Shown here: positions 1-64,000 of the stretch, piece after piece
How positions within the stretch are numbered: position 1 is the first letter of the stretch
Layout: the number at the start of each line of letters is the position of its first letter
IMG/VR virus record: IMGVR_UViG_3300016469_000571
Span: 1 to 64,000 of that record
DNA length: 64,000 nt
Direction: 5' to 3' (one strand)
Source of the DNA: a virus
The notes under the pieces: model-generated
What the model saw: only the letters and a program-made list of their open reading frames with translations
Told to the model about the DNA's origin: nothing
Databases searched by the model: none
Translations under genes and position numbers: made by a program

Positions 1-376
1 TGAATAGAGATATTAATAAGTAAATAGTTTATTTAATATTTCTAATCAGATAAGGATTTTAATAAGTTAAATTTTTTGTACTAACAATAAGTAAATGGTT
101 TAATGGTTTAATGGTTTAATATTTCTAATCAAATATAGATTTGGATTATATTAGTTTTTGGGGCGATAGAAATATTTTTTTTAAAGTTATAGATTTTAAT
201 TTAGATTAGAGAAATATCTTTTTAAATTAACGATAAGTAAATAGTTTAATAGATTACATTTCTAAATAGAGATTTAGATTAATTTTTGGGTGGGAAAAAT
301 ATTTTTTTAAAAAAGTAAAAAAATTATAAAAAATCTATCAATAATAAATGGTTTAAAACCCTTTTCTTAAAAACTG
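1..376. repeat. AT-rich non-coding region with dispersed TAAGTAAAT(A/G)GTTTA repeats and a 3x AATGGTTT tandem
   Basis: Motif copies at about 17, 88 and 234, with a partial copy at about 345; (AATGGTTT)3 at about 94-117; no ORF. Confidence 0.6.
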
Positions 377-386
377 TTAATTTCCC

Positions 387-1181
387 TTATTTTTTAGTAA
401 TTTGAGAATTGAAGAGTTTAGGTTCATGTTTAAATATTTTGGGAGTGGTAGAGAATTGGTTATTGGGGTCTTTAGATTTGAAGGGGATGAAGTTTCTTTG
501 GTATCCATCCATTTGTAGGATGGGATCTGTATTAAGATCTGGAGGGTTAGAATTTTTGATAGGATAAAAAATATTAGAGACGAACAAATCAAAACCTAGA
601 TCGATAACTTTTAATTGGTCATTGATGATACCATAATTATTGGTATTAGATTCTACGAAGAAGTCATGGATAGAATCTGGGAAAGAGTTAAACAAGAAAG
701 AGTAGAACTCGATAAATTTTGGATTATCAAAAAGATGTGGTATTTTATTTTTTAGAGTAAGAAAGTCATTAAAGGAAGAGATACGATAGAAGTTTTGGAG
801 ATGGAATAATTTTTTAAAAGAGTTAGGGGGAGCATTGAAGTAATTATCGAGGACGGAGGTATTTTTGACAGGGAGGATAAATTCGACTTCGATCCAAGAT
901 GAGTCGGGAGATTTATCAAAAGCTTTTGGTAAGAATTTGGAATTAAATTTAAGTAAATTATCAAACTCGATTTTATTTTGAGCGAGACCTGGATTATTGA
1001 GAGCGAGTTTAATAACTTTAGAAGAATTGATTAAGAAAGTGACTCTAGACGTTCCGGTACCAATTTTGATAAAATGTTGATTGAGATAATTTAATTTATC
1101 GGTATAATTAAGAGAGTTAAAAAGTTTTTTATTTAATTGTTTTTTGGCGAGTTTGGTTAAGAAAGAGAAAAACATTTGCAT
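387..1181 (-). CDS. Protein kinase-like fold protein
   Basis: IGTGTSRVTF glycine loop, VIKLA (VAIK-like Lys), QNKIE helix-C Glu, NNYG catalytic-loop remnant, VIDLGF (DFG-like). Confidence 0.6.
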   Translation of the reverse strand: MQMFFSFLTKLAKKQLNKKLFNSLNYTDKLNYLNQHFIKIGTGTSRVTFLINSSKVIKLALNNPGLAQNKIEFDNLLKFNSKFLPKAFDKSPDSSWIEVEFILPVKNTSVLDNYFNAPPNSFKKLFHLQNFYRISSFNDFLTLKNKIPHLFDNPKFIEFYSFLFNSFPDSIHDFFVESNTNNYGIINDQLKVIDLGFDLFVSNIFYPIKNSNPPDLNTDPILQMDGYQRNFIPFKSKDPNNQFSTTPKIFKHEPKLFNSQITKK

Positions 1182-1211
1182 AAAACAATAATTAAATATA
1201 GATGGAGAAAA

Positions 1212-3191
1212 ATGTTAAACAAGATTGCATTTAAATTAATGAGCAAATATTTAGTGGGATGGGTAGTTAGAGCGAGTGTAGTATTGCAGTATTTGCCTGA
1301 TTTACCTGATTTGCTTGATGATAAAAAGATGGATAAATACCGAGCATTACAAAAAGAGTTAGTGAGAATACCATTAGAGATTGAGAAGAAATATAAAAAA
1401 GGAACAAGTGGATATTTGGATAGATTAAAAGCTGCATATTTAGAATTTTTTACAAGAAATGGTTTTAAGATAGATAAGACTGTATTAGACAGCAATAATT
1501 TTGATGAATTAGTTTTGGGAAATTTTCCAAGTTTGAGTACATACATAGATAGTGTTATGAGAGAATTTGGATCATTATTTAGCAAGACAAAAAGAAGAGA
1601 AAAAAGAAAAGGCAAAGGGGTAGGTTTTAGTGGTATTAACGTAGAGAACATAAATATTTTAAAAGATAGTTATGGTAGATTTAGGGCGGACAAAGAGAAA
1701 TTAATTAAATTAACAAGTGAGATAAAGAGTAATTTAGAGAGAGAAGATAAATCAGGAGCGAAGGCTGCATTATTAAATGTACTGGGAGCTGTTGCGGTAT
1801 TAGGAAGATTGAATTTGAATGCGGAATCGATCAAAGATTTAGTGGACACATTATTGGCAGAATTTGTTGAGAGGTCATTGGTAACAGATCTTGAGGGGAA
1901 ATCTGGTGGGAAAGATTTTGCTGATGCATTGGAGAGAAATTTAGGAGGGATGTTAGGAACAAACGTAAATTTAATGAAAGAGTATGAATCATTATCAAAC
2001 TTAAAGAGAATGATGGAAGCGACGGAGGGAGGAGAAGTAAACATTGATGGTATGATAGATAGTCGAGTTGAGATGATAATAGAAGACTTGGTAAAAGAGA
2101 ACCAAGAGTTTTCAGATTTCATGGCATTTATGAATGCGACATTTGTGGTTGCGAAGAGAAAGATTAAAGAAGCGATAAATAGTGCGGACGTTGGATTTTT
2201 GGAAAACTTAGAAGACAAGCAAATATTAAAAGATGAGTTAGAAGAGATATTTGATGATAATTTAAAAGTGATAATGAGTGACAAGTCTCTTGATGGAAGT
2301 TTAACTGGATCATTATTAATAGATGGGGAGGAGATAGTACAATCTATAGGATATGATTTAGGAGTAAAGAAAGAGCAAGAGATTAGTAAAAAGCCAAAGC
2401 AATATGAGGATTTGTATAATAAAACTCCAGAAGAGAGACGAGAATATTTTAGAAAAAAGAAAGAAGATAGAATCTTATATCAAGACAAGCAAAGAAGTGA
2501 GATATTAGATCGTTACAGCAAGATAATAGAATCTGACTTACCAAAAGAGGAGTTAATAAACTTAGCGAGAGGTTTATTATTATTTGCAAATACGGATGGA
2601 GTTAGTGCTAGTGATAACTATGCATTTATAGTTTTCAAGTTATTTAATTCTATAAAAGAGGTAGCAAAGAACATATCAAATGAGATGCCACCAAAAGAAG
2701 AAGTAGAGAAGGTAGAAAAGATAAGAAAAAGCATAAATGCTTCATTGATTTTAATTTCTGGATTAAGATCTCAAGCCACAACAATTGAAGATTCAAAGAA
2801 ATTAAACAATGAGGTAAGAAAAGCGGTTAATGGTTCTGGTGGTTTAAAAGAGCATATGATGGAAGCGAAGAAAGTGATAGAAATTGTTTCTAGTGATGAA
2901 AGGCTTATTAAGAAGCAAAAAGAGAAAAGAGATTTAATAGATAAAAACAGAAAGCCAATACTTCAAGCTGAGTTGAATAAAATGTTAGAATTTGCACAAA
3001 GCGCTGAAGTTGCGGCAAAAGGTTTTACTGTTAAAGATTTTAAGACTGATCTTGCGAAGAGAAATAAGATTATTGAAATGTACATAATAGATTTCTTTAA
3101 AAAAGTTGTTGGATTAAGAATATCTCTTGCAGATTTTAGTTTTAATGAATTGGTAGATAAGTTTGTAGAATTTAAATTAAAAAATAATTAA
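1212..3191 (+). CDS. Large helical hypothetical protein (possible internal virion protein)
   Basis: ORF with GGAG Shine-Dalgarno before ATG 1212; K/E-rich and coiled-coil-like; no recognisable motif. Confidence 0.6.
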   Translation: MLNKIAFKLMSKYLVGWVVRASVVLQYLPDLPDLLDDKKMDKYRALQKELVRIPLEIEKKYKKGTSGYLDRLKAAYLEFFTRNGFKIDKTVLDSNNFDELVLGNFPSLSTYIDSVMREFGSLFSKTKRREKRKGKGVGFSGINVENINILKDSYGRFRADKEKLIKLTSEIKSNLEREDKSGAKAALLNVLGAVAVLGRLNLNAESIKDLVDTLLAEFVERSLVTDLEGKSGGKDFADALERNLGGMLGTNVNLMKEYESLSNLKRMMEATEGGEVNIDGMIDSRVEMIIEDLVKENQEFSDFMAFMNATFVVAKRKIKEAINSADVGFLENLEDKQILKDELEEIFDDNLKVIMSDKSLDGSLTGSLLIDGEEIVQSIGYDLGVKKEQEISKKPKQYEDLYNKTPEERREYFRKKKEDRILYQDKQRSEILDRYSKIIESDLPKEELINLARGLLLFANTDGVSASDNYAFIVFKLFNSIKEVAKNISNEMPPKEEVEKVEKIRKSINASLILISGLRSQATTIEDSKKLNNEVRKAVNGSGGLKEHMMEAKKVIEIVSSDERLIKKQKEKRDLIDKNRKPILQAELNKMLEFAQSAEVAAKGFTVKDFKTDLAKRNKIIEMYIIDFFKKVVGLRISLADFSFNELVDKFVEFKLKNN

Positions 3192-3634
3192 TAAAAAATT
3201 AAGTTTTCATTTAACTCTTTAACTTTATTAAATTCTACAAAGCAATTTAATGTTAATGTAGAATTTTTTTCTTTTATTATGGTAAAGTTCTCATCTTTTA
3301 AAGATGAGAATTTTTTATTATAGAGATAATAATCATAAATAATTTCATTAAGTTTTAAAGTATTTGATATTAGTTTAACATTAAATAATATTTTAAAGCA
3401 TCCATTTTCTGCACCATGGCAAGCCAGATAGATATTATCTATATTAAAACAAGTATTTAATAAATTAGATTCTGTATTAATTATGTAAGTATTTTTATAA
3501 GTTTTGTAAACAATTAAATCTTTTTGTATGTTAGCTTCTTTATTATTAATAAGAAGAATTGTTTTATTTTTGCAATATTTGCAAAAAGTTGAAGGATAAT
3601 CTATTTTTTGTTTTATATAGAAATTTAAGTTCAT
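3188..3634 (-). CDS. Paralog family protein (CxxC, C-terminal ENLIFY)
   Basis: CKYC plus a later Cys; one of four tandem paralogs joined by ATGA overlaps. Confidence 0.7.
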   Translation of the reverse strand: MNLNFYIKQKIDYPSTFCKYCKNKTILLINNKEANIQKDLIVYKTYKNTYIINTESNLLNTCFNIDNIYLACHGAENGCFKILFNVKLISNTLKLNEIIYDYYLYNKKFSSLKDENFTIIKEKNSTLTLNCFVEFNKVKELNENLIFY

Positions 3635-4068
3635 AGGAAAATTATATTTTCTTTTAATTTTTCCAAATCATATAGATGGACAAAAGGTAGTTCATATAAA
3701 AGGTTATAATAACCATTATTTGATTTAAAAATAATAGTTTTATTAATTGAAAAGACTGAAAAAAACAAAAATTCATTTATTTTAATTTCATATATATAAT
3801 CTTGAAATAGGTTATTATTTATACTACCTCTAATATTGGAGCAAGAGCATCTAATCTCTAGATAAGAGAAAGAATATTCTTTATTACAGCTTAATGAGTT
3901 ATTTTCCAAATCTACTGTAAAAAGATTATTTTTTTCATTTATTTTAATTTTTCTATCATAAGCAATATAATCTTTATGCAAAGATGCTATAAAAAATAAA
4001 GAATCATTACAAAACCTACAATGTATTTTATCATTTGATAAAAAGTTTATATATTTATTTAAATTCAT
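3631..4068 (-). CDS. Paralog family protein (CxxC...CxC, C-terminal KLKENIIFL)
   Basis: CRFC and CSC motifs; tail shared with neighbours. Confidence 0.7.
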   Translation of the reverse strand: MNLNKYINFLSNDKIHCRFCNDSLFFIASLHKDYIAYDRKIKINEKNNLFTVDLENNSLSCNKEYSFSYLEIRCSCSNIRGSINNNLFQDYIYEIKINEFLFFSVFSINKTIIFKSNNGYYNLLYELPFVHLYDLEKLKENIIFL

Positions 4069-4594
4069 AGAAATATTAAATTTTCCTTTAGTTTTTGGAT
4101 TTTATAAAAGTCTAACATTTGAGTTTGTATAAATTGGGAAGTTTTTTTATTATTTGCATTTTTAGAAATAAAGACGTGATTATCATTTGCATATATTTTA
4201 ATTTCAGAGTCTTGATTAAAAAATGTATGTTCGATTGAGTATATATTAAACATATTATCGAACATTTTGTATTTAAACTCAAAGCAATTGCAAGTCAAAT
4301 AAAGAAAAATTAATTTAATATTATTGATTATAAATTTATTGGTTTCTATATTTATTAAAATATCTTTATTTTTTGAAATAAAATATTTATCTTTAAAATA
4401 AAGCTTTTGGTTATAGCGAGGGTGAATAAATGAATAATCGTATTCATATGAAGATTTTTCATAAAATAACCAAATATTTATAATTTGATTGCAAAATTTG
4501 CAATTTAAATTTTCTGGATAATTTGAATGGCAATATAATTGTTCGATAAGTTTCATAGAAATATTAAATTTTCTTTTAGTTTTTGAATTTTATA
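4064..4594. repeat. 43-bp direct repeat at the 3' ends of two paralogs (4064-4106 and 4552-4594)
   Basis: ttcatagaaatattaaattttc(c/t)tttagtttttg(g/a)attttata; two mismatches. Confidence 0.8.
4065..4556 (-). CDS. Paralog family protein (CxxC...CxC, C-terminal KLKENLIFL)
   Basis: CKFC and CNC motifs; ends YKIQKLKENLIFL. Confidence 0.7.
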   Translation of the reverse strand: MKLIEQLYCHSNYPENLNCKFCNQIINIWLFYEKSSYEYDYSFIHPRYNQKLYFKDKYFISKNKDILINIETNKFIINNIKLIFLYLTCNCFEFKYKMFDNMFNIYSIEHTFFNQDSEIKIYANDNHVFISKNANNKKTSQFIQTQMLDFYKIQKLKENLIFL

Positions 4595-4999
4595 GGCGTC
4601 ACAAAAATCTAATTTTTTTTCAAATATTGAATCTAATTCTTGATATTTAATTAAATAAGTTGATTGATCATCATAGCTAGAAAACACTCCATATTCACCG
4701 AATGAAAAACTAACTGATTTAATATGAATTAAATCTTTATTATTTTCATAAATAAAACTGTAGCAATTGCAGTATATATTCAAAGAAATATGGTCGTTGT
4801 TTATGATGACTTTATTATTTTCAATATTTAATTGAAAAAAAGTATTTAATATATAGTTTTTATGAATGGTTAAAATATTACGAGAATAATTTTTAGAAGA
4901 TAATTTTGCATAATAATAAACATTACTGTTACAAAAAGAGCATTTTATGTTTTTATTTGGAAAATTGGTATGATATTTTAATTGTTCGATGACATTCAT
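4553..4999 (-). CDS. Paralog family protein (CxxC...CxC, C-terminal KLKENLIFL)
   Basis: CSFC and CNC motifs; ends YKIQKLKENLIFL. Confidence 0.7.
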   Translation of the reverse strand: MNVIEQLKYHTNFPNKNIKCSFCNSNVYYYAKLSSKNYSRNILTIHKNYILNTFFQLNIENNKVIINNDHISLNIYCNCYSFIYENNKDLIHIKSVSFSFGEYGVFSSYDDQSTYLIKYQELDSIFEKKLDFCDAYKIQKLKENLIFL

Positions 5000-6075
5000 T
5001 ATTTTGATAGGTTAGCTTTTATTGCTTGGTTAATATTTCCATTTAGGAAATCCTCTGCATTTGAGATTTTTAGATCAGATCTGTGATCATTGATCATTTT
5101 GTATGGAGAAAGGATATAAGATCGAATTTGGTGACCAAAGCTTGCATCTGACTTAGATGAGTTATAAGCTTCTAGAGCTTTGTTTCTTTTATCCATTTCG
5201 ATAGAGTAGAGTTTAGCCTTTAGTCTTTCAAAGGCTGCTTTTTTATTAGCGAGTTGATCTCGTTCAGATCTTGAAACGATTTGAATACCTGTTGGGATAT
5301 GTTTTAGACGAATACAAGAAGAGACTTTGTTAACATTCTGACCGCCAGAACCAGAGGCTCGAATTGCTTGAATTTCGCAATCTTTTTCATTGATAGTGAT
5401 TTCAATGGAGTCATCGACATCTGGGATAACTTCTACAGCTGCGAAGCTTGTATGTCTTGCAAAGTCGGCATCAAAAGGAGAATTTCTTACAAGACGATGA
5501 ACGCCATTTTCATTTTTAAGAAAGCCAAAAGCATTTGGTCCGGAGATTTTGACAGTGATATCATTTAGACCTACAGATGTTTCATGAATAGATTCAATAG
5601 AAAGGCTAAAGTTATTCTTTTTAGCCCACATTGAGTACATTCTAAAAAGCATAGAGGTCCAATCTTCGGATTCATTTCCTCCTGATCCTGCGGTAATTGT
5701 AAGAATTGCATCCATAGAATCTTCTTTCTCTTTTAGAAGAAGTTTTAGTTCAAACTCTTCTAGTTTATTTAGAAGTTCATTAGAGTCAGCTTTTACAATT
5801 TCGGCTAGTTCTGGATCTTGTGCTAGATCTATAGCTTCTTTTAGGTCTACAAACTTCTTGTTAAAAAAGTTAACAAATTCAATTTGTTCAGATAGTTTTG
5901 TTCTAGACTTTGTTAGATTTTTTGCTTTGGATGGATTATTCCAAATATTAGGGTTATTAAGTTCTCCATCAATTTCTTCGATGGAGCGGCTTAGTTCTTT
6001 AATAGATATTGATTTGTTAATAAAGTTAATTTTTTCTTCAATAGACTTATTTGTTTTAATAATATCTTCGTACAT
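4999..6075 (-). CDS. prfB: Peptide chain release factor 2
   Basis: GVHRLVRNSPF (RF2 SPF tripeptide), RHTSFA, SGSGGQNVNK (GGQ), FGHQIRSY; single open frame. Confidence 0.95.
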   Translation of the reverse strand: MYEDIIKTNKSIEEKINFINKSISIKELSRSIEEIDGELNNPNIWNNPSKAKNLTKSRTKLSEQIEFVNFFNKKFVDLKEAIDLAQDPELAEIVKADSNELLNKLEEFELKLLLKEKEDSMDAILTITAGSGGNESEDWTSMLFRMYSMWAKKNNFSLSIESIHETSVGLNDITVKISGPNAFGFLKNENGVHRLVRNSPFDADFARHTSFAAVEVIPDVDDSIEITINEKDCEIQAIRASGSGGQNVNKVSSCIRLKHIPTGIQIVSRSERDQLANKKAAFERLKAKLYSIEMDKRNKALEAYNSSKSDASFGHQIRSYILSPYKMINDHRSDLKISNAEDFLNGNINQAIKANLSK

Positions 6076-6117
6076 GGTAGTGCTCCTATAATCGTGTAAT
6101 ATTAAATTTGATGAGGT

Positions 6118-6699
6118 TTAGAAAAATAACAATATAGATTCAATTTTATTTTTTATTGATTCTATATTTGAATAATCAAAATTTATAACAGACTCTACTT
6201 TTACTTCTTTTTTTAATTCTAAAAAATTTTTATTTTCAAAAGTCAAATGAACTATTTTTGAATCATTGTATAAGTAATTATTTGTTACTAAAACAACGCT
6301 TGGTGTTTTTATATATTTAAAAGAGATTGATTCTAAAGATGGTTTTCCAAAATTTGTTGAGTTTCCTTGTTTGTCAGTAAACTTATATTTACCATACCTT
6401 ATAGTAAAGTCATAACTACAATTAAAGCATTTTCTTAAAAAATTTACTGATTTATAGTTTATATAAAAAGCAGATTTATTTGTTCTATTTATTTGAAACT
6501 CATCTGTATTTAAATCTATTCTTGCATAATTAAAATAAGTTGGGTCTGATTTAAAAATTAAATAATCACCTTGTTGATAAAAACCATGATTTATTTTAGT
6601 CAATGCAAGTTCGTAAGTTAATACCAATTCTGATTTGCAAAATATACAAATTTTATTTTGTTCTAAAATTTCTTTGGTTGAATCAATTTTTAATATCAC
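6118..6699 (-). CDS. Hypothetical protein, distant member of the CxxC / hydrophobic-tail family
   Basis: CIFC and CFNC motifs; ends KNKIESILLFF. Confidence 0.6.
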   Translation of the reverse strand: MILKIDSTKEILEQNKICIFCKSELVLTYELALTKINHGFYQQGDYLIFKSDPTYFNYARIDLNTDEFQINRTNKSAFYINYKSVNFLRKCFNCSYDFTIRYGKYKFTDKQGNSTNFGKPSLESISFKYIKTPSVVLVTNNYLYNDSKIVHLTFENKNFLELKKEVKVESVINFDYSNIESIKNKIESILLFF

Positions 6700-6728
6700 A
6701 AAATTATTTAATAATATGTGTTGTATAT

Positions 6729-7115
6729 ATGGCGTTCCATAGTAAATTTGATGAGCTTTATGAAAGAGCTTTAGAAATAAAAAACAGAAATAAAAGATTT
6801 ACAATTATTGTGAATGAAAATAATTTAAATAAATGTATTGATGGTTATCAATTTAACAATACAGATATATATGAAATATATGTTGGAGATTTTATTTTAA
6901 TAATAAAATACGGATCCATGAATTATGATTTGTATCATTTGGTAAATATTTTTAATGCAGTATCTAAGCAAAATTACAAAATGCTTAAAAAAATAAATAA
7001 TGAATACAAACTAATAAATGATTTTAATAATCAAAAGTTTGATACAAAAAAAGATTTTTATAAAAAATTAATTAAAGTATTGTATAAGTTTGAAGAATAT
7101 TGTTTGTATTTATAA
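6729..7115 (+). CDS. Hypothetical protein
   Basis: ORF fills the gap; ATG 6729 avoids overlap with the opposite-strand gene. Confidence 0.55.
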   Translation: MAFHSKFDELYERALEIKNRNKRFTIIVNENNLNKCIDGYQFNNTDIYEIYVGDFILIIKYGSMNYDLYHLVNIFNAVSKQNYKMLKKINNEYKLINDFNNQKFDTKKDFYKKLIKVLYKFEEYCLYL

Positions 7116-7883
7116 AGCTGATGGTGTTTGCTTTATGCTTGGTCCCAAAGAATTTAATTCTTTTTCAATTTTTGCTTTAATTTTTTGTAATTTATCTAAA
7201 TAAAGATTGTATACTTCCCCATTTAATGGAATTTTTTGTAATGTTTTTTCTAACTCTTTTACTTTTTGTTTTTTGGTAGCAGGTGGTTCTTTAGAACTTT
7301 CTAGATTTCTTAGCCTATATAAGAACTTATCTGCTTCGTCACTTAAACCAACAGTACCAGTCATCATTTCATCAGCTTTAGATGAATGATGTTTTTCCCA
7401 AACTCCTCTTACTGAAGAGTATCTAGAAACTTCTTTTAATTTATTAGCGCATTCATACATATCTGTTTTTAACTGAGATAATAAATTAGAAGATTCTTGA
7501 TCTAATCCGTAAAAATCGCCAAATTTAATTTCATTTACTGTTGATACTAATAATTTTTCAGCATTTGCCGCTTTTAAAGATGAAAGTTGACCAGAGCTAT
7601 AAACTTCATTTATTAATTCTTGAACAGATGTTATAGCTTTTGCCAAATCTGACATAGTATATCTTAAAACATCTTCATTTTTTAAAAGAGGATTTTTTTT
7701 TATAGAAGAATAAAAAGCCATGCTTTTGGACTGCACTCTATTTAAACAGTTTTTTAAAGATTCAATTAATGAATCTAAACCTTTGCGACTAACTGTTTGA
7801 TTGGACAATTCAGACTCATCTACTATTTGAGCCATTTTTTCAAACTTATTTAATTTATTTAGCAAATCACTAACTTTTATCAT
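7110..7883 (-). CDS. Hypothetical helical protein
   Basis: 257 aa with GGAG Shine-Dalgarno; KMAQ near the N-terminus. Confidence 0.65.
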   Translation of the reverse strand: MIKVSDLLNKLNKFEKMAQIVDESELSNQTVSRKGLDSLIESLKNCLNRVQSKSMAFYSSIKKNPLLKNEDVLRYTMSDLAKAITSVQELINEVYSSGQLSSLKAANAEKLLVSTVNEIKFGDFYGLDQESSNLLSQLKTDMYECANKLKEVSRYSSVRGVWEKHHSSKADEMMTGTVGLSDEADKFLYRLRNLESSKEPPATKKQKVKELEKTLQKIPLNGEVYNLYLDKLQKIKAKIEKELNSLGPSIKQTPSAL

Positions 7884-7904
7884 TTTTCTCCACTATAAAT
7901 ATAA

Positions 7905-8243
7905 TTATATTAATTTCCCATTTTCTAGAAATAATTTATGTATATACATTCTATCTACTTGAACAGTTAATCCTGTTGGACCAAAATTATTTTTTAATAT
8001 ATAAGCCAAACCAGCTTTTACATATAAAACAACATCTGCTAAATCTCTATTTGTAGATATTTCAAAATCGCTTACTAACACCAACAATCTTTTATTCAAT
8101 CCAAAATAACCATCTTGAGATGTATAATCATTAAATTCATTAAGTGAATATGTATTATCAATAAATAATTGTCTTTGAACAACAGATAATACTTGTTCAC
8201 TTATATTTGAGTTTACAAAAATTATTCCTGTAGGATAATTCAT
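7905..8243 (-). CDS. Hypothetical protein
   Basis: 112-aa ORF coupled to the upstream gene. Confidence 0.65.
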   Translation of the reverse strand: MNYPTGIIFVNSNISEQVLSVVQRQLFIDNTYSLNEFNDYTSQDGYFGLNKRLLVLVSDFEISTNRDLADVVLYVKAGLAYILKNNFGPTGLTVQVDRMYIHKLFLENGKLI

Positions 8244-8563
8244 TAAGCACTCTTTAATTCATTTGTAATTTTTACACAAGTTTCTAAATCAACTGGATTT
8301 TTTCTTATTTGTTTGTTATTAAAGAATTTATGTATCTCTTGTAAAACAACCATCATTGTATTTTTAAAAAATATTGGATTACTAGAATTTATTTTACTAA
8401 ATGAATTTAGAATAGGACTAATTAAAACTTGATAATTTTCTCCATGAAGTAAATACATATCTTTATTAGCTTCAATAGAATTTACTAAATCGCTTAGCAT
8501 TGCATAGCAATTTTGTAGTTTTTGACTTGTATTTAATTCTTGAGCTATTTTTTTAAAAATCAT
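8243..8563 (-). CDS. Hypothetical protein (N-terminal KIAQ)
   Basis: 106-aa ORF in operon-like run. Confidence 0.6.
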   Translation of the reverse strand: MIFKKIAQELNTSQKLQNCYAMLSDLVNSIEANKDMYLLHGENYQVLISPILNSFSKINSSNPIFFKNTMMVVLQEIHKFFNNKQIRKNPVDLETCVKITNELKSA

Positions 8564-8566
8564 AAA

Positions 8567-9148
8567 TTAATACAATTTATTTGATAAAATACTATCAATT
8601 GGATAATTGCTAAAATAAATAACTTGTTCTTTTGTTGGCAAAACAATTTTTGAATTTTTATTGTAATTATAATTTATATTTCTGTTTCTATAAAGCTCAT
8701 ATAAATTATCATAACCTAATAAAATAGGACTACATCTTTTAAAATCAGATTTGTATTTTATAAATGATCTAATTTTATCATCAACACAATAGCAATTATA
8801 CATGATAATTTTTTCATCAGAGTCTTCATCAATTCCATTAAAAATACAAATAGATTTGGTTATTTTTAATATATTATCAAAGCTCAAACCAGAATATAAA
8901 TCAATATTTAGTGGTCTTTTAATTGAGAAAAAAGTATTAAAAATAGTAGAGCCTTGTAATCTACGAATTTCTATTCCTCCACCAAACACATCTATCCATT
9001 TATTTTTAAATGAAAAATTATCAAATTCACTTTCTGGATACATATTACAAATAGTAAGAATATCAACAATAGAATTATCTTCTATAACGGTACCTACTAA
9101 TTTTCTCATTTGAGAATAAAATTCTGACTTATCCTTCTTCGATTTCAT
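8567..9148 (-). CDS. Hypothetical protein
   Basis: 193-aa ORF in operon-like run. Confidence 0.6.
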   Translation of the reverse strand: MKSKKDKSEFYSQMRKLVGTVIEDNSIVDILTICNMYPESEFDNFSFKNKWIDVFGGGIEIRRLQGSTIFNTFFSIKRPLNIDLYSGLSFDNILKITKSICIFNGIDEDSDEKIIMYNCYCVDDKIRSFIKYKSDFKRCSPILLGYDNLYELYRNRNINYNYNKNSKIVLPTKEQVIYFSNYPIDSILSNKLY

Positions 9149-9770
9149 TTAATAAATCTTCCATTTCTTTTTCTGAATAAGAATTAACATTATGTCCAAT
9201 TGTTTTTATATAAGGAAGAAAATTAAAACCAGACTCTTTTATTTTTCTAAATAATAAAAAAGTGTTCCTGCTATCCACAGTGGCTTGATGTGCTCCTTGA
9301 ATTACTTTTACTCCAAAATGAGAACATGCATCTCCTAACTTTAACCTACCTTTTGAAGGAATTTCTTGATTTTTTAAAATAGCTCTAGACAAATCCAATG
9401 TATCCAACCATAATGATGCTGGAAATGTTTTATTGCACTCATCAAACATTGAAAATAAAAATTTTCTATCAAAAGAAATATTATGACCTACGATGCATCT
9501 TGAAGATGGGTTTGTATTATCTTCATTTAAAAACTTTTCTATAATAGCACAAGCTTCTTTTTTATGCATTCCATTGTATAAATCATACTTTGTTTTATTT
9601 GTTATTCTTAAAGCATCCAATGATGCCGATTCGGGACGATCACATTTTACATTTTTATATAAATTTACTTTGTCTGCAAACCTTATAATTGAAAACTCAG
9701 TAATTTCATGAATTTTCGATGACAAACCTGTTGTTTCCGTATCCAAAACATAATATTTAATTTCATTCAT
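9129..9770 (-). CDS. DEDDh 3'-5' exonuclease (DnaQ/epsilon-like)
   Basis: LDTETTGL (ExoI), VGHNISFD (ExoII), AHQATVD (ExoIII). Confidence 0.9.
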   Translation of the reverse strand: MNEIKYYVLDTETTGLSSKIHEITEFSIIRFADKVNLYKNVKCDRPESASLDALRITNKTKYDLYNGMHKKEACAIIEKFLNEDNTNPSSRCIVGHNISFDRKFLFSMFDECNKTFPASLWLDTLDLSRAILKNQEIPSKGRLKLGDACSHFGVKVIQGAHQATVDSRNTFLLFRKIKESGFNFLPYIKTIGHNVNSYSEKEMEDLLNEIEEG

Positions 9771-10221
9771 AAAACCTTAATATAAAAGTAGGAATCATTT
9801 TTAATTTTTTGTACTTATCAAAAGTATCCTTGTTTAAGGATTTGATATTTGATATTTTTTTTCTACAATTAAAAGACTTGCAATTGCAATCAAAACAATA
9901 ATCTGATTTTATTATAGTTGAATAATCAAAAGTTATTTCTTCGTCTGGTTTTATTGTTTTGATTGAATATAAAAAAGCTCTTGTGTTTACTATTTCTATT
10001 CTTGAATTTGGATTGCATGAATGATTAATATCATCATCATATTCTCCAGATGGTCCTATGTATTTATTATTTGGTAAATCCAAAACTAAATTCTCTGGAT
10101 AACTTTTGTCTCCAGAGAATATTATTCCTTTAAACTCAAGAATAGGAATATCTTTTTCTATCTTTGATTTTGTATATATTTTATTGTTTTTCTTATATAG
10201 ATTAAAAAGTAAAATATTCAT
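9763..10221 (-). CDS. SET-domain protein (lysine methyltransferase-like) with post-SET cysteines
   Basis: INHSCNPN, EEITFDY, CNCKSFNCR. Confidence 0.9.
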   Translation of the reverse strand: MNILLFNLYKKNNKIYTKSKIEKDIPILEFKGIIFSGDKSYPENLVLDLPNNKYIGPSGEYDDDINHSCNPNSRIEIVNTRAFLYSIKTIKPDEEITFDYSTIIKSDYCFDCNCKSFNCRKKISNIKSLNKDTFDKYKKLKMIPTFILRFYE

Positions 10222-10445
10222 ATTAATGATTTTGCTTTATGTAACATAAAAGTCCCATAACTATATATTTTTGCAAATATATTTTTTTTCTTTTTTACTT
10301 TGTATTCTATTTTAACTGGAATTTTATATTTTAATAATTTATTAATATCTTCTAATTCTTCTTCAGAATCTACAAGAACTTCATATTTAAAAATAGCAGG
10401 GACTTCTGCTTCTATTAATATTGTATACTTTTTTTTATTTTTCAT
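10218..10445 (-). CDS. Small hypothetical protein
   Basis: 75 aa; overlaps both neighbours in operon fashion. Confidence 0.55.
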   Translation of the reverse strand: MKNKKKYTILIEAEVPAIFKYEVLVDSEEELEDINKLLKYKIPVKIEYKVKKKKNIFAKIYSYGTFMLHKAKSLI

Positions 10446-11028
10446 ATAACTCTTTAAACCTATCTAAAAATGCAGTCTTAGATGCTTCAGGAGATAATGG
10501 ATTAATTCTAAATGGCAATGGATTTACTTGATGTCTCCAATCTTTATGAAATCCATTAAATAGATCTCTTGATTCAGTCGCAAGAAGAATCTTGTCTGCT
10601 TGTTTTACAGATTCAGGTTCTTCTTGAGATAATCCAAACTTTAAATAAATTAAATCTTGTAGCTTCTTTTCAAACTTTTTATAAGCTTCAAACTCTCCAG
10701 ATTCTTTTAATGGTTTTGGTATGTCAACCAAATAAGCTTCGCTTGCATCATGCAATAAACCATGCAACGCATCTTTAAAATCACAAATATATGAAACCAA
10801 CAATGAATGATTTGAAACTGAATAGAATCTATTTATATGACCTGAAAACCTACATTGGTTTGATAATGCATGGGCAATATCTTCTATGCAAATATCATCT
10901 ATATGTGGATCTAATGGATAAAACTTTTTCAAAGTAAATGTCTGAATCCAAGCTGGTTTCTTTGTACTATCATACAGATCATCCATTTCTTTTATTGTTA
11001 AATTAAAATCTGATTTAATAAATTTCAT
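10435..11028 (-). CDS. HD-domain 5'-deoxynucleotidase (YfbR-like)
   Basis: DIAHALSNQCRFSGH, YSVSNHS, LLHDASEAY, ADKILL. Confidence 0.88.
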   Translation of the reverse strand: MKFIKSDFNLTIKEMDDLYDSTKKPAWIQTFTLKKFYPLDPHIDDICIEDIAHALSNQCRFSGHINRFYSVSNHSLLVSYICDFKDALHGLLHDASEAYLVDIPKPLKESGEFEAYKKFEKKLQDLIYLKFGLSQEEPESVKQADKILLATESRDLFNGFHKDWRHQVNPLPFRINPLSPEASKTAFLDRFKELYEK

Positions 11029-11510
11029 TTGACCCCTGTTGAACCGAATCCTCCGGTTCTTTTTGAATTTCTATTTTTAATTAATAAATCCAACTCTTCA
11101 TTGGTAGACTCTTCTATATTCATTCTTTGAAGTTTATATGGTACCAATTGACCAATCAAATCTCCAAATTCAATTTTATTGAATTTTTGCGTATTGCTTA
11201 GAAATTTTCCTACTAAATGAACTTCTCCTGGAAATGACTGATCTATAATACCTACCAAAGTAATTAACTCTCTTTTTAAAAAAGTAGAGCTTCTTGGATT
11301 TAATTCTAACCACCAACCATCTGGGCAATATACTCTAAATCCAAGAGGTATTTTAAATATACCTCCATGAGTCAATACTACTCCATCAGTTTGAGCGCAT
11401 CTTACGTCATATCCAGTAGCATCTGGTTCTGATTGCTTAGGTAAAAATTCTTTGTTTGTTTTTAAATCTTCTCGTAATGCAAATTTATAATTTGGTAAAC
11501 CTTCGTTCAT
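11025..11510 (-). CDS. dut: Trimeric dUTPase
   Basis: ATGYDV, PRSS, GIIDQSFPGE, GQL, RTGGFGSTG motifs. Confidence 0.92.
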   Translation of the reverse strand: MNEGLPNYKFALREDLKTNKEFLPKQSEPDATGYDVRCAQTDGVVLTHGGIFKIPLGFRVYCPDGWWLELNPRSSTFLKRELITLVGIIDQSFPGEVHLVGKFLSNTQKFNKIEFGDLIGQLVPYKLQRMNIEESTNEELDLLIKNRNSKRTGGFGSTGVK

Positions 11511-11535
11511 ACTTACACTCTAAATATTTTAATTT

Positions 11536-12717
11536 TTAAGTCAATCCTTTCAAATAATTATTTATTTTGGCAAGCAAATTATTTTCTTTTTGTTCTATTT
11601 TAGGAGCGTTGGTTTGAGCAGGAGCTTTTGTAACCTTTTCAGCTTGATCTGCTTTTATAAAAACCGAAACTCCTTTATGCCAGCCGATTGGTCCTCCTTT
11701 AAATCCTGGTGGGTGATAATGGGGTTCTAATTTAAACATATATGTTTTGCCATCAATTTCTTCTATAATTGAATCGCCCATATTTCTTGATAATAAAGAT
11801 TTAGCCTTAGAAGTTACGGCAGATGGCACCCTGCCCTGTAACCTCAAAAATCCATTGATAGATTCTGTAGGTTTAACTGTAGAAATGTCTGGTTTATCTT
11901 TTGGACTCACCTTCTCTTCGTATGAGGTGCTTAATAGTCTTTCATAAGAAATTAAATTATGAGTCTCTGGGTCTTTTAAAACTGTAGAAATATCAACTAT
12001 AGACTGAATCCCATTTTTTGTAAGCTTGCATTGTTTGTCAATTAAACGGACAGAGTGCGAATAATCAAAATAAGCAGCCTCATGAAAGGTTGATTCTGGT
12101 TGAATTGGTTTTCCATTTGAAATATGCCAACCATAAATATTTACTCTATCTGGCTTATTAACTATTTTATTTCCAATAACTACGTCTTTTTTTATTCCGG
12201 CTACTAAATCTCCTGGTTTATGATTCAATCTTTTTAATTGTCTTTCAATCATTCTATTATGTTCTTCTAAAGAATCTGCATGTTGCATTTTTTGATTAAT
12301 AAATTCTTGACCTGTATATCTTTTACCAGATACAGTAGCACCTCCTGACATTGGAGCAGGAGTTGCTTTTGTTTTTGCTTGCTCATATATTTGATCTACC
12401 ATTTTTTTTGTAGGCAAAATACATCCAAACATATTTGCAATTGCTTGAGAAGTTGGTGCATCGCAAGAAATTCTAATATAATCTGTATCTGATCCAATAG
12501 CTATATAATCTGGAGAACAATAATAAGTTAAAGACATATTTTTATCTTTAATTGTAATAGGTACAAATTTTCTTAAGAAAGAAGGTATGTTACCAGCTTT
12601 TAATTGCTCCAATATTAATTCATTTCTTTTTGGAGAGCCAGATTTAAATGCAGATATTTGTTGTATAAATTGGGAGCCAGTTATAGCGTCTGGTTTTCTT
12701 GATGGAAAATTAGCCAT
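11536..12717 (-). CDS. Conserved unknown-function protein (LPTKKMVDQI / IYGWH / DYSH domain) with an extra C-terminal EPHYH...GWHKG domain
   Basis: Clear paralog of 16426-17157. Confidence 0.7.
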   Translation of the reverse strand: MANFPSRKPDAITGSQFIQQISAFKSGSPKRNELILEQLKAGNIPSFLRKFVPITIKDKNMSLTYYCSPDYIAIGSDTDYIRISCDAPTSQAIANMFGCILPTKKMVDQIYEQAKTKATPAPMSGGATVSGKRYTGQEFINQKMQHADSLEEHNRMIERQLKRLNHKPGDLVAGIKKDVVIGNKIVNKPDRVNIYGWHISNGKPIQPESTFHEAAYFDYSHSVRLIDKQCKLTKNGIQSIVDISTVLKDPETHNLISYERLLSTSYEEKVSPKDKPDISTVKPTESINGFLRLQGRVPSAVTSKAKSLLSRNMGDSIIEEIDGKTYMFKLEPHYHPPGFKGGPIGWHKGVSVFIKADQAEKVTKAPAQTNAPKIEQKENNLLAKINNYLKGLT

Positions 12718-12745
12718 ACAAATATCTTTATTTATTATTTAAACA

Positions 12746-13603
12746 TTATTTATCAAATAATAATCTTTTTATATAATTTTGGCTTATATTAAATAATTGA
12801 AATAATTCTTTTATAGTTAATCCAATAGAATATAATCTTTGAATTTCAAACAAATCACAATTTTCTTTTAATTGAATAAAAGCTTTTTCTCTTTTTATTT
12901 TAGAGAAATTACAATTGCATATTTTGCAAATAGAATCATGCCCACATACTAGGTTTTTATTTCTATAAAAATCACTTAATGGTTTATGAACTTTACATAA
13001 GGTACAATTTTTTGAATTTAATATTTGTTTTTCTTTTTTTATTATATTAGTTATTATATTTGAATCTTTATAAGTTTTATTATTTAATAAATTTTTTAAA
13101 GCTTGATTTCCTATACTATATTTTTTACATATATACTTCTCATCAAAGTTATTAGAGTTATACAACTGTTTTATTTCTATAGCCTGCTCTAAAGTTAACT
13201 TTCTAACTGAGTAATTAGGTTTATTTTTATGAGAGTTTTTCATTTTAAGAATAGATTCTTGTTTAAACTTAAATCCTTTTCTTTTATTAGAAATTTTAAT
13301 CTTAGATTCTTTAGAATGTTTAGGTTTTAAACCTCCAGAATTTAAATTATAGCCATTAATATTGCTAGCAAATAACTTAATATAATATTCTTCTAATTGA
13401 TAAATTATATTTTCATTTTCATGAAAATCAAGCATGATATATTCAAAATTATCTTTTCCATATTTTTTAATAGCTTTGTGAATAGCAAAGTTGCTTTTGT
13501 TAGAAAAATAAATATGTTGTTTATATCTTGCACTAAGATTTTTAGTTTTGCCTATATAGATTTTGCTATTTAATTTATTAAAGAAAGCATAAATATAAAA
13601 CAT
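12746..13603 (-). CDS. GIY-YIG homing endonuclease with NUMOD3-like, zinc-finger and HTH modules
   Basis: YIYAF...IYIGKT, Arg and Glu residues, GYNL; HSKESKIKIS; CxxC...CxxC. Confidence 0.88.
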   Translation of the reverse strand: MFYIYAFFNKLNSKIYIGKTKNLSARYKQHIYFSNKSNFAIHKAIKKYGKDNFEYIMLDFHENENIIYQLEEYYIKLFASNINGYNLNSGGLKPKHSKESKIKISNKRKGFKFKQESILKMKNSHKNKPNYSVRKLTLEQAIEIKQLYNSNNFDEKYICKKYSIGNQALKNLLNNKTYKDSNIITNIIKKEKQILNSKNCTLCKVHKPLSDFYRNKNLVCGHDSICKICNCNFSKIKREKAFIQLKENCDLFEIQRLYSIGLTIKELFQLFNISQNYIKRLLFDK

Positions 13604-15447
13604 ATTTATATGTAAATATTATAATTTAGTTTGTCAATTCTTGATTGAATAAATAAATTCATAAGATTTTACTAAATTATCCATTGTTTTAAATTCCTGT
13701 TCTGAAACAAATGATCTTATTTTTCCTAAGATTTGTTTTGATGGGTAAGTCATTTTTTCTATATCACCCACATTAGATGCTTTATTTTGCTCTCTTAATT
13801 TTTGAACTTCCATAACCAAAGAGTAAGATTTTTTTAAGAAATTAATAGAGCCTTTATTTATTTTATTTAAAATATCTTTAATAAAAACATCTCTTTTTTC
13901 TCTTGGTAATGTTGCTAATGGAGAGGCAATTTCTCCAACTTTTGAAGCTTCAAAGTTTAAAGAATCTATTATTTGATTTAATCTAGGTTTTTGTTTTGTA
14001 TATAAAGCATCTGGATCTGAAAATGTTATGTTTTCTTTTGGTCCATAATAAATTAATTGTTCTTGAAACATATCGCTTCTAACTTTGTCTATTTTCTTCT
14101 GTTCTGAATATTCCTGAACTACTTGTAAACTTCTTTGAATCGAACCAGCTATTGCATCTATATTACTTAGCTGTTGCTCAATTATATATAATTTTCTATT
14201 TTCTGGAAATGATAAATTATTATTTTTATTAAAATCTGATTGGTAATTATTTCTTATATAATTTATAATTTTATTGTAATGACTTACAAGAGAGTCAGGA
14301 TTGTTCTCACTAAACATATTTGGATTAAATTGAATTCCTGATTTTTTGTTATAGTTTCTATCAATTATGTTTAAATTCTCATTCATATTTTCTACTGCAT
14401 TTAATAATGCAAGATAATTTCTTATATAAGATTGAAAAGATATTTCTTCTGGTCTATACTCTCTTTGAGCTTCGTATAATTCTTGAGCTATTTTTATAAA
14501 AACGTTCATGTTTTTATATTTACTTATTCAAATAAAATTCTTCTCAAGCTAGATTTATTAATTTTATGCAAAGTGCAAATATCTTTTAATTTTACTCCGT
14601 ATTGATACAGTCTAAATATCTCATACAAATCATATTCTTTTTTTTTAAATTTTCTTATACTTCTTATATAAGAAATTTTTAATCCAGTTAATTCTTTTAG
14701 TTTTTTTGTACTCAAATCAGAACTTAATATAAAATCTTTTGTAAATTTATTTATATTATTATATTTATGAAATGAACTATTATCACCTATAATAGCTAAT
14801 ATTATATTTAGTTTTATATTTAAATTTTTAGCTATTAATTTAGAACTCAATCCAGAATTCCACAATTCTAAAACCTTATCTTTGTTATTATTTATTAAAT
14901 TATTTTTTCTTATATTATAGAAATTATAATTACATTTTTTACAAATAGAATCTCTTTCACAAAGCATTGATTTGTTTTTATAAAAATCATTTATACATTT
15001 TATTTCAAAACACATAGAGCATTTTTTATATTCTAATTTTATTCTTTGTTTTTTAATTTTTGTTCTTTTTAATTTAGTTATAATATTTAATTCTTTATAA
15101 GTTTTATTATTTAATAAATTATATAAGGCTTGTTTTTTAATATTAAATTTATTACAAATATAATCAAAATTAAAATTATTAGAATTGTATAATAATTTTA
15201 TTTCTCTTGCTTGATCTAAAGTTAATCTTCTAGAAGAATAATTCGGATTTTCTTTATGAGAGTTTTTCATTTTAAGAATAGACTCTTGTTTAAACTTAAA
15301 TCCTTTTCTTTTATTAGAAATTTTAATCTTAGATTCTTTAGAATGTTTAGGTTTTAAACCTCCAGAATTTAAATTATAACCATTAATATTGCTAGCAAAT
15401 AACTTAATATAATATTCTTCTAATTGATAAATTATATTTTCATTTTC
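13226..15447. repeat. 195-bp near-identical direct repeat (13226-13420 and 15253-15447) inside two GIY-YIG genes
   Basis: Two mismatches by manual alignment; encodes the identical peptide ENENIIYQLEE...KMKNSHK. Confidence 0.9.
13634..14509 (-). CDS. Hypothetical protein (N-terminal KIAQ)
   Basis: 291-aa ORF between two endonuclease genes. Confidence 0.65.
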   Translation of the reverse strand: MNVFIKIAQELYEAQREYRPEEISFQSYIRNYLALLNAVENMNENLNIIDRNYNKKSGIQFNPNMFSENNPDSLVSHYNKIINYIRNNYQSDFNKNNNLSFPENRKLYIIEQQLSNIDAIAGSIQRSLQVVQEYSEQKKIDKVRSDMFQEQLIYYGPKENITFSDPDALYTKQKPRLNQIIDSLNFEASKVGEIASPLATLPREKRDVFIKDILNKINKGSINFLKKSYSLVMEVQKLREQNKASNVGDIEKMTYPSKQILGKIRSFVSEQEFKTMDNLVKSYEFIYSIKN

Positions 15448-15636
15448 GTCATAATCAAGCATAATATATTCAAAATTATTTGAACCATATTTTTTAATAG
15501 CTTTATGAATAGCAAAATGATCTTTTTTATTATTTACATTATATAAATGTTGTTTATATCTTTTTTCTAAATTATTAGTTTTACCTATATAAATCTTATT
15601 ATTTAATTTATTAACGAATGCGTATATATAAAACAT
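14524..15636 (-). CDS. GIY-YIG homing endonuclease with several DNA-binding modules
   Basis: YIYAF...IYIGKT, GYNL; paralog of 12746-13603. Confidence 0.88.
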   Translation of the reverse strand: MFYIYAFVNKLNNKIYIGKTNNLEKRYKQHLYNVNNKKDHFAIHKAIKKYGSNNFEYIMLDYDENENIIYQLEEYYIKLFASNINGYNLNSGGLKPKHSKESKIKISNKRKGFKFKQESILKMKNSHKENPNYSSRRLTLDQAREIKLLYNSNNFNFDYICNKFNIKKQALYNLLNNKTYKELNIITKLKRTKIKKQRIKLEYKKCSMCFEIKCINDFYKNKSMLCERDSICKKCNYNFYNIRKNNLINNNKDKVLELWNSGLSSKLIAKNLNIKLNIILAIIGDNSSFHKYNNINKFTKDFILSSDLSTKKLKELTGLKISYIRSIRKFKKKEYDLYEIFRLYQYGVKLKDICTLHKINKSSLRRILFE

Positions 15637-15685
15637 TCTATTAAAAATAAGTATAAAAAGCTTGTTGTCAACATTAATATTATAT

Positions 15686-16425
15686 TTATTTATTAAATAA
15701 TAATCTTTTTACTGAAGTTTGACTTATATTAAATATATCTGACAAATCTTTTAATGTGCTTCCATAAGAATACATTTTTTGTAATTCAAAGATAATACTA
15801 TAATTTATAATTTTTTTTCTTTAGATTTAATTTTTTTACGAAAACATTTAATACATCTACCAGATAATCCTACTTTTGTTTTTACATTATAAAAATTATT
15901 AAATGGTAAATATTTTAAGCAAAGAATACATTTTTTAAGACAATTATCTATATCTTTATATGTTTTTTCTGTAGGAAAAATTCCTTTATAAAGATTATAA
16001 TTTAATATTTTTTTTGCTAAGCTTTTTTTAATTTTAAATTTACTCTCTAAATAAGAATAATTAATTGGAATAGATTTGTTTTTACAATATATTTTATAAT
16101 TTCTTATCTCAATAATTTCATTTTTAGATAATTTACCTTGTTTTTTAGGTGGTTTATCTCCGCCATCAGCTATATTATAGCCATACAGTTTATTATTTGA
16201 ATTAAAATGTCTTATATAATATTTTTCTAATTCATAAGAATATGATTCATTACTTACTTCATGTAAAATGTGAAAGTAAAAATTACTTATTGTATGTTTT
16301 TTTATAGCATATGAAATACATGAGTTGCCTTTTAAGTGTTGTTTAAATCTTCTATTTAAATCAGAAGTTTTACCTATATAAACTTTATTATTGATTAAGT
16401 TAATAAACATATAAATATAAAACAT
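15686..16425 (-). CDS. GIY-YIG endonuclease; C-terminal HTH lies in the -1 frame after an A8 run
   Basis: Zero-frame ORF 16425-15805; the -1 frame continues ...IFELQKMYSYGSTLKDLSDIFNISQTSVKRLLFNK to the stop at 15686, matching the paralog C-termini. Confidence 0.8.
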
Positions 16426-17157
16426 TTAATATTTAGTAAAAGTTAATTTCCCTTCATCTGATAATAAATATGATTTATCGGAAGTCAATACTTCTAAAAT
16501 ATCTAAAACTTTTCCATTTAATGTACAATCTCTTGAAACAATTCTAATTCCATGAGAATAATCATAGTAGAAGTCTCTTTCATGTGAGGAGGCATTAACT
16601 CCTGGTCCTTGAATTGGTTTTCCATCTAATCCATGCCAACCATAAATCGCTACTCTTTTATTCGGATTATTTGGGGATAATTTATTTGTTAGAACTACGT
16701 CTTTTTTGTGACCCGCAAGCAAGGCATCCTTGGTCTTGTTGGATAAAAACTGTTGAATTAGCTCAGAATTCTTTAGAATTTCTCTCATAGAGTACATGCT
16801 TGCATCATAGGGTGGGCTCTTTGTAAATTGTTTAACTTTAATTTCGGCTTGTTGCCAAATTTGGTCAACCATTTTTTTTGTTGGCAAGGTGCAATAAAAT
16901 TCATCCATAAATTTTTGCGCTCTATTTGCAGATAATGGTACAATTACATCATCAAAAGACAAATAATCATTGCTAACCAAATAAGTTAGTTCATCACCTT
17001 TTTCTTTTATTACAATTGGTTTAAAATTGTTTAAAGAGGTTTTATTATCAATTGCATACTTTAAGCACAATTCATCTCTTTTAATAAAATCTTGATTAGA
17101 GATTGAGTTTAAAAAATCTTTTCCATTCATACCAACATACTTAAATAAATAATACAT
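16426..17157 (-). CDS. Conserved unknown-function protein, paralog of 11536-12717
   Basis: LPTKKMVDQIW, AGHKKDVV, IYGWH, GKPIQ, DYSHGIR shared with the paralog. Confidence 0.7.
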   Translation of the reverse strand: MYYLFKYVGMNGKDFLNSISNQDFIKRDELCLKYAIDNKTSLNNFKPIVIKEKGDELTYLVSNDYLSFDDVIVPLSANRAQKFMDEFYCTLPTKKMVDQIWQQAEIKVKQFTKSPPYDASMYSMREILKNSELIQQFLSNKTKDALLAGHKKDVVLTNKLSPNNPNKRVAIYGWHGLDGKPIQGPGVNASSHERDFYYDYSHGIRIVSRDCTLNGKVLDILEVLTSDKSYLLSDEGKLTFTKY

Positions 17158-17193
17158 TGAATTATATTCATATCACTCCAATGTTATTTATTT

Positions 17194-18168
17194 ATGATAA
17201 TAAAAATATCTCAATTAGCTTTTCAAAAAATAAAAGAAGAATTAAATCATAAATCACCAGCAAAAACATTATTTGATCAAGATTCTTTAGATTTTGATTT
17301 AAATGCAAAAAGAATTCTAGAAAAAAGATTTGGTTTAACCGAAAATAATTATATTGCTAAAGGATTGTTTAATCTTGTTTATTTAAAAGATGGTTTAATA
17401 TATAAATTTACAAGAAATAGATCTGATCTATTAAAATCAGTTGGTTTAAATTCATTAAAAAACCAAGTTCCTGAAAAATATAAAAAGCATATAATGCAAA
17501 TAGAAGATTTTGGATATGATAAAGATGCAAAAGCTTATTATTTAATATGTGAAAATCTACAACCATTAAATCAAATGGAAAAGAGTATTTTCTTAGGAAA
17601 TGAAACTTTTCATGAGCAAAACTTTGTTTCAAGTTTGTTAATTACAGAATCTAATTATAATAGAATTATTGATGTTATTGTTAATAACTTATTAACAAAA
17701 GATAATTTAGAATATATTCAAAGTTTAAAAACAGTTAATTCTTTAAAAGCTAATTTAATGACTAAAATAACTCAAAGAGTAAATGAATTAGATTTTGGTA
17801 GGACTGATTTTGGAAAACTTAAAAAAGAAGAAAAGAAAAATAAGTTAGTAGATAATAGTAGATTGTTTAGCAGCACTATTATATCAAGTATAGTTTCTTT
17901 TTTAAAAGATACATTCAGAATTAAATTAAATATAAATTTTATAAAAGCAATAGATGAAATAGCAAAGATTTATTTATTAAACAATAGATTTCCTCAAAGA
18001 CATAAATTAAAATATCAACATTACAATAGGCTGGGAAAAGACTTGTTAGAATTTTTAGATTATTTAAAATCACATAATATATTTTTCAATGATACTCATA
18101 CGGGAAATATTATGAAAAGAGGAGATGATTATGTATTATCTGATGTAGGATTGTTTGAGTTTGAATAA
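17194..18168 (+). CDS. Protein kinase-like protein
   Basis: IAKGLFNLVY, IYKFT, DTHTGNIM (DxxxxN), SDVG. Confidence 0.7.
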   Translation: MIIKISQLAFQKIKEELNHKSPAKTLFDQDSLDFDLNAKRILEKRFGLTENNYIAKGLFNLVYLKDGLIYKFTRNRSDLLKSVGLNSLKNQVPEKYKKHIMQIEDFGYDKDAKAYYLICENLQPLNQMEKSIFLGNETFHEQNFVSSLLITESNYNRIIDVIVNNLLTKDNLEYIQSLKTVNSLKANLMTKITQRVNELDFGRTDFGKLKKEEKKNKLVDNSRLFSSTIISSIVSFLKDTFRIKLNINFIKAIDEIAKIYLLNNRFPQRHKLKYQHYNRLGKDLLEFLDYLKSHNIFFNDTHTGNIMKRGDDYVLSDVGLFEFE

Positions 18169-18185
18169 TATAAAAATATAATTTT

Positions 18186-19124
18186 ATGTTAATAAAATTA
18201 TCTCAAGATACATTAAGTAGAATTAAGAATGAATTATTAGAGCCAAATATAACTTATGAAGAGCCAGATTCTTTTAAAAATGAATTAGAAAATTTAATAG
18301 GTGATGAATTTAAATTTATTGATTCTGGAGCTTTTAGTTTAACTTATGAAAAAGATGGCTTAATATTTAAATTTACTGAGACTAAAAAAGATGTTTTAAA
18401 AACAAAATTATTTCATGAAATAGCAAATAAATTGCCAGAAAAATATCAGAAATATGTTATGTATGTTGATGATATAGGTAGTTTTAAATTAAATGAAAAA
18501 ACAATATATTATGTGGTTACAGAAAAATTATATCCATTAGGAGGATTAACTGTTAATAGAATTTTTGGTATAGAAATTTATGATAAAAATAAATATTTTG
18601 CTAATGCATTAAAATCATTTATTACTCAAAATAATTTTAATAAAATTATTGATTTATTTAGTCAATATATAAAAGATAAATCAAAAACAGATGAGGTTGA
18701 TCAATTAAAATATAATAGAGCTGGTCGAGATGTTATGAACAGTATAATAAGAGATTTTGATGATGTTGATTCGTCAAAATCAAAAGTCAATCCTGTTCAT
18801 TATTTTGCACATATAATTACTTCTAAATTAAAAATATTAAATATAAATTTTGATGACTACGCATTTCAAAAAGAATTAATTGAATTCTTTTATAAAACAA
18901 AAATAGGTTTTCCATCAAATTATAATTATTTAGAATATATGACCAAAAAACATGGTATAGAAAATATAAATAAGTTAGAAACTATTGAATTTATTGAATT
19001 TTTAAAATACTTAAAAGAAAAATTTAATGTTATTTTTGATGATTTGTTTAATAAAAATATAATGATGAGAAAAAATGGAGATTTGGTAATTTGTGATGTT
19101 GGCACATTTGAATTTAATGAATAA
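18186..19124 (+). CDS. Protein kinase-like protein (tandem paralog)
   Basis: IDSGAFSLTY, IFKFT, VTEKL, DLFNKNIM, CDVG. Confidence 0.7.
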   Translation: MLIKLSQDTLSRIKNELLEPNITYEEPDSFKNELENLIGDEFKFIDSGAFSLTYEKDGLIFKFTETKKDVLKTKLFHEIANKLPEKYQKYVMYVDDIGSFKLNEKTIYYVVTEKLYPLGGLTVNRIFGIEIYDKNKYFANALKSFITQNNFNKIIDLFSQYIKDKSKTDEVDQLKYNRAGRDVMNSIIRDFDDVDSSKSKVNPVHYFAHIITSKLKILNINFDDYAFQKELIEFFYKTKIGFPSNYNYLEYMTKKHGIENINKLETIEFIEFLKYLKEKFNVIFDDLFNKNIMMRKNGDLVICDVGTFEFNE

Positions 19125-19127
19125 TAT

Positions 19128-19892
19128 TTAAAATAAATTAAATAAAGTTGGAACCCAAATATCATTGGTTTCAGAATTTGCCATATAATCTTCGGTCATA
19201 AGACAATGACCGTTATCGCCCCATCCTGCACCCCAAGAGTTTCTAATTTTAAACAATCGCTTTCCATTTATATAATTTACGCCGACTACAATCATGGCAT
19301 GTCGCCCGATAGAGGTGCTTGGAAAATTAAATACTTTAAGATCGCCATTGTAATTATTTACAAATTCATTAGATACTGGTGTACCAAAAATTACAGGATG
19401 GTTTGATCTTATAGCTTGTTCTATATTATCTAATCGATTGCTTTTTATTTGATAAAAATCAGATGTTTTGTTATCATTGGCTTCTGCATATGCAAATAAA
19501 TTTGGTTGAGCAAATACTTTATTTTCATCATACTTCCAAGTTTGTTCTCTACATACCCCTAAAGTTGTTAATGAATCTAAAGCATGTGAAATGTAACATC
19601 CATCATCTTTTCCTGTAGATTTTGTATAGACTCTTGCATTGTAATATAAAAACAATCTAGATAATTGAATAACAGAATTTTTATCTTTTATTCCCATTAA
19701 TATCTCTAATGCATCACAACATGAATTTCCGACGCAACTACCTAGAGATCCTTGATTGCTTATTGGAGTGTATTCAGGCATGGAATAATCTCCATATCCA
19801 GAGGAAGCGTATTTAGAAATATTATTTTCTATACTTAAAAAATTCTTATAATCTCCATCAGGAGATGGTTTGTGACATAATTTATAATCCAT
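19128..19892 (-). CDS. Papain-like cysteine peptidase (C1A family)
   Basis: NQGSLGSC (oxyanion Gln and catalytic Cys), RHAM (His), RNSWG...WG (Asn). Confidence 0.92.
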   Translation of the reverse strand: MDYKLCHKPSPDGDYKNFLSIENNISKYASSGYGDYSMPEYTPISNQGSLGSCVGNSCCDALEILMGIKDKNSVIQLSRLFLYYNARVYTKSTGKDDGCYISHALDSLTTLGVCREQTWKYDENKVFAQPNLFAYAEANDNKTSDFYQIKSNRLDNIEQAIRSNHPVIFGTPVSNEFVNNYNGDLKVFNFPSTSIGRHAMIVVGVNYINGKRLFKIRNSWGAGWGDNGHCLMTEDYMANSETNDIWVPTLFNLF

Positions 19893-20901
19893 GCATTAAT
19901 GCAAATTTTTTATATGTATCTTTCCATGTTTTATTTTTTACAATATTATTAACAATACAATAACTAAAATTAAGTTGTTTTACTATTTCAGATTGTTTTT
20001 TATTTTCTTTAAAATATAAATAAAGAATTTTTTCAACATCTATTTCTTTTAATTTTGATTTATTGTTTAATTCCCCAGAATTAAGCTTATAATCTATATG
20101 AGCTGTTGATTTTCTTGGCTTAGAATATAAATTAATAATATCTATTGATTCTTCTTTATATGCTTCGCCTCTTAATATTTTTGATATTATTTGTTTGTTC
20201 GTATTTAAATTGCGTGCAATTTTATTGCAGCTTAAATTATTTATGTGATATTCTTTAAAAATATTTATAATATCATCTTTTAATAATTTTGATTGATAAT
20301 TACATGACCCTGCGTTTTTATTTTTAGGGGTGGGTCTTTTGTAACTAGAATATTTATCTATAAATACTTTTGATTCTTCTTTGTAAGTTTTACCATTTAA
20401 TAATGAATAAATTAAACTAGTTTTAAATCCAAAAGATTTACAAATATCTTTAATAGCAATTTTTTCTTCATAAACCAAATTAAATACTTTTTCTATAATA
20501 TCTATATTTAATTTAGAATTGTATATTTTTGATCCTGAAAGCTTTTTAGTTCCTAAAAAACCATCACCACCATCAGTCTCATTGTATAAAATATAATCTT
20601 TTTTTAAATCACTAATACATTTGATTTCTTCTTGTAACAAATTATTATAATCATTTACAGATTTAATAAAGTCAAAAGAGAAATTATTAATTCCATATTT
20701 TATAATTGCATTTACAATACTTCTTTTTTCAATAACTCTATCTACTTCATATTTGTAATTATATAATCTATGTCTTAAGCTTTTTGCTACTCCAACATAT
20801 TTTTTATTATTTATTGTATTTGTAATAATATATAAACAATTCTTTTTATTTAAATTTTCTTTCCAATTACCAGTAAAGCCTATGGTAAATACTCTTGCCA
20901 T
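19882..20901 (-). CDS. GIY-YIG homing endonuclease with repeated SKL/HTH modules
   Basis: LYIITN...KYVG, LYNETDGGDG, three NSKL-type repeats. Confidence 0.85.
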   Translation of the reverse strand: MARVFTIGFTGNWKENLNKKNCLYIITNTINNKKYVGVAKSLRHRLYNYKYEVDRVIEKRSIVNAIIKYGINNFSFDFIKSVNDYNNLLQEEIKCISDLKKDYILYNETDGGDGFLGTKKLSGSKIYNSKLNIDIIEKVFNLVYEEKIAIKDICKSFGFKTSLIYSLLNGKTYKEESKVFIDKYSSYKRPTPKNKNAGSCNYQSKLLKDDIINIFKEYHINNLSCNKIARNLNTNKQIISKILRGEAYKEESIDIINLYSKPRKSTAHIDYKLNSGELNNKSKLKEIDVEKILYLYFKENKKQSEIVKQLNFSYCIVNNIVKNKTWKDTYKKFALMHGL

Positions 20902-20946
20902 AATAGCATTATATCTTTATTGAAAAGATATTAAATACTTAATAGT

Positions 20947-21252
20947 TTATCTACTTCCAGTACAATCATCCATCATAATTTCACATTCTTTAAGGCTTTT
21001 TGGATTAATATTGGCAAGACATTTTGGATTTAAATGAACTCCAGCCTTTGCTGTTTCTTGACAAAAAAGCTCAAAGCTTTTACCTTTTCTTGTAAAAGAA
21101 TTTGCGTCGTTTATGCAACCTTTTTGTTGTAAATTATCTCCAGCAGCTTTGCAATACTCTACATCTTGCACGACTGGAGTTGGTCTTGGTGGAACTTTAT
21201 GATCACAAGCAATTAAAAATAAAACCATACATATTGACATTATATTTTTCAT
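20947..21252 (-). CDS. Cys-rich lipoprotein
   Basis: Short signal peptide ending in a LIAC lipobox. Confidence 0.65.
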   Translation of the reverse strand: MKNIMSICMVLFLIACDHKVPPRPTPVVQDVEYCKAAGDNLQQKGCINDANSFTRKGKSFELFCQETAKAGVHLNPKCLANINPKSLKECEIMMDDCTGSR

Positions 21253-21294
21253 TATTTATCCTTATTATATTGTTATAACTGATTAGGGAAAATT

Positions 21295-22311
21295 ATGGCT
21301 ACAATAGAAATGAAAGAAAATTTAACTTTTGGTGATGTTTTACTAAAACCTAAATACTCAGAGATTAAATCAAGGTCTCAAATTGATTTATCTGTTAGTA
21401 TTGGTAATTTTAAATTTAGCAATCCAATTATTCCTGCTAATATGAAATCTTTAGTTTCAGAAAAGTTATGTGAAGAAGTTTATAAAAATAAGTCTTTATG
21501 TTTTTTACATAGATTTATGTCTATTGATGATCAATTGAATATATTTAAATCTTTAAAAGATAAATTTGGACAAGATGTATTTAATTACATTGGTTGTAGT
21601 GTTGGTGTAAAAGAAGAAGATAAAGAAAATTCAATTAAATTAATTAATTTAGGTTTGAAGATTTTCTGTATAGATATTGCGCATGGTCATTCTAAAGATT
21701 GTGGTGATATGTGTTTTTATTTAAAAAATCTAAATAAAGATATTTTATTGATTGCGGGAAATGTTGCAACAAGCTTTGGTGCAGAGTATTTATGGTCTGC
21801 TGGTGCAGATATTGTTAAAGTTGGAGTTGGAAGTGGAGCAATCTGCACTACTAGATTAAAAGCTGGAGCTGGTGTTCCGCAATTGGAAGCAATAAAAACA
21901 GTATATGATGTATTGCCAAAAAATAAATATATAATATCAGATGGTGGAATTAGACAAGTTGGAGATTTTGTAAAAGCTTTAGGATTTTCACATATGGTTA
22001 TGTGTGGAAATATGTTTTCTGGATGCGAAGAGAGCCCAGAAGATTTAATTGAAATAGATGGGCGTAAATATAAAAAATATGCAGGATCATCTACTCATAA
22101 AAATTCAAATATTGAAGGTGTTATTTCGCTTGTAAATCCAAAAGGAAAATTTAAAGATTTGGTAGATGAATATTCTCAGGGAATAAAATCTGGATTATCA
22201 TACACAGGAGCATGTAATTTATCTGAATTTAAAAAGCTAGCAACATTTGTAAGAATTACAAATTCTAGCGTGGAAGAATCTCATGCTCATGATGTAAAAG
22301 TAATAGGGTAA
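21295..22311 (+). CDS. IMP dehydrogenase / GMP reductase family protein (no CBS domains)
   Basis: LTFGDVLL, DIAHGHS, AGNV, KVGVGSGAICTTR, ISDGGI; the two activities cannot be distinguished by eye. Confidence 0.9.
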   Translation: MATIEMKENLTFGDVLLKPKYSEIKSRSQIDLSVSIGNFKFSNPIIPANMKSLVSEKLCEEVYKNKSLCFLHRFMSIDDQLNIFKSLKDKFGQDVFNYIGCSVGVKEEDKENSIKLINLGLKIFCIDIAHGHSKDCGDMCFYLKNLNKDILLIAGNVATSFGAEYLWSAGADIVKVGVGSGAICTTRLKAGAGVPQLEAIKTVYDVLPKNKYIISDGGIRQVGDFVKALGFSHMVMCGNMFSGCEESPEDLIEIDGRKYKKYAGSSTHKNSNIEGVISLVNPKGKFKDLVDEYSQGIKSGLSYTGACNLSEFKKLATFVRITNSSVEESHAHDVKVIG

Positions 22312-22312
22312 T

Positions 22313-22483
22313 ATGGAAAAATGGATTTCTTTGTTTTTATCTATATTTAGTTTTAGTTGTATGTGTGTTTTAACAGTTAACTTTTTTCTAATGGGTCTGT
22401 ATGCATTAGGAGGGGTAATAGGATTGATTACTGCTGGGCTTTCTATATTCATATGGCATGATTATAGAAGGCTAAATCCATGA
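22313..22483 (+). CDS. Small two-TM membrane protein (56 aa; not in the ORF track)
   Basis: MEKWISLFLSIFSF...IFIWHDYRRLNP; ATGA overlap with 22480. Confidence 0.6.
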   Translation: MEKWISLFLSIFSFSCMCVLTVNFFLMGLYALGGVIGLITAGLSIFIWHDYRRLNP

Positions 22484-22677
22484 CAAAAAAAATCTTTTTC
22501 TACATTTTAAAAGTTATTGTCATGGCGCTTATCGTGGTTAGAATGTTAATCACAACTCAGCCAATCTTGGCAGTTGCATTTATTATGATTTTAATAAGCG
22601 CAATTCTAAACTTAGAAAAAGAGATTAAATATGTTAGATTTAAAAAAAGATTTAAATTATACTCTAAGCGATTATGA
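22480..22677 (+). CDS. Small two-TM membrane protein
   Basis: Two hydrophobic stretches and a basic tail. Confidence 0.6.
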   Translation: MTKKIFFYILKVIVMALIVVRMLITTQPILAVAFIMILISAILNLEKEIKYVRFKKRFKLYSKRL

Positions 22678-23497
22678 CAATGTTCTAAAAAGAATCCTTG
22701 AAGAAGGAGAAACTATTCCAAATAGAACTGGCGTTGATTGCAAGGTTCTATTTGGAGTTCAGTGTCATTATAATATTTCAGATGTTTTTCCATTACCAAC
22801 AAAAAGAAAATATTACTATAAATCTATATTGGCAGAGTTATTATGGATGCTATCTGGATCAACTAATGTAAATGATTTAGAAAAAATGAATTCCAAAATT
22901 TGGACTGCTTGGAGAAATAAAGATTTTGAATCAAAAAATAATTATAAAGACGGAGAGTTTGGTCCTATTTATGGATATCAATTTAGATCTTTTGGTGGAA
23001 ATTATCCAGAAAAAGATGGTTTTGATCAATTAAAATTTGTAATAAATGAATTAAAAAATAATAAATTCTCAAGAAGAGCATTAATTAATTTGTGGGATTC
23101 TTCAAAAATGTCAACAGATAAAGTAATATTACCATGTTGTCATTTTTCAAGTCATTTTATGATTAATTCAAAAGATCAATTAATTTGTGTCTTACATCAA
23201 AGAAGTGGTGATTGGATTCCAGGTATTCCTGCAAATATTATATTTTACTCAGCACTAACATATATGCTAGCTAATGAACTAAATATTCAACCAGGAAAAT
23301 TAATTCATAATGTAGATAATGCTCATGTATATGTAAATCAAATTGATGCAGCAAATGAATATTTAAATCGAGAAGTAAAATACAGTTGTCCAAAATTAAT
23401 TCTAAATAAAAAAGATATTGACACATATACAGTTGATGATTTTATTATTGAAGGGTACAATCATGATCCTTTTATTAAAGTACCTGTTATGGTGTAA
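22631..23497 (+). CDS. thyA: Thymidylate synthase
   Basis: NRTG, ELLW, GPIYGYQ, SRR, LPCCH, QRSGD, HVYVNQ. Confidence 0.95.
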   Translation: MLDLKKDLNYTLSDYDNVLKRILEEGETIPNRTGVDCKVLFGVQCHYNISDVFPLPTKRKYYYKSILAELLWMLSGSTNVNDLEKMNSKIWTAWRNKDFESKNNYKDGEFGPIYGYQFRSFGGNYPEKDGFDQLKFVINELKNNKFSRRALINLWDSSKMSTDKVILPCCHFSSHFMINSKDQLICVLHQRSGDWIPGIPANIIFYSALTYMLANELNIQPGKLIHNVDNAHVYVNQIDAANEYLNREVKYSCPKLILNKKDIDTYTVDDFIIEGYNHDPFIKVPVMV

Positions 23498-23499
23498 AT

Positions 23500-23781
23500 A
23501 TGTTAAATATTATCGGGTATAAATTTGATGACAATCATTCAATTACTATTGACTTATTTAAAGATGAGCTTTATATAAAAGGAGATATATATAAAGTTGC
23601 TCAATATCTTTTGCAAGATTATATAAATAGTGAAATTTTCTTTAAAAGTTATTATTTTTTTTCCATCTCCAAAAATGGTAAAAACAAGATTAAAATTAAT
23701 TTAGGGAAAAATCAAAACAAACAAGCAAAACAGCTTTGTTTTATTTTAAAAAAATATGCAAAAAATATTTTATTTTTATAA
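23500..23781 (+). CDS. Hypothetical protein (C-terminal KNILFL)
   Basis: 93-aa ORF in operon. Confidence 0.55.
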   Translation: MLNIIGYKFDDNHSITIDLFKDELYIKGDIYKVAQYLLQDYINSEIFFKSYYFFSISKNGKNKIKINLGKNQNKQAKQLCFILKKYAKNILFL

Positions 23782-23792
23782 TAGAGGTAAAC

Positions 23793-24395
23793 ATGTCAGA
23801 AACAAAAAATTCATATTTTATGTTCGATTCTAATTTTAAAAATATGTTAAAAACAAAATTGGATCTTCTAAAAGAAGCAGAAGAGATTATAGATAATGAA
23901 GAAGAGATTTTAAATATGTTAAAAACACCAGAAGAGCTTCTTAAAGCTTTAGATAAAAATAATGGTTGTTTTAAAAGAACACAAGAGATATGTGAGGTTG
24001 ATGAAAAATTACCACCTGTTATAAAAACAACCAGCCTTCCAAAAAATAACACAACTAAATCTTTTATTCCTGAAGATATTGCACTAATTGGTGATTTAGT
24101 AAATGAAATTCAAGAATATGTCAATTTTACGAATGATCCACAGTTAAAATTTAAACTAACTATAAATTTATTTCCTAAAGATTATATTGAATCAAATAAA
24201 TTTACACTTGATTTAAATAATCAAAGTTTGAGTGTTGAAAAAACAATGCTAGAAACACTAGATTTATTTAGAACATTTGCTAAAAAAAGCAAAGAACAAA
24301 TAAGTGAATATAAAAAAATTAAAGATTTAGATAATACAGATGTCTTTATTGATGGTGTAAAATATAAAATAAAACTAGTTAAAGAAAATGATTAA
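23793..24395 (+). CDS. Hypothetical protein
   Basis: GAGG Shine-Dalgarno before ATG 23793. Confidence 0.6.
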   Translation: MSETKNSYFMFDSNFKNMLKTKLDLLKEAEEIIDNEEEILNMLKTPEELLKALDKNNGCFKRTQEICEVDEKLPPVIKTTSLPKNNTTKSFIPEDIALIGDLVNEIQEYVNFTNDPQLKFKLTINLFPKDYIESNKFTLDLNNQSLSVEKTMLETLDLFRTFAKKSKEQISEYKKIKDLDNTDVFIDGVKYKIKLVKEND

Positions 24396-24861
24396 TATAA
24401 TTGCAGCAGCATCTAGGAATGGAGTAATAGGTGTTAATAACCAATTACCATTTTATTACAAGTCTGATTTAAAACACTTTAAAGAAAAAACAATTAACAA
24501 GCCAGTAATTATGGGTAAAAACACTTACTATAGTATTGGAAAGCCATTACCAAATAGGACCAATATTGTAGTAACAAAAGAATCTATAGAAGATGTTAAT
24601 TGTTTTGATAATCTACTAAAAGCAATTGATTTTGCTAAAACAATAAATGAAGAAATATGGATTATTGGAGGTGCAAAGATATATGAGTCTTCTATGTTAT
24701 TTGTAGATAACATTATACTTACAATTACTCCAGACTTTATAGAAAATAAAAATTCAATTTATTTTCCCTTTATAAATCCATTACATTTTAAAATAAAATC
24801 AATAGATCATAGTAAATTAAAAGCTGATAATTTATGTATAGTAGAGTATCAGCGTTATTGA
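24388..24861 (+). CDS. folA: Dihydrofolate reductase
   Basis: IIAA..NGVIG...LP, DLKHFK, IMGKNT, PLPNR, IIGGAKIY. Confidence 0.95.
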   Translation: MINIIAAASRNGVIGVNNQLPFYYKSDLKHFKEKTINKPVIMGKNTYYSIGKPLPNRTNIVVTKESIEDVNCFDNLLKAIDFAKTINEEIWIIGGAKIYESSMLFVDNIILTITPDFIENKNSIYFPFINPLHFKIKSIDHSKLKADNLCIVEYQRY

Positions 24862-25364
24862 TTGTATTTTTTAAAACTAAACAAACTTGCTGGGTTTATA
24901 ATTTTGTTATCTTTCCAAACTTGGAAGTGTAAATGTGGTGAAGTAATATTAGCATTACCAGTATTTCCAACTGTACCAATTTTTGTTGTATTATTTACAA
25001 CATCTCCAACATTAACAGATGTAGAATCTAAATGAGCATAAAAGCTCCTGTAGCCATCTTTATGTTGTATATAAACGACCAGACCGCCTTTACCTTCATT
25101 AGCAACTCTTGTTACTTTTCCAGGTGCAGTTGGAAATATAGGCGTGCCTTTTGGTGCAGCTATATCTATTCCTTGATGACCTGTTGGGTGTCTTGGGTTT
25201 GTTACTCCGAAATCTCCTATATTTTTATAATCTGACTTTATAGGATTTTGAAAAGAAAATACCTCATCACTTTGAGCCTCCTTTGATTTTTCATTGCTCA
25301 AATTTGATGAGGTATTTGAATTTAGTATTTTTTTAACTTGCTTTACAATTTCTTCAATATCCAT
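24855..25364 (-). CDS. M23 family metallopeptidase
   Basis: HQGID, YAHL, PHLHF. Confidence 0.92.
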   Translation of the reverse strand: MDIEEIVKQVKKILNSNTSSNLSNEKSKEAQSDEVFSFQNPIKSDYKNIGDFGVTNPRHPTGHQGIDIAAPKGTPIFPTAPGKVTRVANEGKGGLVVYIQHKDGYRSFYAHLDSTSVNVGDVVNNTTKIGTVGNTGNANITSPHLHFQVWKDNKIINPASLFSFKKYNQ

Positions 25365-25371
25365 ATAGTTA

Positions 25372-25827
25372 TTAGTTTTTATAAACTAAAACATTTAGCC
25401 CTTTATCTAAAAATATTTTTAGATTGTCTTTTAGAGCAGGAGTCATATCAATAGCTGATTGTGATACATGAATTGATGCTCCCTCATATTTTGCCTGATC
25501 TGCAATTTTCTTTAATGCAATAACAAGAGATTTATCATCCAAAGAGCTGTCTTTTAGACATAGAAAATTAATAACCCATACGGTACTTTGAACACAAGTA
25601 GTATGTGTATTTCCTAGCTTATACTTAGATGGATCAGTAGCCCAAAGCTTTATATCATTTTGAACTTGATTCCATCTTTTACTAATTACAGGCAAAAGCC
25701 CTTTATTTTCTTTTAAGAAAGAAAGATTCATATCACAAGGATTAAGAATAAAAGATAATCCTGAATTTTCTGGCTCTAATATATTAACTCTATTTTCTTT
25801 TAATTTACCTTTTCCTGCTACAAGCAT
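25372..25827 (-). CDS. Degenerate macro-domain-like protein
   Basis: ISKRW, YKLG, VWVIN, L.K.A..A...GASIH pattern resembles Poa1p/DarG-type macrodomains. Confidence 0.4.
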   Translation of the reverse strand: MLVAGKGKLKENRVNILEPENSGLSFILNPCDMNLSFLKENKGLLPVISKRWNQVQNDIKLWATDPSKYKLGNTHTTCVQSTVWVINFLCLKDSSLDDKSLVIALKKIADQAKYEGASIHVSQSAIDMTPALKDNLKIFLDKGLNVLVYKN

Positions 25828-26651
25828 TATATCTCCTCAATAAAATCGCTTAACTGTTTTAAGTTTATATCAAACCTTATTTTTTTTTTACTAAAATTAT
25901 TCTCTGATTTAAAAAGTTCTGCAAATCTATTTTTTTCCATATGAGAAAATAAGTATGAATATTCATTTTGAAATGAATCATAAACATATAAATATCTATT
26001 GTTGTAATATGCATCCATAACAAAAGTATATAAAAACTCACATACAAAATAAGTAGATGAATTAATTGAATTAAAATATTCAATTGTATCTATTTGATTA
26101 TAATTAAAATGATTTGCTCTATGAAGTAGCTTTTTATTATTACAAGAAACATGAACTAAATTAGTTTCGTTTTGATTTTCTGCAACAAATGTAAAAGGTC
26201 TACATTCTGTAAAACTTGCTAATGGATTAGCTTTTAAATCTATTCCGTCTATTACTGGTAATAAGTTTAAATCTGCATTTTTATATAAATTCAAATGCAA
26301 TGGATTTGCCCTAATAACATCAAAATTAAATTTTTTTAATCTAAGTATTAGATTTTCAATAGAATAATTAATACATGGTATTTTTAAATTAAACCCTATA
26401 TATGGTATTATATATTCACAATCTGAAATAATTAGATCTGGATTATATTTTTTAATATAATCATTTAAAAACTCAATTCTTGGATCTGAAACAGAAATAT
26501 AATTTTTAAAAAAAGCTATATTTAAATCAGAGTCAAAATAATTTGAAGTACCAACAGATAATACTTTTACATCATGTTTTGTAATTTTTAAAAACCTAGA
26601 TAATTGTATATGCGAATCTATATTATTCCCTATTGCGTATATTATTTTCAT
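25827..26651 (-). CDS. GT-B glycosyltransferase-like protein (divergent)
   Basis: MKIIYA start and PDLIISDCE motif. Confidence 0.5.
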   Translation of the reverse strand: MKIIYAIGNNIDSHIQLSRFLKITKHDVKVLSVGTSNYFDSDLNIAFFKNYISVSDPRIEFLNDYIKKYNPDLIISDCEYIIPYIGFNLKIPCINYSIENLILRLKKFNFDVIRANPLHLNLYKNADLNLLPVIDGIDLKANPLASFTECRPFTFVAENQNETNLVHVSCNNKKLLHRANHFNYNQIDTIEYFNSINSSTYFVCEFLYTFVMDAYYNNRYLYVYDSFQNEYSYLFSHMEKNRFAELFKSENNFSKKKIRFDINLKQLSDFIEEI

Positions 26652-27219
26652 AATTTGAAATTTGTTTTTCTATAAGTTTAGCTGTTGCTTTTGTATCTGC
26701 TTCTGCTGTGTGAGCTTTTTCATTTTTAATTCCATACTTTTTAGTTAAGGCAGATAACGAGTAACTATCTTGTAAAGAATTGCTTACATAATCAAGAAAG
26801 AACTCTAACTGAAAAGTATCTAACGATCTCCTTCCAAATGGAAATGAATCAAGCGAGTCTAATTTCTTCCATAAGAATTTAAGCATATTTTTATCAAAGT
26901 CAACATTGTGCCCACAGATAATTCTTTCTTCTGAAGAAAGATTATCTTCCATAAGCCAATTTTCAATATCTACAATTACTTTTTTTGGATCTAAATAAGT
27001 GTTTGCACCATGTTTAGTTTGGTGTGTAATATCTTCATATTTATGACCGTTTATTCTTAATGCACCCATATCTATTAAATTTTCATTTAAAGCTTTTAAC
27101 TTCCATGTTTTTTGCTCTTTTGTAGAAAATCTAATAATAGATATTTCAATAGGAGAATTATCAACATAGTCAAGTCCTGTAGTTTCTGTGTCACAAATAT
27201 ACAATTCGTATTTTTTCAT
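26623..27219 (-). CDS. DEDDh 3'-5' exonuclease (second paralog)
   Basis: CDTETTGL, CGHNVDFD, AHTAEAD. Confidence 0.9.
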   Translation of the reverse strand: MKKYELYICDTETTGLDYVDNSPIEISIIRFSTKEQKTWKLKALNENLIDMGALRINGHKYEDITHQTKHGANTYLDPKKVIVDIENWLMEDNLSSEERIICGHNVDFDKNMLKFLWKKLDSLDSFPFGRRSLDTFQLEFFLDYVSNSLQDSYSLSALTKKYGIKNEKAHTAEADTKATAKLIEKQISNYENNIRNRE

Positions 27220-27551
27220 TACTTTCCTTTTGAATTAATAAAATTACTAATAGAGTTTTTTATAAAATTTAAATCTTTGTTTTCTTTATATTTTTTTAAA
27301 CAAAATAAAATACCTTCGGCAGATCTTAAAAAACTAATCTCTTCTTTATTTAATAATTCCGCAGATATTTCAATTGTTTTTTTTGTATTTTCAAAAAACC
27401 TCCAAGACTCTTCGTTTGTTTTTTTTGAAAAATATCTTTGAACCCTTACTAAGGGCATCTTTTTATTATCTTCTTCATTATATAAATCATAGTCATATTT
27501 ACTTGAAATATATTTACCTGTTGTTTCAGTTTCTTTAAATTCATTTGACAT
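27219..27551 (-). CDS. Hypothetical protein
   Basis: 110-aa ORF in operon. Confidence 0.6.
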   Translation of the reverse strand: MSNEFKETETTGKYISSKYDYDLYNEEDNKKMPLVRVQRYFSKKTNEESWRFFENTKKTIEISAELLNKEEISFLRSAEGILFCLKKYKENKDLNFIKNSISNFINSKGK

Positions 27552-28757
27552 TTATTCCCCAATTTTATTTGCAAAACAAATACCAGTTAAAGCCGAATAT
27601 AATAAGCCTTGATTACCGGAACTTTCTCCAGCTACATATAACCCATCTACTTCTGTTTCTAAATTCTTTTTAATTTTAATCTTAGGATATTTAACATTTA
27701 ATGTTGGATAATATATATAAGCTTTTTCAGTAAACTCTGGTATTATACTATTTAAGTCAGAAAATACATTATTTAACCAATCATATTCTTTTAATGGGGA
27801 AATTTTTGCTTTATTTTCTGTAAATAAATGTATTTTTTCTTTTAATACTCTATCGTTTGCTAATAAAAATGAAAGCTTTGATATTCTTTCGGATTCTTTT
27901 GTACCAGAATCACATTCTTTATTTATAATAATATCAAAACTTACTTTCTCTGACTTCCATCTATTTTCATTTGATCTATATGCTGATAAAGCAAGATCCA
28001 TATGATCTTCTTGAATTGTTGTTCCATTCCATGATAATCTTCCAATATCAATATTATCTTTATGCAATGTACAAACAGATTTATTAAAATCTTTTAAAGA
28101 TGATTCTCCTAATTCTGCTCTTACTCCAAAAGAACAAATTTTATCTTCTTGCTCAATTCCAAAAAAATCAAATATTTGTTTTGAAAATCTCCAACCAGAT
28201 CTACCTAAACTTAATAATATTTTTTTACAATAAATTTTATTGTAATTAGTTTGTATTACAAATCCTCCTTGATCTTTTTCTATTGAAAATATTTCTTCAT
28301 CAAAATAATAATGAAGATTGTTGTGATCTTCAATAAATTTATTCATATATTTAGATAAAACATGAACTTCTTTTGGAAAAATTTGAAAATAATTGTGATA
28401 ATCTATTGTATAATTATTGCTTTTTATTTTTGTTAAAACTTCTTTTGTTGGTTTTTTCGTTTTAGTTTCTGTAAACTCAAATAAACTAGAAAATAATTCT
28501 TTTATATAATTAAAAGATTTTTCAACCTCTTCTTTTGTACATAGTTTATTTGCTTTTTCAATATCTGATAAATAAAACTTTCCATCACTTGTTGGAAGAC
28601 AACCTAACCAACCCTCCATTTGCCTTCTTCTTTTTAAAGGAGGTCTTCCGATATCTACAACCGCCACTCTCAAATTTTTATTATCAAAACATGTTTTATA
28701 TGTAGCTAAACCTCCAGCTACACCAGCACCTAAAATACCAATATCATATAATTGCAT
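27552..28757 (-). CDS. FAD-dependent oxidoreductase
   Basis: DIGILGAGVAG Rossmann motif, SDGK, GRSG, ETEVDGLYVAGE. Confidence 0.8.
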   Translation of the reverse strand: MQLYDIGILGAGVAGGLATYKTCFDNKNLRVAVVDIGRPPLKRRRQMEGWLGCLPTSDGKFYLSDIEKANKLCTKEEVEKSFNYIKELFSSLFEFTETKTKKPTKEVLTKIKSNNYTIDYHNYFQIFPKEVHVLSKYMNKFIEDHNNLHYYFDEEIFSIEKDQGGFVIQTNYNKIYCKKILLSLGRSGWRFSKQIFDFFGIEQEDKICSFGVRAELGESSLKDFNKSVCTLHKDNIDIGRLSWNGTTIQEDHMDLALSAYRSNENRWKSEKVSFDIIINKECDSGTKESERISKLSFLLANDRVLKEKIHLFTENKAKISPLKEYDWLNNVFSDLNSIIPEFTEKAYIYYPTLNVKYPKIKIKKNLETEVDGLYVAGESSGNQGLLYSALTGICFANKIGE

Positions 28758-28823
28758 ATATTCCTTTTTTATTATAAAATCACTTATATCGTTTGTTTCA
28801 AACTAAAATCAAAGAATTTATTT

Positions 28824-30746
28824 ATGAGTAATTATCCAAACAATTTAGATGACGCACTATCTTTGCCAATAGCAACAAATTTAGGAATACCAGATGCTAA
28901 TAGTACAACAAAAGGTGTGATAAAGCTAACAAATGACTTAGGAGGTACTGCTGATAGTCCTACTGTAGTTGGTATTCAAAATAGAAGTGTAGATTCTACT
29001 GCTCCTACAAATAATCAAGTTTTAGCATGGAGCTCTGGATCTAATCATTGGACACCAACTACAATCAGCGGAGGTGGTGCTGTACCAGACGCCACAAACA
29101 GCGTAAAAGGCATTTTAAAACTTACAAATGACTTAGGCGGTACAGCGGACCTACCATCTGTAGTAGCAATTCAAGGGTTTAGTATATCAACAACAGCTCC
29201 TAGTGATGGTTATGCTTTAGTTTGGAATAATTTAAACAGTGAATGGGAGCCAAGTGAAATAATTTCAAGCGTTGCAGACGCAGATCTATCTACAAAAGGT
29301 ATTTTACAATTAGCAAATGATCTAGGTGGAACTGCTGCATTGCCAAAAGTAATTGGCATTCAAGGAAGAAGTGTTCAAGATGTGTCACCAAACAATGCAG
29401 ATGCTTTGGTATGGGATAATTTAAATTCAAGATGGTCTCCAACAGCTATTGTTCAATTAGCTGGTGATTTGGGTGGTACAACAAGCCTTCCAACTGTAAT
29501 TGGTTTACAAGGGTTTGATGTAAACAGCACTTCTCCAAATAGTAATGAGGTTTTAGCTTGGGATGGCGTAAATTCATATTGGAAACCAACAGCAGTAACA
29601 ACATTAATACCTGATGCTGGTTCTGGAGTTAAAGGTTTAATAGAACTAGATTCTGATCTTGGTGGAACAGCATCTTCTCCAAAAGTTGTAGCAATACAAA
29701 ATAGAGCTATTCAAGATGTAGCGCCAAATGATGGAGAAGTATTAACCTGGGATAACTTAAATTCTAGATGGTACCCAGCAGTTAGTAGTGGGTCTGTTCC
29801 TGACGCAGATGCATCTACAAAAGGAAAGCTTCAATTAACAGGAGATTTAGGGGGGACCGCAGCCTCTCCAATAGTTACAGGATTACAGGGAAATTTAGTA
29901 ACAAGCACAGCCCCAAATAATGGAGAAGTATTAACTTGGGATGGTGTTAATTCTTATTGGGAGCCAGCTTATGTTACAACTTTGATACCAGATGCTTCTT
30001 CATTAATTAAAGGACTTGTTCAGTTAAGCAATGATTTAGGTGGGACAGCAACTTCTCCACTCGTTACTGGTTTGCAAGGATATGATGTTGCTAATACAGC
30101 GCCAAGTGATAATTATGTTTTGACATGGAACAATACTAACACAAGATGGGAGCCAACAGATATATCTTCTGTCATTTACGTTGAGCCTTTACAACAAATT
30201 TCTGAGATGATTAATGCATCAGGTATTAGCTCTAATGGCGGTCTAGCATCTTCTTATCAAACCGCATTTGATATTACTATTGGTAGCATGTATTTACCAA
30301 GTGGATTTTATAAACCAATAATTGGTATTAAATTTTATTGGGCTGGTACATTATATGGAGCTTTAAACTTACCTCATACTATAAGAGGTAGATTATATGT
30401 AACATCTTCTGGAACTCATGTTGCAGAAGGCACTGTTTCTGTAAGCACAGATGGTACTTATACAATTACTTTTGGAACACCATACACATTATCTGGAACA
30501 GATGCTAGAAATTATATTTATGTTGGCTTATATAATACTACAACAAAATCTATTACTGGCTTTAGTGAATACACAGCAATACCAGCAACCAATTTAGGAG
30601 ACCATACATCTTCTACAGCTAATACTATTTTTCAATACGCCCCTGGATTAACCCATGTTAAATCCAAATATGGATCTGGAGAAGTAAAACCAACAATAGA
30701 TGCATCAACAGAAAGATATGCTGTTGATTTGCTGTATTCTGTTTAA
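28824..30746 (+). CDS. Fibre/adhesin-like virion protein with seven ~60-aa DLGGT repeats and a distinct C-terminal domain
   Basis: Repeat consensus PDA..KG..QL..DLGGTA..P.V..IQ....AP....L.W...NS.W.P; start moved to ATG 28824. Confidence 0.7.
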   Translation: MSNYPNNLDDALSLPIATNLGIPDANSTTKGVIKLTNDLGGTADSPTVVGIQNRSVDSTAPTNNQVLAWSSGSNHWTPTTISGGGAVPDATNSVKGILKLTNDLGGTADLPSVVAIQGFSISTTAPSDGYALVWNNLNSEWEPSEIISSVADADLSTKGILQLANDLGGTAALPKVIGIQGRSVQDVSPNNADALVWDNLNSRWSPTAIVQLAGDLGGTTSLPTVIGLQGFDVNSTSPNSNEVLAWDGVNSYWKPTAVTTLIPDAGSGVKGLIELDSDLGGTASSPKVVAIQNRAIQDVAPNDGEVLTWDNLNSRWYPAVSSGSVPDADASTKGKLQLTGDLGGTAASPIVTGLQGNLVTSTAPNNGEVLTWDGVNSYWEPAYVTTLIPDASSLIKGLVQLSNDLGGTATSPLVTGLQGYDVANTAPSDNYVLTWNNTNTRWEPTDISSVIYVEPLQQISEMINASGISSNGGLASSYQTAFDITIGSMYLPSGFYKPIIGIKFYWAGTLYGALNLPHTIRGRLYVTSSGTHVAEGTVSVSTDGTYTITFGTPYTLSGTDARNYIYVGLYNTTTKSITGFSEYTAIPATNLGDHTSSTANTIFQYAPGLTHVKSKYGSGEVKPTIDASTERYAVDLLYSV

Positions 30747-31279
30747 GAAGCGTTTAATCTTTGAAATTCAACAACACATTCTGCTTTTCTATCATCAGAT
30801 CCAAATGCATCGACAACAACTGATAATTCATTTGATACAACAGAAATTGTAATTGACCAGCCAGTTGAATTGTCTAAATTAGTACTTGAGGTTTGATTTA
30901 TAGATAAAACCCCTGCTTCTTGACTTATTAAACATTTTCTTTCAAAATAAGCTCTTGTTTTTGTTCCAGTTGTATTAACTATTAAAATTTTTAATGTACA
31001 CAAACATGAATCATCATCATTTATAGACAATTTACTATTATCTGGTAGTAATAAATCTATAGAGCCACCAGCAGCAGCATTTCCTGTTAATAAATAATTT
31101 TCTAAATTATTTACTTTGCTCCAATATGAACCATTACTTATATAAAGTTTTTCACTTATATTTCCATCTGATCTTAAATAAATAGATCCAGATGATTCTG
31201 AAGAGGTTGGATATCCGGTTCCAGCAGATATAGTTATTCCACTAGTTCCTATAAAAAATGGATTATCTGTAGATGGTGC
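30743..31279 (-). pseudogene. Startless 178-codon module homologous to the 31600-32856 protein from residue ~50, ending in a different C-terminal domain
   Basis: APSTDNPFFIGTSGITISAG...GSIYLRSDGNISEKLYISNGSYW aligns with TPSAENPFSIGTSGVTIEAG...GSLYLRYGGTINEKIYVTDGVSW; in-frame TAA immediately upstream. Confidence 0.8.
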
Positions 31280-31568
31280 TTATTCATTATCATTTTCTTC
31301 ATCATATACACTATCAGGATCAGATTTAAGACAATACTTATATATTGGACTGTATAATCAAACTACACAAGGATTAACAGGATTTAGTGAGTATACTGCA
31401 ATACCGGCATCAAATTTAGGAGATCATACCAATTTTACAGGAAATACTAAATTTCAATATACAAATGGATTAAGCTATGTAAACCCAGTATATGGATCTG
31501 GAGAAGTAAAACCAACTTTTATTGCTTTAACTGAGATTTATCCAGTAGATTTATTATATTCAGTGTAA
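31266..31568 (+). pseudogene. Startless 100-codon alternative C-terminus of the 28824-30746 fibre protein
   Basis: SVDGAY...GFSEYTAIPASNLGDHT...YGSGEVKPT...VDLLYSV* aligns with STDGTY...GFSEYTAIPATNLGDHT...YGSGEVKPT...VDLLYSV*; no usable ATG/GTG/TTG start. Confidence 0.85.
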
Positions 31569-31599
31569 TTATTAATATAAAACTATATATTAAGGAAAT

Positions 31600-32856
31600 A
31601 TGGCTGATTCATTAACTGCAATAAATAATTTAAGAGATTCCGTAATTGCTATAGAAAAAGAGCTTGGAGTAAATCCTAAAAAAGTTTATTCTACTGTAAG
31701 AGCTAGACTGGATATCTTAGAGAATAGAATAAATAATCCAACAACACCAACACCTTCTGCCGAAAATCCTTTTTCTATTGGAACATCAGGAGTAACAATA
31801 GAGGCTGGGGAAGATGAGCCAACAACTCTTGCATTTCCAGGGTCTTTGTATTTAAGATATGGTGGAACTATTAATGAAAAAATTTATGTTACTGATGGAG
31901 TGTCATGGCAGTTAGTTAATAATTCATCTGTATCTGATGCAACAAATTTAATAAAAGGAATAATACAATTAACAAATGATTTGGGAGGTACAGCAACCTC
32001 TCCGAGCGTTGTTGGATTGCAAGGCAGATCTGTAAAAAATCAAGCTCCTAATAATGGAGAAGTTTTGACTTGGGATTCTGTTAATTCAGAATGGATACCA
32101 TCTCCAACTGCCGGATCTGTTCCGGATGCAGATAGTTCAACAAAAGGAATAATTCAACTAACAGCAGATTTAAGCGGAACAGCCGCTTCTCCAAAAGTAG
32201 TTGCTATTCAAAACAGAAATGTTAAAGATCAAGCCCCAAATAATGGAGAGCTTTTAATATGGAATTCTTTAAATAGTGAATGGACTCCTGGAGTTGTTCA
32301 AGACGCAGATGCATCTACAAAAGGATTAATACAATTATCTTTAGACATATCTGGAACAGCAGATTCTCCTTTAGTATCTGGAATACTTGGATTTCCAATA
32401 CTAGGAGAAGTATATAATGGCTATGGAATATGCTTTAATGAGCCAGATAATGAATGGAATAATGTATTTATAGATGGATACTCTAATTTAGCTTTGTTTT
32501 CCGGAGTAGAAACTATTATAGGATCTGGATCAGAATCTTATAATAGTATAGGCGTATTGCAAATCAATGCAGATGAATATGGTCAAAGTCCTACTTTTAT
32601 ATTTGAAGCTATATTTCAAGCAACATCAGGAGAAATAGCAGAGGTTAGATTATACAATCTAACCGATGGCGCACCAGTATCAGGTTCTTTATTATCAACC
32701 TCTTCAAATATTTTTGAATATAATTCAGCAATTCTTACTTTATCAGGAAACAAATTATATGAAGCTCAATGTAGAATAACAAATCCAACACCAGGAGTAT
32801 CTGATGGTATAATTTGTGGTAATATTAATATAAGAGTTAAACTAAGAAACTTCTAA
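31600..32856 (+). CDS. Fibre-like virion protein with three DLGGT-type repeats
   Basis: Same repeat as 28824-30746; AAGGA Shine-Dalgarno. Confidence 0.7.
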   Translation: MADSLTAINNLRDSVIAIEKELGVNPKKVYSTVRARLDILENRINNPTTPTPSAENPFSIGTSGVTIEAGEDEPTTLAFPGSLYLRYGGTINEKIYVTDGVSWQLVNNSSVSDATNLIKGIIQLTNDLGGTATSPSVVGLQGRSVKNQAPNNGEVLTWDSVNSEWIPSPTAGSVPDADSSTKGIIQLTADLSGTAASPKVVAIQNRNVKDQAPNNGELLIWNSLNSEWTPGVVQDADASTKGLIQLSLDISGTADSPLVSGILGFPILGEVYNGYGICFNEPDNEWNNVFIDGYSNLALFSGVETIIGSGSESYNSIGVLQINADEYGQSPTFIFEAIFQATSGEIAEVRLYNLTDGAPVSGSLLSTSSNIFEYNSAILTLSGNKLYEAQCRITNPTPGVSDGIICGNINIRVKLRNF

Positions 32857-32862
32857 GGTAAA

Positions 32863-34212
32863 ATGGCAAATGCTTATTTTTTAAATCATACAATAGATAC
32901 AAGCACAACTAATAATTATTTTAATGTAATATGGAAATTAACAAGGGCAATGAAATCTTCTGGTTGGACTACTGTATATCATTCAGATGGTGTTACAAAA
33001 TCAAATACTGGTGATAGTTGGGGTGTTAACGTCAATCCAGCAGATGATACATATCCTGCTTTTAACTCCGCGGCTGCTTGGATCGTTATGAGAGGACCAA
33101 GCACAATAAAGCTAAACTTTACTACTGCTCCAGGCAATCTTGTACGAGGTGAAAGCATTACACAAGCTGTTAGCGGGGCTACAGGAGAATTATTAGGAAT
33201 AGTTTGGGACGGGTCTACTGGCTGGGCTGTAGTAATGCCTAGAACTGGAACATTTGACGCAACAAATGTAATTACTGGTGGAATAAGTGGACAAACATTT
33301 ACTCCAACATCAGTTCAAACTTATGTTCGTGAATTTATGTTTGCAAAATCAAGTGCAAACGTAACTTCAGGAACGATATATTACATTTGTGCAGAACAAA
33401 CATCAGAATCAACTTCTTTATTTAGCACTCTTGCGGCTTCTGCTGGTTGTACCGCGACCATACCTCCTGGTTCTGGAGGTACAGGCAATTCTTTTCCATC
33501 TATAGGAGTTTGTTGTAAAGGTGCTGCGGGTTCTGTCTCACATAATTCTTTTTTTGTAAACAGTGGTATAGGAACATATGCTAATCTTTTAGCAGCAAAT
33601 GCAACCCCAAGCTCAGGAATTTCAGCAGATGGTAGTTTTTGGTCTTTACCACAAACTACATCAAGTCAAAGTTTAGCTTTTGGATTTGTTAGAGTTGAAG
33701 ATTCTGAACCTGGAGATGTTGATCCATATGTAATATTTACCATGTCAAATACAACACCAACTACTTACACAAATAATACAACAGTAGGTGGAGCGGCTTT
33801 ATTTACATTAGCCTCATATTTTTCATATATATCTTCAACAAACTCAATACAATTATTCTGGGTTGGATATGTTGCTAGAGGTGTCGGTCAACCTACAAGA
33901 GAAAAGGCTGTCGCTTGGGTTGCATTAGCAACAAATTCTACTTACGTAAATACTGGGGTTAATACAAAACTATCTAACTATCCTGGAGCTGATTCTGTAA
34001 CTCCTTATTTAAGGGAGTTTCCTTTATTAATTTCAAATAGAACCACAGAGGTTTGGCATAAAGGAAGACCAAGATGGTATTTTTACAGTACTGTTGGCGC
34101 TCATATGGATACATTAGATAGTAAAAGATTTGTTGTTATTTCTGCTAGAAATGGAAACACAAATCCTTCTTTTTGTGTTGGACCTTGGGATGGATCAACA
34201 AACCCACTATAA
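32863..34212 (+). CDS. Putative virion structural protein (G/S/T-rich)
   Basis: Composition and position in the fibre operon. Confidence 0.55.
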   Translation: MANAYFLNHTIDTSTTNNYFNVIWKLTRAMKSSGWTTVYHSDGVTKSNTGDSWGVNVNPADDTYPAFNSAAAWIVMRGPSTIKLNFTTAPGNLVRGESITQAVSGATGELLGIVWDGSTGWAVVMPRTGTFDATNVITGGISGQTFTPTSVQTYVREFMFAKSSANVTSGTIYYICAEQTSESTSLFSTLAASAGCTATIPPGSGGTGNSFPSIGVCCKGAAGSVSHNSFFVNSGIGTYANLLAANATPSSGISADGSFWSLPQTTSSQSLAFGFVRVEDSEPGDVDPYVIFTMSNTTPTTYTNNTTVGGAALFTLASYFSYISSTNSIQLFWVGYVARGVGQPTREKAVAWVALATNSTYVNTGVNTKLSNYPGADSVTPYLREFPLLISNRTTEVWHKGRPRWYFYSTVGAHMDTLDSKRFVVISARNGNTNPSFCVGPWDGSTNPL

Positions 34213-34221
34213 TAGGATAAA

Positions 34222-34587
34222 ATGGCTGAATTAGGATTATCTGGCAGTACTACAGGTCAAGGCTCAACAACATTAGCTACAGGAGATTTAGGATTCAGAG
34301 AAGGTAGCTCCACATTTAAATATCAAAGCGATGCTATTAATATTAGAGATTATTTTGATAAATATGTTATAGATCCTAAATTTTCTGTTAATATAGAAAG
34401 CGTTCCTATAAGTCAGCCAGTAACATATTTTGTAATGAGAGGGTTAGATCCAGACTGCATTACAGTAACATATAGATTTTGGACAGTATCAGGATCTCCA
34501 GACCTAAGCGGAGCTAGCTATTCTGGTCCTAAATGTGGCGTAAGCTCATTAACAGATATCGTTGTTGTTCATAGATATACTATTTAA
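34222..34587 (+). CDS. Putative small virion protein
   Basis: Last gene of the + strand fibre operon; AGGA Shine-Dalgarno. Confidence 0.5.
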   Translation: MAELGLSGSTTGQGSTTLATGDLGFREGSSTFKYQSDAINIRDYFDKYVIDPKFSVNIESVPISQPVTYFVMRGLDPDCITVTYRFWTVSGSPDLSGASYSGPKCGVSSLTDIVVVHRYTI

Positions 34588-35129
34588 ATTTTTGATAAAA
34601 CAGTATCGACCAACATAATTCTTTCTTGCATATTTGCTGTATTAATAGGAATATATTTTATATTTTCAAATTCAAATAAACATTTAATCATTGCATCAAT
34701 TGTAATTACACCTTCCCAAGTTAACTCTTCTCTTACTCCATCTTGGGCTAATGTTTCTTTAGCTGGTCTAACAAAAAATACAATAGAATCTTTATTATTT
34801 AAAGATTTTACATATTGTTTGTACTCTTCTGTTTCTTTTATTGTGCTTAAAATATTTGTATGATTAGCAGTATATGCTAAACAATCAATAGATCTATCTG
34901 AAACAAAAGAGCTATGTTTTTGCTCTTCAAGTAATTGTCTAAAAAATATAGCTTCTTGAAATGAATTAGCTACATTGATATCAGTTCTTAAAGTTTTTAG
35001 ATTTAATTCTCTTTCCGATAAAATAGATCTAGCAACTTCTGTAATCATTGGAAGGTTATATTTTTGAGAAATATATCTGGCTAATGTTGTTTTACCTACG
35101 CTATGACTTCCTGCTAAATAAACTTTCAT
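34584..35129 (-). CDS. P-loop nucleotide kinase (NadR/AAA_28-like)
   Basis: GSHSVGKTT, EVAR, SDRS..D..AY. Confidence 0.8.
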   Translation of the reverse strand: MKVYLAGSHSVGKTTLARYISQKYNLPMITEVARSILSERELNLKTLRTDINVANSFQEAIFFRQLLEEQKHSSFVSDRSIDCLAYTANHTNILSTIKETEEYKQYVKSLNNKDSIVFFVRPAKETLAQDGVREELTWEGVITIDAMIKCLFEFENIKYIPINTANMQERIMLVDTVLSKI

Positions 35130-35137
35130 ACTTTTCC

Positions 35138-35314
35138 TTAAGTTGTTTCAATTTCGTTTAATATTTTTTCAAATTCTTCTTTGCTAAGAAGAACAGAATT
35201 TACAATAAAAGATTGTTGATTATTTATTAAATTTCTTGCTGAAATTGTTAATTGAATTTTTTCATTTATTTTTTTAATTTCTAAATAGCTACCATCTTTG
35301 TATTCAATCTTCAT
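35138..35314 (-). CDS. Small hypothetical protein (58 aa; not in the ORF track)
   Basis: MKIEYKDGSYLEIKK...EIETT*; fills the gap exactly. Confidence 0.55.
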   Translation of the reverse strand: MKIEYKDGSYLEIKKINEKIQLTISARNLINNQQSFIVNSVLLSKEEFEKILNEIETT

Positions 35315-35474
35315 TATAGCCGCCTAATAATGCTATTATTTTTTCATTTTTTAAAACAACACCTAATACTTTTGGATTTATTAATTTATAATCTGAAAAA
35401 TATTTTAAAGCATCATTTAAATAATAAAACCTACATATCTGATAATTTTTTATATTTAATTTTAATTCATACAT
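35304..35474 (-). CDS. Small hypothetical protein
   Basis: ATG 35474 directly follows the map stop codon. Confidence 0.45.
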   Translation of the reverse strand: MYELKLNIKNYQICRFYYLNDALKYFSDYKLINPKVLGVVLKNEKIIALLGGYNED

Positions 35475-35475
35475 T

Positions 35476-36249
35476 TTATCCTGTAATAATTTCTGGACCA
35501 GATTTGTGTAAATAAATTGTATGCTCAAAATGAGCGCTTAAGTCTTTTGTAACAACTGTCCAATTATCTTGGAGAGTTTTTGTTTCATTTGAAAACCCTA
35601 GACAAAATAAAGGCTCTATAGCAAAAGACATTCCTTCTTGCAGTCTAATACCAGAATCTTTATCACTTCGATTAGAAACAAATGGTGAGTCATGTGGCTT
35701 GTTCATTGATATAAAATGACCACCATATTTTTCTATTACTTGAAAATTATAAGTTTTTCCAGTTTTATAAATAGAGTGACCTATTACTCCTAATTTAGCG
35801 CCTACTTTAACTTTAGAAATAGCTTCTTTTAAAGCAAGTTCTGTATATTTTACAAGATCTTGTGCTTTTTTATTTTCTCCTATTATTATTGTAATAGCAG
35901 AATCAGCTATTGCTCCTTCAAACGTTGCTCCTAAATCAAAACTAACTACATCTCCATTAAAAAATGGCTTATCTTTTGGTATTCCATGAACAAGCTCATT
36001 GTTCACAGATATACAAACTGCTTCTGGAAATCCATGAAAGCCTTTAAATGTAGGTTGGCATTTATTGTCTAATATAAAGGTCTCAATTAATTTTGAACAA
36101 CCTAAACCAGTTCTTTTGTGTGCCTCTGTTTTCAAAATAGACAAAGCTTGAGAAACAACTTTTCCGGCTATTCTTTGTTTCTCAAGCCATTCACTATTAT
36201 GAATAACACACAAAAGATTATCAACATAACCTTTTGAATGTATTTTCAT
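35476..36249 (-). CDS. map: Methionine aminopeptidase type I
   Basis: CISVNNELVHGIP, SFDLG, IADSA, GGH, AIEP, SAHFEHT. Confidence 0.95.
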   Translation of the reverse strand: MKIHSKGYVDNLLCVIHNSEWLEKQRIAGKVVSQALSILKTEAHKRTGLGCSKLIETFILDNKCQPTFKGFHGFPEAVCISVNNELVHGIPKDKPFFNGDVVSFDLGATFEGAIADSAITIIIGENKKAQDLVKYTELALKEAISKVKVGAKLGVIGHSIYKTGKTYNFQVIEKYGGHFISMNKPHDSPFVSNRSDKDSGIRLQEGMSFAIEPLFCLGFSNETKTLQDNWTVVTKDLSAHFEHTIYLHKSGPEIITG

Positions 36250-36250
36250 A

Positions 36251-36433
36251 TTACTCTTTTTTTTCTTCTTTAAATTGATTTATAATCTCTTCATTTAATT
36301 TATTATCTAAATCAGATAAAACCTCAATTAATTTAAAAGATGTTTTTTTGTTTGTTTTTGGATTTTCTATTTGATAATAAATATAATTTCTTATATTTAT
36401 TAAATCAGATATTTCACTTATTTTCTTTTTCAT
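36251..36433 (-). CDS. Small hypothetical protein
   Basis: 60-aa ORF in operon. Confidence 0.5.
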   Translation of the reverse strand: MKKKISEISDLINIRNYIYYQIENPKTNKKTSFKLIEVLSDLDNKLNEEIINQFKEEKKE

Positions 36434-36614
36434 TTAGCACTACATTTCCTTCTGGAGTTATTACATGATTTACTGTTAATCCATTGTTAATATAAACATT
36501 TAATATTTTATTTGTATATTTTAACTCTGCAATTTCTAATTGCAATTGAGCTATTTTTTTTTCTAATGTAGCTACATCAATAATTGCTCTATCTTTATCT
36601 GAGATTTTTTCCAT
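36414..36614 (-). CDS. Small coiled-coil hypothetical protein
   Basis: 66 aa with AAGG Shine-Dalgarno. Confidence 0.55.
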   Translation of the reverse strand: MEKISDKDRAIIDVATLEKKIAQLQLEIAELKYTNKILNVYINNGLTVNHVITPEGNVVLNEKENK

Positions 36615-36620
36615 TTTACC

Positions 36621-37898
36621 TTATAATAATTTAGCAGCCTCGGTTGCCAATCTGGATCTTTCACCTTTCATCAAAGTTACGTTTCCAAATATTTTAGAAC
36701 CTTTGAAAGCTTTTATAACTTTAGATAAGCCGTTGTTCATTATATTTAGATTTTTTGAATCTATTTGATTAGCATCTCCAGTTAATACTATTTTGGTGCC
36801 ATTTCCTGCTCTTGTTAGTAATGTTTTTATTTCGTGTTCGGAAAAGTTTTGAGCCTCATCAACAATAATAAAAGCATTTGGAATAGATCTACCTCTAGCA
36901 AATGTAATCAAATCTAATTCTATTTTACCTTTATTTACATACATTTCAAAATCTTTTTTCCATGTTTGACCTCTATCTTTGCTAGAGAATAGTAGCTCCA
37001 TAGAATCCATAATTGCTGCAAAGTGTGGGTTTTTCTTTTCTTCCAAATCTCCTGGTAAAAATCCTATGTCATTTCCTACAACTTCAACAGGTCGATAAAT
37101 AATTAACTTATCATAAGATTTATGATTTAAAACAGCTTCTAAGCCACAAGCTAAAACACATAAGCTTTTACCTGAACCAGCAACACCTAAAGCAGTTACA
37201 AGCTCTACGCTTTTGTCTAAAGATAATTCCATTAAGCATAATTGATCTTTATTTCTTGGAGTTAAATTCCAAGGCTTATGATCTCTTACTAGTTTTAATT
37301 TACCATTTGCCATTTTTCTTGATAATCCATAATTTTTCTCTGAATTATCATTAAATAATATAAATGAGTTTGTATCTAGTTCAAAAGGATCATCTACAGA
37401 ACCATTTGATTGAAGTTCAACGCCTATAGTATAATCATCTGAATATTTCATATGATTATTTAAATCTAAAAATGATATAGATTTTGTTCTATTAACCGCA
37501 GACATTTCAAATGCTTTTGCTTTAATTCTTAAATTAATATCTGCTGTAACTATACATACTTCTTTACCAGATAATCTTTGAATTTTAAAAGCACAGGATA
37601 AGATTTTATTATCTCCATATTTCATGTCTTGTAATAGATTTTCATCAAAATCAAAATCTATTTTTATTCTAGAGTTTTTCTGTATGCTTACATTTGATTC
37701 TTTAGAGTCTGTAAAAATCTCATCTAAAACTCTAATTGCAGCTCTAGCATTTTGAGATACTTCTCCTTGGTATTTTTTTAATTTATCCAATTCTTCTAAA
37801 ACTACATATGGAATAACAATTTGACAATCTTCAAATGAATATACAAGAGTTGGGTCTTCAACTAAAGCAGATGTGTCAAGTACGTAGATTTTGTTCAT
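36621..37898 (-). CDS. phoH: PIN-PhoH protein
   Basis: VLDTS, EELD, DNKIL, TADINLR (PIN); GVAGSGKS, GFLPG, RGRS, DEAQN, LTRAG, GDANQ (PhoH). Confidence 0.93.
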   Translation of the reverse strand: MNKIYVLDTSALVEDPTLVYSFEDCQIVIPYVVLEELDKLKKYQGEVSQNARAAIRVLDEIFTDSKESNVSIQKNSRIKIDFDFDENLLQDMKYGDNKILSCAFKIQRLSGKEVCIVTADINLRIKAKAFEMSAVNRTKSISFLDLNNHMKYSDDYTIGVELQSNGSVDDPFELDTNSFILFNDNSEKNYGLSRKMANGKLKLVRDHKPWNLTPRNKDQLCLMELSLDKSVELVTALGVAGSGKSLCVLACGLEAVLNHKSYDKLIIYRPVEVVGNDIGFLPGDLEEKKNPHFAAIMDSMELLFSSKDRGQTWKKDFEMYVNKGKIELDLITFARGRSIPNAFIIVDEAQNFSEHEIKTLLTRAGNGTKIVLTGDANQIDSKNLNIMNNGLSKVIKAFKGSKIFGNVTLMKGERSRLATEAAKLL

Positions 37899-37917
37899 TA
37901 ATGTCCTTTGAAAAAGA

Positions 37918-37963
37918 AAAAGATCCCTAACATTTTTCTATAATTATATGTTAAGGATCTTTT
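37918..37963. promoter_or_regulatory. Imperfect inverted repeat upstream of phoH
   Basis: aaaagatccctaacat-N14-atgttaaggatctttt. Confidence 0.45.
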
Positions 37964-38029
37964 AAGCTCATATTACTTTCATATGAAAAGTGATTTTATT
38001 ACAGCAGGAATTATTTTATATATATGGCA

Positions 38030-38368
38030 TCACAAAATTGTATTAAATTCTATAACGGCTTCTATATATATTTGATTTTTTCTATCAATTTCTGATAAAT
38101 CTTTTTTTATTTTATAAAAAGGCTTTATCATTCTAGCTATTTCTTTATTTTCAAAGTATACAACAAAATCATCCTCGTCAAGGACTTTTAAGTTATTCTT
38201 TTTAAGAATTTCTTTTATTTTAATTTTATTATCAATGGTATCTTGATCAAACAAACTACTTACATTTAATTCTAATGCTTCTAGAATTGATTTTAGAAAT
38301 TTATTTTTTTCTTCTTTTTCAAAAGATTGCTTATCTTCTGACATGTTTAAAAAATATGTTTGCTTCAT
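38030..38368 (-). CDS. Hypothetical protein
   Basis: 112-aa ORF. Confidence 0.6.
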   Translation of the reverse strand: MKQTYFLNMSEDKQSFEKEEKNKFLKSILEALELNVSSLFDQDTIDNKIKIKEILKKNNLKVLDEDDFVVYFENKEIARMIKPFYKIKKDLSEIDRKNQIYIEAVIEFNTIL

Positions 38369-38383
38369 TAATTATATTTTTAT

Positions 38384-39031
38384 TTATGAAGAGCACATAA
38401 CACATGCTTCTGGATTATCTAAAGAACATGCAAGCTCTTCTTGATTTTGAAGCTGTTTATTTTTTAATTCATCTTCTATTTTTCTATCTACTGTGAATTT
38501 TTGAGCACCCTTGTTTTGAGTTCTAGTATAATACACAATTGTTTTCAATCCTTTTTTCCATCCATAAAAATAAGCCGAAGTTAGTTTTGCAAATGTAGGG
38601 TCTTTAAAATAAAGATTTAAAGATTGTGATTGACATATAAATGCACCACGATCAGCAGACATGTCTATTAATGTTTTTTGAGACATTTCCCATACTGTTT
38701 TGTATAAAGATTTTAAATTATCTGGTATTTCATCAATGTTTTGAATTGATCCCTCGGATGCAATAATTTTTTGTCTTATTGTATCATCCCATAAATTTAA
38801 ATCAATTAAATCATCTACTAGATATTTATTTATCATAATAAATTCTCCAGAAGAAGTTGATCTTTTATATAAATTGGATGTAATTGCTTCAAAACACTCT
38901 GTATTTCCCATGATTTGACTTGTATTATGAGAAACAACACCATTTGATAGCAAATATTGATGATTTTCATTCACTTCCAAATCCCATGTTGGAATCGCCT
39001 CTTGCAATTTTTTTATTGATTTTATTTTCAT
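38384..39031 (-). CDS. nrdA: RNR alpha part 3: split-intein C-half (36 aa) plus C-terminal extein (179 aa)
   Basis: MKIKSIKK...TWDLEV...NGVVSHN|TSQIMG; extein contains QSQSLN, YY radical-relay tyrosines and terminal CVMC; AAGGA Shine-Dalgarno. Confidence 0.92.
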
Positions 39032-39923
39032 ATTCAATTCCTTTTTTTAATAAGCTTTTATTTATTACTTCTAATGACTCTTCGTCTGTAAAACTTTCCC
39101 AAATTATATAATAATCAAAACCTTTAGATTCTGCTAAATCTTTTTTTTCTTTATCTAATAAGTATACGGCGTTTGCATCTAATTGAACTTCTTTTTTTGA
39201 AAAAGAAAATCTTTTCCATTCAGACCATTCTTTGGAATTTAACTTTGATGGATTTGGATGAAACTTTTCACCATTATACTCAATAATAATTTTTAAATCA
39301 GGTATAGTAAAATCGTAATAACTTAATCGCTTTTTTTCTTTATTATAAATATAATACTCTTTATTTTCTTTAAAACCAAAGAAATGTTTTATGTTTTTTT
39401 GTTTTAAAAAACAAGATAATGGCTCAAAATATCTTAAAGATTTTTTAGAGGCATTGCAAAACTGAACTTTTTTCTTATTTAAGATTTGTTCTACTTTTAC
39501 AATTGCCTCATCACTTGAATATCCTTTTTTTATCCAAAAATCTACTGATGATGTATTTAAATTTTTTTCATAAAATTCTTTTCTTTTTAATTCAGCCTCT
39601 TCTTTAGAAAATCCTTTATTTATCCAATAGCTAGAATTAAAAACAGTATTTTTAGATTTTTTATTTTTATATTCACTCCATTTTATTTTACCTAAATCAT
39701 GCCCATATTTTTCAATATATTTTTCCTCTGTATGTTTTGATGTGTTTTGAAAAAGTCTAAATTTTTTTAGACCTTCTTCTTCTCCATATTTTTTTATAAA
39801 ATTTTCTTTAGATGTTGCTTTAGATTTTTTATATTCTATTATTTTAATATTAGCCTCTTCTAAGCTAATATTATCTCTTTTTGAAATATAAATTGGATCA
39901 TAAACACTATTTTTAACTTTCAT
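38967..39923 (-). CDS. Free-standing homing endonuclease (Vsr/PD-(D/E)xK-like) between intein halves
   Basis: [22 protein letters not shown]...A...GF....IWE; N-terminal KYGEEEG and W..KG.S.EEA repeats; overlaps the IntC2 start. Confidence 0.75.
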
Positions 39924-39968
39924 AAAAGCTATATAGCATTATAGCTAACATCAATAAATAAAAAAAAA

Positions 39969-40949
39969 TTACACTGAAACTATCTCATCATTTTCTGTTA
40001 GTTCATCAACTCTTTTCCAAATCTCTCCATTTGTAGATTTTACTAACAATAAATGATTATTTGTAAATTTATATTTTTTACCATCTTCAAATTCTATTTC
40101 TATTACATCTTTGTATCCATTATAATGAATACCTGGAGATTTTTTTAGCCCATCTTTTGTTTGTACAAATACATCTTTTTCAAATGGAATTGTCATTTGC
40201 TGATCTATTTGTTCTATTCTTTTCCAATCTATATTTTGTTGATCCATTAAAGAATATAAGGAAATTGGATTAAAATTAGCATCTAATATTTCATTTTCTC
40301 CAGATTGGCAAGATGCTGTCGGCATTGGGGCTAATAATAAGCTATTTCTTAATCCATTTTCTTTTATTTTTTGTTTTAGTGAATCCCAATTGTACATTTC
40401 TGGTTCTACTCCCCACATATCAAATTGTAATATTCCTTGAGATGCAGGGCTTCCATCAAAAGTCTCATATTTTCCATTTTTTATAGCCAAATCACAAGAT
40501 GTGTTTAGGGCACTAAAATATATTGTTTCAAATATATTTTTATTTAATTCTTTTGCATTATCAGAATCAAATGGAAATTTCATTTTTGCAAAAACATCTG
40601 CTAATCCTTGAACTCCTAAACCAATTGGTCTATGTCTAAAATTAGATTTTTTTGCGGCTTCTGTTGGATAAAATCCAATATCTATTACTTTATTTAAATT
40701 TTCAACTAGTATTTTTGTTATTTCAGATAGTTTATTGAAATTAAAATATAAATTACCTTTCTTTCCAGAAAGGCAAGAAGGTAAAGATATTGACGCTAAT
40801 GTACATACGGCAGTTTCATCTGGAGTGGATACTTCAAAAATTTCAGTACAATTATGAACTAAAATATCATTTGCAAAAAAATTTGCAGATTCTTCGATAG
40901 TAAAATCATATACAGGTATTTCTTCTTCTAAAAATTCTATTTCTAACAT
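39969..40949 (-). CDS. nrdA: RNR alpha part 2: IntC1 (33 aa) + middle extein (180 aa) + IntN2 (113 aa)
   Basis: VYDFTI...NDILVHN|CTEI...AVCTLAS...RPIGLGVQG...LLAPMPTAS|CQSG...FTNNH; own GAGGA Shine-Dalgarno. Confidence 0.93.
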   Translation of the reverse strand: MLEIEFLEEEIPVYDFTIEESANFFANDILVHNCTEIFEVSTPDETAVCTLASISLPSCLSGKKGNLYFNFNKLSEITKILVENLNKVIDIGFYPTEAAKKSNFRHRPIGLGVQGLADVFAKMKFPFDSDNAKELNKNIFETIYFSALNTSCDLAIKNGKYETFDGSPASQGILQFDMWGVEPEMYNWDSLKQKIKENGLRNSLLLAPMPTASCQSGENEILDANFNPISLYSLMDQQNIDWKRIEQIDQQMTIPFEKDVFVQTKDGLKKSPGIHYNGYKDVIEIEFEDGKKYKFTNNHLLLVKSTNGEIWKRVDELTENDEIVSV

Positions 40950-41003
40950 TAATCCTCGTAAATATAATTTATTTTTATGTCACTTTGTTTATAATGGCTC
41001 AAA

Positions 41004-42593
41004 TCATGATAAAAGTAACACATCATCCTTATTTAAATATTGAGCCTCTACATAACCTCTATTTTTTGTATAGATTTTATGATCTGGGGTACATTTTAAT
41101 TCTTTCCCATTGTATTTTATTTTAATAACTTTAGATTTCTCACTTGTTAAGCAAGATTTTAATATTTTATTAAATTTTAGCTCATTTGTATTTTCATTAC
41201 AACTTAATATATATAAGTCTTGTGTTTTTAATAAATCATTTACCTCTTTCATTGAAAGAGTATACTCTTCCAAATCATTTGGATTTTTCTTTACTCTAAC
41301 CATTGCATTTCCATCAATACATAAATTCGAGCTTTTAATTATTCCAATATTTTTTTGATTTGATTTTATATTTCCAGAGTCTTTTGCTAATAAATATGGC
41401 TGACCAGTTTCAATACATGATTCTAATATTTTAGACCAAATATCTCTTGCTTTTACTTTTTTTACAAATTTATTTTCATTTTCATATTTTGTATATAATT
41501 TTTCAAAATCCTCTCCATATACATCAGATAAGCCTTTTGAAATATTAGGGTCCATCAAAGACCAATCATCATCACTCTCTACTCTTTTAAAGAATAAATC
41601 AGGAGCCCAAATAGCTAGATTTAAATCTCTAGCCCTTAACTCTTCCTTACCATTATTTTTTCTTAAATCTAAGAAATCCTCTATATCACAATGCCAAGGC
41701 TCTAAATATGCAGCAAATGCGCCTGGTCTTTTACCACCTTGATTAACATACCTAGCAGTCTCATTATATACTTTAAGCATTGGAATAATACCATTACTTG
41801 ATCCACCAGTACCATATATATGGCTGCCTTTTGATCTAACATCGTGAATATGAAAACCAATTCCGCCAGATGATTTTGATATCTTCGCAACTTCTTTTAA
41901 AGTATCAAAAATACCAGATATAGAATCTTCTTTATTTGCTATTAAATAGCATGAGTTTAATTGATTTTGAACAGTACCAGCATTGAACAATGTTGGTGTC
42001 GCATGAGTTGCTTCCAATTTTGACAATAAATTATATGTATTTAAGCAAGCATCAATATCATCAAAATGAATACCACAAGCCACCCTCATCCACAAATGTT
42101 GAGGTCTCTCAACTATTTTATTGTCAATTTTTTGTAAATAACTTTTTTGTAAAGTTTTAAAACCAAAGTAATCAAACAAAAAATCTCTATTGTAATCAAT
42201 AGCACTATCCAAAACATGAGAGTGCTTTTTAACAAATTTAATTACATCATTAGAAATGAACTGTATTTTATTTCCATGAATATCTTGTTTATATGATAGC
42301 TTTTCAATTACATTTGAAAATGTACTATCTGTGTCTTTATGCAATCTAGTTATCTCTAATCTTAAATCTAGCTTATCATATTCTGGATTTTTTATTGACA
42401 TAGAATATGCAGTTTCTATTGCTAGAGAATCTAACTCTATTGTAGTAACACCATCAAATAAACCACCAATGACTTTTTGAGAAATATAATAAGCATCAAC
42501 GTTTTTTAAATCTTTTGATTGTCTTTGAATTCTTTTTAAAATCTTATCAAATTTTACAGTTTCTTTTTGTCCATTTCTTTTAACAACAAACAT
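41004..42593 (-). CDS. nrdA: RNR alpha part 1: ATP cone and N-extein (424 aa) plus IntN1 (105 aa)
   Basis: VVKRNG ATP cone, ATPTLFNAG, NSCY, GGIG, QGGKRPGA, ETGQPY, KSSNL|CIDG...CTPDHK. Confidence 0.95.
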   Translation of the reverse strand: MFVVKRNGQKETVKFDKILKRIQRQSKDLKNVDAYYISQKVIGGLFDGVTTIELDSLAIETAYSMSIKNPEYDKLDLRLEITRLHKDTDSTFSNVIEKLSYKQDIHGNKIQFISNDVIKFVKKHSHVLDSAIDYNRDFLFDYFGFKTLQKSYLQKIDNKIVERPQHLWMRVACGIHFDDIDACLNTYNLLSKLEATHATPTLFNAGTVQNQLNSCYLIANKEDSISGIFDTLKEVAKISKSSGGIGFHIHDVRSKGSHIYGTGGSSNGIIPMLKVYNETARYVNQGGKRPGAFAAYLEPWHCDIEDFLDLRKNNGKEELRARDLNLAIWAPDLFFKRVESDDDWSLMDPNISKGLSDVYGEDFEKLYTKYENENKFVKKVKARDIWSKILESCIETGQPYLLAKDSGNIKSNQKNIGIIKSSNLCIDGNAMVRVKKNPNDLEEYTLSMKEVNDLLKTQDLYILSCNENTNELKFNKILKSCLTSEKSKVIKIKYNGKELKCTPDHKIYTKNRGYVEAQYLNKDDVLLLS

Positions 42594-42602
42594 TTTTTCT
42601 CC

Positions 42603-43568
42603 TTAAAAATCTTCATCAAATTTAATTTTATTAGATTCTGCTGTTTTTCCTACAGATGCTTTTTGATATTCAATAACTCTTTTTTCAAAGAAATTGCTTT
42701 TTGATTTCAAAGCAATCAACTCCATAAAATCAAATGGATTTTTTTCATTATATATTTTAGAACAACCAAGCATTTGGCTCAATCTATCTGCACAAAATCT
42801 AACATAACATTTCATATCTTTTGAGTTCATTCCTATTAATTCAACTGGTAGTGAATCCGAACAGAACTCTTCTTCAATAGCAACAGCTTCTTTTATTATT
42901 TGGTGTATTTTTTCTTCGCTTACTTTTTCATTTGAAATTGAATGCAATAAACAAGCAAACTCACAATGTTGTCCTTCATCAGTTGATATTGCTTCATTGC
43001 TGAAAGCAAGACCAGGCATCAATCCTCTTTTTTTCAACCAATAAATAGAACAAAATGAAGAAGAGAAGAAAATACCCTCAACAGCAGCAAATGCAACTAA
43101 TCTTTCTTCAAAAGAAGCGTTTGAATCTATCCATTTTAAAGCCCACTCAGCTTTCTTTTTTACAACTGGGATTGTTTCTATTGCATTTAGTAATTTACTT
43201 TTTTCTTCATTATTTTTAATATATGTATCAATTAATAAAGAATAAACTTCTGAGTGAATTCCTTCGATCATTAACTGATAACCATAAAATATTCTAGCTT
43301 CAGGTATTCCAACATCGTTGTAAAATCTCATTGCTAAATTTTCTCCAACAATACCGTCTGAAGCCGCAAAAAAAGCCAACACATTTGAAATAAAATGCTT
43401 TTCATTGTTTGTTAATTTGTTCCAATCATCTAAATCTCTAGACAAATCAACTTCTTCTGCCGTCCAAAAAGCAGCCTCGGCTTCTTTATAGGCTTTCCAT
43501 ATATTATTATACTTAATTGGAAATAAAACAAATCTTGAGTTATTTTTTTCTGTTAAATTGCTCATCAT
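42603..43568 (-). CDS. nrdB: Class Ia ribonucleotide reductase beta subunit
   Basis: [37 protein letters not shown]. Confidence 0.96.
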
Positions 43569-43581
43569 CCTCTAAAATAAA

Positions 43582-43620
43582 AAATCTATCTTGATAGTAC
43601 TTTTACTACAAAATAGATTT
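43582..43620. terminator. Hairpin between the sigma gene and nrdB (possible terminator or regulatory stem)
   Basis: aaatctat-c-ttg-a-tagta / tacta-caa-a-atagattt arms. Confidence 0.35.
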
Positions 43621-43657
43621 CATGGTTAATTTATATTTCAATATTACTAATTGATAT

Positions 43658-44272
43658 TTATCGCATTTTTTTTAATAAAGATTTAATTTTTGTATTAATT
43701 TCTGATTTTTTTAATCCTGTTTTTTTGCTATACTCTTCTATAGTAATTTTATCTTTATTTATGCCAAATAAAGATTCTATCATATCCCTATCTTGTTCAT
43801 TTAATTTATTTATTTTTTTATTAACTATTCCTTCTTCTGTTTTTCTAACAAAAGAAATTTCTGGATTGAATGAATTATCTTCTGCATTGAGAGGTATCTT
43901 GTCCATTTTTGGTGGAGATTTTTTTGCAACAACTAATGGAATTCTAACTGTAGAATATGCATTGGCAGATCTATAAATTCTTGTATCTATATATTTGTGC
44001 AACCACCAAAAAATAGAACCTTTTGATTTATCAAAATTTTTTAATCCCATGACTAAAGCTTCATATCCATCTTGATTTAAATCATCATAATTTGAAAACT
44101 TTTTATATGCAGTTGTTTTTGAAAAAACCAAATATTTGAATTTTTCAACTAAAATATTTTCATGCTTTATTAGCTCTAATTTATCTTTTTTAGATTTTGA
44201 GCCATTGTATTTTTCTTTTAATTCAATAAATTTTAATGCTAGTTCTTGCGCTTCTTGCTCTGATATTGACAT
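43658..44272 (-). CDS. Sigma-70 family RNA polymerase sigma factor
   Basis: Region 2 DDLNQDG..AL......FD.SKG; region 4-like C-terminus. Confidence 0.8.
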   Translation of the reverse strand: MSISEQEAQELALKFIELKEKYNGSKSKKDKLELIKHENILVEKFKYLVFSKTTAYKKFSNYDDLNQDGYEALVMGLKNFDKSKGSIFWWLHKYIDTRIYRSANAYSTVRIPLVVAKKSPPKMDKIPLNAEDNSFNPEISFVRKTEEGIVNKKINKLNEQDRDMIESLFGINKDKITIEEYSKKTGLKKSEINTKIKSLLKKMR

Positions 44273-44279
44273 AACCCTC

Positions 44280-44465
44280 TTAGCTATAATTTGTTGACGC
44301 CCAACCGCCTCCTTTTAGTATAAACCCTCCTCCCTTGCTAATCAACCTCTCTACATTTGTTTTTAAATTATCCTTCTCACATTCTGGGCAAAACTCTAGC
44401 TTTTCAGAAATTTTATGTTCGACTTCAAATACCCCATGAATTGGACATTTATATTCGTAAATCAT
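44280..44465 (-). CDS. FmdB-like zinc-ribbon protein
   Basis: IYEYKC..H...E, CPEC, RLIS...FILKGGGW. Confidence 0.8.
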   Translation of the reverse strand: MIYEYKCPIHGVFEVEHKISEKLEFCPECEKDNLKTNVERLISKGGGFILKGGGWASTNYS

Positions 44466-44791
44466 TTACTTCTCCTAAACATATTTCCAAAATCTCTTTT
44501 AATCTTTTCTTTTGTCGCTACGTTTTCTTGGAACTTCTTTTCTCCAACAAGATTTGCCAAATAATTTTCATTTTTTGAAGCCTGCTGTTTCATTTTATTT
44601 ACTTCATCTTTTATTTTTTCTTTAAACTCTTCTGGATTTAACTCCATTCTTGCCCCACCTTCACAATTAATTAATCTTCTTACAGCCTCAGCACCACATG
44701 AAGGGCAATTTTTAGGAGGATTATCTTTTATTGAATATTCAGCTTCCCACTCATGATTGCACGCATCGCATTTATGTAAATATGTTATCAT
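44462..44791 (-). CDS. FmdB-like zinc-ribbon protein
   Basis: CDAC.HEWE, CPSCG, RRLI. Confidence 0.75.
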   Translation of the reverse strand: MITYLHKCDACNHEWEAEYSIKDNPPKNCPSCGAEAVRRLINCEGGARMELNPEEFKEKIKDEVNKMKQQASKNENYLANLVGEKKFQENVATKEKIKRDFGNMFRRSK

Positions 44792-44803
44792 CTATCTCCT
44801 TAA

Positions 44804-46198
44804 TTAAAATCCTTGCAATTCTTCCATATATCCTGATAAATCATTTGCATCTATAAATGTTTCATCTTCTAGTTCCATTTTATTATCAAATAATCCACCA
44901 CATTTAAAATCTTTAATCAAAGAACCTTTTCCTAATTCTCCTTCTCGATTTTTAATAATATAATACTCCATATCAGGGTATTGCTGTTCATTTTGTCTTG
45001 TATGAATTTGTATAGCTATATTGGCATTTGTTACAATTAAGCTTGATCTTCCAATTCGATGCATACCTATTTTTTCTTCTGTGTCTTTTGTTGGCTTCAT
45101 TCTATTTAACTGTACTGCACTCAATACTATTACTTTATGTACTCGACCAAATTCATGAACAGCAGCAGATATGTGACCTAGCTTTAACCAATCATCTAAC
45201 CCTTTATCATTTTCATAATCCATTAGACCTAAATAATCTATAGATACAATTTTAGGCAAGAAATAATTCTTTGTCTCTTCATAGATACTTTCTATTACTT
45301 CTATAGTAACTCCTCTAGGAGCATCAATTATTTCAAATTGATAAGGGTAGTTTTTAATAAAATCTAAAGCTTTTTTTACTCTTTGCTGCTCTTCTTTATT
45401 TAAAGTAGCTTTTTTAAGTTTATTTGATTCGACTCTTGCTAATCTAGCCAATACTCTTTGAAAACAAGCTTCAAAAGGCATTTCTAATGAAAAATATAAT
45501 ACATTATGACCAGTTGTAAACTGCGATGGATCTGTATCTATTGAATTATTTTGTAACCACATTTGTATAGACAAATTCATTAAATACATTGATTTACCAG
45601 AATTTGACTCTCCACAAATTAATACAAACTCACCATCTTGCAATCCATTTGTCTTTTCATCAAAAGATGAATATCCTGTTTTTACACCATCTTCAAATTC
45701 TTTACCATTTTTTCTTGCTTCAAGCTTAGAATTATATTTTTCCGTAAATAAACTAATTGCATCTTTTAATGTTCTTTTTTCAAAAGACTTTTTTCTATTT
45801 ATATTATTAATATCAGAAATAGTATTTTTTATCTTTGGTAACAAAGATAATAAATCTTCAGAAGAAGATAAATCATCTTTTAAATTAGAAATTTTATTTA
45901 ATGCAAATCTATTTTTTAATTCATTTAAATCATGCTTAAATTCTTTTTCTGAAAAAGAAATTTTTTCTAACTCATTCCAATTATTTTCTATAGTTTCTAA
46001 AAGTTTTTGATTTTTTGTTTTTTCTTTTAAAACCCTTAAAGTAGGAACATCTTTGTTAATAGAAATATATTTAATTACTGTTTGAGCAAATGCAAAATAT
46101 TTTTGTTCAAAGAAATTTGCATTGCACTCATAAACAAAATCTTGAGCTAATTTTTTATCTGTACAAATTGCTTTTAAAATTCTTAAATCTAAATTCAT
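44804..46198 (-). CDS. dnaB: Replicative DnaB-like helicase
   Basis: TGY..FD...NG, GESNSGKS, FSLEM, IDYL, QLNR, IKNREG. Confidence 0.9.
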   Translation of the reverse strand: MNLDLRILKAICTDKKLAQDFVYECNANFFEQKYFAFAQTVIKYISINKDVPTLRVLKEKTKNQKLLETIENNWNELEKISFSEKEFKHDLNELKNRFALNKISNLKDDLSSSEDLLSLLPKIKNTISDINNINRKKSFEKRTLKDAISLFTEKYNSKLEARKNGKEFEDGVKTGYSSFDEKTNGLQDGEFVLICGESNSGKSMYLMNLSIQMWLQNNSIDTDPSQFTTGHNVLYFSLEMPFEACFQRVLARLARVESNKLKKATLNKEEQQRVKKALDFIKNYPYQFEIIDAPRGVTIEVIESIYEETKNYFLPKIVSIDYLGLMDYENDKGLDDWLKLGHISAAVHEFGRVHKVIVLSAVQLNRMKPTKDTEEKIGMHRIGRSSLIVTNANIAIQIHTRQNEQQYPDMEYYIIKNREGELGKGSLIKDFKCGGLFDNKMELEDETFIDANDLSGYMEELQGF

Positions 46199-46887
46199 TT
46201 ACCTCTAAAATCTTTTCCAAATACAGTTATAGACTCTAAATATCCAGAAAATAAAGAACCTAAACTTTCTTTTAATTGACCACTAAATATATTTAACACA
46301 TTAGGACTATTTGTTGCCATCAATGTAGGTAATTTATTTTGTGACCTAGTTCTAAATATATTTTCTAAAACCCTAGCATATAAATCACTAGCATTTTCAG
46401 AAGCCATAAATCTTCCATCAAATTCATCAATTACAAGAAAATCTACAGTATTTAATTCTTTCTTAATCAAGAACTTTTCTTCATTGTTTGAAGAAAATAC
46501 AGATACCAAATCACTTAATGTAGTATAAAGACAACTATAATCTTTTAAACATGCAACTTTTAAAATATTAACTAATGTAGTCGTTTTTAAAGTACCATGT
46601 TTTCCACAAAGACAAAAAGATTTCCCATTAATATAAGAACTTCTTAAGTCTTTTGTATATTCTTCAAAAGTTTTTAGTAAAACTTTATCACCAGGAAAAT
46701 CTTTCATCCAAATATCCCAATATTCAACTGGAATATTTGCCTCATAATACCTATTTAAAGAGGTAATCTTAACTACTTTTAATTTACTATCTATAGAGCT
46801 TTCATTTATTTCTTGTATTTTTATGTCTAACTTTTTTATCGGTATGTTGTTTAGAGACTTTGAATGCTGAAAAGTTTGGTAATCCAT
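46195..46887 (-). CDS. DnaC/IstB-like helicase loader
   Basis: GKHGTLKTT (atypical Walker A), FLVIDEF, R.Q..LPT.MATN; adjacent to dnaB. Confidence 0.75.
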   Translation of the reverse strand: MDYQTFQHSKSLNNIPIKKLDIKIQEINESSIDSKLKVVKITSLNRYYEANIPVEYWDIWMKDFPGDKVLLKTFEEYTKDLRSSYINGKSFCLCGKHGTLKTTTLVNILKVACLKDYSCLYTTLSDLVSVFSSNNEEKFLIKKELNTVDFLVIDEFDGRFMASENASDLYARVLENIFRTRSQNKLPTLMATNSPNVLNIFSGQLKESLGSLFSGYLESITVFGKDFRGK

Positions 46888-47215
46888 AATTATTCTCTAT
46901 TTTAGGTTTTAAATTTTTAAATAAGTTATTTTTTTCTTCTTGAGCTTCTTTTATTTTCTCATCTACAATTTTCTTTGTACTTTCAAAAAGTATATCTTCG
47001 CTTTCAATAAGCGGCTCTTCTTCACCAAAGGAAATTGAAAAATCATCAGATTCAATTTCTGAATCTGTACTTTTTTGATCTTTAATATTCTCAATATATA
47101 AAATTTCTGATTGGTTTATATTATCTACTATATTTCCATTTTTTAATTTAATAGAAAATAAACCAACAAATTCGCCCTCTATAAAGAGGGCGTTTTTAAA
47201 AACTATTTTTATCAT
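46802..47215 (-). CDS. Hypothetical protein
   Basis: 137-aa ORF in the replication operon. Confidence 0.55.
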   Translation of the reverse strand: MIKIVFKNALFIEGEFVGLFSIKLKNGNIVDNINQSEILYIENIKDQKSTDSEIESDDFSISFGEEEPLIESEDILFESTKKIVDEKIKEAQEEKNNLFKNLKPKIENNYGLPNFSAFKVSKQHTDKKVRHKNTRNK

Positions 47216-47757
47216 ACAACCCTTGACAAAAATGATAAATCAAGATTTAATAACTTTATTTTTTCACAGTCGCTAGACTGTGACTGCATCATAAAGGCTA
47301 AATCACCATATGTCAAAATATTTTCATTTATAGTTTTAATTTTATTTATTAATTTTTCTGGTAATCTAGTAGCTCTATCTATTGTAGATAGTGTTTGATT
47401 TCTTAAATGTCTTGTTTTAAAATCTTTTAAAGAATACTCATTTGTTAAAAAACTAATTGATGTCAATCTTCTTTTAGATTTTTTAACTTTGTTTTCAAAA
47501 ATCCAATCAATATAATCTTTAAGAATAATTGGATCAGATGATAAGTTTATACATAACTTATTTATTTGAAAAACTTCAAAAGATTTAGATGGCTGTGGTG
47601 CATTGAACTTAAATTCATATTCAATATTATATTGGTCTTTGTACTTTTTACAAAAATAAGCCAATACACCTGTTTTTGACCAATTCTTACAATCAGTATT
47701 TTCTATCTCTATAAATTTTTCAAAAAACTTTTCATAATTTAAATTTGGAGCTTTCAT
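47212..47757 (-). CDS. Hypothetical protein in the replication module
   Basis: 181 aa with ATGA overlaps. Confidence 0.6.
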   Translation of the reverse strand: MKAPNLNYEKFFEKFIEIENTDCKNWSKTGVLAYFCKKYKDQYNIEYEFKFNAPQPSKSFEVFQINKLCINLSSDPIILKDYIDWIFENKVKKSKRRLTSISFLTNEYSLKDFKTRHLRNQTLSTIDRATRLPEKLINKIKTINENILTYGDLAFMMQSQSSDCEKIKLLNLDLSFLSRVV

Positions 47758-50435
47758 TTTCCTAATATCTTAAACCCTTCCTCTTCTGTATAAGTTTGAT
47801 ACCTAATCAATGAATGCTTATCTAAAAACCTAGTATTGTCCATAAAATCTATGACAGCTACTTTTGTTTTATCTTTATAAGCTCTAACAACTCGACCTAT
47901 TCTTTGCAAAGCTCTTATTTTAGATTTACCTCCACCACCTAAAACTAATCCAGATAATTTTGGCAAATCCATTCCAATATCAAATATTGTGCTCGCAATA
48001 ATACAATCTATATTATCATCATTTAATGCTTGCTTTATTTCATTTCTCTTTTCAAGAGAATCGTTTCCATAAAGCAATTCACATCTTATTCCTTCATTTA
48101 AAAACTCTTTGTATAAAATCTTACCATGCTCTATTGTTTTAAATAAAACCAATGGTTTGTATTTTTTCTCTATTAAAGATTTTGTATTTTTAACTATTAA
48201 AGCATTTCTAATGTCATTATTTACTATATATTCTTTATAAACTTCTTGAAATGTTCTTGCTTGTATTGTTTGGTGTGGAACATTTACAAATTTTATAATA
48301 GGCTGAGCTAAAATACCTTTTTCAATTAATTCTGTAGCAGATACATTGCAAATAATTCTACCAAGCATTGCTTCTGTAAGCAAATCACTACCATCATCTC
48401 TAAATGGCGTTCCTGATAATCCATATATTCTTTCTGGATCTATATATTTATAGATTTGTTGTAATGTCTCACAAGTACATGCATGACATTCGTCTATAAT
48501 ATGAACTTTTGCTTCTTTTAAGCATTTAAGAATTTTAAATTTGTCTTGTATCTTTGGTGGAAGTTCTCTAACAGTTTCATCGTCTATTGTTAGTGATGCT
48601 TTTTTTACCTCTAATGCAGATCCTATTGTCCAAACAGATGCTATTGTTAATCTTTTAGGATTGCAAATACCATTTCCTATCCATCCTATTTCTTCTTTAA
48701 AGATTTTTGAAAATAAATCGTGAAATTGCTGAAGAAGATCAAGACCTATTACATAGATTATAGTAGGCTTGTTAAATTCTTTTGTCATATAAGCAGAAAT
48801 TAAAGTATTATGATTTATAAATCCATTAGAAACAAAACTATGAGTCTCTGGTATGCAAAAATCATAATTATCAGACATTACTTTTTCTATATTAGAAACT
48901 TTTAAAAAAATCTTATCTTTTATAAGACTTTTAATTTCATTAACTTTTTCACTCTCTTCACAACTATCTAAATAATTCTCTAAATTTTTTTTAGATGGAT
49001 TTCTATAAATACCCCAAGATTTAATAGTTTTTGTTTTTTTAAATCCTAACTTTAATTTAGTATTTTTTATATTTGTTTTTTGAAATGGAATGCAATTAAC
49101 ATTTGGGTTAATATTTCTAATTTTAGAAATTATTTTTTTTATTTTATACCCATTTGGGTCTAAACCAATTTCATTCATAAATTTTGGAATGAATTCATTG
49201 TATATGCTTAATATAAAACAATCATTTCTTTTTGTTCTTTTTATTCTTTTTGAAGAAACAATTCCAAAATTTAATAAAATTGTTTGAATTTGATTTATTA
49301 AATTTTCATTAGACAAACCAACACATATTGCATTTGATTCTACCCAACCATCAGTCTCATATATTCCTCTTATAAACATAGCAAGAGGTTCTTTTTTTAA
49401 CATTCTTATGCTTTTAGGAATTTCTTTATTTATAGACTTAGAATATTTAAAACCATAATCATATAATTTTTTCCTATATGACGCCGAGTTTATAATTAGA
49501 TTTTTTGCTTTTGACTTTGTATCACAAATTTTGTGTTTTATATTTATTTTATTTAAATAATTAGATGCAAAATCTAATATATGTTGATCCATATTTGTTA
49601 AAACAACTCTGTTTTTAACGCTTAAACCACCATCACCCATAAGAAGTCCATACCAATAAGCCTCATCTAAGTCTAGATCATTAGATCCATACATTTGGGT
49701 ATTGTATGATATAGCAACATAATCTTCTTTTGATATTTCAGATAATTTTTTCCAATCTAATTGACCATTACCATTTATTACTTTAATTTTATGATTTAAA
49801 GTACCAGTTATTGAAAACCCATATCTTGTGGTAATTTTAATAGATTCAGAAACTCCATCATAATAAAAATGAGACGTAATGTCTTTGTTATTATTTGTTA
49901 AAGGTGTGGCAAGGTTAAGGTTAAGCTTTATGCTTTCTTTTTCTTTTATATTTAAATTAAAGATATTTTTTAATTCTTCAAAAGAAAGTATTCCTTTTTC
50001 TGTAATATTCAAAGAATTCTTTGATATACACTTACCGCTGCCAGTAGCTGCTCTAACTATTCCTATATTGGTTTGCTTGCATGTATCAACAATTTTTTGC
50101 TGATAATCTCTTAAATTATATCCAATATCATTGACAATTAATTCTGGCTCAATTGTTGGTACTTTTCTTTTATCTTCAATTGTATAATCAATTGAATTCT
50201 TTTCTAGAAATTCTTTTACTTTTACAAGTAAGCCGATTTGAAATTCATTTTTTTTATTTAATAATCTTGTAACTCCGTCCCATCCATTTTTATATGCTTG
50301 TGTATATTCAACACCTAATTGTTTGTAGGATAATAAATTTGAAATTCTCTTCATAAGAATTTCGTCATCAGACTCTATTTTACAAGATTTGTTATTTTTA
50401 ATTACTATCTTCATCGCTATAAAAATATAGCGCAT
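47754..50435 (-). CDS. SF2 DExH helicase (UvsW/XPB-like) containing a cis intein
   Basis: LRDYQ, ATGSGK|T, IDECH, SGTP, QRIGRVVR; the true start may be 50414. Confidence 0.9.
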   Translation of the reverse strand: MRYIFIAMKIVIKNNKSCKIESDDEILMKRISNLLSYKQLGVEYTQAYKNGWDGVTRLLNKKNEFQIGLLVKVKEFLEKNSIDYTIEDKRKVPTIEPELIVNDIGYNLRDYQQKIVDTCKQTNIGIVRAATGSGKCISKNSLNITEKGILSFEELKNIFNLNIKEKESIKLNLNLATPLTNNNKDITSHFYYDGVSESIKITTRYGFSITGTLNHKIKVINGNGQLDWKKLSEISKEDYVAISYNTQMYGSNDLDLDEAYWYGLLMGDGGLSVKNRVVLTNMDQHILDFASNYLNKINIKHKICDTKSKAKNLIINSASYRKKLYDYGFKYSKSINKEIPKSIRMLKKEPLAMFIRGIYETDGWVESNAICVGLSNENLINQIQTILLNFGIVSSKRIKRTKRNDCFILSIYNEFIPKFMNEIGLDPNGYKIKKIISKIRNINPNVNCIPFQKTNIKNTKLKLGFKKTKTIKSWGIYRNPSKKNLENYLDSCEESEKVNEIKSLIKDKIFLKVSNIEKVMSDNYDFCIPETHSFVSNGFINHNTLISAYMTKEFNKPTIIYVIGLDLLQQFHDLFSKIFKEEIGWIGNGICNPKRLTIASVWTIGSALEVKKASLTIDDETVRELPPKIQDKFKILKCLKEAKVHIIDECHACTCETLQQIYKYIDPERIYGLSGTPFRDDGSDLLTEAMLGRIICNVSATELIEKGILAQPIIKFVNVPHQTIQARTFQEVYKEYIVNNDIRNALIVKNTKSLIEKKYKPLVLFKTIEHGKILYKEFLNEGIRCELLYGNDSLEKRNEIKQALNDDNIDCIIASTIFDIGMDLPKLSGLVLGGGGKSKIRALQRIGRVVRAYKDKTKVAVIDFMDNTRFLDKHSLIRYQTYTEEEGFKILGK
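48807..50030 (-). mobile_element. Full-length intein (408 aa) with LAGLIDADG endonuclease, inserted in Walker A
   Basis: CISKNS...GTLNH...YGLLMGDG...IRGIYETDG...YDFCIP...GFINHN|T. Confidence 0.93.
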
Positions 50436-50447
50436 GTACTAGAATTG

Positions 50448-50777
50448 TCAATAAAACATCAAATATACTTCAAATTTATTAATATTGTTAATATAAATTT
50501 TGTCAAAGCTTTCAAAATATTTTTTAATATGATCAATGTCTTTTGTTTCTAAAATTTTATTTTCTATTTCTAGTAAATCATTTTTTGTACAACCAAGCTC
50601 AATTAAGGTATTAACAACTGATCTTACTAAATAAGTATTTGCGATTTGTAAACCGATCTTTTTTAAAGATTCTATATCTTTAAATTTTTTCTTAGAATTT
50701 TCTTTTAACAAAGTATCAGTAAATATATCAATACTTGATATTACTAGTTTATTTTCTTTTGTCGATAACATTTCCAA
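50448..50777 (-). CDS. Hypothetical protein (C-terminal EVYLMFY)
   Basis: 109-aa ORF. Confidence 0.55.
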   Translation of the reverse strand: MEMLSTKENKLVISSIDIFTDTLLKENSKKKFKDIESLKKIGLQIANTYLVRSVVNTLIELGCTKNDLLEIENKILETKDIDHIKKYFESFDKIYINNINKFEVYLMFY

Positions 50778-52035
50778 CTAACTTTCCAAAAGCAGAGTTC
50801 TTTTGAGCGATTTGTTCTTTTATTCTTTGCGCAGCAGAAACATTCTGTTCTTTACCAGAATCAAATGTAAGATTTAAATTCCTTCTATCTTCTTTTTCTT
50901 TAACTTTTTGCATTTGTAAGCTAACTTCTTTTTTCAAAGAATTAATCCTTGAATCTGGTAAGCTTAATCCAGAAAAGAAAGAATATACTTTTACATTATC
51001 TTCATTTGAATCAATTGTATAAATGCCTTTAAATATCCCAACAGGACTAGAGCATTGTTCATTTATCATTGCCATTGCATAATTAACACTTGCTGATGTA
51101 ATCTTATCCATTACTGCTTTATTTCCAGCTATGATAACACCAACATATTTGGCATCTTTAATATCAAAACCTTCTGCCAACATATTAGAAGTTAAATTTG
51201 AAATAACTGCTTCTGCAATTGCAGTTGGTTGTTCATAGTTTGATATAGTTAGCTCTCCATAAATAGATAAACCATCTCCATCTGTTAAAATTCTTGCCCA
51301 CTCTGTTGGATCTAATGGTTTTACACTAGATGGCATGGAAGATAAAGTATTAAATACATCAATTGGATTTGCTATAATTTTATTTGCTTGATTAAAAAAG
51401 TCAAGTTGGCTTACATTATGTAATAGCGCTTCTATTTTAGCATTATCAACAACAATTAAATTTGAAATCTTTTTTTGCTGAACTAATTTTGTTAGTTTTG
51501 ATAATGTGTCTAAAGAATTGGATTTTGTTTGAACATCATCAGATTCCATTGGCAATATTGCCATTACTACAATAGGTTTTCCTATGTCTGACAATACGTC
51601 AATTAATGTTAAACAAGAACCAGCACCAGAGCCTCCACCCAAACTAAAACATAATACATTTACTTCGCTAGCATCAAGCTTTGATAGTAGTTTTACTATT
51701 TGATCTTTATTAGACTCTGCTGCCTCTGAACCTATTAGCAAATCTTTTGCAGCACCACCTAGCCCATAATTTAGTAAAAGCTTATTCTGATCTGGAACCT
51801 CTATAAATTTAAGATCTTGCTGTGCTGTATTAATACATACAACATCATATCCTAACTTATAATAAACTTCAGCTAATCTTCCTCCACCTTGACCAGAGCC
51901 AATAAACCCTAAATTAATAGAACGCTCTTTTTTCTTTTTTACTTTGTTTTTTAACATGGCAAGAGTTTCTGAATCTATCTGTAAATCATCAATAATTGTT
52001 TCTTTTGCTTTTTCTTCTATAGAATTTTTAATCAT
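50749..52035 (-). CDS. Tubulin/FtsZ-family GTPase (PhuZ/TubZ-like)
   Basis: GSGQGGGR, INT..QDL, GAAKD, GGGSGAG signature, VVDN. Confidence 0.88.
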   Translation of the reverse strand: MIKNSIEEKAKETIIDDLQIDSETLAMLKNKVKKKKERSINLGFIGSGQGGGRLAEVYYKLGYDVVCINTAQQDLKFIEVPDQNKLLLNYGLGGAAKDLLIGSEAAESNKDQIVKLLSKLDASEVNVLCFSLGGGSGAGSCLTLIDVLSDIGKPIVVMAILPMESDDVQTKSNSLDTLSKLTKLVQQKKISNLIVVDNAKIEALLHNVSQLDFFNQANKIIANPIDVFNTLSSMPSSVKPLDPTEWARILTDGDGLSIYGELTISNYEQPTAIAEAVISNLTSNMLAEGFDIKDAKYVGVIIAGNKAVMDKITSASVNYAMAMINEQCSSPVGIFKGIYTIDSNEDNVKVYSFFSGLSLPDSRINSLKKEVSLQMQKVKEKEDRRNLNLTFDSGKEQNVSAAQRIKEQIAQKNSAFGKLVGNVIDKRK

Positions 52036-52913
52036 TTAAACCACCAATTGTTAGCTAAATACCACTCTAAAAATAATTTCATTCCTGATTTAACATCAAA
52101 TTCTTGTGTCCAACCTAAATTACTTATTTTACTTGAGTCTAATACACATTTATTTAATTTGTTATTTTTTAATAAAATTAATTCTTCTTCTACTTTTAAT
52201 AGGTTTTGCAATTCAAATAAAACATCAAACTCAGAGCATTCTTCACCTCCAATATTATATACTTCTCCTGGTTTTCCACATTCTATCACTTTTAGAATTC
52301 CATTGACCGCATCAGGTACGTATCCAAAACTATAATAATTATTATTTTCTAATACAATTTGCTTTTTGTTATTAAAAGCATCTATAGCAGAAACTAATAA
52401 TGAATTTTTGTGTTGTCTAGGTCCAAAATACTTTCCAACTCTTATTATGTTATAGTCAATTTTATTTAATTTACAATACTCTTTTACTAAATTTTCACAC
52501 AATAATTTTGATAGACCCTCTTCATTGTTTGGATTAGTATTATTTACTTCATTAAATTTTGAATCAGAATTTCCATAAATCTCATCAGAAGAAATATAAA
52601 TAAATCTTTTGCCTTTTGATTTTTCTAATAACTTAGAAGTAATTGATAAGTTCATGGCTAATGAACTATCAAAAGCTCCATGTATAATTATTTCTGGATT
52701 ATCTGATAAAAATATAATATTTAAAAGATGTTCATCATTACAATTACCTATATAAAAAGAATGGTTTTTGTTTTGATAAACATTATTTAATATATGATTA
52801 TTTGAAATAGAATCAATACTAAAGATTTTATAATCTAACTTTGCAAATATGGTTTTTCTTATAAAGTTAGAAAATAAGAAGCCACAAGATCCTGTTACTA
52901 ATATTTTTTTCAT
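52032..52913 (-). CDS. NAD-dependent epimerase/dehydratase (RmlB-like, divergent)
   Basis: LVTGSCGF, ISSDEIYG, FGPRQ, GEVYNIG; the YxxxK position reads EGLSK. Confidence 0.8.
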   Translation of the reverse strand: MKKILVTGSCGFLFSNFIRKTIFAKLDYKIFSIDSISNNHILNNVYQNKNHSFYIGNCNDEHLLNIIFLSDNPEIIIHGAFDSSLAMNLSITSKLLEKSKGKRFIYISSDEIYGNSDSKFNEVNNTNPNNEEGLSKLLCENLVKEYCKLNKIDYNIIRVGKYFGPRQHKNSLLVSAIDAFNNKKQIVLENNNYYSFGYVPDAVNGILKVIECGKPGEVYNIGGEECSEFDVLFELQNLLKVEEELILLKNNKLNKCVLDSSKISNLGWTQEFDVKSGMKLFLEWYLANNWWFK

Positions 52914-53731
52914 TTTTTGTATAAATTATATTTTGGATTTATGTATTTAGACATATCTGTATGATAAATTTTACTCCACTTACTAAACAAATGAGCTAAA
53001 TTTTGATTTAGAAAAAGCTTATTTACTGGATTCTTTTTTAATGTTGCGCTTTCTTCATGAAAGATTTTTGTATTTCCTACACAAATTATTTTTTTATTTT
53101 GTTTATATTTTACATTTAAACAAGCACTAACATCATCAAAAGCCCAAACAAAATCTTCATCCATTCCATGCTGACCAGACAAGTTATTTCTTATATTTTT
53201 ATAAGTTTCTGCTTTAATAAGCATAACAGCTCCGGTTACAGCTTGAAACTCTCTATCTAATGAAAAAAATTCAGAATCTTTTTGCTTTAATCCAAAATGC
53301 ATTGGAGTTCGTAATCTATCATGAAAAACTACTCCTGCATGTTGAATTAAATCTGTATTTTTAAATAATAACTTACAACCAACAATTCCTACAGACTTGT
53401 CATTAAAATAAGATATCATATGGTTTAAATCATTCTTGCCAGAAAAAACAATATCATTGTTTAATAGTAAAACTAAATCATTGTCTTTTGGATTTGATAA
53501 CTTAAATAAATAATTCATTCCATATGCAAAGCTATCATTATTGTGAGGGTGTTTTATAATTTTTAATTTATCATCATTTAATGACTCCAAATACTTTACT
53601 GAGCCATCAGTTGAATTATTATCTTTTATATACCAAGTATAATCAAATTCTTTGTTTAAAGAATTAAAAGAATTATATAACTCTTTTAATTTATCTTCGC
53701 CATTCCAATTTAAAGTAAATATGTAAATCAT
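52910..53731 (-). CDS. Glycosyltransferase family 2
   Basis: LNWN, DNNSTDGS, LLNND, QHAG, AVTGA, HEES. Confidence 0.88.
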   Translation of the reverse strand: MIYIFTLNWNGEDKLKELYNSFNSLNKEFDYTWYIKDNNSTDGSVKYLESLNDDKLKIIKHPHNNDSFAYGMNYLFKLSNPKDNDLVLLLNNDIVFSGKNDLNHMISYFNDKSVGIVGCKLLFKNTDLIQHAGVVFHDRLRTPMHFGLKQKDSEFFSLDREFQAVTGAVMLIKAETYKNIRNNLSGQHGMDEDFVWAFDDVSACLNVKYKQNKKIICVGNTKIFHEESATLKKNPVNKLFLNQNLAHLFSKWSKIYHTDMSKYINPKYNLYKK

Positions 53732-53738
53732 TTCTCTC

Positions 53739-54695
53739 TTAAAAAGACATTGCAAAATTTAAAGAAACATCTAGATTTTTATTTGTAGAAAATCCAGCAC
53801 CAAGACCAATATAGCTATTCTGTAAAAACTTGCTAACATTTTGTAAATTAAAAAATACAGGCACTAAAGAAACTTTATAATCATTAAAATTTGTACCTGC
53901 TCCAATGTTTAATATACTCATTTTAGGTGAGTTTCTAAATTGACCATATTGAATTAATCCAGCATAAATATAAACAGATGAATCAAATCCATGATTAAAC
54001 GCATATCCAGACCCAAGTGATAAAAATAATTTAGGATAAAAATAAAATTGATTTTCTGGTGTAATCTGAAAAGAATCTGCCTTGTCTATTTTTAATTCAT
54101 AATCTTTATCATTTACATTTAAAATTACTTTATTATAAACAATTGTATTATTATCTTTGTCTTTTGATATTACATTTGATATTTTATATTTTCTTTCATA
54201 AACTTCGTATTCCCAAGGATTCTTTCTCCAATGAGAAAACCCAATTTTTGCAAATGGAATTTTTTGATTTATAAATTGTTCTCCAATTGTTATATATTGA
54301 GTTTCTTTTTTTAATTCATCTGGTTTAACTTCAACTATTTCATTTGGTTTTTCTATTTTTGTTTCTGTTTGAACATTTGATTTATTTTGATAAGTAGAAT
54401 AAATCTGAACTGTATTAAGAGATTCTATTCTTCCATTTAAATTTTTCAAATCTTTTTCTATTACAGACAAATCTATCTTATTTTGTTTAAATAGATCTTT
54501 TAGATCTTCTTTTGAAACATTAGAGCTAGATGATCTAATAATAGAATCATCTAATTGTTTTTGTTTTATTTGAAGCTCAGCTAAATAATTATTTTGTTTT
54601 TTTGATTCAAAATAAAAAAACAAACAAAAAATAGATAATATAAAAAATATTATTACATTTACACCTAAAGATATTTTGTTTATTTTTTCATTCAT
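53739..54695 (-). CDS. Membrane-anchored protein with coiled coil and beta-rich C-terminus
   Basis: N-terminal TM segment; ends LDVSLNFAMSF; AGGAG Shine-Dalgarno before 54695. Confidence 0.55.
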   Translation of the reverse strand: MNEKINKISLGVNVIIFFILSIFCLFFYFESKKQNNYLAELQIKQKQLDDSIIRSSSSNVSKEDLKDLFKQNKIDLSVIEKDLKNLNGRIESLNTVQIYSTYQNKSNVQTETKIEKPNEIVEVKPDELKKETQYITIGEQFINQKIPFAKIGFSHWRKNPWEYEVYERKYKISNVISKDKDNNTIVYNKVILNVNDKDYELKIDKADSFQITPENQFYFYPKLFLSLGSGYAFNHGFDSSVYIYAGLIQYGQFRNSPKMSILNIGAGTNFNDYKVSLVPVFFNLQNVSKFLQNSYIGLGAGFSTNKNLDVSLNFAMSF

Positions 54696-55501
54696 AAAAT
54701 CTCCTGAACTTCTGGTACAAAAAAGCAACAAGACTTCTCTATGCTTGTTATCATATATTTAACTCTGTTACCTAACTTATCTGTTTTTTTCATAAAAACA
54801 TCTGCATGATCAGCAAAAGTAGATTTTATTAAAATATCTTCTGAATATTTTTGATCAAAACATCCATTGTGCTTATAAACTTCTAATGACTTTTCTTTTG
54901 CTGCAATTAATAATCTTTTCAAATCTTCTTTTGATAAATCCCTACCAAAAGTTTTGGGTGATATTTTAGCTCTATAAAAAGTCTCTGACTTAAGGCAAAC
55001 CCCAAGTGAAGAAAACATTTTTGGTGTCATTACTAGCAATGTGATTGGTTTATTAAATTTTATATTTTCATAAAAATAATTAATTTTATCATCAAAATCT
55101 TCATCAATAGAATCCCAATAAACCTTAGATAATTTATTATCTAATTCTTCTTTATTAAATAAAAAACATTGACCATAATGCAATGGATCAATAAAATACA
55201 ATTCTTCATCTGATTCTAATTTAAATGAAGCTCCTTTTTCATGTATTTTCTTTAATTTCCCAGAATTTCTTGGTTCTATATACAAATATAAATCTTTTGA
55301 TAATTGAATGTATATATATTTGCCTTTAGATTTAATATCTATAAAATCCAAATCTTTTGGAATTTCTTTATTAAAACCATTTCTATATCTAGAATCTGGA
55401 TAAATATAAAAGTTCTTAATTTTCTTACCAAGAAAATCTTTTCTAATATAATCACATAATACTTTTATTTCTGGACCTTCTGCTGGAAATAACTCTTCCA
55501 T
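54692..55501 (-). CDS. Fpg/Nei-family DNA glycosylase-like protein (atypical N-terminus)
   Basis: EGPE, KGKY, F.DP...G, H2TH-like KSETFYRAKISP, zincless-finger-like FVPEVQ. Confidence 0.75.
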   Translation of the reverse strand: MEELFPAEGPEIKVLCDYIRKDFLGKKIKNFYIYPDSRYRNGFNKEIPKDLDFIDIKSKGKYIYIQLSKDLYLYIEPRNSGKLKKIHEKGASFKLESDEELYFIDPLHYGQCFLFNKEELDNKLSKVYWDSIDEDFDDKINYFYENIKFNKPITLLVMTPKMFSSLGVCLKSETFYRAKISPKTFGRDLSKEDLKRLLIAAKEKSLEVYKHNGCFDQKYSEDILIKSTFADHADVFMKKTDKLGNRVKYMITSIEKSCCFFVPEVQEIL

Positions 55502-56145
55502 TTTTCCTCAAATTTTGTTTTAGATTCTAAATATAATTTATACGTATTTAATTGTTTTGATGTTTGTTTACCAAAATGAATAACTGGTATTTCTTTTATT
55601 ATAAAAGGAATTTCTTTTTGTTTAATTCTAAATCCAAGATCAGTATCTTCAAAATATGCAAAAAACCTTTCATCAAAGAATTGATTGTTCTCTTTTATTC
55701 GATTCCAATTATCTCTAGAGCTAGACAAGCACCAACCAGACATGTACTGGTATGGGTACGATTCTATTTTAGAACTTTCCTTGATAAAGTTAAACTTTTG
55801 ATCTAGGTAGCCTACGGTCGGACCAACGAATCCGTCTTTGCAGAATTGTACGATTTCATCCGTCCAATTCTCAAAATTAGAGCTAACCTTAATATCATTG
55901 TTTATTGTCATTAAATTTTCTGAACTTGCATTTTCAAAACCTATATTTACAGCTTTTCCAAAACCAAAGTTTTCTTTAAGTTTTATGTATTTAACATTAA
56001 ATGTTTTAACAATAGATTCCGTATTATCAGAGCTATTATTATCCACAATAATAATCTCACTATCTTTTAATCTTGTTAAATCTTTTAAACAGGCTTCTGT
56101 AAAATGACTTTTATTAAAAACAGGTATTATAATACTTAATTTCAT
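55465..56145 (-). CDS. Glycosyltransferase family 2
   Basis: SIIIPVFN, VDNNSSD, NFGFGKAVN, NND, YFEDTD. Confidence 0.9.
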   Translation of the reverse strand: MKLSIIIPVFNKSHFTEACLKDLTRLKDSEIIIVDNNSSDNTESIVKTFNVKYIKLKENFGFGKAVNIGFENASSENLMTINNDIKVSSNFENWTDEIVQFCKDGFVGPTVGYLDQKFNFIKESSKIESYPYQYMSGWCLSSSRDNWNRIKENNQFFDERFFAYFEDTDLGFRIKQKEIPFIIKEIPVIHFGKQTSKQLNTYKLYLESKTKFEEKWKSYFQQKVQK

Positions 56146-57266
56146 TTTAATAATTTTTCTACTTTCTTAAAAATATTTGACCAAGAATAATTTTCTATTA
56201 CAGGAGCGAAATCTATTTTATCTATTATAGATTGATAATTACAATAAGCGTGCTTTAATTTCTCAGCAGCATCGTTTACATCTGGCTCAAATACGTATGT
56301 GTTTTGTTTTGATTCCCAATACAACATTTTTGGATTAGCTCTAACTACTTTTCCTGATACTAATAAACTATTACTATCATTGCAAAAATCTAATTGACCA
56401 CCATAATTAGAACAAATTAATAATTTTTTACTAGCTAGCGTTTCTAATGCAGGAATTAAAAAAGACTCAGCATTTGATAAACTAAAAATTACATCGCATG
56501 ACCTATAAAAATCAGAAATATCATCTATATATTTATCATATACTATGATTTCTGCATGATTTTTATATTTTAACTTAAAATCTTTTAATAACTCATAAAA
56601 ATTAACTTCAAAGGGTAATTTTTTTGTTTTTGTACTAACTTTAAATACTAAACATACATCATCGTTTTTATTAAATGCTTTTCCCCAAGATTCTAAAATA
56701 CCAGGAATATTCTTCCTCATATGTGGCTGAGCAATATTTGCCCCAAATGTAAACTTATTTGAAAAATTTATTTTATTTGTTCTAGTTAAAAAAGATTCAG
56801 AATACCCATGAGGTATTACTTCTATCTTGCTTGCTGGAACCATTGAATCAACAAATACTTCTTTTGCATGATTTGATGGCGCTAATATTTTATCCACAAA
56901 AACATGATTTTTTGCAAACCCAGTAGGTAATGCATTTTTACCTGCAAACTCATAACACCAAATTGCAAATCTATTTTTTAATCCTCTTTTAAAATAAAAA
57001 GGAAAGTTAGACATAACTGTATAACTAAATTGAGCATCATAGCTTTTTTGCAAATTAACAGATGATTCTGTTAATTTTGAATAACTAAAACCCTCTTCTA
57101 CATATCCTTTTAAATTAGGTCTTAAATCATCTGGAAAATGCTCTATTCCATTTGTAGAAAAAATATCTATATCATAATTTGATTTTTTAAACTCTCTACA
57201 CAAAGATTGAGCTACAATGCTCCATGAATGCAATTTTCCAGCAAAACCATTCCATAAAACTTTCAT
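56142..57266 (-). CDS. Glycosyltransferase family 4 (GT-B)
   Basis: VIPHG, RKN, ESFLIPALE (Ex7E), NYSW. Confidence 0.88.
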   Translation of the reverse strand: MKVLWNGFAGKLHSWSIVAQSLCREFKKSNYDIDIFSTNGIEHFPDDLRPNLKGYVEEGFSYSKLTESSVNLQKSYDAQFSYTVMSNFPFYFKRGLKNRFAIWCYEFAGKNALPTGFAKNHVFVDKILAPSNHAKEVFVDSMVPASKIEVIPHGYSESFLTRTNKINFSNKFTFGANIAQPHMRKNIPGILESWGKAFNKNDDVCLVFKVSTKTKKLPFEVNFYELLKDFKLKYKNHAEIIVYDKYIDDISDFYRSCDVIFSLSNAESFLIPALETLASKKLLICSNYGGQLDFCNDSNSLLVSGKVVRANPKMLYWESKQNTYVFEPDVNDAAEKLKHAYCNYQSIIDKIDFAPVIENYSWSNIFKKVEKLLK

Positions 57267-57279
57267 GAAGCTATATATA

Positions 57280-60200
57280 TCAAATGAATAAATTGTCTGT
57301 TAATTCAGGACTAATTAGTAATGGCTCGTTATTAAATCCTGCTTTTTTCAAAAATACAGTAATTTGAACTTTTGTAGACAAAGTTGGTTTTGTTACGTCT
57401 TTTGTTATATTTGTAAAATTTAATCTTAACAAACCTGTTAATTGATCAACATAAACCCCCATTTTAGGATCAACAATAATACCTTCATCTAATAAGTCAT
57501 ATCCATCTAATATAGGAGAAAAGGCTTGCATAGAAACATCAAATCTAACTTGATTATTTAATAAAGCCGTTGACTGAACATAAGTACAATCAGCAAACTT
57601 CATTGCTTTAAATCCTGAAATTGTTTTACCATTAGCATACTCATAAACAAAGTTGCTAAATATATTAATTGATTTCTCTGTACCTAGAAAATTATCTGGT
57701 ACTTCTATTGTAATAGAACCAACTTCAAAATCTACTTTAAAATAATCTTTATTTGTATTTAAAATCTGACCACCAACAATTAAATTACCAGGTACATATT
57801 TATTAACTACTCCTGGATCAAAGCTTAATTCTAATGGATAAGATACTTCAATTGGACAATTATCATCACATGTAAATTCATTAAACCCACTTGTTTCAAT
57901 AATTGCATTTGGAACATATACTAATTTTGATTTTGTTATTATAAAATAATCTTTCCATAATAACTTTGGATCAGCAAAGGCTGAAACATTTGAACTAGAA
58001 AAATCTCTATTTTGCAGACTTGTATTTAATTCAAAAATATCTGGTAATAAATGCAAATTTGATCTTACAGAATAATAATCATCGTGCCTATCAACAAATG
58101 ATTCTAACTGTATTTTTAATACATCAAATGTTGTTCCTATTTTATTATATGGATTTGTTGTTGGAGCTGGATAAGATAATGTTGGAAATGAAGTTACTTC
58201 TGACCTAGTTAAATAACTTTCAATTAAATAACCATCATATCCATCAATTAAAAAGTCACCATTTACATTACATCTTAATAATGACAATAAAACATTATTA
58301 TCTAAATATTTTTTTCTTATATTTATATTAGTACCATCTAAACCAATGATCTCATATCTTCCTTGATTTTGCAAATTAGATGGATCATAAATTACTAAAT
58401 GATAATCAGCTAAAGCTGGAAAAGATGAAAAATCTATATTGGCGCTAGAGAATTCACTGTCTGTGTTATTTGTAGGTAGTAAAACACCATCAAACTCTAC
58501 AACAACAATTGTATCTGTATTATCAATTAATTCAAAATTTAAAGTATTAGCAGAAACACATGTGTTAGTTAAAAAACTATAACCATTTACACATGTAGTT
58601 GTGATTGTATCTGTTGTAATGACACTATCTAATGGAGGACTAATATTTAAATCAAAATCTAAATATTTAGACAATTCAGAATAATCTGATTCATCTACTA
58701 TACAGTCTCCATTCCAATCTCCATAAGTCATTGTAAGTTTTTTAGCATCACCTACTCTATAATAAAGATTTGGGTTTGATAAATCAGGAGTGAATTTTGA
58801 GCCAATCAATTCTCCATTTACAAATGCAGATAACAACTCAGATAAATACCCATCTTTTCTAGGATCTGTATTATCTTCTAATAATGGAATATAAATTTCA
58901 TTATTTAATATTGTCCAATATTTTAAAACTAAATTATAATTGGTTGTGGATTCTATTTTTTTATTTTTATCAGAGATAACGCCAAGTTTTAAACTTGAAT
59001 TAAAAGAATCTAAATTAGAGGTTTCTATTGTAGACAATAAATCTACTGTTGGTGTTTTTTGTTGCTTTGAATTAGTAGTAGTTCCAGTTCTTTTATTTTC
59101 TACTAAATCACTATATTCTGTTGTTGAAGTAACAACAGCAGTAAAAACATCATTACCATTAAATGATAAACTATCTAAACTATAATCTACATTCACACCA
59201 TTTAATTCTTTTACTTTTGGTATTTCTATACCAAAACCATCTTCATATATTTTTGCAGAAGATACTTTTGCATTATCTGAATATATTTCAAACCATAAAT
59301 CTTCAGATTGAATATCCGTCCAATAATTACCATTAAATATGGTAACTCTTGAATTGTTTGTTAAATCTTGACCTGTATAAATTTTAAAATCACATTTTGT
59401 TGCAGATCCAGATCTTTTAATTGTAAAAGCATAGTATTTGTCTTTTTCAATCTTTTTTGTAGCTACAGTTGTGTTGCTTAATACAAAATCAATTGGTTGA
59501 GATGTATTGCTTAATGCAAAACCTTTTTCTAATAAAGAATTATAATTAAATGTTAATTGAGCTAATGGAGTTGGAATTGGATCAAATTCTATTTCTAAGT
59601 TTGGAGCCAAATCTGTAGGACATGATATTGTTGATTGTAAAGGATAAATAGTAAAAACCAAATCTCCTTCCCACTCTAAATCCAATTCATCTCCTGGATC
59701 ATTATTCTCTACAGATAACAACAATCTAATTTTTTGTATATTATCTGAATTTGATTTAAATTTTTGACCAATTTCTGTTGTAATATCGTTTTTAGCTAGC
59801 TCTCTTGAAGAATACTCTGTAGTATATATAGCTAATGAAGAAACATCATAATTTGGCAATGCTGCATTTAGTAATGATGTTAAGTCTACTGTTGATGTGC
59901 TAAAAAAATCTCTCCAAAATAAATTTGGTTGTAGATTTTGAGAAACGGTTAAACAATCTCTTGACAATACCCCAGATAATGCTTCATATACTCTTAAAGT
60001 TCCACCTAAATTTAATGAAAGAGTATTTGCAAACATATCGTTAATTAATATAGATATTATTTGCTTAAAATGTAATTTTGAAAATTGAGATTCATTTTTA
60101 TGAAACTTAAATGTTTCATAAATTAATTCTCCATTAAAGTTTAATCCAAAGATTGCAACCTTAACTGTTCTTAATCCAAAAACATCTGAGTCTTCTAAGT

Positions 60201-60465
60201 TAACTTCTAATTGATTACCATAGTCAGAATCAGATGGTTGAGTAGATGGGGATAATGGAGTACCATCTAAATTTCCAACAATTGTACTAGAATCAAATAG
60301 TTTTATTTTGCTTAAATTATCTGGCAAAATGCCTTGACCTATATGATTGTAGGTCAAACCAGATGCTACTGTATTTATATAATTTTGTTCAGTAGATAAA
60401 TCATCATTATCTACTTGTTGTCCATTTAACCAAATGTTTTGTTTGCTTGTAACGTCTTTTCGCAT
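57280..60465 (-). CDS. Large virion structural protein (baseplate/tail-like) with dockerin-like motifs
   Basis: About 1060 aa, acidic and beta-rich; GDWNGDCIVDESD and NVNGDFLIDGYD. Confidence 0.55.
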   Translation of the reverse strand: MRKDVTSKQNIWLNGQQVDNDDLSTEQNYINTVASGLTYNHIGQGILPDNLSKIKLFDSSTIVGNLDGTPLSPSTQPSDSDYGNQLEVNLEDSDVFGLRTVKVAIFGLNFNGELIYETFKFHKNESQFSKLHFKQIISILINDMFANTLSLNLGGTLRVYEALSGVLSRDCLTVSQNLQPNLFWRDFFSTSTVDLTSLLNAALPNYDVSSLAIYTTEYSSRELAKNDITTEIGQKFKSNSDNIQKIRLLLSVENNDPGDELDLEWEGDLVFTIYPLQSTISCPTDLAPNLEIEFDPIPTPLAQLTFNYNSLLEKGFALSNTSQPIDFVLSNTTVATKKIEKDKYYAFTIKRSGSATKCDFKIYTGQDLTNNSRVTIFNGNYWTDIQSEDLWFEIYSDNAKVSSAKIYEDGFGIEIPKVKELNGVNVDYSLDSLSFNGNDVFTAVVTSTTEYSDLVENKRTGTTTNSKQQKTPTVDLLSTIETSNLDSFNSSLKLGVISDKNKKIESTTNYNLVLKYWTILNNEIYIPLLEDNTDPRKDGYLSELLSAFVNGELIGSKFTPDLSNPNLYYRVGDAKKLTMTYGDWNGDCIVDESDYSELSKYLDFDLNISPPLDSVITTDTITTTCVNGYSFLTNTCVSANTLNFELIDNTDTIVVVEFDGVLLPTNNTDSEFSSANIDFSSFPALADYHLVIYDPSNLQNQGRYEIIGLDGTNINIRKKYLDNNVLLSLLRCNVNGDFLIDGYDGYLIESYLTRSEVTSFPTLSYPAPTTNPYNKIGTTFDVLKIQLESFVDRHDDYYSVRSNLHLLPDIFELNTSLQNRDFSSSNVSAFADPKLLWKDYFIITKSKLVYVPNAIIETSGFNEFTCDDNCPIEVSYPLELSFDPGVVNKYVPGNLIVGGQILNTNKDYFKVDFEVGSITIEVPDNFLGTEKSINIFSNFVYEYANGKTISGFKAMKFADCTYVQSTALLNNQVRFDVSMQAFSPILDGYDLLDEGIIVDPKMGVYVDQLTGLLRLNFTNITKDVTKPTLSTKVQITVFLKKAGFNNEPLLISPELTDNLFI

Positions 60466-60473
60466 ATTTGCTC

Positions 60474-63400
60474 TCAAATATAATTTAAGAATATCCTGGA
60501 ATTTGCTGGCTTAAGTATTTTTAAAAGCTTCTCCATAATAAGCTTGCTTTGAGGATTATCTTTTAATATATTAAAAGAATCAAATATATCTAACGTAAAC
60601 TCAAAAATACCTGACTTTTTGTTTATTAACAAACAAAAATCTTCAAATAAATTATACTCTATATCTGAATCAAGTAAATATGTAGTATACAAATCTTTTA
60701 CAACAGGCAAGCTATTAACTCCTAAATAGCTTATATCTATTGATTCATTTAAATACTTAAATGAATTTCTATATTTGTTAGACAGTCTTAAATTATCTAA
60801 AGATATATTTCCATAATTTCTTGAGCTAAAATCAGAGCCCAATGTAAAATAATTTATTGTATCTTTAAAAGATATTTCTTTATCAAAGAAATACCCATCA
60901 TAACCGTCTCCTAATATAGTAGACTCAAAATAATTATTAAAGTAAATAGAACCTTCATAACTTATTTGCGAATGTCTATAACCATCTATAAACAATAATA
61001 AATTCTCATTGCTAGAGTTAAACTTATAAGAGGCTTTTACTCTATGCCAAGAATTTTTTTCCCAAACAATTGGAGCTTTTATTGCATAAAGTTTATTGCT
61101 AGCTGTAATTTCAAAATTTAAATTGCTATTTGCATCTTTATAAATAGAGATTCTATCTCCGTTTGTTCCTTTTGGAATATAAATTACTTTTACTTTTGTA
61201 TTATTTTGAGGTAATGGTTTGCCTAGTTTTATTACTTGCTCATTTATTGTTGTTTGAGTCTTAGGCTTGTAAGATACAATAACTTGAACATTGTTATTTG
61301 GTAAGTTTTTATTCAAATAAATGGTTTTACCATCACTTGAAATTGAACCACCATCAAAATAATCTGTATTTAAAAAGTTATTTATTTTTACATATAAAAC
61401 TTGTAATGCTGGATTTGTAATAACTACTTTATTAGATGATGTAGATGTTACTACTTCATTTACAGAATCTTTTCTTACATAGTCTATTGATCCACCAGAA
61501 AAATAATCAAAATCTGAGTCTAATGTTTTTACAGAAATAATTTGATCTGCTTTAGAAGATAAACTAATTAATTTTTTATTTGTTGATATTAACTCTTCTT
61601 CTATTAACGAAGTAGCATCAAAATAATATCTTGTATTAAAATCATACAAAGTATCATAAATTGGACTTATCCAAAACTCTATTGTTCCTTCTTTTTTTGA
61701 ATCCAAATAACCTAAATTGGTTATGTTTAAAGATCTATCTTTTAAATAAATAGAATTATTAAATTCTGAGTTTACAGAATTATTTGAATAAATAATATTG
61801 TTGTCTTTTAAAGCAACATAATAATTAGCTTCATTTTCAAATGGAAACGAATTAAATTTACTTAAAAATGTAAGATTTTTAGAAAGCTTTGTTCCTTTAA
61901 TAGAATTAAAGTTTTTAGTAACCGAATCATTATCAGTTAAATATTCTCCTGTTCTTACATCAGTAAGAGCTATATTATATACAGCTAATTCGTTTATTAT
62001 TGAATTACAATGATTTTGAGATAAATAGTCAGTACCTACATGAACTAACTCTCCAAAATCATAGTCAATACTTAAATAAGCTGGATAGCTAAATTCATAA
62101 AAACCTTTTCTTAATAAATATTGTTGACCTGGATAATCTAATGGTTCAAAATAAAAGAACCCATTTCCAATTCCAGATGCATTATCTACTGTTTTATAGA
62201 TTTTATAAATACCATTTGTAAAACTATTTATTGGTAATGGATATCCTGTAGATAATGGATCTAACTCTAATAAATAACCATCTACATTTGTTATTTTATA
62301 AAAACCAGCCATTGTTATAGGATCTTCTATTACAAGAGTGTCTCCTATATTACCTAGTGAAAAGTTATTGCTATAATCAACAACAGTTGTATCGTTAAAC
62401 TTTTCTAAGTTAGATCCAGAACTAACTACATAACTATATTTAAGCACTGGTGTATAATAGCTAACTTCTGGTTCAAAAATATTTTCAAACTCTGAAACTT
62501 TTATACTGCATAAAGCTTTAGTTGGATTTATACAATCTGCTAGTATTTTTACTTTACTAACAGAAATAAATAAATTAGTTGTATTTAATGACCCATAATC
62601 ATTAAATGATAGTATCTCAGATGTAGAAGAATATCCAACATAACCAAAAACTTCAACTGTTAATGGATTTGTAAAATCTACATTTGTACCAGAAATTTCT
62701 ACTTTTATTACTCTACCAGATTGTGAATTTATTGGATTATCTGTTAGTATTTCACTATCGTATGTGTTTCCTAGTATTGTTGAATTGCTTGAGCTAATAA
62801 GTGTATTGTTAAGCAACAACTTATAAATCTCTACGTCAGAAATAGATGTAGGTCTTGGAAGTTGAGTTTTTATTATATTAGATAAATTATCAGACCATTG
62901 ATAATATTTTGCTTTTACTACTTCATGATTTAATCCAAGACTTGTCGCAAACAACAATTCATTTGAATTTAATCCATTTTTAATGGTTATTGTATTTTTA
63001 CTTAGTTCATAATCAGATATTTCTGCTCTAGGACTTCGCAATTCAGTTTCTTCTGTAGAATAAATAAAGAATTCTACACCAGAGCTAGAAACATTTATTG
63101 TAGAATCTAATTCTAATTGATTAACATTAACAGATATTATTGTATAATAATCTTCTAAACCAGAATAATTAATTCTAATTAAATCACCAACAGAAACTAT
63201 ATTTGTAAAATCATTTGTTGATAACACAATATTTGTATTATTTAATGTAAGATCATTGTCTGTAAAATAATAAGATAATTTATAAAAGTAATTATTTGTG
63301 TTTAAATAATATCTTCCATATCCATCAAAATTAGTTTGATTTACAGAGAATTCTAGATTTGTTAATGAAACCGGCATATTTGTATCAAGAGTTAAATCTT

Positions 63401-64000
63401 GACCAGATACAGATAGTATTTGATATCCATTTTCATTAAATAAATCATTTTTAATAAAAATTGAATCTCCAGGAGAGATATTAAAAGCAGAAAAATTAAT
63501 TAATGAACTTACAATTGGAGAGCCAATTGTTGTTTCCAAATCAACGGAGCCAACAATATCTTTTCCTGCCACTCCAACGAAAGTCTCTTTGGCTGTGGTT
63601 CGGAAGTCTTGTCGGATGTAATTTCTAATATTGCTAGAATAAGTTAAGGAATTCTGAACCTCGGTGCCATCTACGAAGAGGTGTAGCTCGTCTCTCGAAA
63701 GTTTAGAATTCAATTTCCAGCTAACGTATACTTGATGATTCTCTCCAAAATTCCAACTAGAAATATCTGTTGAAATTGAATGTTTTTTACTATTATTATC
63801 TATTACTTCAAATACTAAATAACCTGATTTATCTTTATAAATAGAAAATCTATTTTTATCTTTTTTAATATCTATAAAGTATTTTTTACTATCAGCTATA
63901 AAACCATACAATTCATTCTTGTATGAAGAATTTGTTACTATTGTTAGTTTTGAATTCGTAGATAAAACACTTGTTGGATAACCATCCATTACTTTAAAAT
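60474..64000 (-). CDS. Large virion protein with LamG/ConA-like domains; probably truncated at the window edge
   Basis: EGTIEFWISP, WHRVKASY, LFIDG, LDNLRLS; the frame stays open past ATG 63989 to the window end. Confidence 0.6.
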   Translation of the reverse strand, partial: FKVMDGYPTSVLSTNSKLTIVTNSSYKNELYGFIADSKKYFIDIKKDKNRFSIYKDKSGYLVFEVIDNNSKKHSISTDISSWNFGENHQVYVSWKLNSKLSRDELHLFVDGTEVQNSLTYSSNIRNYIRQDFRTTAKETFVGVAGKDIVGSVDLETTIGSPIVSSLINFSAFNISPGDSIFIKNDLFNENGYQILSVSGQDLTLDTNMPVSLTNLEFSVNQTNFDGYGRYYLNTNNYFYKLSYYFTDNDLTLNNTNIVLSTNDFTNIVSVGDLIRINYSGLEDYYTIISVNVNQLELDSTINVSSSGVEFFIYSTEETELRSPRAEISDYELSKNTITIKNGLNSNELLFATSLGLNHEVVKAKYYQWSDNLSNIIKTQLPRPTSISDVEIYKLLLNNTLISSSNSTILGNTYDSEILTDNPINSQSGRVIKVEISGTNVDFTNPLTVEVFGYVGYSSTSEILSFNDYGSLNTTNLFISVSKVKILADCINPTKALCSIKVSEFENIFEPEVSYYTPVLKYSYVVSSGSNLEKFNDTTVVDYSNNFSLGNIGDTLVIEDPITMAGFYKITNVDGYLLELDPLSTGYPLPINSFTNGIYKIYKTVDNASGIGNGFFYFEPLDYPGQQYLLRKGFYEFSYPAYLSIDYDFGELVHVGTDYLSQNHCNSIINELAVYNIALTDVRTGEYLTDNDSVTKNFNSIKGTKLSKNLTFLSKFNSFPFENEANYYVALKDNNIIYSNNSVNSEFNNSIYLKDRSLNITNLGYLDSKKEGTIEFWISPIYDTLYDFNTRYYFDATSLIEEELISTNKKLISLSSKADQIISVKTLDSDFDYFSGGSIDYVRKDSVNEVVTSTSSNKVVITNPALQVLYVKINNFLNTDYFDGGSISSDGKTIYLNKNLPNNNVQVIVSYKPKTQTTINEQVIKLGKPLPQNNTKVKVIYIPKGTNGDRISIYKDANSNLNFEITASNKLYAIKAPIVWEKNSWHRVKASYKFNSSNENLLLFIDGYRHSQISYEGSIYFNNYFESTILGDGYDGYFFDKEISFKDTINYFTLGSDFSSRNYGNISLDNLRLSNKYRNSFKYLNESIDISYLGVNSLPVVKDLYTTYLLDSDIEYNLFEDFCLLINKKSGIFEFTLDIFDSFNILKDNPQSKLIMEKLLKILKPANSRIFLNYI

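Follow-up and report, generated by a model that had tools for sequence, protein, structure and literature searches.

The 64,000-nucleotide window analysed here derives from an uncultured, large phage with very AT-rich DNA, and its nrdA locus holds three minus-strand ORFs that encode ribonucleotide reductase (RNR) alpha exteins of 424, 180 and 179 aa, 783 aa in sum. Part 1 (41004..42593, 529 aa, TGA stop at 41004-41006) consists of extein 1 (41322..42593, 424 aa), with the ATP-cone, the all-alpha domain, the first part of the barrel, the NSC motif and a C-terminal SSNL, followed by IntN1 (41004..41321, 105 aa), which starts at Cys1, carries TPDH in block B and runs into the stop. A 54-nt gap inside split intein 1 (40950..41003), devoid of an endonuclease gene, separates it from part 2; both parts share one frame, interrupted in the gap by the in-frame stops TGA, TAA and TGA. 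Part 2 (39969..40949, 326 aa, TAA stop at 39969-39971) is composed of IntC1 (40851..40949, 33 aa; block F VYDF, block G VHN), extein 2 (40311..40850, 180 aa), which opens with CTEI, its thiyl-radical Cys being the +1 residue, continues through AVC and ends in PTAS, and IntN2 (39969..40310, 113 aa; Cys1, block B TNNH), which closes at the stop. Inside split intein 2, between parts 2 and 3, lies an endonuclease ORF (38967..39923, 318 aa) that begins 45 nt beyond the stop of part 2 and shares 65 nt with the start of part 3. Part 3 (38384..39031, 215 aa) comprises IntC2 (38924..39031, 36 aa; block F TWDL, block G SHN) and extein 3 (38384..38923, 179 aa), with +1 Thr (TSQI), a YY pair and a C-terminal CVMCSS before its stop. 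The RNR small-subunit gene nrdB (42603..43568; phrog_86, E 7e-59) is located 9 nt upstream of part 1, and all these genes lie on the minus strand. Coordinates, piece lengths and residue counts of the initial annotation were reproduced throughout, and its three RNR pieces stand; the fourth gene, the 318-aa ORF, had been overlooked.

Each RNR alpha piece has its own Shine-Dalgarno sequence and ATG in unstructured RNA, as had been proposed for parts 2 and 3, where GAGGA was found 6 nt upstream of the ATG at 40949 and AAGGA 7 nt upstream of the ATG of part 3. Promoter and terminator scans gave results at or near shuffle expectation. A candidate regulatory hairpin before the endonuclease ATG, with a 7-bp stem, was discarded, its stability not exceeding that of shuffled sequence (z = -0.21).

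The exteins were found to be collinear, end to end, with both yeast Rnr1 and PF02867, in agreement with the earlier proposal that 424+180+179 = 783 aa make up a class Ia alpha chain. Parts 1, 2 and 3 matched positions 2-213, 212-392 and 392-523 of PF02867 (523 positions), and extein 1 additionally matched PF03477 and PF00317. When aligned to yeast Rnr1 (1zyz), extein 1 corresponded to residues 1-427 (E 1e-157), extein 2 to residues 428-610 (E 3e-66) and extein 3 to residues 611-765 plus 858-887 (E 1e-60), so that an ATP-cone, an all-alpha domain and a complete ten-stranded barrel extend across the three pieces. The roles of the RNR alpha catalytic residues are established from E. coli and yeast R1. 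All of them are kept in the 1zyz alignments, and they are spread over the three chains as initially described: the NSC Cys in the first, the Asn-x-Cys(thiyl)-x-Glu motif, completed at the first junction, and the second redox Cys (AVC) in the second, and the YY pair and the C-terminal CxxC in the third. Judged by these alignments, the three ORFs are one class Ia RNR alpha chain, and an intact gene for its partner, NrdB, adjoins part 1. The 94.5-kb record holds no RNR alpha gene besides the three-piece one; CheckV, however, puts the record at only some 22% of a genome, so a further RNR could be encoded outside it. This incompleteness leaves some room for the idea of a decaying, non-functional nrdA, invaded by mobile elements again and again, as proposed for the degenerating, intein-riddled nrdA of Campylobacter phages (PMC3653736). 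We consider this very unlikely, given that the exteins contain neither frameshifts nor internal stops, that NSC, C/E, AVC, YY and CxxC are all retained next to an intact nrdB, and that many divergent phages have kept the same layout.

The canonical HINT split leaves about 100 + 35 aa, and both breaks coincide with that position, as they do in dozens of homologues. Intein 1 (105 + 33 aa), inserted directly before the thiyl-radical Cys, and intein 2 (113 + 36 aa), inserted between PTAS and TSQ, each possess the features of a split class 1 (HINT) intein, namely Cys1, TxxH, the block-F Asp, the terminal His-Asn and a +1 nucleophile (Cys at site 1, Thr at site 2). IntN1 and IntC1, read through as one sequence, scored 52.8 bits against PF14890 (positions 10-155), part 2 scored 44.7 bits through its IntN2, both above the cut-off, and IntN1 matched the solved NrdJ-1 split intein (8ubs) with an E-value of 1.3e-9. 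Catalytic positions were invariant or nearly so among 21 middle pieces at 42-53% identity and seven third pieces: Y14, D15, H32 and N33 of IntC1 (21 homologues), C214, N298 and H299 of IntN2 (part 2 numbering) and W16, D17, H35 and N36 of IntC2 (seven third pieces) did not vary. Motifs, PF14890 scores and conservation thus agree with the original reading of two different, complementary and catalytically complete split inteins. Because the chains end with matching halves of two split inteins, it is very probable that they are joined post-translationally into one enzyme.

The intein halves might instead be mere docking domains through which three chains assemble non-covalently, with no peptide bond formed. 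There is precedent for a functional split enzyme in phage Aeh1 (nrdA-a / mobE / nrdA-b; Friedrich 2007; Crona 2010, PMC3045599), a T4-like phage in which a free-standing homing endonuclease gene likewise interrupts the class Ia nrdA and the enzyme is nonetheless active without ligation (PMC2677866, PMC3045599), although the Aeh1 gene is without inteins, its product is held together non-covalently from two pieces only, and the break lies elsewhere. In addition, a third break site in relatives of the present gene either carries Gly at +1 or is devoid of an IntC, and such non-canonical breaks mean that splicing does not follow from intein-like tails alone. Docking, however, requires none of the nucleophiles and assisting residues, all of which are conserved for both inteins in divergent homologues, and the break at site 1 falls directly at the radical Cys loop; assembly of this kind is therefore unlikely, and we retain trans-splicing as the reading of these tails.

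The three-piece layout is common in metagenomes. The same IntC1-extein-IntN2 arrangement occurred in at least 38 protein clusters at 90% identity, the double split was repeated in the IMG/VR loci L065, L009 and L011, and locus L008 carried a double split in a class II RNR. The protein search behind these clusters gave roughly 7,400 hits, and genomic context was taken from IMG/VR, with 506 loci. Alleles of the gene family found in relatives, as the initial annotation had suggested looking for, are intein-free (L037, for instance, across PTAS-TSQ), interrupted by a cis intein, split with an endonuclease or split without one, and thereby capture stages of the homing cycle (the tree was made with FastTree). 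Part 2 and the endonuclease were unchanged in sequence in JGI, Logan and ENA, and a variant of the 529-aa part 1 with one substitution and the same stop was present on another contig of 85,339 nt. As far as these sequences go, the stops are not assembly errors. Because parts 1 and 2 share a frame, one might suspect errors of assembly or sequencing at the stops, or else readthrough or recoding, in a gene that is really one ORF with cis-splicing inteins. This is extremely improbable in view of the identical ORFs in other collections and the one-residue variant with the same stop; moreover, the 54-nt gap holds three stops of two kinds followed by a good Shine-Dalgarno sequence and ATG, parts 2 and 3 have an entire endonuclease gene between them in a different frame, and both breaks lie where the HINT fold is canonically split. 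Splicing at the RNA level, named at the outset as an outcome that would overturn the proposal, also found no support: a search of 36000-52000 at E up to 0.1 matched no Rfam family and so yielded no intron, and a group I intron in that interval was rejected on this result. At gathering score, Rfam likewise gave no match in loci L008, L009, L011, L065 and L072.

The 318-aa ORF is a putative Vsr-like free-standing homing endonuclease, identified by fold comparison only. It had no Pfam family and no PDB match by sequence or profile search, and its sole sequence-family match was phrog_22677, of unknown function. Its AF2 model (pLDDT 87.6) consists of a helical N-terminal half with repeated motifs and, at residues 159-296, a Vsr-like nuclease domain. 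In the fold comparison this domain resembled I-Bth0305I (3r3p_A; Z 9.3, rmsd 2.6, 95 of 97 residues) and Vsr (1cw0_A, Z 9.3; 1vsr, Z 8.7), while Foldseek E-values (0.02-0.3) were weak by themselves. The Asp, Glu and His expected of a Vsr-type, or EDxHD, nuclease fold are conserved, D204, E215 and G218 being invariant and H222 nearly so. With I-Bth0305I (PMC3239194) the ORF shares the fold of the catalytic domain and the conserved acidic and His positions; it differs in belonging to no Pfam family, in having another helical N-terminal half and in standing free inside a split intein, whereas the gene of I-Bth0305I lies within a group I intron of recA. Homologues of the ORF occupied the equivalent position in five other loci (L010, L065, L011, L013 and L027). 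At site 1, relatives have a gap of 0.8-1.3 kb with a GIY-YIG ORF, compared with 54 nt here.

Single split inteins in fractured phage-type genes were already known, as the initial annotation had stated, from the NrdA-1 to NrdA-7, NrdJ-1/2, gp41 and IMPDH genes of the GOS metagenome (Dassa, London, Stoddard, Schueler-Furman, Pietrokovski 2009, PMC2677866). In those loci a phage-type gene for replication or nucleotide metabolism is cut by a split intein in the order N-extein-IntN, a spacer of 27-51 nt, a free-standing GIY-YIG or Vsr-like endonuclease gene, and IntC-C-extein. Site 2 shows this same order on one strand, with a spacer of 45 nt, and having an endonuclease gene between its intein halves is therefore a textbook "fractured gene" in the sense of Dassa 2009. 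The insertion at site 1, for which the thiyl-radical Cys had been recognised from the outset as the +1 residue too, is at the same point as in NrdA-1 to NrdA-7, directly before that Cys, and its 54-nt gap is paralleled by the endonuclease-less gp41-7. The loci of Dassa 2009, however, have one split intein and two pieces each, whereas two different inteins and three pieces are present here, and the PTAS/T site is not among the NrdA sites described in that text. Numbers of the PolB1 and PolB16 type appear to label insertion sites rather than inteins per gene. A full-text literature search, which left subscription journals mostly outside its reach and so does not prove absence, returned no natural gene that carries two split inteins. 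The earlier remark that such a case was not known to be described thus holds to the extent that we found no paper on one, but the layout itself is not rare. In print, we found the three-piece layout with two split inteins only for engineered proteins (for example PMC12707363, PMC7090010). These tandem trans-splicing systems share the order A-IntN1, IntC1-B-IntN2, IntC2-C and the need for pairs that do not cross-react; they are laboratory constructs with inteins of different sources, whereas the present locus has both pairs in a single natural gene.

The best explanation of the locus, to which we assign a probability of roughly 85%, is that the phage would make Ext1-IntN1, IntC1-Ext2-IntN2 and IntC2-Ext3 from one nrdB-nrdA gene block, that IntN1 would pair with IntC1 and IntN2 with IntC2, and that each pair would fold into a HINT domain. 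In canonical class 1 trans-splicing, Cys1 would then undergo an N-S acyl shift, the +1 residue (Cys at site 1, Thr at site 2) would take over the chain by trans-esterification, the Asn would cyclise, and a final acyl shift would restore a peptide bond. The product would be a single class Ia RNR alpha chain of 783 aa whose junctions, SSNL-CTEI and PTAS-TSQI, are native and which would work with NrdB. The ordered splicing of three pieces envisaged in the initial annotation gained no support; two unrelated inteins can splice independently and in either order, and no order would be required here. The same explanation sees in the locus the traces of two selfish elements. The Vsr-like endonuclease gene that still lies between the intein halves of site 2 probably promotes homing into alleles lacking the intein; site 1 would have lost its endonuclease gene, which is of the GIY-YIG type in relatives, so that a 54-nt gap is left. 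The locus would then illustrate the degree of fragmentation by selfish elements that an essential phage gene can survive, and in annotation such split genes are readily mistaken for fragments or pseudogenes. We lean slightly towards a broader reading, in which natural tandem trans-splicing is used routinely by phages to build an essential enzyme from three chains, two co-resident split inteins having been kept from cross-reacting by evolution, and in which the same two intein lineages occupy homologous sites of class I and class II RNRs (here and in L008), implying homing across enzyme classes.

The two pairs would have to be orthogonal, because with a matched pair the middle piece, IntC-X-IntN, would cyclise extein 2. 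Similarity between the two inteins was low (9/24 and 10/31 identities, in short local alignments), which suggests that the pairs may indeed be orthogonal. Net charges of IntN1 and IntC1 covaried (r = -0.94), a correlation that is only suggestive because the seven loci are not independent. Both halves carried by the middle piece are acidic here (IntC1 -9, IntN2 -8), and we considered charge repulsion between them as a guard against self-cyclisation; this was rejected as a general device, since in 38 homologues the mean net charges are opposite (IntC1 +2.3 vs IntN2 -9.5). In an AF2 model of the whole middle piece, IntC1 (residues 1-41, pLDDT below 50) was undocked from IntN2, which is weakly compatible with orthogonality. 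Protein engineering relies heavily on split inteins, and the ligation of three segments needs pairs that do not cross-react. Here two pairs occur naturally in one protein whose topology would punish cross-reaction, and therefore this locus and its dozens of homologues probably constitute a pool pre-selected for orthogonality. If tandem trans-splicing does take place, they would supply ready-made orthogonal intein pairs, one candidate pair being related to the fast NrdJ-1 intein.

Both the raw sequence and a list of its ORFs place four consecutive minus-strand ORFs downstream of nrdB (42603..43568; phrog_86, E 7e-59): part 1 (Ext1-IntN1; 41004..42593, 529 aa), part 2 (IntC1-Ext2-IntN2; 39969..40949, 326 aa), an endonuclease ORF absent from the initial annotation (38967..39923, 318 aa) and part 3 (IntC2-Ext3; 38384..39031, 215 aa). 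A script cutting the proteins at the named motifs reproduced every length initially proposed, with exteins of 424, 180 and 179 aa (783 aa in sum) and intein halves of 105 (IntN1), 33 (IntC1), 113 (IntN2) and 36 aa (IntC2). The exteins corresponded to residues 1-427, 428-610 and 611-765 plus 858-887 of yeast Rnr1 (PDB 1zyz), with no gap and no overlap, and the three pieces covered positions 2-213, 212-392 and 392-523 of the 523 in the Pfam PF02867 profile. All the catalytic elements previously listed (NSC, Cys-x-Glu, AVC, YY and the C-terminal CxxC) were visible in the 1zyz alignments.

The three-piece layout is a real feature of the DNA, correctly read. Parts 1 and 2 share one frame, and the 54 nt between them contain in-frame TGA, TAA and TGA codons, after which come GAGGA and the part 2 ATG; AAGGA lies 7 nt 5' of the part 3 ATG, so that both downstream pieces have the Shine-Dalgarno sequence and start codon attributed to them, and the RNA is unstructured around both starts. 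Sequences identical to part 2 and to the endonuclease ORF are present in the JGI, Logan and ENA collections as well, and a separate contig (85,339 nt) encodes part 1 with a single substitution; since this variant is also 529 aa long, the same stop is found there. RNA splicing, the alternative raised initially, would join the pieces into one mRNA frame, but no Rfam family was detected in 36000-52000 and hence no group I intron in that region. At codon 76 of part 1 (window 42368), the window encodes Asp (KLDLRL) and the near-identical 85-kb contig Ala (KLALRL), the residue also found at the aligned position of yeast Rnr1; the difference, confined to one residue of the ATP-cone, is a population variant.

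Both inteins carry the complete class 1 set, namely Cys1, TPDH (block B), VYDF (block F), VHN (block G) and a +1 Cys in intein 1, and Cys1, TNNH, TWDL, SHN and a +1 Thr in intein 2. With the gap read through, IntN1 and IntC1 together scored 52.8 bits against PF14890 (positions 10-155), above the cut-off, and IntN1 matched the solved NrdJ-1 split intein (8ubs, E 1.3e-9). Site 1, where intein 1 is inserted, is directly 5' of the thiyl-radical Cys codon, the same point as that of NrdA-1 to NrdA-7 of Dassa et al. (PMC2677866). Judging from their best local alignments (9/24 and 10/31 identities), the two inteins are unrelated apart from common motifs.

Two independent canonical trans-splicing reactions, which would give a 783-aa NrdA, are the most likely reading of these sequences; the "ordered" splicing initially envisaged is not borne out, as nothing indicates a fixed order. 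Given the IntC-X-IntN topology of the middle piece, a matched pair would cyclise it, and orthogonality of the two inteins is therefore required; we infer that the pairs are orthogonal. In an AF2 model of the middle piece IntC1 was disordered and undocked from IntN2, which lends weak support to orthogonality. Charge repulsion as its explanation failed in homologues. Net charges of IntN1 and IntC1 covaried across seven loci, themselves not independent (r = -0.94), which fits physical pairing of the two halves.

At site 2 (PTAS|TSQ), the 318-aa ORF starts 45 nt past the part 2 stop, inside the 27-51 nt spacer range of fractured genes (PMC2677866). It matched no Pfam family; five IMG/VR loci have a homologue in this same place, with IntN2 on one side and IntC2 on the other (E 3e-77 to 3e-29). 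In an AlphaFold model built with 34 homologues as input (mean pLDDT 87.6), the C-terminal domain (residues 159-296) matched the catalytic domain of I-Bth0305I (3r3p; Z 9.3, rmsd 2.6, 95/97 residues) and Vsr (1cw0; Z 9.3), and in the homologue alignment D204 and E215 were invariant and H222 nearly so. The ORF is a predicted Vsr-like homing endonuclease, of the family that was originally recognised in fractured genes. Its 3' end overlaps the part 3 start by 65 nt in another frame (38967..39031), and in relatives (L010, L027, L065, L013, L011) either only a few nt separate the two ORFs or they share up to about 64 nt; translational coupling is possible. Relatives have at site 1 a gap of 0.8-1.3 kb with a GIY-YIG ORF, which has been lost in the window, leaving this site without an endonuclease, a state also found in gp41-7 (Dassa et al., PMC2677866).

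Among the best 120 homologues of part 2, 38 or more 90%-identity clusters shared the IntC1-extein-IntN2 layout, and in 21 of these (42-53% identity) H32, N33, C214, N298 and H299 were invariant. The IMG/VR locus L065 is doubly split as in the window, and two others (L009, L011) have a third break besides. In L065 (3221-5971) the first intein seems to be displaced by a single residue (SNLC|C..HN|CEI), to the NrdJ-type insertion point, yet in a class Ia gene. The third break falls at window-extein residue 285 (VDQ|GG), where the window is contiguous, and is shared by L072, L033, L078, L009 and L011; the upstream piece has an IntN-like tail (Cys1, TxxH). In L072, L033 and L078 there is an IntC ending in VHN, and the residue after it is Gly, which cannot act as a nucleophile; the corresponding piece of L009 and L011 begins MKRKGS, without any IntC. 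In L009, L011 and L072, the three of these five loci that were scanned, no intron reached the gathering score. Locus L008 (IMGVR_UViG_3300036715_002378, 4426-7909) encodes a three-piece class II (B12-type, 1l1l-like) RNR; its intein halves are related to those of the window (IntN2 60% identical over 60 residues). Its first split intein lies one residue past the catalytic Cys (NPC|..HN|SEI), at the NrdJ-1 point, and its gap 2 holds a different, HNH-looking ORF. This locus suggests intein exchange between RNR classes.

When 73 complete genes were classified by their state at each site, the intact, cis-intein and split alleles whose search had been proposed were all present: 34 genes were intein-free, 18 had a cis intein at site 1 and 13 at an upstream site only, 3 were separate ORFs at an upstream break only, 3 were split at site 2 only, 2 at site 1 with site 2 unsplit, and 4 at both. 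On a quick FastTree of concatenated exteins, with L065 on a long branch, doubly split genes fell in three separate places, and the sister of the window was the intein-free L037 (SH-like support 97). Near-identical genes differed by one intein (e.g. L041 and L030). Mobile elements that are often gained and lost are expected to leave this pattern.

Split inteins accompanied by GIY-YIG or Vsr-like endonucleases, insertion at site 1 and the variant lacking an endonuclease are known (PMC2677866), as are a split, non-covalent NrdA in phage Aeh1 (PMC3045599) and RNR genes of cultured and huge phages that are interrupted several times. In the literature searched, three-segment trans-splicing was reported only as an engineered method, and the full-text literature, with most subscription journals outside its coverage, yielded no natural gene in which two split inteins are inserted. 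Each single element is thus already known, and two split inteins in one natural gene are apparently a new combination. The finding is moderately interesting for intein biology and because it supplies split-intein pairs that occur together in nature.

Elsewhere in the window, a UvsW-like helicase (47754..50435, minus strand, 893 aa; PF21241, ResIII, Helicase_C) carries, at about residues 136-544, a contiguous intein that includes a LAGLIDADG endonuclease domain, and cis and split inteins therefore reside in the same phage. A PhuZ-like tubulin (50749..52035, minus strand; phrog_4733, E 8e-11), a GC content of 22-32% over 36000-45000 and a CheckV estimate of about 22% completeness for the 94.5-kb record together suggest a jumbo phage.

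Follow-up and report, generated by a model that had tools for sequence, protein, structure and literature searches.

A gene for the large subunit of class Ia ribonucleotide reductase (RNR), nrdA, is present as three minus-strand ORFs in a large uncultured phage, within the 64-kb stretch of DNA analysed here (the window). The pieces end in the halves of two inteins, so that the middle piece carries an intein half at each end. This raises the question of what keeps the three pieces in order during assembly. The first-pass annotation of this DNA proposed that the answer lies in charge, i.e., that the two inteins have opposite polarity and form a co-evolved orthogonal pair in which repulsion prevents the middle piece from circularising and from being skipped.

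The three-piece nrdA locus

The three ORFs follow each other in order on one strand and are divided by real stop codons (Table 1). According to Pfam, PF02867 is covered colinearly over the three pieces, without loss or overlap. PF14890 matches all three pieces, and only for part 2 does the match exceed the curated cut-off. All three ORFs have open frames and ribosome-binding sites. The ATG of part 2 is preceded at 5 nt by GAGGA, which lies inside the spacer, and the ATG of part 3 (39031) has AAGGA; a TTG start at 39037 would lengthen IntC2 by 2 aa. The same split arrangement is kept in dozens of relatives. The G+C content of the genome is about 26%.

The splicing motifs are complete in both inteins, with C1, CTPDH and VHN followed by C in intein 1, and C1, FTNNH and SHN followed by T in intein 2. 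Intein 1 is inserted between SSNL and CTEI, directly 5' of the thiyl-radical Cys, and intein 2 between PMPTAS and TSQ. Intein 1 is NrdJ-1-like (phmmer against PDB 8UBS, E 4.7e-11 over IntN1 residues 23-104), and IntN2 has no close relative among solved structures. There is no endonuclease gene within the spacer of split 1. In split 2, the position of a free-standing ORF between the intein halves suggests a homing endonuclease. This ORF has a match in PHROG 22677 only, and none in Pfam or the PDB. Over 56 aa, its N-terminal module shares 36% identity with the ORF that occupies this position in Klebsiella phage KP13-7. The 3' end of the window's ORF runs into the beginning of part 3.

Table 1. 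Features of the split nrdA locus, with positions in the window
Feature	Positions	Strand	Basis
nrdA part 1, 529 aa: ATP-cone, all-alpha domain, RNR barrel start, IntN1	41004..42593	-	Pfam PF03477, PF00317, PF02867 positions 2-213, PF14890
IntN1, 105 aa: Cys1 after ...KSSNL, block B CTPDH, NrdJ-1-like	41007..41321	-	motifs; PDB 8UBS match
IntN1 predicted docking strand EKSKVIKIKYNGKELK, net +4	41094..41141	-	aligned to acidic NrdJ-1 strand NAELVELEIDTLHGVK
Spacer part 1/part 2, 54 bp	40950..41003	-	three in-frame stops (TGA, TAA, TGA)
nrdA part 2, 326 aa: IntC1, 180-aa extein (barrel positions 212-392), IntN2	39969..40949	-	ORF list, Pfam
IntC1, 33 aa: ends ...ILVHN, +1 = Cys of CTEI	40851..40949	-	motifs
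IntC1 predicted docking strand MLEIEFLEEEIP, net -5	40914..40949	-	charge count
IntN2, 113 aa: Cys1 after ...APMPTAS, block B FTNNH, net -8	39972..40310	-	motifs
IntN2 predicted docking strand YKDVIEIEFEDGKKYK, net -1, core VIEIEFED -4	40068..40115	-	charge count
Putative homing endonuclease, free-standing 318-aa ORF between intein 2 halves	38967..39923	-	position; PHROG 22677, no function assigned
nrdA part 3: IntC2, then barrel positions 392-523	38384..39031	-	ORF list, Pfam
IntC2, 36 aa: MKIKSIKK...VVSHN, +1 Thr, net 0 overall	38924..39031	-	motifs
IntC2 predicted docking strand, net +2	38990..39025	-	charge count

Charges of the intein halves and their predicted docking strands

By homology to NrdJ-1, gp41-1 and Npu DnaE (PMC2677866, 10.1101/546465), we infer that the halves of each intein in the window would dock through two antiparallel beta-strands of complementary charge. 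The charges of the cognate strands are indeed complementary, with +4 (N) and -5 (C) in intein 1 and -1 (N) and +2 (C) in intein 2. Thus, both non-cognate pairs are like-charged: IntN2 and IntC1, the two halves on the middle piece, are both negative, and IntN1 and IntC2 are both positive. The proposed opposite polarity, and the like charges in both non-cognate pairs, are therefore borne out. Complementary cognate strands and alike non-cognate strands are the pattern expected of a charge-based orthogonal pair, and the window has this pattern, with a weak effect for intein 2. The strongest like-charge pairing lies on a single chain, between IntC1 (net -9) and IntN2 (net -8).

The earlier hand counts proved exact on recount for IntC1 (9 D/E, no K/R), IntN1 (15 D/E, 18 K/R, with a distal half of net +5) and IntN2 (21 D/E, 13 K/R). 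IntC2 had been called basic at its start, and its first eight residues do have a net charge of +4. However, this holds for the N-terminal strand only, as the whole of IntC2 has 4 D/E and 4 K/R. Judged against the composition of the window's own proteome, the probability of finding no K/R in 33 aa is 0.011, and that of at least nine D/E is 0.015. Thus, the acidity of IntC1 is not compositional noise.

Charge types among relatives

Relatives were gathered from IMG/VR by scans seeded on IntC1 and IntC2, and the proportions below are rough because sampling followed likeness to the window and the content of IMG/VR. Two charge types occur within the NrdJ-1-like family of intein 1, so polarity does not define this family. 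The acidic-IntC type accounts for 45 of 65 unique family sequences in a sample picked by likeness to the window. This type (MLKIEYLEEEIP) is found in at least 15 singly split RNR loci, and also in contiguous mini-inteins (L096, L117, L120-L126); site 2 was checked in L009 and is uninterrupted. Since the acidic type is so common, it is unsurprising that the two inteins in the window differ in polarity. The description of the pair as co-evolved is not supported, because the type with an acidic IntC1 and a basic to neutral IntN1 is shared by many singly split genes and by contiguous inteins of the same lineage. The window does have the most extreme charges of its group, with an IntC1 free of K/R and an N1 strand of +4.

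Across 53 unique N/C pairs of the intein-1 family, which are not phylogenetically independent, the net charges of the N- and C-strands are correlated with r = -0.88; only one independent contrast for this relation falls on a well-supported branch. Only 2 of the 53 pairs lack complementary strand charges, and no pair is like-positive. Charge covaries by position between N-strand positions 2, 5 and 7 and C-strand positions 5-10. This covariation is confounded by clade structure, and for this reason the matrix was not used as a contact map. The tree of intein 1 is poorly resolved, and its alignment is short (82-109 columns). For charge type against the presence of a second split intein there are three supported independent contrasts, too few for a test, and in about 2.5 of these 3 the second split intein was gained without a switch of charge type.

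The middle pieces bear directly on the proposal that the charge pattern is a device against self-circularisation. Among 35 distinct metagenomic IntC1-extein-IntN2 pieces, in a tally that covers the IntC1 and IntN2 strands only, the IntC1 strand is basic and the IntN2 strand acidic in 31, and both are acidic in none. By charge alone, the two intein halves on each of these 31 chains should attract each other. The proposal is not supported on this count, and the gain of a second split intein shows no association with the charge pattern either. Ten distinct double-split loci comprise four of opposite polarity, five of the same polarity, including that of the cultured Klebsiella phage KP13-7, and one that is neutral. 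An acidic IntC1 together with an acidic-N intein 2 recurs in L004 (a class II RNR), L090 and L182. The family of intein 2 is nearly always of the acidic-IntN/basic-IntC type.

Probable sources of splicing specificity

We suggest an explanation that, taken as a whole, we consider likely. The class Ia RNR large subunit would be made as three polypeptides and ligated by protein trans-splicing, via two naturally split inteins of unrelated lineages. Their opposite polarity would be inherited, with intein 1 coming from the acidic-IntC type, to which many RNR inteins belong, both singly split and contiguous. The order of assembly, and the avoidance of cyclisation and exon skipping, would result mainly from the two inteins having diverged deeply in sequence. 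The repulsion of like-charged non-cognate pairs, which is greatest between IntC1 and IntN2, is plausibly an extra kinetic barrier. Such repulsion probably makes some contribution to specificity in this locus. The comparative data from middle pieces and double-split loci argue that it is not required, and it is not shown to be selected.

The two inteins are expected to be too divergent to cross-react, judging from their sequences. IntN1 and IntN2 have no similarity detectable by BLAST (E 0.81), and IntC1 and IntC2 are 32% identical. Since the IntN halves have no detectable similarity, orthogonality is predicted by divergence alone. Mutual orthogonality was reported for 15 of 16 different split inteins tested (Pinto 2020, PMC7090010). 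A beta3/beta6 charge swap alone left Npu DnaE halves still cross-splicing (Beyer 2019, 10.1101/546465). Charge can matter, however, because altering the charges was enough to confer orthogonality on one engineered intein, NpuDnaB (Beyer 2019, 10.1101/546465).

Alternatively, the opposite polarity could be an adaptation, in which repulsion on the middle piece was selected or co-evolved and blocks SICLOPPS-like cyclisation and exon skipping. This would account for the like charges of both non-cognate pairs, strongest on one chain, for the place of the window's intein 1 at the extreme of its charge type, and for the three other loci in which an acidic IntC1 occurs alongside an acidic-N intein 2. 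It also agrees with the finding that engineered charge swaps can lower cross-reactivity (10.1101/546465). We regard it as unlikely, though, because the acidic type is frequent in genes that lack a second split intein, as well as in contiguous inteins, and because IntC1 and IntN2 are charge-complementary on one chain in five distinct double-split lineages as well as in most middle pieces. In addition, the independent contrasts mostly show a second split intein without a change of charge type, and the two inteins are already too divergent for cross-reaction to be expected. A narrower possibility is that the charges of intein 1 were sharpened after the second split intein arrived, with loss of all K/R from IntC1 and a Lys-rich IntN1 strand, giving an optimised, fully orthogonal tandem pair. 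Some reinforcement of this kind is conceivable, since the window's charges are the most extreme of its group, but we find the full reading improbable. If it were true, the NrdJ-1-like family would be a natural charge-swapped series in which strand electrostatics set partner choice in vivo.

It is very improbable that the pieces are not covalently joined, with decayed intein halves serving as non-covalent docking tags (compare the split NrdA of Aeh1), or that the gene is dead. The locus is evolving, as split 1 has lost its endonuclease gene and retains a 54-bp spacer, and nrdA genes split without inteins do exist (PMC3045599; KP13-7 pieces A and B). However, the catalytic motifs of both inteins are intact (Cys1, TxxH, HN and the +1 nucleophile), and split 1 lies directly before the radical Cys in the active-site loop, a place where the protein would probably not tolerate a nick. 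The three open ORFs with their ribosome-binding sites, and the persistence of the arrangement in dozens of relatives, also speak against it. The least credible reading is that the charges are functionless drift in an AT-rich genome with a Lys/Glu-rich proteome, which suits the low G+C and the overall neutrality of IntC2 but conflicts with the composition probabilities for IntC1, the near-universal complementarity within the family and the published finding that all natural split inteins examined have complementary strand charges (PMC2677866).

Significance

In the open-access literature we came across no account of a natural gene carrying two split inteins, though this does not prove that there is none. 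To join three fragments by tandem trans-splicing, the two split inteins used must not cross-react, a problem that many phage RNR genes have already solved. The window locus and its relatives represent ready-made split-intein pairs that have evolved side by side in a single protein. There is already a wide choice of orthogonal split-intein pairs, and the practical novelty is modest because the claim of an evolved anti-cyclisation device fails. Pairs of opposite and of same polarity, and acidic and basic types within one family, offer a natural comparison that could settle the share of charge in partner specificity. In deposited phage genomes, nrdA genes in three or four pieces are currently labelled as hypothetical proteins, e.g., in Klebsiella phage KP13-7. 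Both polarities among natural split inteins (Dassa 2009, PMC2677866) and orthogonality by charge swap (Beyer 2019, 10.1101/546465) have already been published.

Comparison with known systems

The fractured genes of Dassa 2009 (PMC2677866), which include NrdA-1 to -7 and NrdJ-1/-2, have the one-strand order of N-extein-IntN, endonuclease ORF and IntC-C-extein, which split 2 of the window matches with its putative endonuclease ORF. In NrdA, the insertion point just ahead of the thiyl-radical Cys is also shared. The window differs in having two split inteins in one gene, and hence three pieces, a case we did not find there, and in having no endonuclease gene at split 1. The polarity of its intein 1 is also opposite to that of NrdA-2 at the NrdA site.

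NrdJ-1 (PDB 8UBS/9OMB) is the closest solved relative of intein 1, and the two have common motifs in the N half, CTPDH.(V/I)YTKNRGYV, and in the C half, NFFANDILVHN. However, the N strand of NrdJ-1, ELVELEID, is acidic, and the polarity reported for this intein is N-/C+ (PMC2677866), whereas intein 1 of the window is N+/C-, a natural charge-swapped relative. The hosts also differ, being a class I NrdA with Cys at +1 in the window and a class II NrdJ with Ser at +1 for NrdJ-1. The engineered charge-swapped inteins for orthogonal or three-fragment ligation (Beyer 2019, 10.1101/546465, and its ref. 23) embody the same idea, with the charges of beta3 (IntN) and beta6 (IntC) reversed to make non-cognate halves repel one another and to allow two inteins in one pot. 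These pairs were engineered from one intein, whereas the window has two unrelated natural inteins.

The middle piece had been likened to the SICLOPPS topology. The order IntC-extein-IntN is the same, but SICLOPPS uses two halves of one intein, whereas the halves flanking the extein of part 2 come from different intein families. Since there is no detectable IntN similarity between these two inteins and only 32% IntC identity, cyclisation of the middle piece is not expected, whatever the charge.

The nrdA genes of Klebsiella phage KP13-7 (Alcyoneusvirus, OP617745) and of Campylobacter phage CPt10/IBB_35 are interrupted at the same two sites by the same intein families. In KP13-7 both inteins are split, with endonuclease genes between the halves, and an extra break without an intein brings the gene to four pieces, compared with three in the window. 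In CPt10, intein 1 is split and intein 2 is contiguous. Both inteins are N-/C+ in KP13-7 and in Campylobacter CPt10/IBB_35, unlike the window, where one intein of each polarity is found.

Anatomy of the three-piece nrdA gene

The large subunit of a class Ia ribonucleotide reductase (RNR) is encoded on the minus strand by three ORFs (parts 1 to 3). Both split inteins keep their splicing motifs. In intein 1 (IntN1 and IntC1) these are Cys1, block B TxxH (CTPDH), the terminal His-Asn and a +1 Cys, and in intein 2 (IntN2 and IntC2) they are Cys1, TxxH (FTNNH), the terminal His-Asn and a +1 Thr. The ATG at 39031, preceded by AAGGA, is the most likely start codon of part 3.

Features of the three-piece nrdA gene and other genes in the window
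Feature	Position	Strand	Description
Part 1	42593..41004	-	529 aa; ATP-cone, all-alpha domain, barrel positions 2-213; 105-aa intein N-fragment (IntN1) after ...KSSNL
Part 1/part 2 spacer	40950-41003		54 bp; three in-frame stops of two kinds; GAGGA ribosome-binding site
Part 2	40949..39969	-	326 aa; 33-aa intein C-fragment (IntC1; ...ILVHN), CTEI... extein = barrel positions 212-392
Part 2, C-terminal end	40949..39969 ORF	-	second intein N-fragment (IntN2), 113 aa, after ...APMPTAS
ORF between intein 2 halves	39923..38967	-	318 aa
Part 3	39031..38384	-	36-aa intein C-fragment (IntC2; ...VVSHN), then TSQIMGN..., barrel positions 392-523
UvsW-like helicase	47754-50435	-	893 aa; UvsW_N, ResIII, Helicase_C
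Tubulin/FtsZ-family protein	50749-52035	-	428 aa; TubZ-like C-terminal domain

Only the short spacer separates the intein 1 halves, and it holds no endonuclease gene. Tight endonuclease-free junctions recur in relatives (e.g., L182, L207/L218 and L160), so endonuclease loss from fractured genes looks common. The 318-aa ORF shares its N-terminal module with the ORF at the equivalent position in Klebsiella phage KP13-7 (36% over 56 aa) and differs from it in the C-terminal part, which suggests a shared DNA-binding module joined to different nuclease domains.

The source IMG/VR virus record is 94.5 kb, with a CheckV completeness estimate of 22%. The window is AT-rich and carries phage replication and structural genes, including a DnaB-type helicase, a UvsW-like helicase, a TubZ-like tubulin and fibre-like proteins. 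The tubulin fits a large (jumbo-type) phage. The gene for the UvsW-like helicase contains a third intein of the 94-kb record, which is contiguous and full-length and includes a LAGLIDADG endonuclease domain.

Charge of the docking strands

The hand counts of the first-pass annotation were reproduced exactly by computation: IntC1 has 9 D/E and no K/R, IntN1 has 15 D/E and 18 K/R (proximal half -2, distal half +5), and IntN2 has 21 D/E and 13 K/R. The basic start of IntC2, MKIKSIKK, is also present, and IntC2 is basic in this segment only (4 D/E and 4 K/R overall). Given the composition of the window's own long ORFs, a 33-aa stretch would lack K/R with a probability of 0.011 and contain at least 9 D/E with a probability of 0.015, so composition does not account for the acidity of IntC1.

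Published work locates the electrostatics of split inteins in a pair of long antiparallel strands, of which one precedes block B in IntN and the other is N-terminal in IntC (PMC2677866); elsewhere they are designated beta3 and beta6 (10.1101/546465). Here these are EKSKVIKIKYNGKELK in IntN1 (net +4) and MLEIEFLEEEIP in IntC1 (net -5), and YKDVIEIEFEDGKKYK in IntN2 (net -1; core VIEIEFED -4) and a 12-residue strand in IntC2 (net +2). The two inteins are therefore opposite in polarity, as the annotation had proposed; this is confirmed, the pattern being clear in intein 1 and weak in intein 2.

Across the intein-1 family, 53 unique IntN/IntC pairs give a correlation of r = -0.88 between N-strand and C-strand charge. 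The signal is clade-structured and, with just one independent contrast on well-supported branches, does not represent many independent events. The pairs are 17 N+/C-, 17 N0/C-, 17 N-/C+ and two N-/C-, with no N+/C+. This complementarity fits the electrostatic docking model and divides the intein-1 family into two charge types.

Relatives at the same insertion sites

Both insertion sites and both intein families are also present in cultured phages. In KP13-7 (OP617745; L003:956-6486), nrdA is in four pieces, with one extra non-intein break with an HNH gene. Both inteins are split; the ORFs that separate their halves are of GIY-YIG and HNH type, and the deposited record labels the inner pieces hypothetical proteins. 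In Campylobacter phages CPt10 and IBB_35, intein 1 is split and intein 2 is contiguous. When part 2 was searched against the protein collection, there were dozens of matches that span the whole IntC1-extein-IntN2 middle piece, in some cases from contigs of 250-565 kb, and ~160 further loci came from IMG/VR scans that used IntC1 and IntC2 as seeds.

One of the related loci, L004 (3393-6906), encodes a class II RNR (NrdJ-like, ...FGTNPC|C...) that is likewise divided into three by members of the two intein families; class I and class II RNRs thus carry the same intein lineages at homologous sites. In the strand region, the L004 intein 2 is nearly identical to that of the window (VIEIEFEDGKKYKFT; IntC2 MKIKSIKK), with an HNH-type ORF between the halves. 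In another locus, L090 (7001-8995), the IntN at the end of the middle piece departs from the intein-2 family in its second half, and directly before IntC2 a separate 85-aa ORF (8259-8516) encodes a family-2 IntN reduced to its C-terminal two-thirds. Replacement of an intein, or a nested remnant of one, may explain this arrangement. [quoted passage not shown]

Polarity and double splitting

The opposite polarity had been read as a co-evolved orthogonality that prevents cyclisation of the middle piece. This adaptive interpretation is not supported by the related sequences. The acidic C strand (MLKIEYLEEEIP and variants) is present in no fewer than 15 distinct RNR loci with a single split (in L009, where the intein 2 insertion site was inspected, that site is uninterrupted and reads APMPTASTAQILG) and in contiguous mini-inteins with both parts within one ORF (L096, L117, L120-L126). 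In a rough tree the window groups among singly split or contiguous acidic-type sequences, and charge type is mostly unchanged across contrasts that differ in the presence of a second split intein. The acidic type is thus not tied to a second split intein.

Moreover, of 35 distinct metagenomic middle pieces, 31 combine a basic IntC1 strand with an acidic IntN2 strand, four are neutral/acidic and none is acidic/acidic. The commonest natural layout therefore puts charge-complementary non-cognate halves on one polypeptide, and it must avoid cyclisation by means other than charge. Among ten distinct loci with all or most halves readable, polarity is opposite in four (the window, L004, L182 and L090, the last counted though its IntN2 is anomalous), the same in five (KP13-7, L005, L008, L225 and L228) and neutral in one (L190). 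The claim that non-cognate pairs are charge-disfavoured holds for the window, where like charges meet in both non-cognate combinations; it does not extend to three-piece genes at large, since opposite polarity is not general in either sample.

Proposed mechanism

We infer trans-splicing, the docking geometry and any role of charge in specificity from sequence. Each cognate IntN/IntC pair would dock via its complementary strands and fold into a HINT domain, and two trans-splicing reactions would ligate the three exteins to give an NrdA of ~747 aa. Because the active-site Cys would be supplied as the +1 residue of intein 1, the unspliced pieces should be inactive.

The main basis of partner choice is probably how deeply the two inteins have diverged. 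IntN1 and IntN2 have no BLAST similarity (E 0.81), and IntC1 and IntC2 are 32% identical. This agrees with experiment, since a 24 x 24 matrix showed mutual orthogonality for 15 of 16 different split inteins (PMC7090010) and Npu DnaE halves still cross-spliced after a beta3/beta6 charge swap alone (10.1101/546465). The same swap was sufficient in an engineered NpuDnaB intein (10.1101/546465). In the window, repulsion between like charges is a plausible additional kinetic barrier and is greatest for IntC1 (-9) with IntN2 (-8). This repulsion looks like a by-product of the intein lineage that invaded the intein 1 site, rather than a co-evolved device.

Comparison with known split inteins

In the literature searched, we found no description of a natural gene with two split inteins, and such genes sit unannotated in deposited phage genomes; nor did we find any account of the NrdJ-1-like family as having two charge types. 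Earlier papers already cover complementary strand charges, the occurrence of either polarity among natural split inteins, the insertion site in NrdA and orthogonality by charge swapping. A search of solved structures gave no close relative of intein 2. IntN1 aligns with the solved structure of the NrdJ-1 intein (8UBS; E 4.7e-11), and intein 1 shares the NrdA insertion point described by Dassa et al., directly before the thiyl-radical Cys (PMC2677866). These authors list NrdJ-1 and NrdA-2 as N-negative/C-positive. Since the Lys-rich strand of IntN1 aligns opposite the acidic ELVELEID strand of NrdJ-1, intein 1 of the window is a natural charge-swapped relative of NrdJ-1.
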